Shown here one piece after another: positions 1 through 64,000 of a stretch of 64,000 nucleotides of DNA (position 1 is the stretch's first letter; each line of letters begins with the position of its first letter). A program made the translations under genes and the position numbers. A model generated the notes under the pieces. That model ran no database searches and had not been told where the DNA came from. It was given only the letters and a program-made list of their open reading frames with translations. This stretch comes from Paraspadella gotoi. Taxonomy: Eukaryota > Animalia > Chaetognatha. The stretch is from the NCBI GenBank assembly GCA_051294375.1, contig CM119265.1, positions 14,252,124 through 14,316,123 of the forward strand, given 5' to 3'.

Positions 1-3000
1 AAGATGAAGTTCCCAAAAGCCTTGCTTGAATAAGTCTCTCAATGCATACTTAAACATAATTTTGACCAGAAGATGAAACGCTTGTTCCTCTGGCATATGC
101 AAAAGCAGCGCTGCGGCTAGAAAGGACAAGCCTTGACAGTAACCAACCTGGTAAGAACAATTCTAACCTTTACGAAAAGTACGACTGTTTAAAAAGAAAT
201 TAATCTGGAATACCGACCTCCTCGTCATAGATCGAGTAGGCTTTACAGATTTTGTACAGAGCTTCTTGCCCAGCACTCCGCTCTCCGTCGGCCGATTCTT
301 TGAAAAAGTCGTTGGCCGGAAAAGTTCTATTGATGTCGCGCAGGATCGCTTGCTCGCATGATGATTCCTTAAAATTAACAAAAAAAAAAAGGGAATAAAC
401 ATTGAATAAAAAATATCTGAGACTGAATATCGAAATTAAAAAAAGTTGACCTTGGTAATCAAAATCCGATATGTATCCAACATATCGTGGTCGTCGTGGC
501 AACCGGCCAGCAGTTGCCAAACTTCTCCCCTGAGGGCCTCCGGAATGCCGCGCCGCGCTAGAGGGCGGAGCTGCTTTGGACGCTGATTTAGGTTCTGACG
601 CCAGTGGGCCAGCACCTGACCCCAGTCGAGCAGAATCGCCTCGGAACAATCCTTACTGACTTCTCCGGTGCCGCTCATAAGTGGCACTTCGTCATCTGGA
701 GTGAAAAAAAATTTAAATTAAGTAGAAGAAACGAAGGGATTCCGTGATCTGAAACTGACCGGATTCTGGGTCGTTGGGGGTCGAAACGGGTTCGGGGCCA
801 GCAGGGGCGGCGCCATTTTGAAGAGGAAGGCCGAGGGCTTTCCGTCGCTCGCGCTCGCTCGAAGACTGAAGCGAGACGACTTGCCATTTGTGTTTATCGC
901 TGGGTGAACCGGATTCTCCACCCTGCCGATGTGAAACCGACATTGTTGACGTTTTATGAGGAAAAACAATTGTCTTACTTTTCGTCTCAATCACAGTCAC
1001 CTCTTTTATAATGTCCTTGAGGGTCAAGTAGAAGAGTTCTTGATGGGGTTTTTTGCTGAAATACCAAAACCTTTCGTTTTGAGGAAAAATCTTGGCTTTG
1101 GTTTCGACGACGAAGCGGACGGGTTCGGGGATCCCGGCGACGACGAGGTCGATCGCCACCGTTAAAAACACGCGCGCGTCTTGAGAGAAAAAGTCATGTA
1201 ACAATTGAAAAATTAAATATTTTTAAATCGTTAAATCCTCTCTATTGGATACGGACCTCTGTAAGTCTCCGTGTTGAGGACCTGAAAGTCCGGTTTTGTG
1301 GGATCCCAAAATCCCGAAACTGAATAAGTCTTCCCGCCGCCGCTCTTGCCTCCCGGACCGACGAGGTAGCGGGGGGAGTGGTCAGAACCGCTGGCCGATG
1401 GATCGCTCGACGTAGCGAAGGTCACATCCTCTAACAAATTCATGTCGCTATACTTGACGTTGCGGCCGGGAGAAAGGAGGAGACCGAAGCAGCTGAAATT
1501 AGGCATTGTAAAATGCGATTAAAATGAACATTGATTCTATTTTTTTTAGGTGAATTTTATTCTGAATTTCCGTCATTTACCGTTCGACAACGAGGTCTTT
1601 GTTGGTGGTTTGAGTGACGGCGACAACTATTTTCTTGTTGACGTTGCACCTGAGCTTGAAGAGTTCGCGGTCGCGCGGCACAGCCACGAAGTTTCCCTTT
1701 CCATCCTCTTCGCGAAACTCCATCGTGACGGAAAAGGTGAAGAGGTTGTTGGGAGTGCCTTGGTTGAGAGGATAATGAAAACATCGGGAAAGAAGAAATG
1801 ACCAATTGACCACTAAGATTCGTGAATCCTAGTGCTTTTTCATCAACTGAATCGACTCAACGGAACGCACCAGGCACGTATCGGCCCTCAACGTTTGATC
1901 CAGTCGATTCGGCTTCTCTCGTTAACATTTTGGCATTGTTCCTGAAGGCGGTGGCGAAAGCAAGTAGTATTCCAGCCACGACATCAACGCCATTAGTCCT
2001 AAACGGAAATTTGCGGATATTGTTAACGGAGAAAGTAGCTCTGCAACTTCCCCATGAATTAAAAGTTAAATTTTAGTGCAGCCAACTCACTCGGCAACTC
2101 CACAATTATCAAGTTTTTTTAATCGGACGCATTAATGTTTCCTACCGACCTGATCACGTGGCACTGGAAGATGGTGTGTTGAGGGCCATCGCCGTGGGAG
2201 CAGGTAAAGGCGAAGCAGGCGGCCTCCGTCGAATCAATGTTGCCTCGGGCGCAGAAGAGGATCCGATGGATTCGATAGGAGGAAATCTCGACGTTAGTTT
2301 GAGGGTCCACGAGTCTGATGTGAGGGGAATGAGGAGTGGGAAAGAAGAGTAGGATAGAAGAGTCCAGGATAGAAGAGCTGGAAAACTGTCACGAGCGAGC
2401 TTACTGGACGATGCCGTCGGCGTTGTCCGGGACGACCAGGTTGACGACTATTGCACATTTGGACTCGGAGTTCATCACGGCCATGTTTTTGTAGATCTCT
2501 TCCTCCGTTTTGGGGGCGAGAATGGAGGCGGACCCGAGATAAGTCACGCGGGGAAAAACGGCGCAATTCGGAGGAGGATCCTCACCTGGACGACAAATGT
2601 CAATTGGTAATATACGAGTTGGAAAATATAAATAGCGGGAAATGATTGTAGCCCAGAAGCCTACTGTGTAACTTCTTAACTTAGTACATACAGGGACTTC
2701 AATCTGGATTGATACGAATAATATAATCAAAACGAGGAGCAATCAGGTTATAAATTTTTTTCATACTAATAAAAAAAATTTTTTCCTACCATTTTGTAAT
2801 TTGTTATTTGTAATTCTAGCTAGGATACTTTCTATGTTATAAACAAGAAGGTAAATTTCTGAAGAAGAATTTTTTACTTTAAAATTTTTACTTTGAAAGT
2901 GGATCTTACTATCAATCCTTTAGTTCCCATTAAAACAATTGAATTTTTTTTCATGCTTCATTTTTATGATTAATAAGAGACTGTAGTAAATGTATCGCAA

Positions 3001-4510
3001 ATCAGAAAAAAAATCTAATAAGTATAGTGATCTCGCCAGACATTACTATCAAAGAAAATTAATGAAAAAATCCGAAAAAAAAACCAAATTATTGATGCGA
3101 TAACGAATTATTGGTATAATAATAATAGATTGATGTAATAATAATAGACTGATAAATAGTAATAACCAAATATTAATGCGATGATAACTAAATATTGATG
3201 CGATGAAAACCAAATGATGCGATAAACAATAATTTATGCGATGATAACCAAATGATTGATGTAATGATAAACAAATGATTGATGCGATGATAATTATTGA
3301 TTGACGCGATGAATCATTCATTGTAAATAAAAACAAAAGCGTGTGAGTGATAGAAAAGAGAGAGAGAGAAAGAGCGAATGGATAATTTTTATATTGTTGT
3401 ACCAATTTCATATAATTAAAAGTCCAGCCGCTGCAGAGCTTCACTCGTTTTTAGACGAATCAGAAGAGGCAGCGACGGAGAAAAAGAGAACGACATAAAT
3501 AAAAAAGAAAGAAAGAGCGATAAAACATAATTCGTAATAGTTTTTATATAAAAATTGTTTTGTAAATAAAACAAACAAATGAGTGTAACAATATGAAACA
3601 TGTAAATCAAAAAGATCTTGCTGATTAGAAGCTATATCTAAATTTTTAACTTCCCAAGGTTACACACTTTTACAATTTTCAATTGTAAAAAAGCGTAACG
3701 ACAACGACGGTCACAAAGAAGCAGAAGTGAACCAACATCTCGCCCATTACGTTTTCCCTTTAAAATCTATTAAAAATAAAATTTTTAGTTTGGGGGAAAA
3801 AAAATTTAGGAAAGAACACTGTTGATAAATAATAGTTAACATATTAAATAAGTTTACGTTTACATTTTTTAAAAATAATAATAAATTACCGATCTGACTT
3901 TTTATCACCAAATTTTTTTATTTTTATACCAGATAACTTTACAATCGTTAAATTGTTAAAAACTTAAAATTTGGACAAAAAAGAAAAGTGACTCCGCGCT
4001 TGAGAGCCACTGTGCTTATACTATTAGGAAATTTGAACATTTTTTTTAGGTCAACATAAACGTCAAAAAGTTTTTTAACTAATAAATGTTATAAAAATAA
4101 TATACAAGGAAAAAATTACGAGTTTAATCAAGTCTTTGTATCTCTCCAGATTGAAGTCCCTGTCGAAAATATAATGTACTTACTAGGAACGGGGGCTGAA
4201 AGAGCATGCGCTCCAAGAGGATCCGCGACCGAAGGTGCGTCGCCGAGGGGAGGGTTCTCTCCCAAGACTTCCTTCATGGTGTCTTCCAAGCCGTCTATGG
4301 TGCCGTTGCCTTAATATAAGTTCGTTCCAGGTTTACCCAACGCAAAAAAATATATCAAACAAGGGCAAATCGGTTTCAAGATCAATGAAAATTCTCACCG
4401 GATATTTTTAATTTCGGCTCGGTTTCCCTGTCCCCGTGGGAAACGAAACAATATTCTGAATCCAGATTGAATTCTTGGGAAAACTGGGAAAGGGTGTCCG
4501 GTTCAGCCAT
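1..4510 (-). CDS. RABGAP1: Rab GTPase-activating protein 1-like (PTB + DUF3694 + TBC domains), 5' part; truncated by the window edge
   Basis: Phase-consistent exons from ATG 4510 ([24 protein letters not shown]; 4510-4399, 4309-4184, 2585-2404 and onward). PTB segment (VTYLGSA...[12 protein letters not shown]), [22 protein letters not shown], and TBC motifs ([48 protein letters not shown]). Confidence 0.93.
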
Positions 4511-5103
4511 CGTCACCGAATTTAGTTTCTCTCATCGTTTTGACCCTCCACTACGATACCGGAGTTCTCTTTAAACCGTTCACAGTCAAGTTTTCTTTTA
4601 TATGCGTGAAATCATTCTTTTGTGTTTGAGCTACCCTAGGCGCATTTTACGATTTTTCTCGTTTAGAGGCTGTGTAACACGAAAAAAAATAAATTGCAAC
4701 GCTTGAAAGGTCAAAAAAAAAATATTTGTAATTTAGTGACTAGTCAGAGTAAACACAACTTAACTATATCGACCACCGACAATCTCATCATGAAATTTAA
4801 TGTGTAAAAGAATAGAGAAAAGAATGGAAGTAACGAAAAGTAAAAACATCTGAGGACGATACCTATTATTTAAACTAGAATCACAAGACTAATAAGATTT
4901 GTAAAATTGAAAATATCAAGATTTTGTCTTTTGGTTTCAAAAATATAGTGAAACAACATTAAGAAAATAAAATAAATGTTGACTACATATAAAAATTCTA
5001 CTAATAGTCTGTTTACATAAAACTGATAACAAAAACGAATAAAAGTCACCCGAATGCCCATCAAGCTCAGACACCAAACAAAATTTAAAAATTAGATTAT
5101 AGT

Positions 5104-8100
5104 TTACTCTTTTTCGGGCATTGTACAAACATCGTGAATCGCTTTGGCAACGTAATCCACGTTCTTGGTGGTGAGGCCCGCCATGTTGATTCTACCAGAA
5201 CTTAGCAAGTAGATATGGTATTTCTCTGTGAGGACGCGGCATTGATACGGATTCAAGCCAGTGTAGGTAAACATCCCTTTCTGCTGAACGACGTGATCCC
5301 ACTTTCCTGGAGTGCCGAGCTGGACAAGCTTCTCGTTGAGGAGACGACGGACGAGAAGAATCCGAGTGGCGATGGTTTTAACGTTTTCGCGCCACTCCGC
5401 GGCGAAAGCTTCGTTGCCCAGTACGGTGGCGACGATCCTGGCTCCGTGATTTGGGGGGTTCGACCACATGGGTCTGACGATGATTTCTATTTGGCTTTGG
5501 ACATTGTTCACGACCTCGTTTCCCTCCGTAACGGCCGATTCGGCCAGAACTACGGTGAGGCATCCAGCGCGTTCGTTGTATAGGCCAAAATTTTTGGCGA
5601 AGGATTGGGCGATGAGCATTTCGAAGCCTTCGTCGACAAAGTAGCGGAGGACGGTGGCGTCCTCGTCGACGTCTCCGGTACCAAATCCCAAATACGCGCA
5701 ATCAAAAAAAGGAAAGTGCCCTTTATCGCGAATTGTCGCCGCAATCTCTTTCCACTGATCCATATCGGGATCAACGCCCGTCGGATTGTGGCAGCAACCG
5801 TGCAGCAGTACGACTGCCCCATCAGGGCTCTGCCTCAAATCCTCCAACATGCCCTCAAGATCCAGGCAGCGGTTAGCCTCGTCCCAATAACGATAGCTGC
5901 CGATGTTGGCGAATCCGCAATCTTTAAAGATAGTATTGTGATTTGCCCACGTAGGCTTCGAGCAGAGAACGGAGTCGACGCCGCCAAAACGCTTTAGAAA
6001 CTCGGCTCCAATGCGCAGGGCACCGGTGCCACTTAGCGCTTGAATCCCGAAGGCTCGGTTTTGCGTTAGCGCAGGAGAATTGGATCCCAGCGATAATTGC
6101 ACGGCCAATTCTCGAAAGAGAGGGAGACCAGCGACCGGCAGATACTCGTGATTTAAAGTTCTGTCAGCCGCCATTAATTCTTCAACCTGAAAAGTATTGC
6201 AACAGATTACTCGGTTGTCATTCACTAAAACATCGACTTGCGTTTCAGTTCGAGAACGTAATTAGAGATACAGGGCCCTGCCCTGGGGCGGTAAAAAAAA
6301 AAAGGCTAAATATCATTATTTTTTTTAAATATTTTAGTAGCAACAGGTAAAAAATTACAAATTCTCTTCTCTCAAACAAATTGGGAATACGCAGCGCCCA
6401 TGCCGACAGCGCTCCAGCCTTTGTCTCTTCCATCCTGCAGACCAAGTTACTCGTAAGTCGACTGGTTTCGCCCCTTACCTGTCAGCGAGACCACACTCCA
6501 CCTGCTCAGCTTGATTACTCAATCACTCAAAAATACCTTTCCCGACGTGTGGACGAAGCTAGGTTGAAAAACCTTAAGTCAAAGGCTCTGGATGAGCGCT
6601 TTCGAGCCGTCTGCTCAGAACTGGAGACTTCCTCCATGTAATCCCTTCACCTGCCATTTGTTTGCGCCTACCTCCCAAATCCTTCATCATGGCTGTCAAC
6701 TACCGTTTGGGGCTCCCCATCTTTCCATCCCCTGGTCTCTGCCTATCCTGTGACAGACCTTTTGACATCTATAGAGACCACGCCATTTTCGGGATGCCAC
6801 TGTCTAGACTGCTTCAGCAGCCCTACTTGCGCCCACCAAAGAAGAAAGGAACTTGGAGGATGCCTCTAGACCAGGGGATTTCACCATCCGTGGTTGGAAA
6901 AGATGTCAGAACAAGACCACCACAGCTTTTGATGTTACTGTCACGTCCCCCCTTCGCCAGGACTGTTTTGGTCATACCATCATCAACGGAATGGACCTAT
7001 AAACGGACTTGGTTGGCCTAGTGATATGATTGCTCGTCTCCTTCACGAATCATCAGAATGCCGACGAATCACAGACCTTACTTCAACCTTAGAATGACCA
7101 ATGACCGACAGAGGAACCGACGGAGGGATTGATGGTCAAAATTGCTAAGAGAACTCTAGGCATTCACCTCTAGACCCAAACTCAAGAAAGAACTCTTCTT
7201 CAAATAATTATTGAACTGTTTAATATTGTCATCACCTTTGTCTTAACTTTTGTCATCGTGTCATCGTTACCTATGTCATCACCCTAATCATTGTCCGTCA
7301 TTAATAAACTATTGTCAACCAAATACTTTGTCACTTATTATTTACCCTCGTTATTTGACTAAACGTCAACGCCATCCTCAACCCCACATATGCCCTGGAA
7401 CGAGCTCGTCAGGCCAAACATGCTAAGTACGAAGGCAAACTGCCGGCCGACGTTGGCTTCATCCCTTTGGTTGTTACTACCTTCGGGGCATGGGAGCTGG
7501 ATGCTTTCTCAAACCAAAAAGACTTTGCCAAACTCTAAGCAACGAATGCAGGCTTTAGATATCGGCAAAACGTCTAAGCACTTTTTTGAAAGACTGTCTG
7601 CCTTCAGCGCGAGAATGGGGACCTGCTCGCTTCCCGAAGTCCCGTGATTGAGTTGCTGTCTCATGTGGACGGAGTTGCTTGACTTTGTCTCCCGATCTCT
7701 TTTTCTTTTTTATTTTCCTTTTTTGTTCACGTTTATTGTTAACATAAGATATTTTTGCAACCATTCCCGCAATTATTTGTTTGCCCTGTTTTCTTTTCAG
7801 AAAAAAAAAGAAGAAAAAAAATAAATAAAAAAAAATTTCCTAAACGCAACGATTTCACACAATAAACCATGATGAATATAAATGTAATACTCGCCTTGTT
7901 GACGATAGGAAAAACCCATGGATTTTCTTCTTCGTCACGGTAGGCGCCAACGGAAAGATTTACCTTCATTTCTACCGGGTCTTCCGAGTATCTAAGAGGT
8001 AGTGTTAAATTATTTTCAAACGTAGTGTAAAAATTTACTTCAAAATTTACTATCACACCTATTACTTAATTCTTTTATACCTTATGACTTTAGATTATGA

Positions 8101-8240
8101 CATAATCAATATTAACAAATAACTATGAACTACAGCAGAAACAGTTACGAACAATGTCTAAAATTGACCAACCTTCGGGCTACTGCGAAAACCTCGATTT
8201 CTTTGGCTTTTGGGACCTCTTTGAATCTTGTTTGCGACAT
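5104..8240 (-). CDS. GOT1: Cytosolic aspartate aminotransferase, 3 exons (8240-8173, 7991-7895, 6186-5104)
   Basis: MSQTRFKEVPKAKEIEVF / KVNLSVGAYRDEEENPWVFPIVNK / VEELMAADRTLNHEYLP, GTGALRIG, HNPTG, and the PLP lysine motif SFAKNFGLYNER. No mitochondrial presequence. Intron 2 has a GC donor. Confidence 0.95.
6381..7835 (+). mobile_element. Decayed, 5'-truncated CRE-like non-LTR retrotransposon (zinc knuckle + restriction-like endonuclease) in GOT1 intron 2
   Basis: Frameshifted translation contains LGIRSA, YRLGLP, CLSCDRPFDIYRDHA, RPGD, TAFDVTVTSP, AKHAKY and FIPLVVTTFGAW. A-rich tail at ~7800-7835. Near-identical 3' end at 20037-20400. Confidence 0.8.
6989..7365 (+). mobile_element. LINE 3'-end fragment nested in the CRE-like element
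   Basis: Flanked by a TCAACG direct repeat (6983-6988 / 7366-7371); removing it restores the RLE frame (HTIIN|AILNP). Degenerate W.KL.REL...KLKKELFF C-terminus and AATAAA near 7303. Confidence 0.55.
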
Positions 8241-9526
8241 TTTGAAATTGGATATTTCTTGAAGTGTTTCCAATAAGCTTTATTCAATGGAAGCCTTCAA
8301 AACTGCAGTACAAAAAAGATTCGATTCAAACTTAAAATATTATTGATATGGCGCCTCGCAATTGGGTGTGCACTGTGCATTTGACAAAAATTGAAAAATA
8401 TGGAAATGTAAAAAATATTATGCCATCAGTAAATCTCTTTGACAGAACTAAAAAATAAAAAATAAGCTTTCGTTATTTTTTTTAAAATGATGTGCGAGGG
8501 AAAAAAAGCTCAGATCTAAAAATAATTTTTTTAGTAAAATAAAAATGATTAGACAAAGAATTGATGAAATTCGTCAAAGAAAAAAAATTTAAGCTATAAA
8601 TTAGAATTTGTCATTCGGCCAGCTTGTGATTAACGCTGAAGAGTTAATTCGAGTTTCTGAACGTGGATAACGTCGTAGGGACTTCTGTGCGCGAATAGTT
8701 TGTACATCAGAATTTAAAGATTACTTTTTATAATAACGGTTATATTCGAATAACGCCATGTACTATATGCTAATAAACCAAGATCCATAAACAATTAGTT
8801 GCAACAAGGCAAATTGAGATCATATCTAATGGACTACTATTTATCAACTAGAAAATTGGCTCACCAAATAGGCTAATTCGTAATGTCCATGAAAAAAAAA
8901 AGCACGAGCCGTCAAAAACCTATTACGGAGTAGACTTAGGTAGCATCTCAGTGTGTAAGAAGTAAACTTTATAATTTAAACTTAGTAATTATATGACGTG
9001 CTTTCTCTGATGTGATGACTTAGTGACGATTGGAACAAGAACGGGAAAAAATTTCAAAAAAGGTTAGATATTCCCAAGCTAGAGCAAAAAGGATAAAAAA
9101 AATAGAGATAAAGAAGAGTTAAAGAACATGGGGCCATGGGTGTCAAAAAAAAAGGATAAAAGTAAAGGGAATCAAATTAGTATAAAATAACAGAAGAGCC
9201 CTCCATCCATTGTGACTGTGATACTTTTTAAAAATAAAAGCTGGTGTAAATCTTTTAACTTTTTGGTTTTTGAAAGTAACGAAGGATTTTGTAACTACGG
9301 ACTACATGACACAAACAACAACACAAAGACGAATTAGACAGAGATCACAGACGCAAAAAAACCAAACATGGTGGCATAATCTATAATATCGAACTGGAAT
9401 CAATCCTGTCAATAATATTTAGTTTTTTAGCCCTTACAGAAAAACCAAAGCCGATACTGTATACTGTATATACTGTATAGTGTATATACTATAAGTAGTG
9501 AACAGAATATTAAAATACGATCGAAA

Positions 9527-12500
9527 TCAAACGCAGTCATGCCATTCATTAACTTTATCGTTTTCGGAACTACATTCGGAACAAGCAGATCGAACGCTAC
9601 TCGTGGAAGAACGTGATGGCGATGAAGAAACTGAAATGGAGAGATTTACTTATTATTTTTCTGAGCGACTCCAACTTCAAAACGGAAATTGCATGCTTAC
9701 CTTTTCTAGTTTCACTCTTGCTTGGAGTGGCCAGGGCGATACCGCTGTCGTTCGGCAAATCGCCTTCATCCACGAGCTTAGCATTCGTTCCATTCGACGC
9801 GGCGACGCCAAGGGAGCAGAGAGCGCCGCCAGGAGCCGACTTCCGGCGACTTTGAAGACTAGAAGTGGAGGAGGCGACGGCGTCGAGGTCGTCACCATTA
9901 TAAACTAGGTCGTTAAATTTAGGATAGGTTTATGAATGTATTCAATCATTATATTATTTAACTTTACTTCTATATATGCACAAATTAACTGACTTTTGAC
10001 TTTTAAAGAAAGCTATAGATGCCACCTTGCCAAAGGGAATAATAGATAATAATCATTGCTTATTGTAAAGGAAGCGATTTAATCTATTTTGTTCCTATGG
10101 GGTAATGTTTGCGTATTGCATAAAATAACAGCATGACAATTTCTCGTTTCTCTTACCTGGGAATGTAAATTGGTCCGAATCAAAATCATTTGGACTAACT
10201 TCACCGCCCTCGCTACCAACGTCAGGTGAAGTGGCGCCATCGAGTATGTGACCTATTTTTCGCAACGCAGAATGAATACGAAAGTGCAGTCGTGATTCCA
10301 AACTGTATCCCTTGTAATGATCACGCGCCCGTTCCAGAAAAGCGCGGGCCTGTGAGAACCCGATTTATTAGCTAAAGTAAGGGAAAGAAAAAAAAAGCTT
10401 TTGTCCTACCTGCTCAAAAATTTCAAACTGAAAATATAAAAATCCTAATTCTGCTGTGGCGTAAGGTAGTAGATACACCATTTCGTTTTTCAACTTTTTG
10501 TGGTTCTGAAGGATCTGAAAAAAAATTTAGGAACATCAAAAAGATTTTAAAATCTCATCTCCACTTTATTTAATATTTAATAATGCCAACCTCCTGGTAA
10601 CGAGTCTCTGATTCACCAAAATTCCCAAGATATTTGTGGCATAGACCGCCTAAAAGAAGGCACAAGCACTTGTCCTCGACGTAGGACTCAGAATCTAGAT
10701 TTAAAGAAGCCATTGTTGCTTCCACCCGGGAAAGAACAGGCCTAATCAATAGCTCGGGGCGCGAACCTGTTAAAATATTTTTTGTGTTAAATATTTGAAT
10801 ATAATATTATTTATCTTTAATTTCTTAACGATATCTCACCCAAAATGCTAAAACCATTCCACACGTAAATAAGCTCGTAGCCGGGAAGAATCAGCCGGTT
10901 TCCCTGCGCCTGGAACCGCTTTACTTTCCGGACGGCGAATTTCTCAAAGGGAAGGGATTTCCCAGCGATTCGCTGCGTCATCGTGGGCACGGCACGCATC
11001 AACGCCGCCACATGGTCGTGCCCACGCGTGGCGGAAGGAAGTTCAGATTCAACCATAATCAAAAATGAGGCTTTGTGATAAGCGTAAGTGGCAGGACTCC
11101 ATCGACTCTCTTGTCCAAGTTTCTCCGCGTACTTCATAGCCAGCAGCCAGTCTCCTTTGAAGCTGAAGCACCACATCAACTCCCAAAAGCAGATATGATG
11201 AAACTGGAAGAAACGTAGTCGTCGCGCGTGGAACGATTTCTTCGTTATTAAAAGTTTGGCAAAGCTCTTACTTGCTGCCAATGTGACTGAGAGTCGATGG
11301 AAGCTTCAAAATTTTCAATTGCGGCATCGAGATTTCCTCGCATTTCTTCCAGTCTTCCGGAGAAAAATAGGAAGAGAGCTCCTTGGGGGTATTTCTTCAT
11401 GACCTTCTCCAAGACGCTGGAGGCGAAGTCGAGGTCACCGTCCCCATCACCGACAACGTAAGAGATGAGCGTGTGGTAGGCGAGGAGAATAGTGGCGCAC
11501 AATGAAGACCGTAAACTCGACTCCATCAAAAAACCTTCTTCCAACTGTTTTAACCCCCAAGATTTATTGCCTGAAAACAAAGTAAAAAACACATTAGAAG
11601 TTGTTATTTGAAGTTGGTGATTTTTCTAGTCGTCGTCAAAACAAACCAGAAAAGCCAGCGAACTCCAAAAGCTTCATGATTCGGGCGGGTAAAAGAGAGA
11701 TCATGAGGTTGAAGGAGCCAACGCCCATCTTGACGCCGCTGTCAAAGTGCATCTTCGAGAGGGACTCGTTAGATGCGGCCTCGGCGGCGCCCTCCGTCTC
11801 GGCGTTCCAGACGCGGTGACGAAAAATTCGGAGGCATTCTTTGTACGACTGGTAGCAGGATCTAATCTTAAGGGCGCCTTTGATAAAACTAACCAGGTTT
11901 TCGTCTTGGATGAACGTCAAGAAAGATCGGAGCAAGAGGCACTCTGCGTAGACGAGTTCTGCGTGAATTTCGAGATCTGTAAAAAAAAAAAAAAAAAAAA
12001 AATTAGGACTTTTTATTTTATTATGTTGCCAATTTCCCGAAATCCACATAGAAAATAGAAGGTCGGAAAGAAACATCAAAGATAATCTCATTACGTCATG
12101 ACATTCATATCTAATAGATATTATCTATTGACATGTTTAAAAATTTCATATTAAAAGTCTTTGACAATCGATTTACAAACAAACCTGTTAACATCATGAT
12201 AAAACGGACCTGTTAATTGACTGTATTCTTTCTTTTGAGCATGAGCTTGAGCTGATTGTCTCTCCGCCCCAGCTCCCAAGGATCCAAACCCGGTCGTTCT
12301 CTGCATCGCTTTCGACAATGAAGAAGATAGTGAGGACGTCAACGATGTGTGTCTTCGATGAAGTTGACACAATTCGAGGCAGTGTTTCGTCGCAGCTATG
12401 GCAGCATCTATGTCGTTGGCCTCGAACGTCATAACAGCCTGTGAAGGAAAGTTAAAAGGTAAAAAAATCCTTTTAAAGGTCACAACACATCGCAACTACC

Positions 12501-12667
12501 TGAAGATAAAGGATTCCGCAATATCCCAGCGAATGATAAATACTAGAAGAGGCAAAGGGCTCCGTTATAGCTTTCGCCTCGCCGAATTTGTTGTTTAAAA
12601 ATAGATCTAAGGCGCGTTGAGTCTCCGCCATCCCCTTCATCAAATCGGCTTGAGCAGTCATAGTCAT
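9527..12667 (-). CDS. TTC39B: Tetratricopeptide repeat protein 39 family (TTC39A/B-like), about 10 exons, with a C-terminal extension; the true start may lie in an upstream exon (~12710-12830)
   Basis: ALDLFLNNKF, HAELVYAECLL, HFDSGVKMGVGSFNLMISLLPARI, QFHHICFWELMWC, RIAGKSLPFEKFA, YKGYSLESRLHFRIH. Two further in-phase exons (~9905-9701, ~9630-9527) end in EWHDCV*. Confidence 0.88.
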
Positions 12668-13191
12668 GGGCTTATTATTATGTAATGCGATAAAAGACTA
12701 ATGTCTATATACTGCGTTTCCAACGACCGCTTGAAGTTTCGTTTTGGATATCTCCATGTGAAGTGCCGACAGGAGCTTGGGTGTCTATCTTTTCGCCAGT
12801 GTTTGGCCCCAGTCTCCAGTATCTTACGCGCATTCTCAAAACAAATTAAAATAAGCATACAGATTACAGAGCAAGAAAAAAGTTTAAACAAATAACTTAA
12901 ATGTAAGTAGAAAAGAGTAGAAAGAAGTTTATTTAAAGCCTTAAGAGGAAAAAACTGTCTGTTGAGTCAACAGTGTTGACAGTAAGTTTGTTTATTCAAA
13001 AATTTACGGATTTAATACTTGTTTAATCTAAATTACCAATTATAGAAAATGAGGGGGGGTTGTGAGCAAAATCCGCAAAAACTACTGGATCAAATAAATT
13101 GAAATTTGCTATGAACGATCCTTATGTTAATACAAATACAAGGAGAAATATCGAGGCGAATTTCAATATTTGAGCCGAGATATGGACCTGG

Positions 13192-13572
13192 GGTTCTAGT
13201 TGGTTGGCGACTTCGCCATGGCGATATTCGCCAGGGCTTTGACGATGTCGCCAGTCCCCCCACCAGTGATAAAAAGTAGCGAATATAATGAAAAGCGCAG
13301 CAACACGGGGTTGAACATCACCTACGGGCTCCTCTCCCAACCCTAACCCTAAACAGACCTCCCGTTCAACTCTGTGCCTCTCCCCTAACCAGGGCCTCCC
13401 GTACATCTCCGTGCCTCAACCTTAACACTAACCGCCTTCGATGCATCAACCACGGACCCTCCCCAACCCTAACACTAAACCGAGCCTCCCGTTCAACTCG
13501 TGCCTCTCCCCTAACCCTAACCCAGGCCGGGGCCTCCCGTACATCTGGCGATATCGCCAACCAACTAGAACC
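13192..13572. mobile_element. Fold-back/MITE-like element with terminal inverted repeats and internal CCCTAA-rich tandem units
   Basis: Inverted arms ggttctagttggttggcgacttcgcca ... tggcgatatcgccaaccaactagaacc; duplicated internal unit ctcccgttcaactc..gtgcctctcccctaacc. Confidence 0.6.
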
Positions 13573-14844
13573 ACACCTGCGACTCGTGCGTGAATCGCCG
13601 GCGACATCGCTATTTGAATGAACTACAACTTAGGGTCACCCATAGGGGCAAAAAATGATAATTTTTTTAGGGCTCCAGCCCCAGGGCCCTGTATCTCTTG
13701 TCAGGGCTTGAATATGAAAATTCACCTCGATATTTTCATTTATATCGTCATTAGGACTATATGTAAAATTTCATTAAATTCGATCGGGTAGTTTGGTGGA
13801 TACAGAATCTGGTCACAAAAAACCGCCACCTAATTTTATAATATGTAGCCTTCTGTATGTTTATTATAGTAGGAAGTAGCTCTGACAGTAAAGGACATAA
13901 TTGCTAAATTAGCAGGACTTTCAATTGAACGGTATTTTTTTACTCGCATGAAAATAGAGAGTCAGGTTAAGCACAATAAAAATTCACAAACAGTCAACAC
14001 AGCAGGTTAACAATATTTGTAAAAATTCTAAACATTTTTTAACTTAAATTATTAAGGGAAATATAGGTCCATGTAATCAAATATTATCAATTAACTGATT
14101 TAAAAAAGAATGAGAGAGAACTCAAATTACAAAAAGCGAAAAGAGACGAAGACAAAATGACAGAGTGAAAGAGAAGATAAGTGGGTGTGAATAAAGAAAC
14201 TCGGGGGGAAAAAGAAAAAACATTATCTTAAATCGTACTAAAAGCAAAACCCTTGGAAATTAATAACTACTGGAACGTTATGTTGGAATGACTCGATTGA
14301 ATTGTAAATAAAAGATTATTTGACCTATACAGTATAAACTAGATTGGGCCATGACTGTGGAGCGTTAAATTTAAAAAGAATATCTCTTACTTCTTATTTT
14401 AAGAACCGTGTACTTGATAAAACCGAATAAAAAGGCGTATGTAGAAAATCGAAAATGTCTATTTTCTAACTTTTTGAATAATTATCTGGCAGCAAACATT
14501 AACGTAACAAACATAGGCAACAGCAATATGCTCCAGCGCATGAACGATAACGTCAACAGGTTAACTTGAGATCCGCGAAAATTGTGACCTACGGAATTTC
14601 CGTCGGAAACAAACTTGAAAAATAAAAACCCCAAAGCAAAAAATAAATAAAACAAAACATCGAATATCCCAAACGATAAAATAAAAAAGTAACTTTTGTA
14701 ATCTAATAACAAACATGCGGAGGAAACCCACAATTACTAACTTCAGAAATGACAAATGAATGCAGTTAATGCGGATTGGATAATTTAGGTCTACCAGCGT
14801 TATGAAACTATAAACCAATAAAATAATAGTAAAATATGTCAGTG

Positions 14845-17560
14845 TTACATTAACGACTCGAACGATTTGAACAACCCGATAAGATTATCCAACCCATGGT
14901 CATAACCCTCATCACGTTCCAACCCAATTTCTTTCAACCCGTAGGCGTGCGCAAAATCAATCATGTGAAGACCGACGTGGGGACTTACAAATAAATCTGT
15001 AGACGAGGCCTCGGACACTATTTCGGGCGAAGATATCGAGTTTTCTTCGAGCGAATCAGAGCTCGCGGAGTCTTCTGAGTCATGACGAGTTACATCCGGT
15101 CGTTGGGCGACGTCGCCATTGCAGAGACCCTCGCAATCTTGTGCGCCAATGAATGAGTATTGCGTGGGGAGTGGAGAAAAGACGTTTGTACGTTCTTGTA
15201 CCGAAGGCGCGTCGAGATATGGCTCGCCCTCGTAAACTATTAGGACGGAACTGGAATAAAAGGCGAAGGCTTGTTGTCGCGAGAACCACTGTTGCAACTG
15301 CTGAAGGCGGCGCAAGCATCCGGTAACGATGAGCCGCCGATGCAGCGGGTCGGAAGGAAGCAGTCGCGAAAACTCGAGGCGCATCTGGGAATGGGTCAAC
15401 TGACGCCAGAAATCTTTTCCCTCGCAATCTTCAATTATCCTAGAAAAATAATGGGCGGGGGCGAATGCGAATGAAAATTTGATTTCAAATCAACACGCAG
15501 GAACTACTATTTTAATACTCAGTATATATTTGAAGCTGACCTAAAGCGATCTTGGACGGAATCGTAAATCCTGTAGGCCGTCACGCAAAACCCGATGTCT
15601 TTAATATTGCAATATTTCTTAACCTCGCGTTGTTTTTTTAGATCGTCGGCCCAAGGATCGAACGTTTGAGTCCCCATTTTGACGTCGATGACGCAGGGCC
15701 GAACGAAGCCTCGCGTCAAGTCCTCCAACATCAGGTAGGAAAAGCCGTCTAACTGGTTAACAATGTGAGATACTACTAAAGAGAACGAAGTAAACGACTC
15801 CTACAAGTCATTGGTATTCTAGCCAGCGGACAAAACATACAAACTTTTAAAATTAAAAACCTGGCAAAGAAGCCAACCTGAAGCTTTCCGTGATAGGCGG
15901 GAACAAAATCACGTAAACCAAGAATGGCGGCACGATCTTGGTCGCCCCCTTCTTCCCCCTTTTCCGAGGCGAAGACTTTTTCATAGAACGCCAATTCTCG
16001 ACGGCCCCTCGCAGCATCTTGCAACCGTTTTAAAACAGTGCCAAGCTGAAAGAAAATATTTTGAATACAGTAAGTTTCCGTTAGTACCCCTAACCACTAC
16101 CGTACTTTACTGAGTAAAGATAGACTTACACAGATTTTTTTAAATGATAAATAACTACTTGACGTTTTTTTGTGTATAAATTTTATTTTAATCAATTATC
16201 ATTAACAACTTTAAATCTATTTTCTCACAAAGATGGTAAAATCGCCAAATTGTCGGTTTTTTATTTGTTAAAAATCGAATAAAATGAACAATTTTGTATT
16301 AAGTTTTTAAGGCAGTGTTACAGATATATTGGTGTTTTTTTGCCCACTATTAAGTCCATAAACCTTTTGGTTCCTGTCCTGTCCTGAGAGAATGATGCTC
16401 CAGCCTTTATTCAAATAATTCTAGCTGGCTGACTAAGCAATTTGCAAGACTGCTTTTTTGTGCCAAAAGATTATTGGCATGACGAAGATGTCTATTCACT
16501 GCCTATAATTAGCTTGTCCTATTTTGAAAAATTAAAGAAAGAGGAGCGCCTATGGCAAGACAATTTAAAAAATTGATAGTTTAAGCTCGATAGAGTGACC
16601 AGTGAATCACAGCATCCGCTGCATAAAAGTTTTTTATCTTAATTTTTCAAGAAAAATCAGTTCGAGAAGAGGGGATATTCTTTAGCTATCCTGAGGTTCC
16701 AACCTGTAAAATCTTATTTTTTTCTTTTGATGATTTAGAATTAGAAAGGTTTGTAAGCAGAAACCAAAGTTGTTATTAGTATTCGACTTTTGTAATGGTA
16801 AAAAATTAGAGCTGCTTTTGGACAAGGTTTTTTGCTCCATAAAGAAGAATTTTTTTGCACTGGTTTTGATAGCATTTTGAGAATGTTTTAAAGCGTTTTT
16901 AAGCAATGTTTTGAATTTTTTAAAAACGTCAATAATTTTTTTTTTCAATTGGTGCTATAATTTTTTCTTATTGGCGCATAGTTTAGGTATAATTAATTTT
17001 TCTTTTGTATCATCGGATTTGGCTCATGGGGTATAATAATCAATGAATAATTAAGTTTTACTAGTTAAAAAACTACTAATTAATAATTATACATATTGAA
17101 GTGCGGATTGAAATTACTAAAAACTATCAATTGATTCTAAAACCAGTATATTAATCTATGTTAGATTGCAAGTTGAAAATTTGGTTAAATACACACCTCA
17201 GCCGACTGAATATTAAGAGAAAGGGGAACGATTTTTACACCAATTTTTAAACCTTCGTCGGTTCAAATAAAAAGAGAATAATACTACCTTTTTGCTCTGC
17301 AGACACCCGATGAAGGCGCCCTTATTAGTTCCCTTCTCCTCGAACTTGTGTCCGCCCGCTTGGGCCTCCAACGGCACAAATTGCTCGAGAAAGTCATCGT
17401 TTTTGGGCAAGACTTCCGTGACGTCATAACTGTCACCGTTCCATTGTTTCTGGTCGCCGACAAGGGGAAACTTAGTGGAAGGAATCACGCCCTTAGACCA
17501 ATTGACGCCGACATCGCCGATTTGATGCTCTAGCGTTAACTTGGACACAAGTGACGTCAT
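14845..17560 (-). CDS. IPMK: Inositol polyphosphate multikinase, 4 exons (17560-17288, 16045-15878, 15752-15541, 15439-14845; 415 aa)
   Basis: QAGGH, GTVLKRLQ..RGRRELAFY, the PxxxDxKxG motif PCVIDVKMG, FYSSSVLIVYEG and MIDFAH. Exon phases sum to 416 codons. Confidence 0.92.
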
Positions 17561-17605
17561 TTTCGACCTTCTCTCGTTTTATTGTTTTCATTGAACCCTA
17601 CTTCT

Positions 17606-17712
17606 CTGGAAGAAAAAGAACTAAGTTTAAACGCGAAAAAAAAATAAGATTAAAAACAAGAGTCAATAACCGCATGGGCGCGTCGTCTTTTAATTTAATC
17701 AAATTATCTGGA
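17606..17712 (-). promoter_or_regulatory. Putative intercistronic region with orphan 3' splice (trans-splice) acceptor upstream of IPMK
   Basis: After the SPO11 stop: ATTAAA, U-rich tracts, then ttctttttcttccag (AG at 17607-17606), 45 nt before the IPMK ATG. No room for a promoter or upstream exon. Confidence 0.55.
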
Positions 17713-19211
17713 TTAAGAAATCCAACCATGATATTTTATCTTTAAAGGAAGATAACTGTTGTGCAAGAAATCAGGAGATATTTCGGCGACGCTTTGGATT
17801 TCCGCTTTTCGACCGATGCGAGACATGAGTTCAATCTGCTTTAGCCAGTCGGGGCTTTTCGCGCAGAGATCGGGGTGACGGTGAAGTGATGAGAGTTTAG
17901 ACCGGTCGGTTTCTGTCAGAGGCAACAGAGTCGACGCCGGAACAAGTTTCCTAAATTTATAACAGGTTTTTGCCTAATGAGCCACTCCGATGTAAGATTC
18001 TGAGATATGAGTATAAAATTATAAACCTATGTAAGTCAGATGGCAGGATGCCCAGCCACTTCGCTGGCGGAACCGTAAGAAGGTGCTTTTCTTCGTTAAG
18101 ATTCTGCGATCCGAACTTATAGATCGAGGCGATATGGATTCCGTGAGGATCACAATCCATAAGTAGCAGCACTGGAATATTCAGACTCGTCCACAAAAAT
18201 CGCACAAATTTTCTTGAAAAAAAATGCAGTCGGTAAAAGAAATGTTCTTGCTAAAAAAGGGAAACAAAGCTTTCACTCTTGCCTCGTGTTGTAATCGGGA
18301 TAACCACATCCAGTGACTAGGATGCAATCCTGAAGTTCCCTACCCTGACTCAAAGCACCCGATGAAAGAATCTGTTGATAAGTGGCTTGTTTTTCGACGA
18401 CGAGGATGTGACGAGCCTCGGACTTTAATTCGGTCACGTCATCAAAGGGGACAGAAATTCCGAAGGTTCCTACTTGTTTACATTTGAAAGAATCATAAAA
18501 GGAGAGTTGTCCGGCCACAAAACCTAAAGTAGTGGCACTGACGTTAAGACAAGACCAACGGTTTTCAAATGTTTATCTCCTACCTTTTGCCGCCGCAACG
18601 ATGCCCAAATCGTTTCGTGGGACTCGCAAAATCTTGGCGCAAAGATCTAGTGTGGTATCCACGTAACTCTGCCGTCGCCAAAACGCGACGTCTTGGTAGT
18701 AAACGTCGCGTTTGGTGGATTTCCTTCCCGAGTTCAAATTGTCCTGAACGACGACTAAAAGTTTTAGGAGCCTCGGGAATGCCGCCGAGTGGAAACTAAG
18801 GGTTTTGGGGACTCGCACGAATTTGTCAGGAAAGACTTTATAATGATTGAGGTCATCGATGTGAGGTTCACAGTAGGGGTTGATCAGCATTTCATCGCCA
18901 AGATTAAGTGAAGTTGAAGAATAGGGTATGGATTGACTGTGGCTCCAATCATCGGAGAATTTACAAGTTGAAATAGTTGATTGATTGATAGTATTATAAT
19001 CGAAAATATCATAAATTATCTCGCCATCTGACTTCGCTTCCCGCGGGCGTTTTATACTCTCGCCGTCGTTGTCGTCTTGATGCCTTTTCCGCGTCTCTTC
19101 AAAGTAAGAAAGAGTGAAAGCCTCCGGACGTCCCTCCTCGACGCAGGCTTCCAATTCCCGCCGGATAGCGTCAATTTTAACCAAAATTAACTCTTTCGTC
19201 GATACGGACAT
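17713..19211 (-). CDS. SPO11: Meiotic recombination protein SPO11, 4 exons (19211-18584, 18523-18283, 18212-18027, 17950-17713; 430 aa)
   Basis: Catalytic STKRDVYY, TOPRIM ILVVEK and LMDCDPHG (DxD), IYKFGS, WLGILPSD, KAEIQ, C-terminal YLPLKIKYHGWI. Confidence 0.95.
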
Positions 19212-19248
19212 TTTTTTAACGATAGGATCCAAGGTTTATAGACTGAAC

Positions 19249-19307
19249 CTGGAAAACAAACGATGGAAAACGAACCAATAACAAAAATACGACTATGTCC
19301 CTAAAGT
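19249..19307 (-). promoter_or_regulatory. Putative intercistronic region with orphan 3' splice (trans-splice) acceptor upstream of SPO11
   Basis: The POLR1B stop is followed within 59 nt by U-rich sequence ending tttgttttccag (AG at 19250-19249), 37 nt before the SPO11 ATG. Confidence 0.6.
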
Positions 19308-22300
19308 TCAAGTGGCCGTTTTGCAAGATATTTCTGTTTTAATGTTGACAGCCGCCAATTCGGCGACGAGATATTGAAAGCAATAAGGTACCACAATTGA
19401 CTGTACAGTCGAGGAAGAACCGCAGACTCGACAAACCACACGTGGTTCGCCCCAACTCTTTCTCGCTGGCAGCATCGATGTCGTGAAAAGCTGCTTGCAT
19501 TCCGTACAAATCCGAGCGATGCTCCGGTCGGAGACGTTCATCAGGCGCTCCTGGGAACATAAGGTTGGTAATTTTAATGAAAGTTACAAGTTTACTCGTT
19601 TTACCATATTCTAAAAAAATATTTTTTTCAATATAAAAAATCTTAAAAGCATAAGGATCGTCGCAATCGCATAAGAAAAATCTGGATTGAAAATTAATTT
19701 GTAAACAGAAAGAAAAATTCTATTTGCGATTGTCAATTAAAAAAAATAAAATACCGAGGAAAATTAAAATTACAGTTTTTGAAAAAAAGAAGAAAAAAAA
19801 GAAAAAACTTTTTTCATTGATAATGAAAAAGTATTTTTTTGTCATTGTCAATTGTCAAATAAACTGATCAGCAGACGCAGCATCTGAGGAAAAAAATTTG
19901 AGAAAATAAAATTAATTTATAAACAGAAGGAAAAATTCTATTTTGCGATTGTCAATTAAAAAAATAATAAAATACCGAAGAAAATTAAAATTACAGTTNN
20001 NNNNNNNNCTTATTCAATTTTTTTCAATTTTTCAATTTGTTACTACCTTCGGGGCATGGGACCTGGATGCTTTCTCAAACTTAAAAGATTTCGCCAAACT
20101 CCAAGCAACGAATGCAGGCTTAGATATCGGCAAAACGTCTAAGCACTTTTTTGAGAGACTTTGTCTGCCTTCAGCGCGAGAACGGGGACCTGCTCGCTTC
20201 CCGAAGTCCCGTGATTGAGTTGCCGTCTCATGTGGACGGAGTTGCTTGACTGTCTCCCGATCTCTTCTTCTTTTTCATTCTTTTTTATCTTCCCCTTATT
20301 TGTTCTCGTTTATTGTTGACATAAGATATTTTTGCAACCATTCCCTCAATTATTTGTTTGCTCTGTTTTCTTTTAAGAAAAAAAAAAAAAATAATAAAAA
20401 CGCAGAGAGAGAGAGAAGCCAAATCGTTTTTGGAAGAATCAGCAGCGGCAGCAGCAGAAGCAGCAGGAGAAAAGAGAGAAAAAGAAAGAGCCCCTGCAGA
20501 GCCAGCTGCAGACTCGTTTTTTTTGTTGATGAATCTGGGGAAAAGAGAGAGAGATAGCTACATATAATTAAAAGAGAAAAGAGAGAGAGAGGAGACATAA
20601 AAGGATATTTGTTTTGATAAAACGTAAACAAAACATATTTAATAACTGTCCTGACCCAATTTTAAGGACATTGATGATGAGAAGCTGTATAGAAATTTTT
20701 AGCTTCATACACCCAAATTTAATCATAATAAATGGCGATCTATAATTTGGAACGCCGACGACAACAACGACGACGCCACTTATGTGCAAAACCACAGCAA
20801 AATCGTCGCAAACGCAAGGCGATTGCGACGATAAAAAATATAGTTATATCTACAAACTAGCGAGCAACTAGGTATATAAAATTAAGTAATCATTAATTAA
20901 AAAGAAGAGAATAAGTTTTTACTACTGAAAAATTACAAAGAAATCTGTCTAAACGCCCTTTAGTAGAGAATGGGCTTAAAATTGATTCGTGTCAAACTCA
21001 GCGGCTAAAGGGGAAGAAGACAAAAGTCAAGCGTTGAAGACACCCGAAAAAAGGGAAACTGTAAAGTCAATGGAAACAGCTGGTATTAAAGGAGCTACAA
21101 CCGACGGGTCAATGCCGCTTCATGAAGAGCCTTTCGATATGGGCGAGATCGAAGAAATACAAAACAATGAAGCATCACTGGGACAAATAAACCAATTAAA
21201 CGGAAGCGAGCAGCCCCAAAGAATGGGGGAAGATCTCCCTTGGGAACAAGACGAGATAAGTGAGATCGAAGAAAAGCTCGTTAAGACTGGAACGGAATTA
21301 TCGTCCCTTACAAGGGCATTGGCGGCCGCCAATAGTCGGACGGATGACCAGCGGCAACGGGTCGAGAAAGTCAAGGACTTAGAAAAGCGAATAATCCGAG
21401 TTCGGCAAACTGTCGTAGAAGAATTAGAGTTTTATCGTAAACAATGCGATGAATACGAACCAAAGACAGATTTCGTCTACCATGCGAGCGAAGTGAGTAT
21501 CGCTTCTTGCAAATCTTAATTTATTCTACAGTAGTATGTTAATTTGATGAGCGGAATTTATTGTAGATTGTAGATTATAAATTTCAATTTCGGTCTAGAT
21601 GGGGGTGGAACAACTGAAGACCCTAGTACAGCGAACAGCGAAGATAGAAACGAAATTTGAGGAAGAAACGTTGCCGCCGCTTCGCGATCGCATTCTCCGA
21701 GAATTACTCGTGGCGAAAGATGAAGTGGAAGACATCAGAAGACGAGTGGAGTTGATTAAAGAGGAAGAGGCGGAAATGTCGAGGAGAAAACAAAGGCTTC
21801 AGAGAAGAATAGGCAAGACATTTAGGAATTAAAAATCGCTTGACTTTACTTCACAAATGCTTTTTCGTAGAAGAGACCCGCTGGGAGGCGGCACAAATGC
21901 GACACCTCACTTTGGAGGTACAAAGAAGAGCTATGGAATTACGTCGACAAGCAGACTTAGCCCGTCGGCAGGCGGCCGAGGCTCACGTTCGCGCCGATCA
22001 AACACGCCGCGCCGCTCGTTACGCCGCCTTGCAGTGGCTAACGGTGCGACAGACTTTATCTGACGGGGGAATCATGTCGAATAGGTGAATCACTTTATTG
22101 GTAGGTTTTATTAGTAAATTTACCTCAATTAATTTTTTAATAGTACTATACCTAGATTATTATACAACTTTCTGGTGAACGGTATGAGGGAAAATCAAGA
22201 ACGACATAACGAGATATCAAACGGTAGTAGAAAACAGAAAATTATTCCTTGAACTTGAGACACAAACAAAAATTGCGTCAATTTTATTGGAAACATAGGG

Positions 22301-25300
22301 AGAGACAACGTTGATAACGAACTCGGCGAACCAGAAATTGGGCGAATAAGTCCGTCAACAATGCCCACAAACTCGGTGATGGCTGAAAATCACGTGATTG
22401 ATTCGAAAGAAATCGAATGTGCGACGATAAAAATGAAGTGAGCGCAGTAGCGACTGAAATTGTAGACATTTATTTTCAATATAGGCGTTGTTCTACTCAG
22501 TATGTTCCTTACCGGACTCCACTTCCGAAAAGAAAAAAAAGGTAACTTTACGAGTAAACAATCAATATTAAAAAGATCAGAAAAGGGTTATCTTTCCTAT
22601 AACTTACTAATTGGATACTTTGTCTTGGACTTAGAAACAACTGACGAAAAGAAAAAGAAAAAAGAGCAGGAAAATCAAAATAAAAAGTTGAAAATACTTT
22701 CAGATGCGCCGGTACAAATAATCTGTGATGGCGGATCTCTCCTAAAATATAATGCTTGAAAATTTATCCTCCAGAACCCCACTTATACGAAGGCGGAACC
22801 GGATTACCGACGTCCCAACAGCGGACCTTTAAATGAGCGAATTTGGCAAACGTTTTTTTCCATTCGTCAAAACATATCTTGCCTGGAGGATGAAATCAGA
22901 CGCGCCGCGGATTAAACAGCTTTTGTGGTTATGATACATTTGAATGAATATAAACCTTGTTCCTGTCTTGGATAAACTCACAAAGAGAAGCATGCGAGTT
23001 ATTAACACCTAGTATTTACCTGAAGAAGAAATGAAGCGCCGTGTGAAACGAGGGCGTCTCTCTCCATCTCGCCGAAACGTATGCCGCCACCTACTTTACG
23101 TCCCTTCACCGGTTGTCGGGTAATACTGTCGATCGGACCGGTAGTTCGAACCTTGAAGTTAGGTGATGATAGTATTTACATAAAACGCACTTTACTATAT
23201 GAAATTGGTACAACCAATATATAAATTATCCATTCATCTAATAAATAAGCTATCTTGCCCTTGACTTTGGACAGGCTTTGGTGGTTTAAGGCCTCCATCA
23301 CTCTTACAAGATAATGACATCGCAGGTCGCTGCAAGCTTTCAATCAAGACACACAACCAGTGCCAGAGTACCTGAAGTGGTATAATATTTTAAAGAATGT
23401 TTCAATTGTATGAAAAGACCCCTTTCTTAAGTATTAGATCGGGTAATACAATATTGTACTCCACACTAGCATCAAAATACAAGGAGCTGAATTTTATGTA
23501 AATGTTACAACTAATATAAAAATTATCCATTCGTTTAATAAATAATAATTATATAATTCAAGGTATTAGCAAGAGGAAAAAAAAGATCTGACCTGATATT
23601 TGTCGGAAACCATGTGTCTAAGTCTTTGGTAGTAAACGACTCCGATGAAGATCTCAGCGGTGAGCATCTGCCCCCCTATCCCGGAATACATTGTCTCCGT
23701 TCCATAATAATCGAATCCAGCTCGGCGCAAAAGTTCCCCGTGGTACTCGTGCGCAGGTCTAGATTCAGAAAACGCATCGGAAAACGGGGAAGCGTCTTCG
23801 GGTACGCCGGAAACGGCCACGCTTTTACCGGCCATGCTTTCCAGCATCATGCCGATCGTCATCCGAGATGGATAGCCGTGGGGATTGAAGATGATGTCAG
23901 GCACGACACCGCTCTCGCAGAAGGGCATGTCCTAGAAACAAGACGGATAAAAGAATAAAATGACAATTAGTCTAAATAAATAGATTAAAAATCAGAATTA
24001 TGCTACTTCCAGACCTGATGAGGATAGCGCAAGGAGCAAACCCCCTTCTGTCCATGGCGCGAGGCGAACTTATCGCCTATGATAGGGTGACGCACAAAAC
24101 GGAGCGTCAAACATGCGCGCGCGAAACCGTCGGAACTGTGTTCGCTTTGAAGCGCCTTGAAAAATAAGAACATGAAAGAGACCCCATGACAGAATTTTCT
24201 ATTTGAATTACCTTTATCTGTTCTACAAATGCGTTTTCGCTTTTGTTGAATCTCTTAACAATGGGCGTTTGAGGTTCGTTTACGCTCACGTAAGAGTACA
24301 TAGGGTCGCCGTGTTTTAATTCAGTTCCCAATGGAGGAAACCCGTCTGCTTCCAGACCAGGAAACTTTTCCGGGTCGGGATTTCCGAAAACGTATGGAAA
24401 TTTGGAGACCCATCGACGCTCGCCGGTAACGTCGCGAAGATCAATAATTTCACTTTTGTAGATGTAGCCCCAACAGAAACCTCGCTCGAAGCTACCTAAA
24501 AACGCAAATAGAAAGGGGAAACGAAAAAAATAGAAAATTTAACTTTTTTCCAAATCTCACTAGCTGTATTTTATTAAAATATAATGAGCAACATTCTAGG
24601 GAATGCAACTAAAAACAGACGGGTCACCAATTTAAAAACAATTTTAGAGACTTAACTTATGCAAAGCTTTATAAATTTAAGTTGCATCCTGGGTCCGCCC
24701 GCTCTTATGGAATATATTTGGGTCTTTATTACCTGAAAATCGCATATGGATTAAAACCAAGAACATTTTTGGAATCCCTTTGGTCTTAGATTAATCGATA
24801 TTTTATAATATTTATAGGACAATAGCCTAATTATAATTAATATTGTAACATGATATTTCTTTTTTCTTTCCGCGAGAATAGAAGATTATCACGGCTTAGT
24901 AAAACTTTGCATCAAGGTAAGTTAGTTATTATTATTATTGTTGTTATTATTATTATTGTTATTATTATTATTATCATCTCTATTTTTTGTCTTTTACATT
25001 ATTGACGTTTATCGTCAAAAGTTTTTTTTTTAAGGGCTTTAATCCGTACGGATACCCAGATTAACCCATTAATTTACTAACTTACGTAGTAATTTGTATG
25101 TTTTGTTTAAGTTATTACAACCGTTTGAAATTTTTTTAAAAAAGTATTAGTGCCGTGACCTTAACCTAGAGTCAAGCAATCTCTCTCTCTCACATCCCTC
25201 TCTCTCTCACTCTTTCTCTCTCATTGTCTCGCTGAAGAAGGCTAAGATTTTGCATAAAAAGAGCAAAAAAATGTTTCTCTTTAAAATGACAGGGAACAGA

Positions 25301-28300
25301 ACATTTTATTTATAATTATAAAAAGTTAATTCCGCTTAACCACCTCCAACATTAATTGATTTTTTTATGTTTTGTTCTGTTTTTTGTTATTACAATTTTT
25401 TGTAAGTTGTCATGGTTTTGAATATTTTGTGTAGGGTCTTTTGAGCCATCTGGTACAAGAATATTCACTGTTTTCAAACATTCTAAAATTTTAACTAACC
25501 TTTATTGATTATCATAGCGTCTTCCATATCGTAACCTGTGTACGAAATCACGGCAACAACAGCATTAGTGCCCATCGGATAATTATCCATTTGGTAGTAA
25601 TCGTAGACTCTGGGTCTGACGAAGGGCGTTTGAGGAGTCATCAAGCGGTAAAGCTTATTGTCAGCACGCTGTGGATAAGAGTAGGCGGGCGTCGCCATAG
25701 TCTGCTTTCCCATCTGACACTGATACATGTTTCTTGGACTTTGATTAAAGTCAGAAAAAGGAGTGAGGTTCGCGATAACAGAAAGCATGTTTGTTTTTGA
25801 GAGCTCCAAGTGGGTTGTCTGGCCCGGCGAGATTTCCGTAGAATCGACGGCCACGTTGAGATAAACCTGATAGTCAAATAGAGGAAAGGAAAAGGAGAGT
25901 TAAAGGGAATTGGAAAGAAATGAAATAAAATGAGATAAAACCTGTTCAAATGATCCGATCCATTCGACGGAATTCGCTGAAAGGTTCTTCACCGGCCGCA
26001 TCATTCTCGCTGGACTACAAAAAGAAAAAAAACATTTCTATTTTTTAATTGCGCCGCGAGTACTCGCGGAGCAAATCACTAAGTCACTTTTCGGTCGGTC
26101 GGTCTGTCCCACTTCTTTTAAAAATACACAACTCGCCTATAGTTAATTTATCATTTGTTAAGACAGGAATAAATCTTATATTTAAGTGACTGCTAGCGCT
26201 ATACTTGATTGGCAGGGCGAATGGCAGGATGTTAGAATTTTGCAGGTGGTGCTTTATAATTCGAGCCTCTGTGTATACTTGATTGGCAGGGCGAATGAGG
26301 AGTTAGGAATTTTGCAGGGTGGTGCTTATAATTGAGCCTCTGTGTTATACTTGATTGGCAGGGCGAATGAGGAGTTAGGGAATTTTACAGGGTGGTGCTT
26401 ATAATTCGAGCCTCTGTGTATTAAGGCGTAGTAAAATTTCTAAATTTAACTTTATGTAATTGCATTTTTTGCTTAACTTTTTTGAGCTCTATTAGAATCA
26501 ATTAAAAAACTAAAATATCAAAAGAAATTTTTTAAATATTATATAATTTCAATTTAATTTAATATTACAATTTCATAAAATTCAGTTCCTTGTATTTTGA
26601 TGCTAGTGCGGAGTACAATAAGTATTCCCCGATCTAATACTTAAGGGAGTGGTCTTTTCATACAATTGAAACATTCTTTGAAATATTTTCCACTTCATTA
26701 ATAGGGAGGCCAGGTACTCTGGGAGTAAATAAACGGGACTGTGAGAGAGTCTTGATTGAAAGCTTGCAGGGCTGCTATGTAATTATCTTGTAAGAGTGAT
26801 GGAGGCCTTAAACCACCAGAGCCTGTCCAAAGTCAGGGGCAAGATAGCTTATTTATTAAATGAATGGATAATTTTTATATTGGTTGTACCAATTTCATAA
26901 CAAAATATAATTTTAATTAGCGAATTATTCATGTTTAGAACATTTTTTCAAAAAAATATTTTTAACACTATAACTAATACCAATAATGGATTTGTTTAAT
27001 ACTGTTCCCATTAAAATTTGAATTTGGTTGGCTACCGCTACCAATAGCTACAAATAGGACGATCGAGGTGATTTTCAATATTTTACCCCTGAGCTATGAT
27101 ACAGCGCCATGGAGGGTCCACCCAGGGGGGCAAACTATGACCAAAATTTATTTTTAAAAAAGACAATTTTTTTTGTAGGATCATTTGCATTAACATTTAA
27201 CTTTGTAGAAAAATCATTTTAAAACAAATTTTCAAAAATTTAAATTGATTTTTCTTCTTTTGAATATTGTTAGTTCATCATTTTAGATCTAATTTTTGCT
27301 CCCCTAACGAAAGCTAGCATGAACCTATGTTCATGATCCTAGAATATAAAGCAAAAATTGGTTTTTCATAATAATAGATTTACTTTTCGGGACAAATAAA
27401 CGTTTCTGTAACTGTTCGGGATAAAAAGTTAAACAAAATTTTAAAAAAAAAAATTTATTCAATTTTTGCTTACCTGAGATGACCTATTAGGGACCCATAT
27501 CTCGTCAGGTCAATTTTCAAAATCCTCTCGATATTCCCATTTCTATTGCCCTATAGTTAGTTCATACAAATTTTTTTCAATGTCGGTCAAGTAGTTTGAT
27601 CGGAANNNNNNNNNNNNNNNNNNNNNNNNNNNNNNNNNNNNNNNNNNNNNNNNNNNNNNNNNNNNNNNNNNNNNNNNNNNNNNNNNNNNNNNNNNNNNNN
27701 NNNNNNNNNNNNNNNNNNNNNNNNNNNNNNNNNNNNNNNNNNNNNNNNNNNNNNNNNNNNNNNNNNNNNNNNNNNNNNNNNNNNNNNNNNNNNNNNNNNN
27801 NNNNNNNNNNNNNNNNNNNNNNNNNNNNNNNNNNNNNNNNNNNNNNNNNNNNNNNNNNNNNNNNNNNNNNNNNNNNNNNNNNNNNNNNNNNNNNNNNNNN
27901 NNNNNNNNNNNNNNNNNNNNNNNNNNNNNNNNNNNNNNNNNNNNNNNNNNNNNNNNNNNNNNNNNNNNNNNNNNNNNNNNNNNNNNNNNNNNNNNNNNNN
28001 NNNNNNNNNNNNNNNNNNNNNNNNNNNNNNNNNNNNNNNNNNNNNNNNNNNNNNNNNNNNNNNNNNNNNNNNNNNNNNNNNNNNNNNNNNNNNNNNNNNN
28101 NNNNNNNATTACAACTTTTTAAAATTTTGATATTTTATTACTGAAAATGAGCAAAAACTATTAAAATCATTGGATGATGATAATGATAAAAATAATTTTT
28201 TCAGGTTTTTCTTAATTTTGACCTACTTATCATAAAAAAATATTGAAAAAAGAATTATACTGTGTAGATAACTATTTATAAGCTATCCGAATCTGCTTTT

Positions 28301-31300
28301 GAAAATAAAAAATCTCAAAAATTTTTTTTTTAGCATTTCCTATCTATAAATAAATATTAAAAGGCTTATTTTTACATTCGCTGACCGAGATTTTGAGGTC
28401 AGTCATTTTTTTTCCGCTTCTTAAGAACGACGTATAGAAATCTCGCTACGCAAAAATTTAAAAAAAGATACTGGAAAGGGTAAAAAAACTTTTTATTATA
28501 AATCCTAAATAACCCCTAACCTTAATGAAAGCTTACATTGAAGCTGATACACGTTTGAAATTTACGTTTCTTTATAAAACTCGTATGTAAACAATTTATT
28601 TTTTACCTCAAACATAAAAATTTAAAACTACTATTATCTATTATAAAATTATAAAATTTATACTACTGAATAAAAAAAATGTAAATTATTTCACAAACTG
28701 AGACTCGATGCTAGAGGGAAAACAAAATTAAATGGATTAACAAAACACCGACCGGTGGTAGCTAAAGTTGGTTGCAGACGTCAAATAGTAAAGTTACCCA
28801 TATTAAAAAATTAATTACTAGTGCTTCTAGCCATTTTAGAAAATGTTGGTCCATTGAAAGTTTTCTCAGAAATGTATGAAGTTTCATCTGGGAATGTTCC
28901 CAAATCAAACTTCTGACCCAACCCATTGACAAAGTTTGGCTCTACCATTGGGATACTGTACGCAAAATCGTATCAAATTTGGTTAAAAACCGATTCTATG
29001 TTCGAAAAAGCGAAAGAGCATTTTCTAATATGAAGCCTTCTGTAGTTATCAACCATTAAACGTTTATTAAACAAATTTTATAGTCATGTAGTCATGTGAT
29101 CACAAGGAAATACATGTGAAAAGAAAGTCACTGCGGCGCAACACATTGGATGGATCAATCTTGTTTTATTACCTTTAATAATAACTTTTTTATGAAATTA
29201 AATAATATTTTCTGTAATCTTTATTCCTACTATTTAATTAACAAACCATTCCAATGGTATGGTATTAAAATGATTTATAATGTAACTCTTTTAAACTTGC
29301 TATAAGTTTTTAATGATACATAGTTAACTTTACCTGGTAAATAAAAACATTCCAGGCTCTTGACTAGCGACATCAGTGGCAGGCACAAATCCAATTTCTA
29401 AAAAATTAGGAATGCTGTTGTCGCTCTCCGCCTTCATTCGGCGGAGAAGAGTGGCCGTGGAGGCAGCACCAGATCGGGGCAAGCAACCGACGACTTCGCC
29501 GTCTACCAAAACCGTATAAGAGTCAGATGCTGAAGACGATTCGTCCAGCTCCTCGAGGGGCACGAGTCCAGATCGTCGAAGCACCTCGAGAAGACCCGAA
29601 GTGCATACTCGTTGATTGACTATCTCACAGGAGGCCGCCAAGTGGTTAAGAAGTCCGCAAGGGGTACCGTCGGGCGTGTGTACCGGGCAGAGAAAACCCC
29701 ACGCCTCCGGAAGTAGTTTGCGGACGGTCGTAGTTCTCATTTCCGTGAAGTATGCGCCACGATGTATGCAACGAAAATGAGCCAGAAAACGGTAGAAGTT
29801 AATCTTTTCTATTTAAAGAGCGAAAATATTTTATTTTTAAATAATAGCCTTTTCCGAAAAAGCAATACAAATCCAATTTAAGTAGAGTAGAATGTACCTG
29901 CGACGACGGAGAATCCAGATGCCTGCATCAATCCAAGTCCAGATTGGGAGACGACGTTCCCGGTGGCGAGCAAGTACTCAAATGCTTTCGTTAAAGGGGT
30001 CATTTTTCGAAGGGCGGTAGAAATCACGGATTCACCCGAGGAGGAGACTAGGGTCTCCCCGATAGATTCATCAGTTTGGTCTGCTTTTAAGATGTTTAGT
30101 TTGACTGCAGTTAACCAAGTTACCAACCTCTCTTTAAGCAGCATTCCAAGGAGATGACCGGGCAAAAGCACTTCCTGATTCATCGGAGAGTCAGGATTTT
30201 CGGCGCAGCATTTTCCATTGACAAATCTAAACAGTTTTCGCGTCATGTACACCAGGAGGTTAAATTTTTCCACATGTCGTTGTCTTAAGTGAGGCAGGAT
30301 GCAGTTGGTGATGAGGTACTCGCCGACCTGCTGATTGCTCCACCAGGGAGGACAGTCCGGTAGACGAATCCGGAAGAGTCTGCCTATATAGCTCATGGTT
30401 TCCTATAAAGAACCATTTTTCTGTCATCAATTTCATTCATTTCATAAATTTAAGCTAAAATACACCTGTTGATCTCCCATTGGAACATTTTCCGAAAGAG
30501 AGCTTCGTATCATTTCAATAATAGATGCCTTCAGGAAAGAGTCATCCTCCTGACCCTGAATCATTCGTCGATAGATAAACTGGTCCGTCTGATTGACTAG
30601 GCACTTCAAAATCATGATGACTGGAACCAAAAATTGCTCTTTGCGATGAGTAAACCCAACCGTAACAACGCCGTTGCTGTTCAGAGTGAATAGCAATACA
30701 GGAAATTTGTCAGGCAATGTAAACGACTTATTAAACGTTTATTATTGGCATATACCTGAGGTAGTGAAGAGTGTTGGTGAGGCTTGATTGGTCTTCCTTT
30801 ACGCTCCGAATAAGAATCCCTTTTTCGGTGTACAAAGGTCCGCGAGATTTCCATGATTTTCTTTCCATTGCGAGTGGGTAATTTCGACGAGTCATGACGA
30901 GCATTCTAGAGAGATTCGAAACTACGTTTGTATGCCATTTAAGAAACAATTCACAGTTTAAAAGGGAACTTGGAAACAGGAAGGGACCGAATAGTGTTCA
31001 TTAAATACCTAATAACTTTTTCAATTCCGTTGATCACGAAGTATCCACCCATTTCATGGGCTTCCTCTCCTAAGGCTACCAACTCTTTCGGTGTCTTTCC
31101 ATGCAGATTGCATCGAGTAGTCTTCAACATAATAGGAATTTCTCCGAGGTCAGGGGAAACCATTCCTGAATAAAAGGTTATAGGCTAAATTTTACTTTCG
31201 CCGACCGGGGTTTTGGCGACTTTTAAAAAACCACTTAAAAATATTTATTTTATAAAAAAAAATAATAAAAATTGGCTTATTTTTACATTCGCTGACCGGG

Positions 31301-32607
31301 ATTTTACGGTCGGTTATTTTTTTTTTCCGTTTCTTATGAGCGACGTATAAAAAACTTTTTATTACAAATCCCTGACCACCCCTAACCCTAACCACCCCTA
31401 ATCCCTATCCAACTGCTAACCTTTTAAAAAAAATAATATAAAAATATTGTTTCCTTTTTTTTGTTGGTTTACGTACTACGAGTTTTATTAAGAAACAAAT
31501 TTCGGACATGTTTCGGCTTCAATGTAAACCATCAGCGCAAAAACGAATTAATTAGTAAAACAAATATTTTTACAAATTTTGAAGTTTGAAGAAAGAAAAA
31601 GAGAGAACCTGTAAAAATACTTGTTTCACAAATCTGTTCTTGCTCTGATGAAAGCTTACATTGAAGCTGAAACATGTCTGAAATTTATGTTTCTTTATAA
31701 AACTCGTACATAAACAATTCATTTTCTACCTCAAACATAAAAATAACAATTAAAATTAAAAAAATTATTATTTAATATAAAATTATAAAGTTGATATTAT
31801 TAAACAAAAAAATGTATATTATTTTGCAAACTAAGATTCGACGCTAAAGGGAAAACAAAATTAAATGGATTAACAAAGCATGGTGGTAGCTAAAGATGGT
31901 TGCGGACGTCGAATAGTAAAATTACACTAAAAATTATTATCTAATTACCCTAACCTTAAACCCTTTTAACCCTAACCAGTAACCACCCTTAACCCTAAAC
32001 CACCCTTACATCTCAACCCGGTCGGCGAAAGAAAAATTAACCAAGGTTTTAATATATATAAAGAAATATTACGATCATATCCTTAACATTTACCTTTTAG
32101 TTTTTCGTTGACCTTCCAAGCAAAGGTAGCCAAGAGAGGGGCCTTGTAGGTGGTTCCTCGCTGACGGCATTCAGCAGGAAAAACATTTGAAGCAAAAGAG
32201 TTGATGAAACTTTTTCGTTTGCCTAAATTCTGAAAGAAAAAAAGTGAGGACAGCTTAACAACTGGGTAACAAACATTAACTTAGATATGTACCTTTTCAC
32301 TTTCGATGGACGGTCTGCCAACTTCAAGTTCCTCAAAAGAGAGAGAGACCCTGGTGCCATTGTGAAGAGCGAACTCGACTTTTGGGAGATCGGCCAGCAT
32401 GAGACGAACCCCTTCGGAAACGAGCCAATCAAAGGATTCTCTATGGGGCCGAGTAAGTCGCACGAGTGGTTCATGCTGCGAATCTGGAATCTCGCTAAAT
32501 TTTTTGCTCAAATTTGTTAATTTGATGGATGATGGGATTTGTGAAGCCTCCACCGAAGGAGCGTCTTCTTTAAAGAAATTGTTTTGCCGATTTTCTTGTT
32601 TTTTCAT
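19308..32607 (-). CDS. POLR1B: RNA polymerase I second-largest subunit RPA2, 14 exons (alternative in-frame ATG at 32640)
   Basis: Exons 32607-32293, 32229-32094, 31165-31009, 30905-30756, 30676-30466, 30402-29898, 29808-29334, 26014-25942, 25866-25500, 24495-24212, 24155-24015, 23931-23593, 23151-23020, 19550-19308. Pol I-type motifs: [76 protein letters not shown]. Confidence 0.97.
19640..20820. repeat. Dispersed non-autonomous repeat family (inverted copy at ~55995-56600; partial relatives at ~52690-52810 and ~3300-3750)
   Basis: Shared blocks such as ataaatggcgatctataatttggaacgccg, aaacatatttaataactgtcc and aaaagcataaggatcgtcgcaatcgcat recur in reverse complement. Confidence 0.7.
20037..20400 (+). 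mobile_element. Second 3' fragment of the CRE-like element, with poly(A) tail, in the last POLR1B intron
   Basis: Near-identical to 7472-7835 ([22 protein letters not shown]...). Confidence 0.8.
21070..22915 (+). CDS. Uncharacterised coiled-coil protein nested antisense in POLR1B intron 13
   Basis: Spliceable exons 21070-21492, 21599-21812 (GC donor), 21871-22084, then several short exons to TAA 22915. E/R/Q/L heptad-rich. One phase conflict at the A8 run 22533-22540. Confidence 0.7.
23197..23560. repeat. Dispersed repeat (inverted copy at 26586-26900; fragments at ~3377-3413, ~33860-33885 and ~63220-63330)
   Basis: tatgaaattggtacaaccaatat...gctatcttgcccttgactttggacaggct... shared between copies. 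Confidence 0.75.
26198..26421. repeat. Minisatellite, 3 x ~73 bp
   Basis: Unit tatacttgattggcagggcgaatgaggagttaggaattttgcagggtggtgcttataattcgagcctctgtg. Confidence 0.9.
27606..28108. other. Assembly gap (N run); smaller gaps near 20000, 35601, 39808 and 59808
   Basis: Runs of N. Confidence 1.
31183..32042. mobile_element. Mutator-like non-autonomous element filling POLR1B intron 2 (partial copy at ~28360-28790)
   Basis: ~27-bp TIRs ggctaaattttactttcgccgaccggg / cccggtcggcgaaagaaaaattaacc; 9-bp TSD with one mismatch, aaggttata (31174-31182) / aaggtttta (32043-32051); subterminal CCCTAA repeats. Confidence 0.65.
31640..31685 (+). ncRNA. Minimal type I hammerhead ribozyme remnant (Penelope-type); inverted degenerate copy at ~31500-31540
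   Basis: CTGATGA-A-AGCTT-acattg-AAGCT-GAAAC-AT-GTC: core and stem II intact, palindromic stem III, stem I decayed. Confidence 0.6.
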
Positions 32608-32799
32608 TTTTTTCACTAAATTAAAATTTATTATTGACATATATTATTAGTGGTCCAAACAAATAAAAAACTAAAATTAAGTCAACCACCATATTACAAA
32701 ATAAAAAAGTCCAACGAAACTGTTCTGAAACCGTTCTGAAACCCAGTATGGGTGGCGCCAAAATGACAATTAATTTGACTTTAATTAACCTAATTAAAA

Positions 32800-32950
32800 T
32801 TAAAGTGGGATGGACTGGGTAATGGCAAAGCCGCCGATAGGCACGGGCCCTCTGCCAGATCCAAAGCTCTGGACTAAATAAACATGCAGTCTTCAGATAT
32901 TTCCCTGTCAACACGAGGTGACACCGTTTCGTGTGGGGCGCCCTTTGAAT
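32800..32950 (+). mobile_element. Partial LTR of family B, with the twister-like fold, just upstream of POLR1B
   Basis: gccagatccaaagctctggact..aacatgc and cacgaggtgacaccg..gtgtggggcgccct match the reverse complement of 59160-59290. Confidence 0.75.
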
Positions 32951-33719
32951 TTAAGTAATATAAGGATCTGACGACCATCTAATAATGCTACGAAGACCGG
33001 TTCAGTCAACAAAGATATCAACTATCCATTCGTCATTTGCCCTTGGTGATGAACAGAAACTACATAGGTTCTTCTATGATTCTTCAGTTATATCATTTGT
33101 GATTATAACATTGTTAAATTACGTTTTAAATGCTCTCATTTTATTATTGTATCTGTTTATTAAATATTTTTGGCGATCCCGGAGTTGAATTCCTTCTGGA
33201 GGCTTATGGGAAAACGAAGAGAAAGAAGAGGAAAAAATAAAGTTTGTTTCTTTACGGAAAAGAAAATTTAAGACCGTAACAATAATATTAAAAACGTTTT
33301 TAAGCTTCACGAGCTAAAGATTTCTTTTTAATTCTTTAAAAAACTTAATTATAATTTTTTTTATTGCCTTTGATAAATATTTATAAAATAACAATTTTTA
33401 TTAGTGATAACCACGATTATTTAATAATTCGGATATGTTTTGGTTCTTGTTTTTTAAACCTTCATCAACCAGTTTTAATAGTTTTAATAAATATTTGAAT
33501 ACTAATTTTAAAAGATAGAGAGAGAAGCAATTTTAACCTTGATATCTCTCACTATCTCCGAATTATTAAATGACCATTATAATCATAAAAAAAACTCTGT
33601 TACTTTATAAATATTATTATTATATTTTTTATAAATTTATTAATATTTAAATATTATTTTTTGAAATGTTTAATTATTATATATTTAAGCAGAAACTTAA
33701 TTTTAAATTTAACTTTCAT

Positions 33720-33816
33720 TTACCCTTAACCCAAACTTACCCCTAACCTAAAGTTACCTCTACCCCTAACTTACCCTTACCCCTAACTTACCCCTAAACC
33801 TAACTTGCCCCTAACT
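33720..33816. repeat. Degenerate interstitial telomere-like (CCCTAA/CTTACC) repeats
   Basis: Array of ccctaacttacc-type units. Confidence 0.6.
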
Positions 33817-34174
33817 TATTTTTAACCTTAATTTATTGTAACCTTAATTTTTACCCAAATATATATTGGTTGTACCAATTTCATATAACAATAATAAAAT
33901 ATATTAAAAAAAAATTATGATATCTGAATTTTTTTATTTTTTTTCCCGAAACGTTGTCTTTTTTTTTAAAATTCTTTAAGAAAAACCTTGCTCTTCGTTT
34001 TCCCATAGGCCTCCAGAGGGCATTGATCTCCAGGAATGCCAACATGGGAAAAAAATAAAGGAATTCAGATATCATAATTTTTTAAAATATTTTTTATTAT
34101 TGTTATATGAAATTGGTACAACCAATATATATTTGGGTAAAAATTAAGGTTACAATAAATTAAGGTTAAAAATA
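33817..34174. repeat. Near-perfect ~113-bp inverted repeat with a ~130-bp spacer
   Basis: 33817-33930 is the reverse complement of 34062-34174. Confidence 0.9.
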
Positions 34175-36435
34175 GGCCACATAGTATTGTGATAAAGAGA
34201 CGATGAGACGAAAGTCAAGTCAAGCATCTGAGTTATTGATAGTCGTCTGAACTTTGCATTATAGGCGGGTCCTAACAATAATATGTTTTGTAGGGGAAGG
34301 GTCTCTTTTGCGTCCTTCAGCGTCCTAAGCTCCGGGTTGTCTAGTATTGTTGTTTTGCATTATTATTAAAAAGACAATGCCGAGATGCACGTTGATTTAA
34401 AAATGACGCAAGATTACGCCATCCCTGAGTCGTCGTCTAGGTCGAGGAGGGGGTTCTTAAGACTTTACAGTTTTTTGTGTTTTTTTTTTTCTGTTAGGGA
34501 AAAAAGAAAAACATTATGAAAAGAAAATAGTCATTGGCAAATAGAAAGGTGAACAGGAAAAACGATTGGGAAAAAAGGTAGATCGTGGATAATGGTTTCA
34601 AAAACCGAATGTTAATTTGTTGTTTTTGCAATGTACGGAGGACCATCTACAACTCAGATGCTCTTTTATATCGGGGTTTCTTCATTTTTAAGCAGGTTGG
34701 CATTGTCGCGCTGGAGAGAGAAACTCGATTTCGAGAGCGCCGTCTTTGCCCCACCGACGGGCGTCCTGTCGAGCGATTGATTTACAGTCGTCATCCAAGA
34801 GTCACAACTACAACGTCACGTGATCTGTACATCTTTTCCTCTTCCTCCTCCTTCTCTTCCTCCTCGGCGAAAACGAGGCCCGCATCAACAAAAAGAACGA
34901 GGGAGAAGAAATTTTCGTTGTGACATCGAAGGAGTTATCATGAAAATGGGATAACAAGCGCTCTGTTGGCTGTGTTAGGATCCACCGAGAATCTTCGAGG
35001 AACTTACTCTCATCGGCGAGGCACTTCATATGTCCATGGAAAATCGTCCAAAGGCAAGAATTGGCAGCCGGAGTGGATCGTATATGAAGTAAACATTTTT
35101 TCTCTGACCATCGAATTATAGTACCTTTATACCTTTATAAAATCTGCAAAATATAGTACCTTTATACCTGCAAAGTATATAGATATTCAAAAAGCAGGTA
35201 AATTATTATTTAAAAATTCTGTTAGAACTGAAGACTCGTGAATCGTGATATCTGAGTTCTGACTTTACTTCGTCACAACACAAGGACTTATCGTTTAGGA
35301 TCATTCGTGCTTACGTCGTTCGTTACTATTTAGTCCTTTCGTCGAGTTTCAATATTTTTTAGTATTTTTTTTGTTTCTAAATTTATACTGCTTTTTGTAA
35401 TTCTTTTGATGGTTTTGAGTATTTTGATTGTGCTTTGATTATTTTATTAAGGTACCCTTTTTAAACTCTTCATAAACTAAAAGAGAAATAAAGACTATTT
35501 CATCGTCGATCTGTTCAAGCCACCGAATCATGCCTTTGAAGCATCTTTGGATTAACGAAGCATCTCGCCGGGGTAGAGGAGTTTCCTGGAAAATTCTCGG
35601 NNNNNNNNNNTGCCTTTGAAGCATCTCTGGATTAACGAAGCATCTCGCCGGGGTAGAGGAGTTTCTTGGAAAATTCTCGGGGGCGTTTTAAGACGGACCG
35701 GCGGGAATTAAAAATAAGTACAAATTGAGAAACCAATACATAAAAACTACATAGTTTTTTATCGACGAAAGGACTAATTATTAACGATTGACGAAAGCAC
35801 CAGCACTGATACTTTCACAAATTTAAACAAAAAAATCATTGTCATTATACAGTCCGGACAGACATACTGTATAACGATTCACCATTCATTCTAGATCTAA
35901 CTGGCTGTGCGGGATTGTTAAATTTCCTTATGGAAACGATGTCTATCCTGCACTTATAGAAATAAAATGAGACAAATTAATAAGTGTTTTATTTCTAATT
36001 CAAGTTCAATTAAGTAACTTCAAGTAAAACTCGGTCTAATGTTAAAACAAGGTAAATAAAAAAGAAAAACTGTTAAGCAGATATTTAGTTTAAATAATAA
36101 AGAAAGGAATTATTCCATTGAGAAGTGATTTTCATTAATTTAACCTTGGAAATAGTTTTACGTTGGTAACCAAAGAAAATTGGTAAATCACGAATACTTT
36201 CCCTTTTATTGTATCCAAATATTTTTTGTACGCCATCGTTAATCAGCCTTCTCCAAACTCTTGCCATACCGATTTGCAACTGAATTATTATTCAATTTTT
36301 TTACATCTTGTTTAAGATAAAATTTTCATGCCTATAAGCGCTATGTTTCATTATATTATATATTCAATAATACTAAAATTGCTTTGATAGAATCCATAAA
36401 AAAATTTTACAAATTAAAAGAATTATTTGGCATTA

Positions 36436-36963
36436 TACTGGGAGGTTCAGCTCTAATGGGACTTACTTCAAATGCTTACAGCACAAAAACAGTTTATGCG
36501 AGAAGAAAAGCGAGATTGTTTGGAAACTAGGCTAATTTCTCTTTCGATCGATATAAAAAATCTGGGAAATATAATAGCAACTCCTGTAATTGATGCTTTT
36601 TGCATAACATGTCATTTTTTTTATACCGTTCCTTAATATAATTTTTTAAAAATTCGGCGAAAATCAAGATTAAGCTTAGACTTTTGACTTCTGACAGCAA
36701 TCCCCCTGATTAATGAAAATGTAGGATAAAGAAGCTGAATGTCCCACGCATCTCCTCCAGAACTGTCAACTTTCCGACAGCGGTAATAGTAGTAGGAATT
36801 GCAGCCGCATTTTTCTCTGGAGACTTGGAGATGATCAGGGTTGAAGAAGGTGAATTATTTTAATAAATTGAGTTATCAAGACAATTTTCATACCATTATT
36901 CTTTTTTTTACTCGTCCAAACGATTTTTAAAATTTATTCCCAAAAGAGCTGGACATCTCTGTA
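36436..36963. mobile_element. Tc1/mariner-type MITE (second copy at 52846-53964 with a nested insertion)
   Basis: TA-flanked TIRs ctgggaggttcagct / agctggacatctctg; internal identity between copies (gcttacagcacaaa, gaatgtcccacgcatc). Confidence 0.55.
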
Positions 36964-37277
36964 TATAATATTATAATATGTATAATATAATAATATATAT
37001 AATATAATATTATATATATTAATATATATAATATATATATTAATATATTTTAACTGAGAAGGAAAGCTAAAAACTAAAAATTGTTTTTAAAAAAGTTTAG
37101 CAGTTTTTAACTGAGATTTTTTATTATGTTGTATCGTGTTCCCGCTGTATGTATCTAAGATTTTTTAAATTGTATTTTTTTTAGAATAGAATAAGTTGTT
37201 CAGATGCATCCAATTCCTGCAACGTAGTCAATTACGTACAGGGCCAGTTGCCCTAAAAACTGAACAAAACTTGTAAA

Positions 37278-40200
37278 ATGATTCGGCCCCGCGGGCCACG
37301 CGCAGGACGATTTATAGGATTGCGCGGTCGAGCAAGGGGTGGGGCTTTCAATCTTCCTCATCCTTCAAATCGTGACGTTTCTTCTTTGGCCGGGAACCAC
37401 TTAGGTGGACCGGCCGCGGAAGTTCCTACCGACGGTGAGGAGTCAAATGCAAACCCGCGCCCTATCCCAATTTCTGCTTTTCCACGGACTTCGCATCCGG
37501 GGTCGGTAGGTTACGACGCTGACGCTCCTCCAGGTCAGAACTTAACCGACATCGATGCTATAAATTTCAACGGACCAACGGACGCGCCATCCAATTCTTT
37601 TTCCTCCCGAAACAATCAAAATTGGGAAAACCTTGCGACAGAATTGGGTCGTCGCGACGACGTAGACGAGGGAGGGATAGGAGCTGGTATAGACGATACT
37701 GGTTTCCGTTTCGGCGAGAGAGACAACTTCGAACCCGTCGATTTTGACAGAAACGGTTCTAGCGGATTAAATGTTAATTTTGGCCCGAATTTCGATCACG
37801 GCAATGTTGCTTCCTCGTCTGTACACTCCGACATCGCGCCGCTATTAAGGGAGGTTCACGGAACCGTTATCAATCGTTTTCCGGGACCAGACGCAGCCGG
37901 ATTTCAGTTTGACAGTATCAATGAGGGTCGTCGCAACTTCCCCCTATCCCATGAAGAGAGACCATCACCCGGTTTTCCCCCATTAGAATCAATTGACTTT
38001 AGCGTCCCGCCGCCAAATTTCCCGAAGAACCCGGATTTCACGGTTCCACCGCCAAGCTTTCCCGGCGCGATGACGGGCAGGGGTTTCAGCCCTGGTATCG
38101 TCAGAACCGGCATGGGCGTCACCGCTCCCGGACTAGGCGTTCCGGGCGTCGTAGAACCAATGATGCTTGGCAACAATCCGCGCTTTCGGGTTCCTTCTGC
38201 TTGCAACCTATCCGTCGTCGGGACCGCAATGAGAGGCATCGGCTCTACGAATCTCGGCCGATCCAACTTTCGAGGAAGATTTGATCAGAGAGGTGGAAGA
38301 AGCCAACGATTCGTACGAGGATCTAGGGGTAGAGGGCTGTATATCAGGTGATTATTAATGAAATTAAAATTCTCATTAATAAGTTCATAAACTTGGACCT
38401 TAATCTTAAACACAACCCCAAATCGTGATCAATGAAAATCAAAAGCCGGCTCACGATTTTCTATTTTACTAAGGAATGATTTTTTTTATTAAATTTAAAA
38501 TTTTCGATTTTGTAATTTTAACTCCAGTTCGAATCATGGCGGAGATTCGATGGAACGCCACGAAGACGGAGAAGAGACTCAATTTCTTCCTCCGCTCTCT
38601 TACAAGAATCGAGAGGAATGGAATGCAGATGAGAAAGAACTTGACTCCACCCAGGACGGTAATATGCGTAATTTAAGAGGTGCCGATAATATTTCAACCC
38701 TCGCCCTAATGCAGCATTTATTAATGTTTTTTAAAATAGAGGAGAAAAGTTTTGAGAAATAGTTGACAGCTTTGCAAAGGAAAACCGTAGTACTTAAAAC
38801 AAATAAAAGTTTAAAATAGTAAATTTTGAAATTAACCGATCGGTTAAAATTATTTTTAATCGGTGATTAACGGTTAACCGTTAATCGGTTAAAACGCCTA
38901 ATCCTCTTATTCTAATTTAGTACTAAGGTTATTCAATTATTCCAGATCAAACGGATTTAACTCCGTCTTCGCACGGAACGCCGGTGGAGGAGACGAAAGA
39001 CTCTGAAGCTCGCCTCTGCTGTCCTGGGTGCATGAAGTCCTTTGATGAGGCGGAGGATTTTGACGATCACATAGGTAAGTCGTCAATAGCTGCCGACCAT
39101 TTCGGATAACAATGAGGGTTTTGATCATCGGAGGGTCTTGCACTTTTTCAGATAGATTTTTTAATAACAATTTTTGGACAACTATTTGACACACGGGGAG
39201 AGAAAATTTTTGTGGGTGTACGTATCACTTCATTAAAGAATGAGGAAGCGAAAAATTAGTGACCGAAAGTATTGGATTGCGAGTCGGTGACGGGGTGAAG
39301 GAATCGTTGCGTGCCGTATTTAGGGGATGATAAATTGATTTTAGTTAACTTTATGAAAATTTGCAAATTACTTGTTTCACTATTTCTATTTTTATATTTT
39401 ATGAAGGATTTAGTATTTAATCTATATTATTTAATCAAATATATATTGTTTTATTTTTTAAAAATGTTTTATTTATCTAATAATAGAAATCTACTATGAA
39501 ATTAAATTCAATAGGGGCGGGGGTTCAAAACTTTAGTCTTGAAGTCTACTTTTAGGTAAAAAAAGAATTTTTTAAAAAAGTTCGATTTTAATGCTTTTAT
39601 TGTTGCTATTAAAATTACAATATTACTATATAATGATAAACAATTTTTTTAATCAATCTTAACTTTTTTTGATGGATTCTGATAGAGCATAAAAAGTTAA
39701 ATAAAAAATTTAACTACAACTTTCAAAAATATTTATGTTTTCTTGGTCAAAATTAAGAAAAAGTAAAAAAATTATTGAAAAATGATGATGTTGATGATTA
39801 TAAATAGNNNNNNNNNNTCTGGAAATAGAGAAAAAAATATAGAAAAAATAGAGAAATATACAACACAAGGTTAGATTACTATCTGTCCTAGTTTTCTCAT
39901 AGATATCACACATCATTTCTGTTAGAAAGTCATTAATGAAAAATCCTAATATCTAAGAGGCTGAACAGAAAGGGTTGGGAATGGATAATTTTTTTTTTGA
40001 GGGGGGACCAACGTTATATATGATATTTTTTACCAATAGGGATAAGACTACAATGTAGAATTGTATGTTCTGATAGGGATACACACTGGGGAAAGGTCTA
40101 TAGGGGCACCTTTATGTCATGAATATAATTTTAAAATATTTTAATAAAAATTATATTTTTTATTTATCCTATTTTTTAATTATTTCTTTTTTGAATATTT

Positions 40201-43200
40201 TTTATCTTTTATGTATTTCAAGTTGATAACAGCACTTGTAATTTTTGCATAATATAAGGTTTTTAGAGAACTCTCCTAATTCTTTTTTATGTACGTAGTT
40301 GTTTCGTCACGCCTTTTTCTCGTTTTTTAATCTACTGGGGGAAAAAAGAAAAATAGTTAGTAGATGGTCATCGGTGAAACATATGGATGAAAGTTTAAAA
40401 AATCAAATGAAGTAATTTTAAGTAATAATTTTATTTATTTACAGAGTCATTCACAATTTATACTCCGAATTCATATTTTAAAACCAATCTCACCTTTTTT
40501 TCAGAAACGTGCCAGGAAAATGACGACACTTCGGATCAGATAGAATTCATATGCGCTAACTGCGATGCGGTATTTTCTGTACAGGTAATGAAAACGTGTG
40601 CAAAAAAAATCATTTAATTGGATTAGTGATATTCCTTAATTAAAATAGGACGACTATCATGATCACATCCGGAACGAACACGACATGTCCGTGTGCAGAT
40701 TGTGCACGGCTGAATTCAATAAAAAAGAAGAGCTCAAGATGCATATTGAGACGTCTCACAAAAAAAAGCCTTTTGCCACAGAGGACGTTAAAACGTAAGT
40801 CGTTTTCCAGATTGGTCGAAAGTTTTTCGTTTTTCATTTCAGGAAAAAAAAGTATTTTTTTCTATTTTTTTTGGATTACAACCACGACAAATTTTATTTT
40901 CCTGACAGAAAAGTAATCCAAATAAAAGAAAAAAATCGTTTTTTCTCGCTTCTAAATTTAAACGCAACGAAAAGAGAGAAAAGCAATGTCTATAGATAAT
41001 TATGTTTAATCTTGCAGAGCGCAAAAAATGGGTTTCACCGCTCAGACAACGACGAAACGAGGTCGGACCGGCCCGCTTAGCTTCTACAAAAAACTTGGCA
41101 AAAGGGGAACGGGAACTACGAAATCTTCTACCAATAAGTCAACGACGCCTTCTCTCGTTCGTTCGACTTCTTCGAAAACCGAATCGCTCTCAAAGGCGAC
41201 CCCGGTCAAACTTGCCGACCAAGTCGTGTCAAACGCCAAACAGCTCCAATGCAAGGATAACACCGATAAATTGTTCGACAGTTCGCTGGACTCGGCCGCC
41301 GATCTGGAAACAATTAACCAAACCGCGCAGTCGACAAATCCCCAGTCCGATTCTTCCTGTTCCAACGATCCGACTAGCTCTAATCTTCAACAATCATCCC
41401 TGCCGCATCCGGTGGTTGAGTCCATGTCTCATCTTTCAGTGGAGACCGAAGCTCCGGAGTTTGAAAGCATTGAAGAGACGGAATCTAGCCATTTTCTTAG
41501 CGGATATGCAGAAAACTTGCTAGAGAGCGTAGATTCTCTCGATCGATTTCCTGATGGTGATGACAACGGGACGGGAATCGGCTCGTCCCCTGTGACGAAC
41601 GTGACATCTCCGCTACAGCAAAACAATCCTCGTCTGGCTGATAAAAGCCTTACCCCTGGAAGTAGAGTCAAGCAATACGAGAGGAGGGGGTTTAAGATAA
41701 CAAGTAAGATGGCATTAATGTCACCTCCTCCGCCTCCGAAGAGTCGTCACCGTGAAGAACCGACATGGGACGAACCGCCGAGACAAGGCGTGCCTTGGGG
41801 ACCGGGGATCGATGACGGTCTCCCTGAAAGAGCGCCCTTTCTGCCACATTCTCTCTGGACAGGCAACAGTTCGCCCTCGCAAGGTGACTCAACCGGGGAA
41901 TTCAGTGAGCATGATTTCGAGCAGTTAGACTCTAGTCGCATGTTTCATGAGCCGAGGGAAGAGACGTCGCCATCCCCCCCTCCGCCTCCCCCCTCCCCAC
42001 CGCCAAAACCAGTTGGGACCAAAGCCCGAGTCTCCTTATCCGGACGGCGGTCGCCCCTGTCTAGCGGCGGAAGAAGCAGCGGAAAAAGTCTTGGCGATGA
42101 AAAAGACATAACTAGAGGGTGGAAGAAAATTGAGCCTCAAGTCGTCAAAAAACGAATGAGTATGACCCAGCGATGGGTTTCAAGGGCTGAAGGTTCAAAC
42201 TCTCCACCTCCCCCTCTCTCCATTGACGAATTGGAGCAGTGTATCGGGCGTGAGGTTGACGACGCGACAACCCCGCCCCCTCCGCCTTCACCGCCGCCTC
42301 CACCACCACCCAAAAACGTCAAGTTTGTTGATTTTCTTAAGTCACCGCCCGTCAAGACAAAATTCAAGGAAGAAAATCGCGGGCGGAAACTCCATGATCC
42401 CGTCGGTTCAAGGCGAGAGTCAGTGGGTCGAAAGGGTGGATGGCCAAGGGAAGACGTGACTATGCGACCGCCTGTGCGGAAAAAAGAAGAGCCGTCTGAG
42501 GAAGAAGCAGGGACGGCATGGATATTCGACGATAACATCCTGGATAGGATCATCGCCTTGAAAGAAAATCCCGAGTCGGACCGGTCTGGCTCCACATCTA
42601 TTTCGCCGCCGAGTCCAAAAATACCCCAGTCGTCAAGGCAGTCAAATGACGAGGAAGATGGGGAAGAGGATGAGGAAGACGATGACGAGGAGAGCGAGGA
42701 GGAAGTATTGGAGGTCGTCGACGAAAATGAAGACGAAATTGAACGTGTGCAACGGAGAATCGCTAGTTTACGGGAGAAGCTCCAAAAGAAGGAAGAAAAA
42801 GAGAAGGAAAGAAAGTCGAAAGAGGAAAGAAGGGAACAGCGAAGAAAAGAGAAAGAAATTAAGCGGCAAAAATTGCAAGAGATTGAAAAAGAAAGGGAGA
42901 AAGAGCGCCTGCGTTTGAAAGAAGAAGAAGAAAAGCAAAAAAAGCGAGAGAGAGAAATGCAGAGAAAGCTCATGGAAGAAAACGAAGCGAAATTGAAAGC
43001 GTCGCGTGCAGTGAAAATATCTATGACAAAATCTGCAGAATTATTACCTTCTAAAGAAACTTTCAATACGGTCTCTTCTCATACTTTTGATATCGTTGGG
43101 ACCATTATTGGGGACTCTGCTGGCAAAAACGACAAGGCAGCCAGGCTAGAGAAAGAAAAAAGGATATGCCCCGAGACATCAAGTGAAATGCTGAAATTGT

Positions 43201-46200
43201 TGAATAAATCGGTACGGCCAGATAAACTGCTACCGCCGAAACTCAAAATGCCAGTTTCTGTAAAGAGCAAAGTTTCGGTTCACCAGGAACCAAAAAATAA
43301 CAAGGCTAAGGTCGATTCTGCTCAAGTTAAGAAGGACCGGTCAGTGGAATGTGAAGACAAAAGTGAACGAATAATCAAGAGTAAACAAAAACCTGAACGG
43401 GATTTGGAAGAAAAGGAAAAAAGAAATTATGAATCAAATACGAAGAATAAAGAGCTCAAGGATAATGATAAATCAGAACAAGATAGGAAGAATTTAAAGA
43501 TTGAAAATAAAAAACAAATTGAAGAAACAAGTACGAAACCATCTCTTTTGAGAAACCATTCGCACCCAATTGATCCATATACCGTACAAATGGATGTCAG
43601 CGACATTCCTATTCCAGACACGCCACCTGGTGAGAAAATTTCCTCTGCAATAAGATGTCTACCTGCAGTTTCAGCATCTATTCCTTCTTTGGTCTCGACT
43701 TCTTTAGCAAGTTGTAGTCAAGAAGATGACATGGAGTGGGAGCCAATTGAGCATGATAAAATAGAAACTTCCTGTGAAGTTAACTTAGACGATATCCCTT
43801 TACCTGAGGAATCTCAAGGAGAACCACCGGCCGATAATTATGACAAGTCAACTAATCGTGATAAAAATGTTACTAATCTCAATGATATACCTGACAATGG
43901 CCCCCCAGGTGACTCTCCAACTCAAATTATTTCTTCACTTTCAAGTAGCGATTCTGGAAATGCGTCCGGTCATCCTTTAGAGGGTAATTCAAATGGAAAA
44001 CAAGATAATCTTAATTTATCATTAGGATTTGAGACAGAAGGCCTCGTTAAATTTAGTATTAAATATAAGGATACTTTGAGAAGTATTGAATTAGCGAAAA
44101 AAATTGCTGAAAGAAAGCGAGAAAAAACAAAAGAAAAAGGAAAGAAAAATACAGATGCTCAAAAAAAATCCTCCAGTCTTGATTCAGGTGTTGAAGCTTT
44201 GTTCCGAGAGTATGGATCAGGAGTTTTTGAAAAGCAAAAGCAGGAAGAAAAAAGACGTGAAGAGGAGAAAAAATTAGAGGAAAAAAGAAAGGAAGAAGAA
44301 AAAAAGAAAGCTGAAAAAAAGGCGGAGGAGAGAAGAAAAGAAGAGAAGAGATTGAAAGAAGAAAAAAGAAAACGTATGGAAGAAGAGGAAAATAAAAGAA
44401 AGGAGGAAAAAAAACTAGAAGAAAGAAAGAAAAAAGATGAAGAAAAACGGAAAGATGAAAAGAAAAAATCTAACCAAAGGTCTGAAAAAAATTTGGAATC
44501 TGAAAGAACCGGACCTAATTCTGAAGTCAAAAAGTCTGTTTTGTCCAAGTCCAAAATCGATAAAGTTAAAAAAGCTCAGGGCAAGGAGGATAAAAAATCA
44601 ATTAAGAGTAAGGAACCCTGCAAAAAAGAAATGGTAACAATGAAAGTTAGTTCAGTAAAGCAGACTAAATCATGCTCTTCTACGGAAATCTTGAATACCC
44701 TTTCTAAAGACAAAGTACCTTCGGAAAAGAGATTCGACAGGCGCGTTAAAGCTAAAGGCAATGATACAATTGAAAAATCAGTGAATAATAAAGATATCTC
44801 CCAAAAAAAGAATTATAAACGTAATACCAGAGATAAGAATGAAGATGTCGTAGAAGTTACTTTAATAGACGATTTTGGAATTAATGTGGAGGATGCAGAT
44901 AGTCTTAGTGTATTAGATAATAAAGAAGCGGGTATCAATAGAAGTCATTTACCTGGTTTACCCGACAAAGTACAAATTGAGATGATTAAACAAAAGAAAA
45001 ATGTTTCAGATCTTGACTTTTCTGAAACAGCCAAAATTGAAAATGTACCTTCTTCACCAATATCAATGACAACGATACAAAACTTGAGCCCAATGAAAAA
45101 TATTATGGACCGGATTGTTGATGATGCTCCTGTAGTATTGTCTGATATTGAAGAAGACATACTTTCTGACATAGATGATAATTTGATTTACTCAAAAGGA
45201 AGACCTCAATCTTCAAAATCGATTGAATTGAAACAGATGCGTGTAATATTAACTAGGATTTCTGATTGTGATATTGCAAAAATGACAAATCCAGAGAGAA
45301 AACCAAGATCATCTATTAAAAAAGGAACTCAAAAATTTAAATCTAGGCTCAAAAAAGAAATGGCTGAAATGTCAAGTACCGAGAATATTGTTTTTGAAAA
45401 AAATTCTTTAGATATTAAAGGCTTTACTCAAAAAGCTCATTCTGGTGAAACCGATAATTTAAATGGAGAAACTTCTGAAGGTAATGATTTTCAGAAGCAG
45501 AAAGCTATCAACGAGGACCAAACACAATATATAAACGAACCTCAACCTGAGGAAATGATGTTCATGAGTGTTGAAAGAGAAAAAACGCTTAATAGTGATC
45601 ATGAGTCTGAAGATTGTGAAATTTCAAGTGCATTGTCAAGGTTTCTAGAGGCAGTTGATCAAAATCTTTCAGAAACAAATCAAATGGTAACCGCAGATTT
45701 GTTTAAAACTCGTGAAATTGACCAAACTGTTTCAACTGAAGTTACAGTTCCATATGATCAGGAATCAGAAAATTTTACAAAACCTTTCAATACTGATAAT
45801 CGGTTGCAAAAAAAATTTTCAAGAGAAGTTGGTGAAGCAGACTTAGCCAATTTGGAGAAACCATTTATTAGTGCCGTTTCTATGGAGTCTGGCCTTAGTG
45901 ACGATTTGGATAAAACCACAAATTCTGACGATAATGTAAAGCCAGGTTTTGTTGATAGTTCAGTTGATGCTGTAGACGTGTCAGTAACAGGTCGCATTGT
46001 TCACGATGCTTTGAAAAAGGGTATTAAAGAGGGTACTGTGGAACCAAGCCCTGGAAACGATGTTGTGGAAATCGGTCTCATTGACAATGGTGTTGATCCT
46101 GTCCTCGTCACCAATCCTGTACTATCTGCCAAACCAATCATGAGTGTAAGTATTGGGAATTCAGTGACAGATCCTCAAGAACAAGCGGTTTCTTTGAATT

Positions 46201-49200
46201 CTACGAACGCCCCTTTGAGTGAAAATTATAAGAATTCTATCGAGGCGATGGTACCTGGTGCAGATTCTGTGCAAGAATCGGGAACAGTTGAGGTTGTCGA
46301 TGTTCAACAATCTCTCAAATTAGTCGACCATGAAAAATCGTCAGGGTGTTTTGAAAAATTTGTAAGTCTTGTCAGCCATGATAAATCTACAAAAGAGGTC
46401 GATGTCAAAGATTTTCCTTCTTTGATGGAAAAACTTCATTTACCTGCTGATATATTAAAAGAATCTCGTCGCAAGGAAAATGATTTTGAAAGAGAATCCA
46501 ATCCGGATTCAATTAACAGTAGTGAAAAGATTATATTTGATAAACAGAAAGATGAACGTCAGTGTCTTAAAATAGTTGACAAAACGCTTCATAAATTTTC
46601 AACTTTTCCCGATAACACCGAGCAAAATTTACAAGAAAATTCTGGTTTATCAAGCCCAAATACTTTTGGAATGCTAAAGAAAGGAACTGAAAGAAGTCCG
46701 GTCATCACTTATGTTAATATAAGTGAAAATATTTCACCTTTCAATGAAACATCGAGAAAACGGGTAATTGACACACCAAAATTAAGTTTGGGCTATCACT
46801 CTCAACTTTATTTGCCGTCTCAACTGACACTTACAAAACCAATTCAAAATGTAAACCTAAAAACTCCAGCGGGTGATGAAATCCAGTTAATTCAAGTTTC
46901 CTCTTCCTCTGAAGGAGTTAAGCACGGACCATCTCCACTAAAAAAGTTAAAAACAATCGATAATATTACTCTCACTAGAAATCAAAATATGAGGCTATCA
47001 GTCGTAAAATCTGCTCTAAAAAAGTTAGAAGGATACATAAAAAACTTAAAAACAGATGATTTTGATATAAATGGCTTTAACATCAGTTCAAAGTTTAGAA
47101 CTCAGAGAAGATCATTAAGAGGAAGTGGAGAGGATTTAGCCTGGTCCCGAGAATTATCAATGGGGAAAAAAGTACTAGTTAATAAAACTGAATCCGAAAT
47201 GATTCCAGGTGTAGCTAATGATGCTAAATCAAAGTTGCCCCCTGATTTGCTAACGGTTACCGACAAAGTGCTTAAGCAACATTTTAAACCGTTAATAGTA
47301 GCAAATCTAGAGGCGAAAGACCCTAACATTTGCGCTCACGCTAAAAAAATATCTCTTTCACAGGTGCCCGAGCTTTTAACATTGAACTTGAAACCACCGG
47401 ATGAACCCGATAAAAACCCGAGCGAAAATCTCGGTAATTCTGCGGATTCAAGAAATAAATCAGAAGGCTTTTATTGCAAACTCTGCCCGTTTTCTGTTTC
47501 TACTAAAACTGATATTCTTGCGCACCTAGTTAATGTTCATCACAATTCTCCTTCTTCGGAATTTATTTTTTTGGGGGACTCTGTTGATAAATTTGATAAA
47601 AAATCTGTCGCAGCGACATTATCAGTTCTCCCCAAGAGTAAATCATGTAAGCGAAAAGTAGCTGAATCGCCAAGTTTCGATGAAGGTGATATAAAGAATG
47701 TTTTTGAAGGTACGGTCAAGGATCCCTTTGTTAAGCTGATAAGATTGCACAATGAAGAAAATTCCGAAAAGCAAACGCCTGTTATTAAGGATTCGAGCGG
47801 CTTATCCGATTTTATTTCTAAAAAGCAAGAAAGAAATCGAAGCTGCCAGAATCAACAAGATACCAAAGCATTCATGGAAAAGGAAAGGTTAGCTAGTCAT
47901 TGGGAAGATACCAGCTGTGATGAAATACTCGGCTCGCTCCCTAAATTCGGGGTGAGGGTTTGCCCTAGAATTCGACCGGCATCTAAGTTAGGGACTCCGA
48001 GTAGTTCAGTTGGCCGACTCGCCGCATCTGATATTTCGCGTAACGTTCTACCTAATTTGGGCACGCGAGTTCGACAAAAAGATTCTTCAAACCAAACTGT
48101 TGAGTTAAAATTTCTTCGCGCAAACGCATCTTCTGTTATAAGTGACGAATCCTTAAAGGCAAATTCTACAGTAGACGCAACTCATGAGACTACTAAAAAG
48201 AAACCTCCGGATCAAATCGTCGCGTCAACCTTCGCTCCGAACGTGCCTGGGATTACACCCCTGGAACCAACAAGGCATGTCAGAATTTGGAATTGTAGTG
48301 CTGTTAAAATTGTTTTGAGTTCAGATTTTCAAATTATTTTTTTTAAATTCTCATACCAGAATAAATAAGTAGTCTTCTGTTCCCAAACGTAATTTGAATT
48401 GAATTGAAATGTTTAAAATCGTAAAGAAGACATGGACGGTGATAAGTATAAACTGAAGAGACAGTAATTATTGATATGTGTTTGGATCAGGCTGTAACAC
48501 CATGTTACAGGCGGGTTTAGCGCCCTGTCCCTCTTAACTGCGAGGCGACCACTGGGCTAGAACACCAGACCTTTGGGTTGGGAGGCGAATGACTTGCCTC
48601 CGGCACCAATGGCCGATGATGAACGGTTGGTTGATTTAAGTCCACCATACATTCCCCCCTCTGTTGCGTCTCTTCAGTGAATTGTTGTTGGTGGAAAGTT
48701 CGTCACCAAGTTGAGGCATGTCGCCTGATGTGTTGTTGGCGGAAATATCATCGCCAGGTTGAGGCATGTCGCCTGAAAGTGTTGTTGTTGCTGTTGTTTG
48801 GAAGTCGGGCTCACCAATGAAGAGACAGTAATTATTGATATGTGTTAATGACAGAACCGTTCATTATATTTATAAGCAGTCCCTGAGCTTTGAATCAGGC
48901 TGTAACACCATGTTACAGGCGGGTTAAGCGCCCGGTCCCTCTTAACTGCTAGGCGACCACCGGGCTAGAAGGGTTGGGAGGCGAATGACTTGCCTCCGGC
49001 ACCAATGGCCGCTGATGAACGGTTGGTGGATTTTAGTCCACCATGAAACATTAATTGTATTTTAATTATGGAAAGGCAGTGCGAATGCAAAAAACGTTAT
49101 TTTTTATCAAATATAAGTCGTCTTCAGTGGAAAAGCGTTAGGAAGAATTGTTTATTCGTTCCAAATTGTCACTTAAAAAAGAAGTTGAAATGTTTGGCAA

Positions 49201-52200
49201 AAATATCGCTTCTTGTCCTCGAACTGCCACTCCATAATGGAAATACAATCTAGAGCTTATTTATTTTTTCTCAGTATTCTAATTTTTATAAAAAAATCCT
49301 AATGTTATGGCAACATTTGGATTGCCTGTGATGCCCATTGGGATGGGGCATCTCACTGTTGGCTTTGGGGGCTACAGACCCTCAGTGACGCTACCTGTCA
49401 CTGGCGCGGTTACACTAGGACGGTCTCGCTTTGCCAACCCAGAGGGAAGTCGTTAGGAATGTGAATGGAACGTAATACTTGGGATGGTACGGTTCCCCCT
49501 CTGAGCACATGGGATTGGCTGAACGATGGTGTGAATATACCGCCACAATGTTATCAAAAAAATGACCAAAAATAAGAGAGGTTGATTAAAGACTAAAGGC
49601 TATTTTCAAATTATCTCTTGGTTTCCTCTCTCTGTCTAACAACTAAAAATTAAAACTAACACAAATATATCTGTATTTTTATAGAAAGTCCAAGAGACGC
49701 GCTTCCCTTGGCTCCAAAACTGATGCCTCATCGGCGGAATGCGCCTCCGAAAACGAAGCTGTGGCAAAACGCCCTCGAAGAACGTCACGGATTAGTTTAC
49801 CGACCGAAAAAATGCGAGACAATCTCCAATCGCGAAGGAGCTTGACGCTGATCGATACATCCGGCGGAAGGAGAGCACGAATTACTGGGAACATGAATGA
49901 TTGCCTGGTTGGCTCTTCGACTCCCTCGAAAACTGACTCTGATAGACAGTCTCGATCAAAGAAAACGTCGTTAGAATCCCAAAGCACAATGGGCGAGACG
50001 AAGTAAGTACATTTTGTAGCGCTGGCCACTGGTCACTGGTCAGGCACGATGAACTCATGAAGTTTTTAGTCGGATCTGCTTATAAGCAGATCCCGAATCT
50101 ATAATTCACTTTGTCGGTCCGTCGGTCCGCCCCCTCAATCTTGTCGGGCATTAACTTATTTAAAGTCAGAACATCGAATTTTGATAAATTATGCAAAAAA
50201 AACTATGTCCGTCCGTCCGTCCCACCTTAACAAAAAACACCAATTACTCGTGATTGGATGGATGGATTGGAATAAAATTTTGTATGTGGTTAGGGAAGTG
50301 TGTGATTGAGCAGGATATGATGTTTCGATGGAATCGTCCGAGTGGAAATGAGTTTAAATGGAAAAAACAAGAAAATATATTTCATTATTTGAACACTAAT
50401 TACTCATGAGTGGATGGGGCAATTGACCTGAAATTTTGTATGTGGGTAGGAAAGTGTGTGATTAAGTTGGAAATCAAGTTTCGATGGAATCGTTTGAGTG
50501 GAAATGAGTTTAAATGGAAAAAAACAAAAAAACTGTTGATTATGCTTCTTTTTCCTTGTAAATGTATAAATTAATTAATTAATTAATTATTATTTGCTCA
50601 GACTTGTTTTTCTCTGGGCGGAAATAATTAAATAATTTAAAACGAAAAAGGAAAAAAAAAATGTTTGTAATAAATCAGTGTAGCTCGTTGCAATATATTT
50701 TTCAAGTATTTTTTGCTGCTTCATCTCCTAAATTTTTTACCCCTAGAACGACGCTGCTATCATCCGTCCGCACGGCGTTCGATAAGATTATGGACGTATC
50801 AAAACGAGTTCCACAACACGATTGGCAGGAGGATTTTGAGTTCTCCCCCTCTGCAGATCTGTCTTCAACGAGGCCGGCTACCCTCGGGGATCCGGCGGAT
50901 AGTGGGATTGGGGGATTCCACGTTTTCGTTGAAGACGCGGAGGGGGAGGATGTCACCGCAGAATTCCCCGCCATAATCAACGCTGGGTCATCTCCTTCCG
51001 GCGTCGACTTGCAGGTGTATCCAGTGCTTGTACGTCACGTGACACCAATCTTTAGTTTTCCGAAGCGTCCTAGTTATCTATCTGGGAAACTAAATAACTT
51101 CCCTCTTGAAAACTCGAAAAAAATCAGTACAACGGAGTCTCCCTCGTCCGCTGTTTTCAAAATGCTCCATCGAGATTTGGAGTTCCACATCGAGGACGAA
51201 ATTAAGATTTCAGCATACGAAGGGCTGACAGAGATCAGTCAAAAACCCGTCGACCCCATAGATGCTATATTTAGATCGGAGGCGGAGGATACAATTGAAA
51301 AGGAAACCGATGAGTTAAAGAACGGCGAAAAAGAAGAAATATTATATCGAAATACTGAAGATTTTAATTTCGGAATCTTTGACCGCTCCTGGAAGAAGAA
51401 GAATGAGGAAAAATTATTTGGACAGAATTCTTTGAATGGGAGTGACCAAAATTATCTTTCATCACGACTTGATAACTCTCGTGAAGGAAAAGAGAAATCG
51501 TCCGATACGATGGTTAATCTTGAGTCGACTATTGCGGAAAACGGTGCAGAAAAAATGACTTGCAAAGGAATCGTGGGAAAATGCAAGAGGTAAGTAAGCA
51601 TGTAAACCTTTATTACTTAAAAAAATAGTCACGGCATTATGTTTAATGAGATTATTTAATGTCGTATGGAATTTTAGGTAAATCTTTCGCTTAAAAAGAA
51701 AATTCGTTTTCCTCTAGCTATTTCGCAAAATGCATAATCCCATCCCAAACAGATTAATAATATTATATTTAAATATTTAACACAAAAATATTTTAAAAAA
51801 TAAATGAAATCATAAATAATAGTTATTTTAAATCTAAATTTAAAAAGAAATAAATAAAAAAATAACTAAATAAATAAATAAAAAAAGATAGTAAAACAAG
51901 TAATTTTGCAACTTTCATAACTTTCATCTCTCATATCTCTACACTCTACAGGTTACGTTGGAACAATGCAAAGCTTCCCCGCCAGAAGTGCCTGTATTGT
52001 GATGAACGTAAATTAAAATCTCGATTATGGAAGCATATTCAAAAGGTTCATCCCGCATTGGCACGAAGTCCCCCTTGTGGTTTTCCAAAGAGCAGAAAGG
52101 TTATTTCAAGCCCCCGTGTCGACAAATGTACGTTTGACTTTTGTGACGTCCTGGATAATTGTGCTAATATTGATACGCATTGGAATTATCTCAACAGGTT

Positions 52201-54470
52201 GGTTTTTAAAAGGAAAATTGAATAAGCTTCGGCTTCCCTAAGACGATTGATTCATTCCTCTTAGAATTATAATCGGTTAATTTTATTTTCTGATTGTATT
52301 TTAGGAACCAAAAAAGAAAGAAAAAGAGTTCAAATTGGGAAGAAACCATGTTTAATTATCAGCGGCTTCAAACATCGCTCTTTGCCTATCAACCTGTACC
52401 TGTTGACGAATGCGAAAAAAAATTTCAATCAAAAAATTGTTCAAACGTTTATATGCGACAATATGCTGGTAGGATTATTTAAATACATGGGCACAATTTG
52501 AAATCCGTCGCTAAAATCTATTAATCGAAAACATATTTTGAAAAAAGATGTTTAAAGGCAAGACTAGCTTATTTTCTAAACAGAAATATCTTGTTATTCG
52601 GTTAACATTTGTTTTGGCAGTGAAAGCATTGATTTAAAAATTGTTACCCTAACTCGATCGCATATAATAACGCTTGCGACGATTTTGTGACGATGGACCC
52701 CATAAATGGCGTCTTCGTCGTTTGAGGCGTTCCAAATTATAGATATTTTTTTTTAAAAATTATTTGTAATTGTATGAAGCTGAAAATTTTAGATATATAT
52801 TCTCATCATCAAGCTGCTTGAAAAACTTATACATAAAAATGAATTAACTGCAGGTCCAGCTCTAATCAAGTGCTTACAGCACAAAGATGGTTTATGATAA
52901 AAGAAAAGCGAAACTATATTTTGAAATAAGTCTAATTTCTCTTTCCAAACGTCTCGAATCAAACAGCAACTTCTGTAATTGAGACGTTTTGCATAACATC
53001 ATTTTTTTTGCATCGTTCCGTAACAAAATTTTATAAAATTTTGGCGAAAATCAAGATAAACCGCGCAGTTTTTTTGACTGCAATTCTCCCGATTAATTAA
53101 AATGTAGGACTGAGAATCAGAATGTCCCACGCATCCCCTATAGAACTGTCAATTTTCTAACAGCGGCTATAGTAGAGCCAAACTTCGTCAATGGGGTGGG
53201 TCAGAAGTTTGATTTGGGAACCTTTCCAAATGAAACTTCATACATTTCTGAGAAAACTTTCAATGGAGCAAAATTTTCTAAAATGGCAAGAAGCATTAGT
53301 AATTAATTTTTTAATATTTATTTATAGATAGGAAATGTCAAAAATTTTTTTTTATTTTTAAAAGCAGATTCAAATTGCTTATGAAAAGTTATCTACACAA
53401 AGTATAATTCTTTTTTCAATATTTTGATAATAAGTGGGTTAAATTTGAGAAAAACCTTAAAAAATCATCATCATCATCCGATGATTTTAGCAGTTTTTAC
53501 TAATTTTTAGTAATAAAACATCAAAATTTTAAAAAGTTGTAATTATATTTTTTGCTTAACTTTTTAAGCTCTATCAGAATCAATTAAAAAAACTTAAAAT
53601 ATCTAAAAAAAATTTTTGATATTATATAGCGATATAATAATATTAATTAGCGAATTACTCAGTTCGAAACATTTTTGCAAAAAAATATTTTAACACAATA
53701 ATTAATACTAATAATGGATTAGTTTAATTCTGTTCCCATTAAAATTTGAATTTGGTCGGCTACCGCTAGCTATAGTGGTAGGAATGATAGCATTCCCAAT
53801 GGGCGCGGTTGCAAAAGCATGCGCCGCCTTCTCTAGACACTTTTGAAGGTCATGGTTGCTCAAGGTAAATTTCTTTAATAGATTGATTTTTATATGTATA
53901 CCAATTTTTATACCATTCAAACGATTTTTTGACTTTAGTCCCAAAAAAGCTGGACCTCCCTGTAGAAATTTCCTCTTGTAAAATATTAAAATCTATTTGC
54001 GTTTTAGTTTTGCAAATTTTTTTTAGCGGCGAGTTTCAAATGTATAATTGTTTAAAATTTCATTCTTTGAACGCGTATATAATATATAGTATATACTGAA
54101 TAGCGTAAATTAATTTTGATCTTAGGTCTGGCGTATCATTGTAAGAATTGTGACGCCGTTTTCCGCAATTACCTTGGTTTTAACCGACATCGACTAACTA
54201 TTCATCGCCTCGACAACAATTTGAAATGCCCACAATGCCCGTATGAAACCACTAAAAACGCCAAACTCAAGCATCAGATTAGCTTTATACATAGTAAAAT
54301 TAGGTATTTATATTTATTCGTTATTAAAAATATTAATTTAATCATGCTCTTCTAGAATGCATCGCTTATTTTTCTTATACAGCAACGCACCGTGTACACT
54401 TTGTTCCAACTGGTTCAACGCACGTTTAATCTTGGCTTATTCAAGAAAGATCTGCCATAGTAAAAGTTGA
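37278..54470 (+). CDS. Very large (~3,549 aa), mostly disordered protein with an N-terminal RG/RGG region and ~8 dispersed C2H2/C2HC-like zinc fingers; 12 coding exons
   Basis: Exons 37278-38347, 38528-38658, 38946-39074, 40505-40584, 40649-40794, 41018-48274, 49685-50002, 50747-51589, 51952-52197, 52305-52468, 54126-54303, 54383-54470 are all phase-consistent (10,650 nt). Fingers include CRLCTAEFNKKEELKMHIETSH, CKLCPFSVSTKTDILAHLVNVH, CLYC...HIQKVH and CKNC...HRLTIH. Confidence 0.85.
48454..49050 (-). mobile_element. Miniature non-coding LTR retroelement (TRIM/retrozyme-like), family A, in a zinc-finger gene intron
   Basis: 5' LTR 49050-48818 and 3' LTR 48651-48454, both TG...CA. PBS TGGTGAGCCCGAC (48816-48804) directly after the 5' LTR and PPT AGAGGGGGGAA directly before the 3' LTR. 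The ~165-bp internal region has a 2 x 47-bp repeat. Confidence 0.85.
48875..48950 (-). ncRNA. Twister-like ribozyme fold (P5-type permutation) in the family A 5' LTR
   Basis: AGCAGU...UAA CCC GCC UGUAAC/GUUACA G CCUGA UUCAAAGC UCAGG G ACUGCU. Confidence 0.55.
49308..49547 (-). mobile_element. Solo LTR, family C (240 bp)
   Basis: TG...CA termini; perfect 6-bp TSD ATGTTA (49302-49307 / 49548-49553); GC-rich and hairpin-rich. Confidence 0.8.
49358..49438 (-). ncRNA. Twister-like ribozyme fold (P5-type permutation) in the family C solo LTR
   Basis: GUUGGC aaa GCGA GA CCG uccuagug UAA CCGC GCC AGUGAC/GUCACU G AGGG UCUGUAGC CCCC aaa GCCAAC. Confidence 0.6.
50063..50740. mobile_element. Helentron-associated (HINE/DINE-like) non-autonomous element with an internal 2 x ~148-bp repeat; a related short element lies at ~26040-26200
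   Basis: Inserted in a T-run; 5' hairpin ggatctgcttataagcagatcc; (GTCC/GTCG)n microsatellite; tandem duplication at 50241-50530. Confidence 0.45.
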
Positions 54471-56789
54471 GGCCTCGAGGCAAGGCCGCGACTGCGACTT
54501 ACGCGACGCAAGATTTCGTCGTTTCTCTATTTTTTCTGTCGTCATTAAAGAAGCTATGATGTATAGAAGCGATGTATTTAAAAATATGAAGAAACTGGCC
54601 GAGCGTTTGCTCAGAAACTATGAATTTTGTTTTAAATCAGATTGACTCATCCTTTTTGTTTTTTAATTTTCTTATGCCAATTTTTGTATTTCCTTGTTTC
54701 TGTACAAAAGGTGATGAGTTTGTTTTTGTTGACAATGTGTACATATTTTCTCCTCTTTACCAGTCTCAAAATATTCGATGTATTATGCGTTGTTCTTTGC
54801 TTTTATTAAATGTGTGATTATCAATTATGTTTAATAACTCGCTGGAAAATAAAACCAGTGCGAAACGAATTTACTCGTTTTCAATTTCTTGAAGAATTTT
54901 AATCTTGTTGAAATTCGCATAAAGGATATAAGGCCAAGTGGTAGTTAGTGACAATTAAGTGTAGAACCTTTTTCGAAGTGCCTTTATTAGATGGATGCAA
55001 CAAACTCTAGCATTGTATCCTTGATCTCCACCATGTTCTCGCATTGCACGTGTATAGATGCGTTATTGATTGTTTGTAGTACTTAATAGATTTTATTTAT
55101 CTTCATAGAGAACAATGCATAATGCTTCTTCAATGTAACGTTATGATTGTATGTGACTATCAAACTCGTGTTTCGCATAAATCTTGTCTTTCAGGTTAAC
55201 ATCTTTAAGAAACGAATATGATTTCCTAAAAACAAATGGACGTTTTGAAATAATAAATCAGAGCCAGGGGAAAAATTAATTGCCATTCCCTCAGTCGTGA
55301 CCGGTTGGATCATTGAGTAAAGTGACTACGAGGCACTAGGTGCAATCTAAACTCAGTACTTGCTCTACGGGAAGCGTGAGGACGGCCGTAAACACCCTTG
55401 CGGGCGTGGGAAACTCTTTGGCTACTAGTCATGTTCAGCCCATTTATGGCTTTATCCCCTTATATGGCGTCGTCGTCCTTTCATTTCCTTTGCATTTTTA
55501 TTTTATATAAAAGCCGGGCCAGAATTTAACATTTTTTACAATATAAAACGGTCTGCCGTTAATGTCTTTTTTCCTTATACAGCTGATACAATTTATTTTA
55601 ATATTTAACAATATAGTATAAGAAATTGTTTAACATTTTTTTAAAACGGATTCTGATAGATCAAAAAGTTAAATAAATCATAATATTTTTATATTTTTAA
55701 ACATAAAAAATCCTTTAAATTTTTATCAGAATTTAATAAAAAAAAAACAATTAAATAACAAAATTTTATATTATGTATTTCATATTATACATATACAATC
55801 ATGAACATTTATACATGCATATTAAGGCCGGCCAAAATTGAACATATATATATACTCTTTTCAAAAATATTTCTTTTTTCCTTCTATTACTAAATCGATT
55901 TTTCAATGCAACTTTTTTGAATTAGTTCATTGGGTTTGCACTGAAGCTTTTAAATATTTATTAATATATAACAAATGACAAAAATTTAAAAAAAGCTTTT
56001 GCCCATAAGTGGCGTCGTCGTTGCGTGCGGCGTTCCAAATTATAGATCGCCTTTTTTATGATTAAATTTTTGGTGTATGAAGCTGAAAATTTATATACAG
56101 CTTCTCATCATCGATGTGCTTAAAATTGAGTCTGGACAGTTATTAAATATGTTTTGTTTACGTTTTATCAAAACAAACAATTTCTCTTTTATTTTCATAT
56201 TTCTTTCTCTCTCTCTTTTCTCTTTTAATTACATGTCTCTCTCCCTCTCTCTCTTTTCCTAATCACTGATGTCATAATCATAGGGAAAAAACGAGTCTGT
56301 AACTGTAACTTTAATTTTCTTCGGTACCTTATTTTTTATTAAAATCGTAAATAGAATTTTTTTTTTCTGTTTATTAAATTTATTTTTTTCTCAAATTTTT
56401 TTTTCATCAAAATTTTTTCTCAAGGCTGGTCTGCTGATCAGTTTATTTACAATGACAATTGACAAGGACAAAAAAAAACTTTCTTTCTGTTTATAAATAA
56501 TTTCTTTTTCTCAAATTTTATTTTTTTTTAGTATTAAAATTTGTCGTCAATTCAGATTTATTCCTATGCGATTGCGACGATCCTTATGCTTTTAAGATTT
56601 TTTTTTTCTCTCTCTCTCCCTCACTCACTTTCACCATTTCAAAATCAACTTACTTCCCATTTTTCCTGTCCTTAACTTCACCTGTCCTCACATCTGACCA
56701 CTGTTCTTTCTCAATTCTTTGTTGGAAAGTGTTTCTATCTCTCTCTCTCTCTCCTCTTTACTTAAAAATGTGAAAAATTGTCTATTATC

Positions 56790-56836
56790 AAACGCTGATG
56801 AAGACTCGCAAAGTAAGAGTCAAAACATGTCCGTTT
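56790..56836 (+). ncRNA. Minimal type I hammerhead ribozyme (Penelope-type) with an inactivating G12A change
   Basis: AAACG CTGATGA A GACTC gcaaagtaa GAGTC AAAAC AT GTC CGTTT: stems I and II perfect, palindromic stem III, GAAA changed to AAAA. Confidence 0.7.
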
Positions 56837-58770
56837 TTCTGTTATTAAATTCGCTAAGAAAAATATTTATAAAAAGTATAGCTCTTTTTAAAAAGTTATC
56901 GATTGGTGAAAAAAAAAATAATTGGTTCAGGCATTAGAATACAGCAATATTTTAAAGTCCGAGTCTGAAAACGGAATTGAGAAAAAATTATTTTTGGATG
57001 TTAGGTTAATATTATTTTTTTTTTATTGATGATAAAAGATTGTTTTTCTATATAGTTTCTTATTTTAATTTGATTGAGGTCAAAAATGGTTGACACCTAT
57101 CCCTACAGATATTCTAAGCTGAATTTGTTTAGTCAATTTCATGTTATAAACATTTTATAATAGGGAAAAGTTATTGACTCTTGTTGACTAAAAAATAGAA
57201 ACTAATTTTTTTTTTCCGCAAGAGTTTTTGTACCAATCGATTTTGACGTTCTATAACTTTCGAACGCTTTTCTCGATTTTATTGGGACTTGGACCAATTG
57301 CTTCATCTTTTAATAATAGGGGTAGCCCCACTCAATGGAGTGAATCAAAAATTTAGAATGATTATATGCTCAAACGAAAATTTATACATTTTTAAGTATA
57401 CTTTCAATGGACAAAACATTTCTTATGTGGCTATAAACCCAAATAATTAATTTTTTAATATTTATTTATAAATAGGAAAGGCCAAAATTTATTTTTAATA
57501 ATTTTTAAATTTTAAGACCAGATTTAGATAGCTCATAAAAAGTTGTCTACACAAAGTATAATTCTTTTTTCAATATTTTCATGATAAGGGAGTCAAAAAT
57601 AAAAAAAACTGTAAAAAATCATCATCATCATCTTTCGATGATTTTATAATTTTTTTTATATTTTCACATAGAAAACGTAAGAATTTTTAAAAGCTGTAAT
57701 TATTTCTTATTTAACTTTTAATGCTCTATCAGAATCCATCCAAAAATTTTAAGATTTCAAAAAAAATTTTTATAATGTTATAAAGGACAAGTTTAAGGGG
57801 ACCCAGTGATAAAAATGATATCATAAGCTTAAGGGTCTATCATCAAAAGGAATTTGAATGTAATAGTCATTAATCTTTTTTGGTGCACGGGAAGTGGCAA
57901 AAAAAATTTCCTATCTCTTATTGTAGCAGAACAAAAATTTAATAATTATGAAAAAAAAAATTAGTTGACCCTACCTTAAATATTATATAATCCATTATTT
58001 TATTTTTGCATTAGAAAGTATTTTTTACTAAATTCCAATTTTTTATTTTACTGTACAAAGCTAATAATTAGTTTAAGCCTCATTGAAACAAAAGGCTTTA
58101 CAAGACTAATATTTTTATATTTTTATATTTACTTAAAGCAGACAAATCAAACCTAAATTCTATTCTTACAGAAACAAACTGTAATAATTAATAATTATAT
58201 TCATATTCATCCCTTAAATGAGTATAATTATAACTATATTGATTTCCTAATTAATAACAATTTAAAATTTAGCAAACAGTACAGAATCTTTCTCTTCTTT
58301 TATATTTATCATTACTTCAAAGCAGTTTTTATTTTTATCCAATATAACCAGAATCACTTTGAAAAAAGAAAGTTTAAATAAAAATTCAGTCTTATTACCT
58401 AATTTTGATTCGATCCTAGTTTTTATTTCTTAATAACATTTTTAGTTGATTAAAAGCTGAAAATCTTTTTTAAAATTAGATCTTACGCCTTTTTTTGGAA
58501 AAAAAATTTAAACTTTGAAAAAGATTTTCTTCTTACGATTTTTAAAGAAATTAAGCTCCGCTGATTTTATCGAATTTTTTAACTACTTTCTCAAATGATT
58601 ATAGAAGAAAAAAATTATATGATCAGAACCAGCTTAAGTTAAAGGGTCAAGACGTTATGTTTTCAGGCTTTTACCCCCCCTGTTCAACTTGGTCCCTTAA
58701 GAAGGCCTGGTTTTACAGGGCGCCACACCCACACACGGTGTCACCTCGGGCAACAGCGAGACAGCATGTT

Positions 58771-58852
58771 CATGTAGTCGCAGAGCTTTGGATCTGGAGT
58801 AGGCCCTTTGGCTACAGGCGGGTTAACCCGGTCATTTTCCACTTTCTACATG
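58771..58852 (-). ncRNA. Twister-like fold in the family B 3' LTR
   Basis: CAUGUAG aaa GUGG...UAA CCC GCC [hairpin] CCAGA UCCAAAGC UCUG..CUACAUG. Confidence 0.5.
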
Positions 58853-59215
58853 ACAACCTCAGGGCTCGAACAGGGACGCACAATTGGGATGGTGCATTAG
58901 TCCACTGAGGCGCTGCGAAAGAAACAGTTTTAATCCATCTGCGGTGATAAGACCACCAGACAGCTGCCCCCAGGACTCTCACATATGAGAGTACGAAGCA
59001 GGGGATGAAGTGCATGTCTCTCCACTGAACCTCTCTTCATTCTGGTGGTCTATGCGGAGTGGCAGCTGCGTAGCTCAAACCACATCAATGGCAGAGGAGT
59101 ATTATCATGCCCAGTTTGCGTGTTCGGATCACGTCGGGCTCACCATTGAGGCTGGTTTTACAGGGCGCCACACCCACAGCGGTGTCACCTCGTGGCAACA
59201 GCGAGACAGCATGTT

Positions 59216-59294
59216 CATGTAGTCCAGACCTTTGGATCTGGCAGTAGGCCCTTGCCTACAGGCGGGTTACCCGGTCCATTCTACTTTCTACATG
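59216..59294 (-). ncRNA. Twister-like fold in the family B 5' LTR
   Basis: CAUGUAG aaa GUAG AA UGG accggg UAA CCC GCC uGUAGGC/GCCUACu G CCAGA UCCAAAGG UCUGG a CUACAUG. Confidence 0.55.
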
Positions 59295-62200
59295 ACAACC
59301 TCAGGGCTCGAACCAGGGACGCACATTGGGATGGTGCATTAGTCCACTGAGGCGCTGCGAAAGAAACAGCTTTAATCCATCTGTGGTGATAGGACCACTA
59401 TAAAGTAATATTTAATATTTAATCCATCTGTGGTGATAGGACCACCATAAAGTAATATTTAATATTTAATCAAGAGGAGTAATATAAATTTTTTTTTGAA
59501 AATGATTGTTTAAATATTTAGTCAAGACAAAAATACTTTGCTAATAGTCGAAATTTTATATTATCTCTGGAGTTGGTCCCTATCAATAAGCATTGTTTTA
59601 AGTTTCTATATCTTAGTAGAATTCAGCCATTCAATACGGTTTTTTCGATGTTAAAAAGTGTCTTTTTTTTTCGCCTCAGTGTAAAGCATCAGTAAAAGTC
59701 ATGACGCTCTGGGTGAAGTACTGATACTTAGCTCACTTTTATGAAATAAACACTAATAAGTATTCAATAAGTAGCCATTGACAACACAAAAAAGCCCCAA
59801 TTTAACCNNNNNNNNNNNNNNNNNNNNNNNNNTTTCAGATATAACGATTGAGAACTTACTAAACCTTATCATTAATATTATAAAAAATAAATATTATTTT
59901 ACGGTTAAATGCGACGGAGCCTTTTGTGTTGTCAATGGCTAAACTTAAAGTGAGCCTAGAAGTATCAGTACCTTAAAAACCTTCATGCCTATTATTAATA
60001 AGTTTGAATTAGGTATAATATTTTGCGGCTGATTAAAACTTAGCAAAGCTATGGTTTCTGCAGAATTGCCGCGGGTAAAGCAAATGTTTTCTTAATTCAT
60101 ATAGGCAATTTCTGAATCAAAATATATCTGCTATTATTATTTTTTAACAGATAAATAAAACAATATTATTCTCATTTATTTGATTGTTACATTCGTTATC
60201 AACATATATTTTCAATTTGTCTTATTACTTATATTTTAAGCCCAAAAATACTTTTCCCAGAAGGTTGTTGTATGAAATATGATTATCAATAGTACCTAGC
60301 CATGGCCATTTATTCTGTAATCTACTTGAGCTACTTACCAGAAACACAGAACCAATAAAATTATTTAACGGAAGATTATTCATTGATATTAATCTAATTA
60401 ATTCCATTAATTAACAGATAGTTAAAGAAATTAGTATTAACAATGAGGATGGCATACATTAAAAGAGATTTGCACATAGTACGTATTCAGTTGTATCATC
60501 TGATATGATTGACAAGATTAAAACTCGCATCAAAGATGACTGTAACAATTGTAACAAGTCGCCCAAAATATTTTGTTATCTTATTTAGAATGGCAAAGTT
60601 ATTAGCAATTCTTTGCCAGAATATGATAAGGAGTTACTCAAATACCTCCCCAAGTCTGATTATATTAAAAAATTCGAGCCAAATAATATATCATCTACTA
60701 TCATTTTAATATATTCTTATTGGTTGTTCTTTCTATTTGTCCTTATGTTTTTAAGATTTTGGAGAGAGAAAAACAATTTCTTTAACAACAACGACTTTAT
60801 TCACGATATAATAAACAACATGTTTCGGACTTTTAATTTTAAATCTTTCATCAGGGTGCGGCCTTATTTAATCTTTGATAATACATAATTTTTTGTTCTC
60901 CACAAGTAATAACAGCACCACTGAGAAGGCATGGACGGCGAAAGAGAGAGCAGAGGAGAGAGAAATACAATGCTTTCTTCTATAACAAAGAAATAAGAAA
61001 ATAGACAGTGGTGCAGTTTTGGGATAGCGGTAGTTTGAGCAGACGAGAGGAGAAGGTTAGGTGAGGAAAAAAAAATTAAATTTGGGCAGAAGAAAGAGAG
61101 AGAGAGCAATGCAAGAGAGTCAAATATAGCATCCAATACATTATACATTCTATACATTATTCATCTTCTTTCTCTCTTTGTCACAATTTCAAATTTCTTT
61201 TTCCTCACCACCATTCTTTCTCCTCTGCTCAAACTATACCCATATCCTCACAAACTCGGACAACTGTCATTTTTTTTTTTAAATTCTGTGAAAACATATT
61301 ATTCTCTCTCTCTCTCTCTTCCCTCCATCCCTTTCACTGTTTATTGCTGAAACAAAAAAATTGATTGTACTATAAAACTTAAAAATAGCACTGATAAAGA
61401 CTTTGCCAATTAAATCGCAAACATTTATGTTTAATCTAATAAAAAAAACGTTGTTGTTAAATGTTTTTTTCTCTAAAATCGCAAAATAGTTGTCTTACTA
61501 TTATTTTCATCATTAACAAAGATTTAATGTAAATAAAAAATGACATCTGTTTGAACATCTTGAAAAATGTTATCTCTATTAAAAACAACATATAATGGAC
61601 CCAACCCCTGCTCACCAAAGCTGAGTTAAATTGATAAATATTTTTAGCTAATTAATTTTATTTTTACAAAAATCTATTTGTCTTTCATTACAAGTATTCG
61701 AAAAATATTTGGGCCTAAAACTTATTGCATCTTCAACTGTTGAGCAAATAAAGATCTTTAATATGTTATATTTGCATAAAGATTTTGTTTTAAAATTAAT
61801 ACCCGAAAAAAAACTTATCCTATTGTTTTTTTTACTTTTAAATTATACATTTTGATAATATTTGGCTTTTAAATTATTGAAGAAATATTTCCCTTTTTAA
61901 ATCTTAGCCAATTAGATCATAAGTTTGTCAGTTATATCTCTAGTTTAAAGCTCTGTTTCCCTTAATTAAAAATTCCCGTACTCTTACTTATTCAGTTAAC
62001 TACTAGGGTAAACCAAAAAATTGTCTCCATTACTATTTAGAAAAAAATTTTGCTCTAAGATTCACCGGCTATTATGATGCTTTTACACTGAGGCGAAAAA
62101 AAAGACAACTTCTTAACATCGAAAAAACCGTATTGGCATAGACGCTGAATATCTACTAAGAATATAGAAACTTAATAACAATGCTATATTGATAGGACCA

Positions 62201-63407
62201 ACTCCCGTAAAATTGTACATTAGCAAAGCTATTATTTATAATATTTCGACTATTAGAAAAAAAAAAAAAAAAATATATTTCTTAATAAATATCTAATCAA
62301 TCATCTTTCAAAAACAAATTTATATTACCTCCTCTTGATCTATTAATATTCTATGCCATCACCAGATGGACTAAAAATTAATTACTCTCTCTATGGTGCG
62401 TCCCTATCACCACAGATGGCATTAAACGCTGATTTCTTTCGCAGCCGCCTCAGTGGACTAATGCACCATCCCAATGTCGCTCCGCTGGTTCGACCCTGAG
62501 GTTGTCAATGCAGAAAGTAGAATGCGCCGAGCAGTAACCCGCCCTGTTAGGCCAAGGGCCTACTGCCGATCAAAAGCTCTGGACAATAGAGAACATGCTG
62601 TTCGCGTTGGCCAGAGGTGAAAGCCTGTGTTGCGTGCATGTCGCTTGGCCTCCGCTCCGTCCTAGCTAAAACCTGAGTCCTCAATATCGCCGAGTTCGGA
62701 GGCGTGGGATGGCCGGACAGTTGCCGATCCGAACACGCAAAACTGGGTAGAGGGGGGGTCAGGGGCGAAAGGAGATGCATAATACTCCTTCTGCCATTGT
62801 ATGTGGTTGAGCTTTACGCCAGCTGCCACCTTCCCGCATAGAGGACCAAGCCAGCCAATAGAAGGATGAGCGTTGCAGGTGTTTTCCGTACGAGTTGACA
62901 TCGCACAGGCGTGTCATCCCCGTCTTTGGAATACATGTGTAGCTTCGCGCTCTCGTCATGTGAGAGATTCTCGGAGGGAGGACTCCCGCGCTCTGGCGCG
63001 CTCTCTAATTCACCGCCAGATGCGCATTAAAACGGTTTTTCATTTCGCCCAGTATACGCGACGCCTTCGCATCTCCTAGGCCGTAAAGTGACACCAAAGG
63101 GCCATTCCCAAAATCTGCGCCTATGACGTCGCCCTGCTCTCCGGTTCCGACCTTGAAGGTTGTCTAATTGCTAGACAAACATTGGGAATGCGAAACAAAA
63201 AAAACCTCGTGGAGGAAATCACCAAAGCCTGTCCAAGTTCTACCCGCCTGTAAAGAAAGGAAGTGGCAAGATAGCTTACTTACTAAATGAATAGATAATT
63301 TTTATATAGGTCCTGTACCAATGTCATTATAAAAACTAAAGCATCAGCGTTGTTCGTAAATCGCCAGTAGTTCCCGCAATACGTCGTGCGCCTCACTAGC
63401 TAATCGG

Positions 63408-63800
63408 ATGAAGGAAGACTCCGCCTTCACGCGAAAATCTCTTCATCGATCTCTCGACGCGCCCGCCCCAGTCAAAGTCGTGACGTCGACGACGCACCCC
63501 TGGCGGAGGAAGGAAAAGACGATCGTGGAACGCACAGTACCACCCAAACATCGACACTCCACTTGGAGGATGGGGAACGGTCTGGTGGCTGACTTTATAT
63601 CTTTGCTTTGTGACCATCTGACATTTTTTTCCCCTTTCCCATTAATCAATTAAGCTTACGATTCTTTTCTCGATCCACCTGTAATACTCCTGGACACAGC
63701 GGTCCGGACACTCCACTTAAAGATTATGCAACCTGTCCAAGTCCGGAACGGCCAACGCTCCGTCGTGACGATTCCACTTAGTGAGGCCACGTCACCCTGA
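63408..63800 (+). other. GC-rich exon-like sequence; possible small two-exon ORF, unresolved
   Basis: MKEDSAF...MGN can splice (G|gtctgg ... taag|CT) to AYDSFLDPP...EATSP*, but minus-strand splice sites are also plausible and no homology is recognisable. Confidence 0.25.
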
Positions 63801-64000
63801 GCGTTCCGCCGCAGAGATGCTCCGATCCGTAGATCCAATTGTATAAGCTCAACGCTGACCTGTTGGATCCAAATTTAAAATATAAAAGTCAATTTCTATT
63901 TTTTTTTCACTTCCATTGAAACACTGGCGCATTTCTAGAACCCCCTCCTCGACCTAGCGGAGAGGGAGAAGACGTCGAGACAGAACTACCCTCAAACCCG

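Follow-up and report, generated by a model that had tools for sequence, protein, structure and literature searches.

Candidate twister-bearing LTR elements of retrozyme-like structure in the chaetognath Paraspadella gotoi

According to the accessible parts of reviews published through 2026, retrozymes are either plant LTR elements or animal non-LTR repeats, both of them hammerhead-based. The ribozyme of the LTR form has been proposed to be taken from Penelope-like elements (PMC5680766, accessible text). Twister ribozymes tolerate flaws in P1 and P2 but not in T2 or at catalytic positions (PMC11662667), and a change in the length of P2 may disturb the active site, according to the available portion of a review (PMC5408937).

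Here, a window of 64,000 nucleotides from P. gotoi (assembly GCA_051294375.1, contig CM119265.1, positions 14,252,124 to 14,316,123) was analyzed, in which the initial annotation had described three miniature LTR families, A, B and C, sharing a twister fold. The best reading obtained was that of animal LTR retrozyme-like elements with a twister in place of the hammerhead, and it is somewhat probable that these multicopy miniature LTR elements, which have no coding capacity, carry a twister that likely self-cleaves, probably as a dimer, and would release an RNA predicted to circularise and to be copied back by a helper retrotransposon. As had been supposed for animals, no twister within an LTR was found in a literature search that lay mostly outside the subscription journals, nor was a natural dimer-dependent twister.

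The anatomy LTR, primer-binding site, interior, polypurine tract and LTR was observed in families A and B, together with many dispersed copies, and bore out the earlier description of non-autonomous Trp-primed LTR elements. The features of family A were the following:

48454..49050, minus strand: family A element, two LTRs around a 166-nt non-coding interior
48818..49050, minus strand: 5' LTR of A, terminus CTCTTCA, altered at the 5' end in the window copy
48953..49012, minus strand: stable hairpin (z -3.7) 5' of the A ribozyme
48875..48950, minus strand: twister-like fold of the 5' LTR with P5, P2 (3 bp plus a bulge), T2, P3 and P4; GA at 48937-36, T1b at 48935-33, palindrome GGCGCU at 48932-27, L4 at 48894-87
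48926/48925, minus strand: predicted cut in the 5' fold
48804..48816, minus strand: primer-binding site of tRNA-Trp type, 1 nt downstream of the LTR
48652..48662, minus strand: polypurine tract adjoining the TG of the 3' LTR
48454..48651, minus strand: 3' LTR of A; in the window copy a deletion truncates the ribozyme in L4; predicted site 48518/48517

The termini of family A were sharp, with 144 and 151 contigs of run X1 passing into dissimilar AT-rich flanks at 48818 and 49044. The corresponding features of family B were:

58700..59402, minus strand: family B element, two LTRs and a ~185-nt non-coding interior
59371-59464: 47-nt duplication that disturbs the 5' end of B
59297..59353, minus strand: hairpin (z -2.8) 5' of the B ribozyme, loop CAUCCCAAU
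59216..59294, minus strand: twister-like fold of the 5' LTR; GA at 59280-79, T1b UGG at 59278-76, linker ACCGGG at 59275-70
59269/59268, minus strand: predicted cut in the 5' fold
59113..59145, minus strand: primer-binding site
58963..58971, minus strand: G-rich polypurine-like tract upstream of the TG of the 3' LTR, weaker than that of A
58771..58852, minus strand: damaged ribozyme copy of the 3' LTR, predicted site 58825/58824
32802..32944, plus strand: diverged B LTR fragment with GUGG-GA-UGG intact
62358..~63215, plus strand: second full B element, error-rich, whose 3' LTR passes into family D inside the ribozyme

Each LTR of A and B carried the ribozyme motif, incomplete in the A 3' copy of the window, on the same sense strand as the primer-binding site and the polypurine tract. 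The monomers between the two predicted cuts were recomputed as 408 nt for A (48925-48518) and 444 nt for B (59268-58825), in agreement with the lengths first proposed. The primer-binding site of B was complementary to the 3' end of tRNA-Trp over ~30 nt (27/30, by eye against a human Trp probe, PMC5737633), and its solo LTRs seemed commoner than its interiors (depth ratio ~10). No clean target duplication was found at the A and B insertion sites in the window, where the ends of the copies are damaged. The families had been presented as having dissimilar LTRs, a view that had to be abandoned for A and B: given an identical primer-binding site of 13 nt, similar LTR ends and 43 invariant motif columns out of 85, these are sister families by sequence and are not independent of each other.

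Family C, and a fourth family (D) that the initial annotation had missed together with the second B element, completed the inventory, in which A, B, C and the fragment near 32800 stood as described:

49308..49547, minus strand: family C solo LTR with TG...CA ends
49358..49438, minus strand: twister-like fold of C; GA at 49425-24, palindromic linker at 49420-13
49412/49411, minus strand: predicted cut in the C fold
26567..26899, plus strand: family D unit, non-LTR, without primer-binding site, polypurine tract or TG..CA ends
26784-26846, plus strand: D twister with T1 CCA/UGG, T2 AC/GU and palindrome AGGCCU; predicted cut 26809/26810
23198..23545, minus strand: second D unit of 1.17 monomers

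The solo LTR of C was flanked on both sides by a perfect 6-bp target duplication, ATGTTA (49302-07 and 49548-53). The D copies had a constant 3' end, were truncated at the 5' end, formed partial tandems and had TA-rich targets, which fits the pattern of Naiad/Penelope-like tails (PMC8557442, accessible text), but no reverse transcriptase or endonuclease was linked to them. The second D unit, with an apparently near-intact motif, lay in sense orientation within an RNA polymerase gene of the Rpb2 family, inside an intron.

All of the helices, loops and motifs originally cited were recovered in place on the minus strand: P5 paired as AGCAGU/ACUGCU (A), GUUGGC/GCCAAC (C) and CAUGUAG/CUACAUG (B), P3 as UGUAAC/GUUACA (A), AGUGAC/GUCACU (C) and GUAGGC/GCCUAC (B), and P4 as CCUGA/UCAGG (A), GGG/CCC (C) and CCAGA/UCUGG (B). 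The order of elements, P5-P2b-GA-T1b-(P1)-UAA-P2a-T2a-P3-P4-L4, is that of the P5-permuted type. The loop U-NNN-A-A-NN was present in L4, closed by an A-U pair in A and B and by G-C in C and D, above a P4 of 5 (A), 5 (B), 3 (C) and 4 (D) bp. U^AA with the conserved A+1 and A+2 was found in L1 of the A and B 5' copies, of C and of the first D unit. P2 fell below four Watson-Crick pairs, with 3 bp and a bulge in A, B and D and 3/4 in C.

The Watson-Crick pairs among those modelled were 23/26 in the A 5' LTR, 25/28 in the B 5' LTR and 22/24 in C when the window copies were used. Family-majority letters were then read from contigs of other sequencing runs, after the pairing registers had been fixed in writing; one of these runs, X6, was tagged 'RNA?' but was handled as DNA because its tables were near-identical to those of DNA run X5. 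The variant table of B was complete, and that of A and C comprised 40 of 88 variants, so that for A and C further changes may exist that break the model. The majority letter was unlike the window copy at 48934, 48893 and 48891 in A (99, 99 and 93% of X1 depth), at 49376 and 49374 in C (99%), and at 59280, 59282 and 59229 in B (~100%). With these letters, Watson-Crick pairing reached 26/26 in A, 27/28 in B and 23/24 in C, and 8/8 conserved letters were present (for A and C, among the variants listed). Within the three motifs, 14 majority-letter changes were counted among the same variants, of which 8 restored the model, 6 were neutral and none broke it; under random placement, the absence of any breaking change has P ~1e-7.

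The pseudoknot T1, of 3 bp plus A.A, covaried at family level, with 3/3 Watson-Crick pairs in each case (CCG/CGG in A, CCA/UGG in B, CGG/CCG in C), and the 2-bp T2 was GC/GC in A, in B at family level and in C. The UGG partner of the B loop CCA had been correctly pointed out, as had the intact GUGG-GA-UGG of the plus-strand fragment. The general-base G followed by A was found on the opposite L1 strand in the window copies of A, C and D; the B 5' window copy lacked this G, which made up 100% of depth at 59280. The weak points noted earlier concerned T1 in A and C and, in B, P2, T2 and the general-base G. They proved to be damage private to the window copies, the pairing or the conserved letter being present in most copies of the other runs. 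The catalytic letters, T1 and T2 were thus conserved across these families with compensatory changes, supporting a conserved P5-permuted twister-like fold in the LTRs of A, B and C.

Stronger evidence came from these family-majority letters than from descriptor counts. A loose descriptor, which gave 1/2/30/174 matches at 0/1/2/3 defects where 40 shuffles gave 0.15/3.2/28.6/155, was dropped since A, B and C were not separated from the background. A strict descriptor, composed after the motifs were known, gave 12 matches (A 5', B 5' and C with 3 defects each, 6 in a TA repeat, 1 in D and 2 others) against an average of 0.62 in 89 shuffles. The D core had no descriptor defects, and no such match occurred in any of the 89 shuffles; against Rfam Twister-P5, D scored 25.6 bits (gathering 37.6, local E 0.002). 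For the fold of A, B and C, the initial annotation had named among its grounds of refutation a lack of GA and T1/T2 pairing and a failure against twister models: GA, T1 and T2 were present at family level, and the Rfam twister models gave no match up to E 10 with the damaged window copies. No Rfam hammerhead was found in the A, B and C LTRs, and only a 14-bit antisense chance match appeared in the B interior. A covariance model built from three A/B copies missed C and scored D at background (7.7 bits).

In energy folding of the window A and B copies, the favoured hairpin paired P2a with the T1b/linker strand. In the mutated window monomers, folded as circles, 54% and 66% of the nucleotides were paired, which is no better than in shuffles (z -1.4 and -1.1); retrozyme RNAs are reported to be more than 70% paired (PMC4918200, accessible text). 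Exact-pattern scans of viral contigs for relatives returned 0 and 7 stretches, and metagenome contigs yielded at least 119; 126 matches were scored, of which T1 was complete in 5 and a single one combined T1 with a 3-bp P4, and the best 25 were unconvincing. No primer tRNA gene was found in the viral contigs, and none of the 10 ORFs scanned encoded a helper reverse transcriptase or integrase. The B hairpin contains the word GTTCGAGCC (59313-05), which we take to be B-box-like. This word was present in 3 B LTRs, and the window held 5 matches against 1.24 expected. A tRNA-like module in the A/B LTRs was rejected (0 tRNAs by ARAGORN, no tRNA match in Rfam), and Pol III transcription is not claimed, since the lack of T4 runs in sense orientation in A, B and C is too weak an argument.

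P1 had been called minimal or absent. There was indeed no P1 stem-loop in A to D, and a conserved palindrome sits there instead: the linkers are self-complementary, form no hairpin and contain a different palindromic core in each of the four families (GCGC, CCGG, CUAG and GGCC; 0.06-0.08 expected by chance per family). The inner pairs are unable to close inside one strand, and the majority letter at 49414 lengthens the C palindrome. That each of the four families has its own palindrome in the place of P1 suggests cleavage as a two-copy dimer, a mode described for those hammerheads of amphibian retrozymes whose tetraloop is palindromic (PMC7229834, accessible text).

Judged from these features, the twister-like fold probably cleaves, at the predicted U^AA. 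With about even chances, the 6-8-nt palindrome occupying the place of P1 would base-pair with its counterpart in another copy. The two LTRs of a single transcript would in that case join in a double twister and be cleaved jointly, and lone LTRs in host transcripts would be cut poorly. By analogy with plant retrozymes, we slightly favor a whole cycle of double cleavage, circle formation, tRNA-Trp priming and helper integration. Double cleavage would remove the terminal redundancy and leave a 408-444-nt RNA, a host ligase would join its 5'-OH and cyclic-phosphate ends into a circle, tRNA-Trp would prime reverse transcription on the circular RNA, and the integrase of a helper retrotransposon would insert both full elements and solo LTRs. 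Tentatively, these could be the first animal LTR retrozymes with an obligate double twister, in which the LTR copies exchange a palindromic P1, so that only two-LTR transcripts are cut and circularised and the many solo LTRs stay silent, the module having been captured from a Penelope/Naiad-type tail into Trp-primed LTR elements, with D as a living relative.

An active twister might also work on linear RNA, the 5' LTR cut trimming read-through transcripts as in RTE elements before ordinary LTR strand transfer. Processing of the Perere-3 5' end by twister variants in Schistosoma provides a parallel (PMC8501958, accessible text), the monomer circles were not unusually stable, and no LTR-interior multimer appeared among the listed joints of contigs so short as to be hardly able to show one. 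The apparent excess of solo LTRs is compatible with the circle model (PMC4918200, accessible text), but recombination explains it too. We nevertheless consider trimming unlikely, since the 3' LTR carries the same motif, cleavage in a symmetric dimer would take place at both sites, and a 3' LTR cut would remove the repeat required for strand transfer.

In retroviral RNA, palindromic loops act as dimer-initiation signals, and on this precedent the palindrome might serve genome dimerisation or packaging, or be a leftover of the donor element, while cleavage proceeds in ordinary monomers with a P1 of 1-2 bp. P1 is dispensable in other twisters (PMC5408937, accessible text; PMC11662667), so a dimer may be unnecessary. 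Such monomer cleavage seems improbable given that the non-LTR family D also has a palindrome, that four different palindromes hold the P1 position exactly, and that the D motif in the RNA polymerase gene intron is easier to tolerate in sense orientation if lone copies cut poorly. Slightly more improbable still is the view that the fold in the LTRs is vestigial or has no catalytic function, being a protein-binding or packaging element or a dead passenger that came from a Penelope-like tail. The missing Rfam matches of A, B and C, the short P2 and the competing hairpins would agree with it, but three amplifying families retained both pseudoknots and each of the eight letters that are catalytic or conserved (in A and C, among the variants listed), and compensatory change in T1 with conserved letters is not expected of a dead passenger.

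If the retrozyme reading holds, an animal twister-based LTR form would show the retrozyme cycle to be a convergent strategy that depends neither on the ribozyme class nor on the kingdom, and twister would gain a second role in retroelements, next to the 5' trimming of RTE elements. Dimer gating would make the twister a natural logic gate that requires two copies, and it would explain why a very large number of solo LTRs with a ribozyme can be tolerated in a genome. Furthermore, a twister variant with a bulged 3-bp P2 and a palindromic P1 would be escaping the current Rfam models, and families A to D would permit a direct test of ribozyme origin from Penelope-like elements.

The following comparisons refer to the accessible text of each source. 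Animal non-LTR retrozymes and Penelope pseudo-LTR hammerhead elements (PMC7229834, PMC7761336, bioRxiv 10.64898/2026.07.22.740005) are also short ribozyme-bearing retroelements, with a two-copy palindromic tetraloop in the amphibian motifs and a layout similar to that of D; unlike A and B, they carry hammerheads and have no LTR, primer-binding site or polypurine tract. The word 'twister' does not occur in the available main text of the bioRxiv report. The T-variant twister of Perere-3 (RTE, Schistosoma mansoni; PMC8501958) likewise belongs to an animal retroelement, has a weak P1 and has a P3 base, C-U-G-U-A...U-A-C-U-G, closely like that of family B; it differs from A, B and C in its P1-type permutation, its single copy 5' of a non-LTR element and its 4-bp P2. 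The CsRn1 clade of Ty3/gypsy elements (PMC2582038), a possible helper, has the tRNA-Trp primer site in common, with 4-bp duplications versus the 6 bp measured here only at C, which is represented by a solo LTR. Type-P5 twisters (RF02684; PMC5408937) share the element order, the U-NNN-AA-NN loop, T1, T2, the general-base G and the acid A; A, B and D differ by their bulged 3-bp P2, A and B by the A-U closing pair of L4, and the families here by a palindrome for P1 without space for a loop. Plant LTR retrozymes (PMC4918200) have a type III hammerhead rather than a twister-like fold, a tRNA-Met instead of a tRNA-Trp primer-binding site, LTRs of 300-400 nt and monomers of ~700 nt versus ~200-260 and 408-444 nt here, and a 4-bp duplication versus 6 bp at C. 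They accumulate as circles; for A and B a circle is predicted. Like A and B, they are non-coding elements of LTR, primer-binding site, interior, polypurine tract and LTR, with many solo LTRs, a monomer set by two cut sites and a self-cleaving motif in each LTR, for which cleavage is predicted here.

The minus-strand elements of the miniature LTR families A and B shared one build, consisting of an LTR, a primer-binding site (PBS), an interior (166 nt in A), a purine tract and a second LTR:

48818–49050, minus strand, 5′ LTR of A
48804–48816, minus strand, PBS of A
48652–48662, minus strand, purine tract of A
48454–48651, minus strand, 3′ LTR of A
58700–59402, minus strand, B element, of the same build as A

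No ORF of at least 120 codons was present within any of the elements. The 13-nt PBS was identical between A and B, and by eye the B PBS agreed at 27 of 30 positions with a human tRNA-Trp probe (from the accessible part of PMC5737633), the CCA complement being counted. The Trp-primed LTR anatomy proposed in the initial annotation was thus upheld in both elements. The tRNA-Trp complementarity at the B primer site (59113–59145) extended over about 30 nt, a usual primer-site match being 18 nt, and this region is possibly a captured tRNA 3′ half. Family C was a solo LTR with TG...CA ends and a perfect 6-bp target duplication, and no clean target duplication was found flanking A or B. The three families had been described as dissimilar; by their sequences C is indeed more distant, but A and B, sharing their PBS, are sister families. 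In A, MFE and centroid folds both formed a 10-bp pairing between the interior segment 48667–48676 and the 3′ end of the LTR (48817–48826), beside the PBS; a similar interior word was present in B, where folding of the window copy did not support the pairing. A MITE-like element of about 190 nt with terminal inverted repeats was located between A and C (49055–49248).

Contigs of other sequencing runs were aligned to the window at 80% likeness. Summed contig depth reached about 1e5–7e5 across most of A and C vs. 40–80 for most flank bins, and in B about 1e5 in the LTR vs. 3e3–1.5e4 in the interior; in run X1, 144 contigs at 48818 and 151 at 49044 passed from the element into unlike flanks. Since contig depth is not equal to copy number, these values were read only as many dispersed copies of A, B and C, with solo LTRs outnumbering interiors. 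High-depth contigs of 1.4–2.0 kb (X6 record 22, X8 record 32) included part of the C LTR and are possibly a longer element or a helper carrying it.

Within the LTRs the order was P5a, AAA/UAA, P2b, GA, T1b, linker, UAA, P2a, T2a, P3, P4, the loop U NNN AA NN, P4 and P5b (P, helices; T, pseudoknots), which is that of a type-P5 twister according to the available text of PMC5408937 and the Rfam consensus. Watson-Crick pairs made up 23/26 (A), 25/28 (B) and 22/24 (C) of the modelled pairs in the window copies. The Rfam twister models, a check suggested by the initial annotation, gave no match when the window copies of A, B and C were scored, and a loose descriptor did not raise them above background. 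A strict descriptor, written post hoc after the motifs had been seen, retrieved 12 matches with three defects or fewer, including C and the 5′ LTR motifs of A and B, whereas the shuffles (n = 89) gave a mean of 0.73 in total.

The pairing registers had been written down before the contig data, with T1 then failing in A and reaching two of three pairs in C. Family-majority letters, accounting for 93–100% of X1 depth, differed from the window copy at 48934, 48893 and 48891 (A), 49376 and 49374 (C), and 59280, 59282 and 59229 (B). These changes sat exactly at the places recorded beforehand as weak, which made them the decisive test for the fold. Among 14 in-motif changes (A and C from the 40 of 88 variant rows listed, B from a complete table), eight restored a pair or conserved letter, six were neutral (five in the P3 loop and one in the linker; that at 48910 prevailed in just two of the four runs) and none was breaking (P ~1e-7 under random placement). 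At the family level all eight conserved letters were present and T1 covaried as CCG/CGG (A), CCA/UGG (B) and CGG/CCG (C). The imperfection of T1 noted initially therefore holds for the window copies of A and C but not for their families, and the GA/T1 core and the twister fold claimed for A, B and C were borne out. The fold is very probably under selection. The accessible sections of the CHiTA study describe twisters as sensitive to pseudoknot and catalytic-letter flaws and tolerant in P1, P2 and P4 (PMC11662667), the same split as in A, B and C.

A fourth, non-LTR family, D, carried the same core without P3:

26567–26899, plus strand, D unit
23198–23545, minus strand, D unit

Only D matched an Rfam twister model (25.6 bits, gathering 37.6), and it showed no descriptor defects, a result obtained in 0/89 shuffles. 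Its T2 (AC/GU) and first P2 pair (A-U) were both compensatory relative to A and B. The D copies all shared one 3′ end but differed at the 5′ end, and spanned 1.0–1.2 monomers; the short fragments were of the 3′ end. D had neither PBS nor PPT, and no coding partner was found. This layout fits a Penelope-type tail, and canonical hammerheads are absent from Naiads in the part of PMC8557442 available. The unit at 23198–23545 retained all conserved ribozyme letters with one P4 mismatch, and was located, in the sense orientation, in the intron separating two exons of a polymerase gene of the Rpb2 family. At 63150–63334, the 3′ LTR of a noisy B copy turned into D sequence inside the ribozyme core, near the common GA-UGG and cut site, which could be a template switch, a ligation product or an assembly error.

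In A, B and D, P2 had 3 bp, and a single base bulged out of its P2b strand; the available portions of a review caution on P2 length (PMC5408937), and those of CHiTA report it to be without effect (PMC11662667). The P1 position held GGCGCU (A), ACCGGG (B), AGGCCU (D) or an 8-nt linker centred on CUAG (C). P1 had been considered minimal or absent, and no linker of the four families formed a hairpin, but all four held palindromes instead. Self-pairing of the A, B and D linkers (−8.1 to −9.1 kcal/mol) beat 95–99.5% of random hexamers; the window copy of C gave −3.4 kcal/mol, and the family change at 49414 lengthens its palindrome. A central palindrome has a chance of 0.06–0.08, and four of four families ~2e-5 to 5e-5 if independent; the perfect palindrome was lost in the diverged B fragment (32802–32944, plus strand). 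When the A and B motifs were folded singly by energy, a hairpin trapping P2a was preferred; pairing as a dimer might relieve this trap. The closest precedent, from the accessible text of PMC7229834, is a hammerhead of amphibians that has a single pair and a palindromic tetraloop and cuts efficiently only as a dimer. We give dimer-dependent cleavage an even chance.

The word CATCCCAA occurred in the B and C LTRs (49338–49345, 49479–49486, 58884–58891, 59326–59333 and 62467–62474), with six window matches vs. 2.0 expected. In B it formed a hairpin loop and could pair with GGGAUGG of the catalytic strand, so that a role as an off switch is possible. A B-box-like word stood 11 nt ahead of the ribozyme in three B LTRs (58863–58871, 59305–59313 and 62488–62496), and the sense strands of A, B and C contained no T4 run, a weak hint of possible Pol III transcription. 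Elsewhere, the window contained eukaryotic genes with TBC, TTC39, IPK, Spo11-type and Rpb2-family domains. An apparently intronless aspartate aminotransferase (5104–6261, minus strand) had nine best matches of 63–72% from environmental or run assemblies, and the species-named matches among 120 listed were all animal (up to 60%); a quick tree joined it to those nine with a support of 99 and kept it separate from the named sequences of arthropods, molluscs, annelids and chordates. The host is probably an animal from a lineage with little annotation. A 2452-codon low-complexity open frame (41010–48368, plus strand) had no Pfam match and, by eye, a zinc-finger-like motif close to its end.

The elements combine their LTR anatomy and multicopy spread with a twister core that is conserved in the sense orientation. 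Self-cleavage is likely, with predicted U^AA cuts at 48926/25 (A), 59269/68 (B) and 49412/11 (C). Cutting by both LTR ribozymes would release an RNA of 408 nt (A) or 444 nt (B), which would be ligated into a circle and copied by a helper, primed by tRNA-Trp, on the plant retrozyme model (outlined in the available part of PMC4918200). By this analogy, a retrozyme-type circle cycle is slightly favored. The window monomers were 54% (A) and 66% (B, 443 of 444 nt folded) paired, with z of −1.4 and −1.1, and such modest pairing counts against the circle step. The Trp PBS suggests a CsRn1-type helper, which is uncertain because CsRn1 elements leave 4-bp duplications (PMC2582038, accessible text).

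A literature search found no twister-LTR element, in agreement with the initial claim for animals, and none was named in the available portions of PMC5680766, PMC6765202 and PMC13725137; viral and metagenome contig scans gave only chance matches among the matches listed. In the accessible parts of PMC4918200, PMC7761336 and bioRxiv 10.64898/2026.07.22.740005, animal retrozymes lack LTR, PBS and PPT, or LTR forms are mainly plant. In their working, A and B were likened to LTR retrozymes, and A, B and C to P5 twisters. They were filed as neither, since the hammerhead of the former was not found in them, nor were the 4-bp P2, the hairpin P1 and the Rfam-level score of the latter. A link between twisters and retroelements is known from RTE elements, as described in the available text of PMC8501958.
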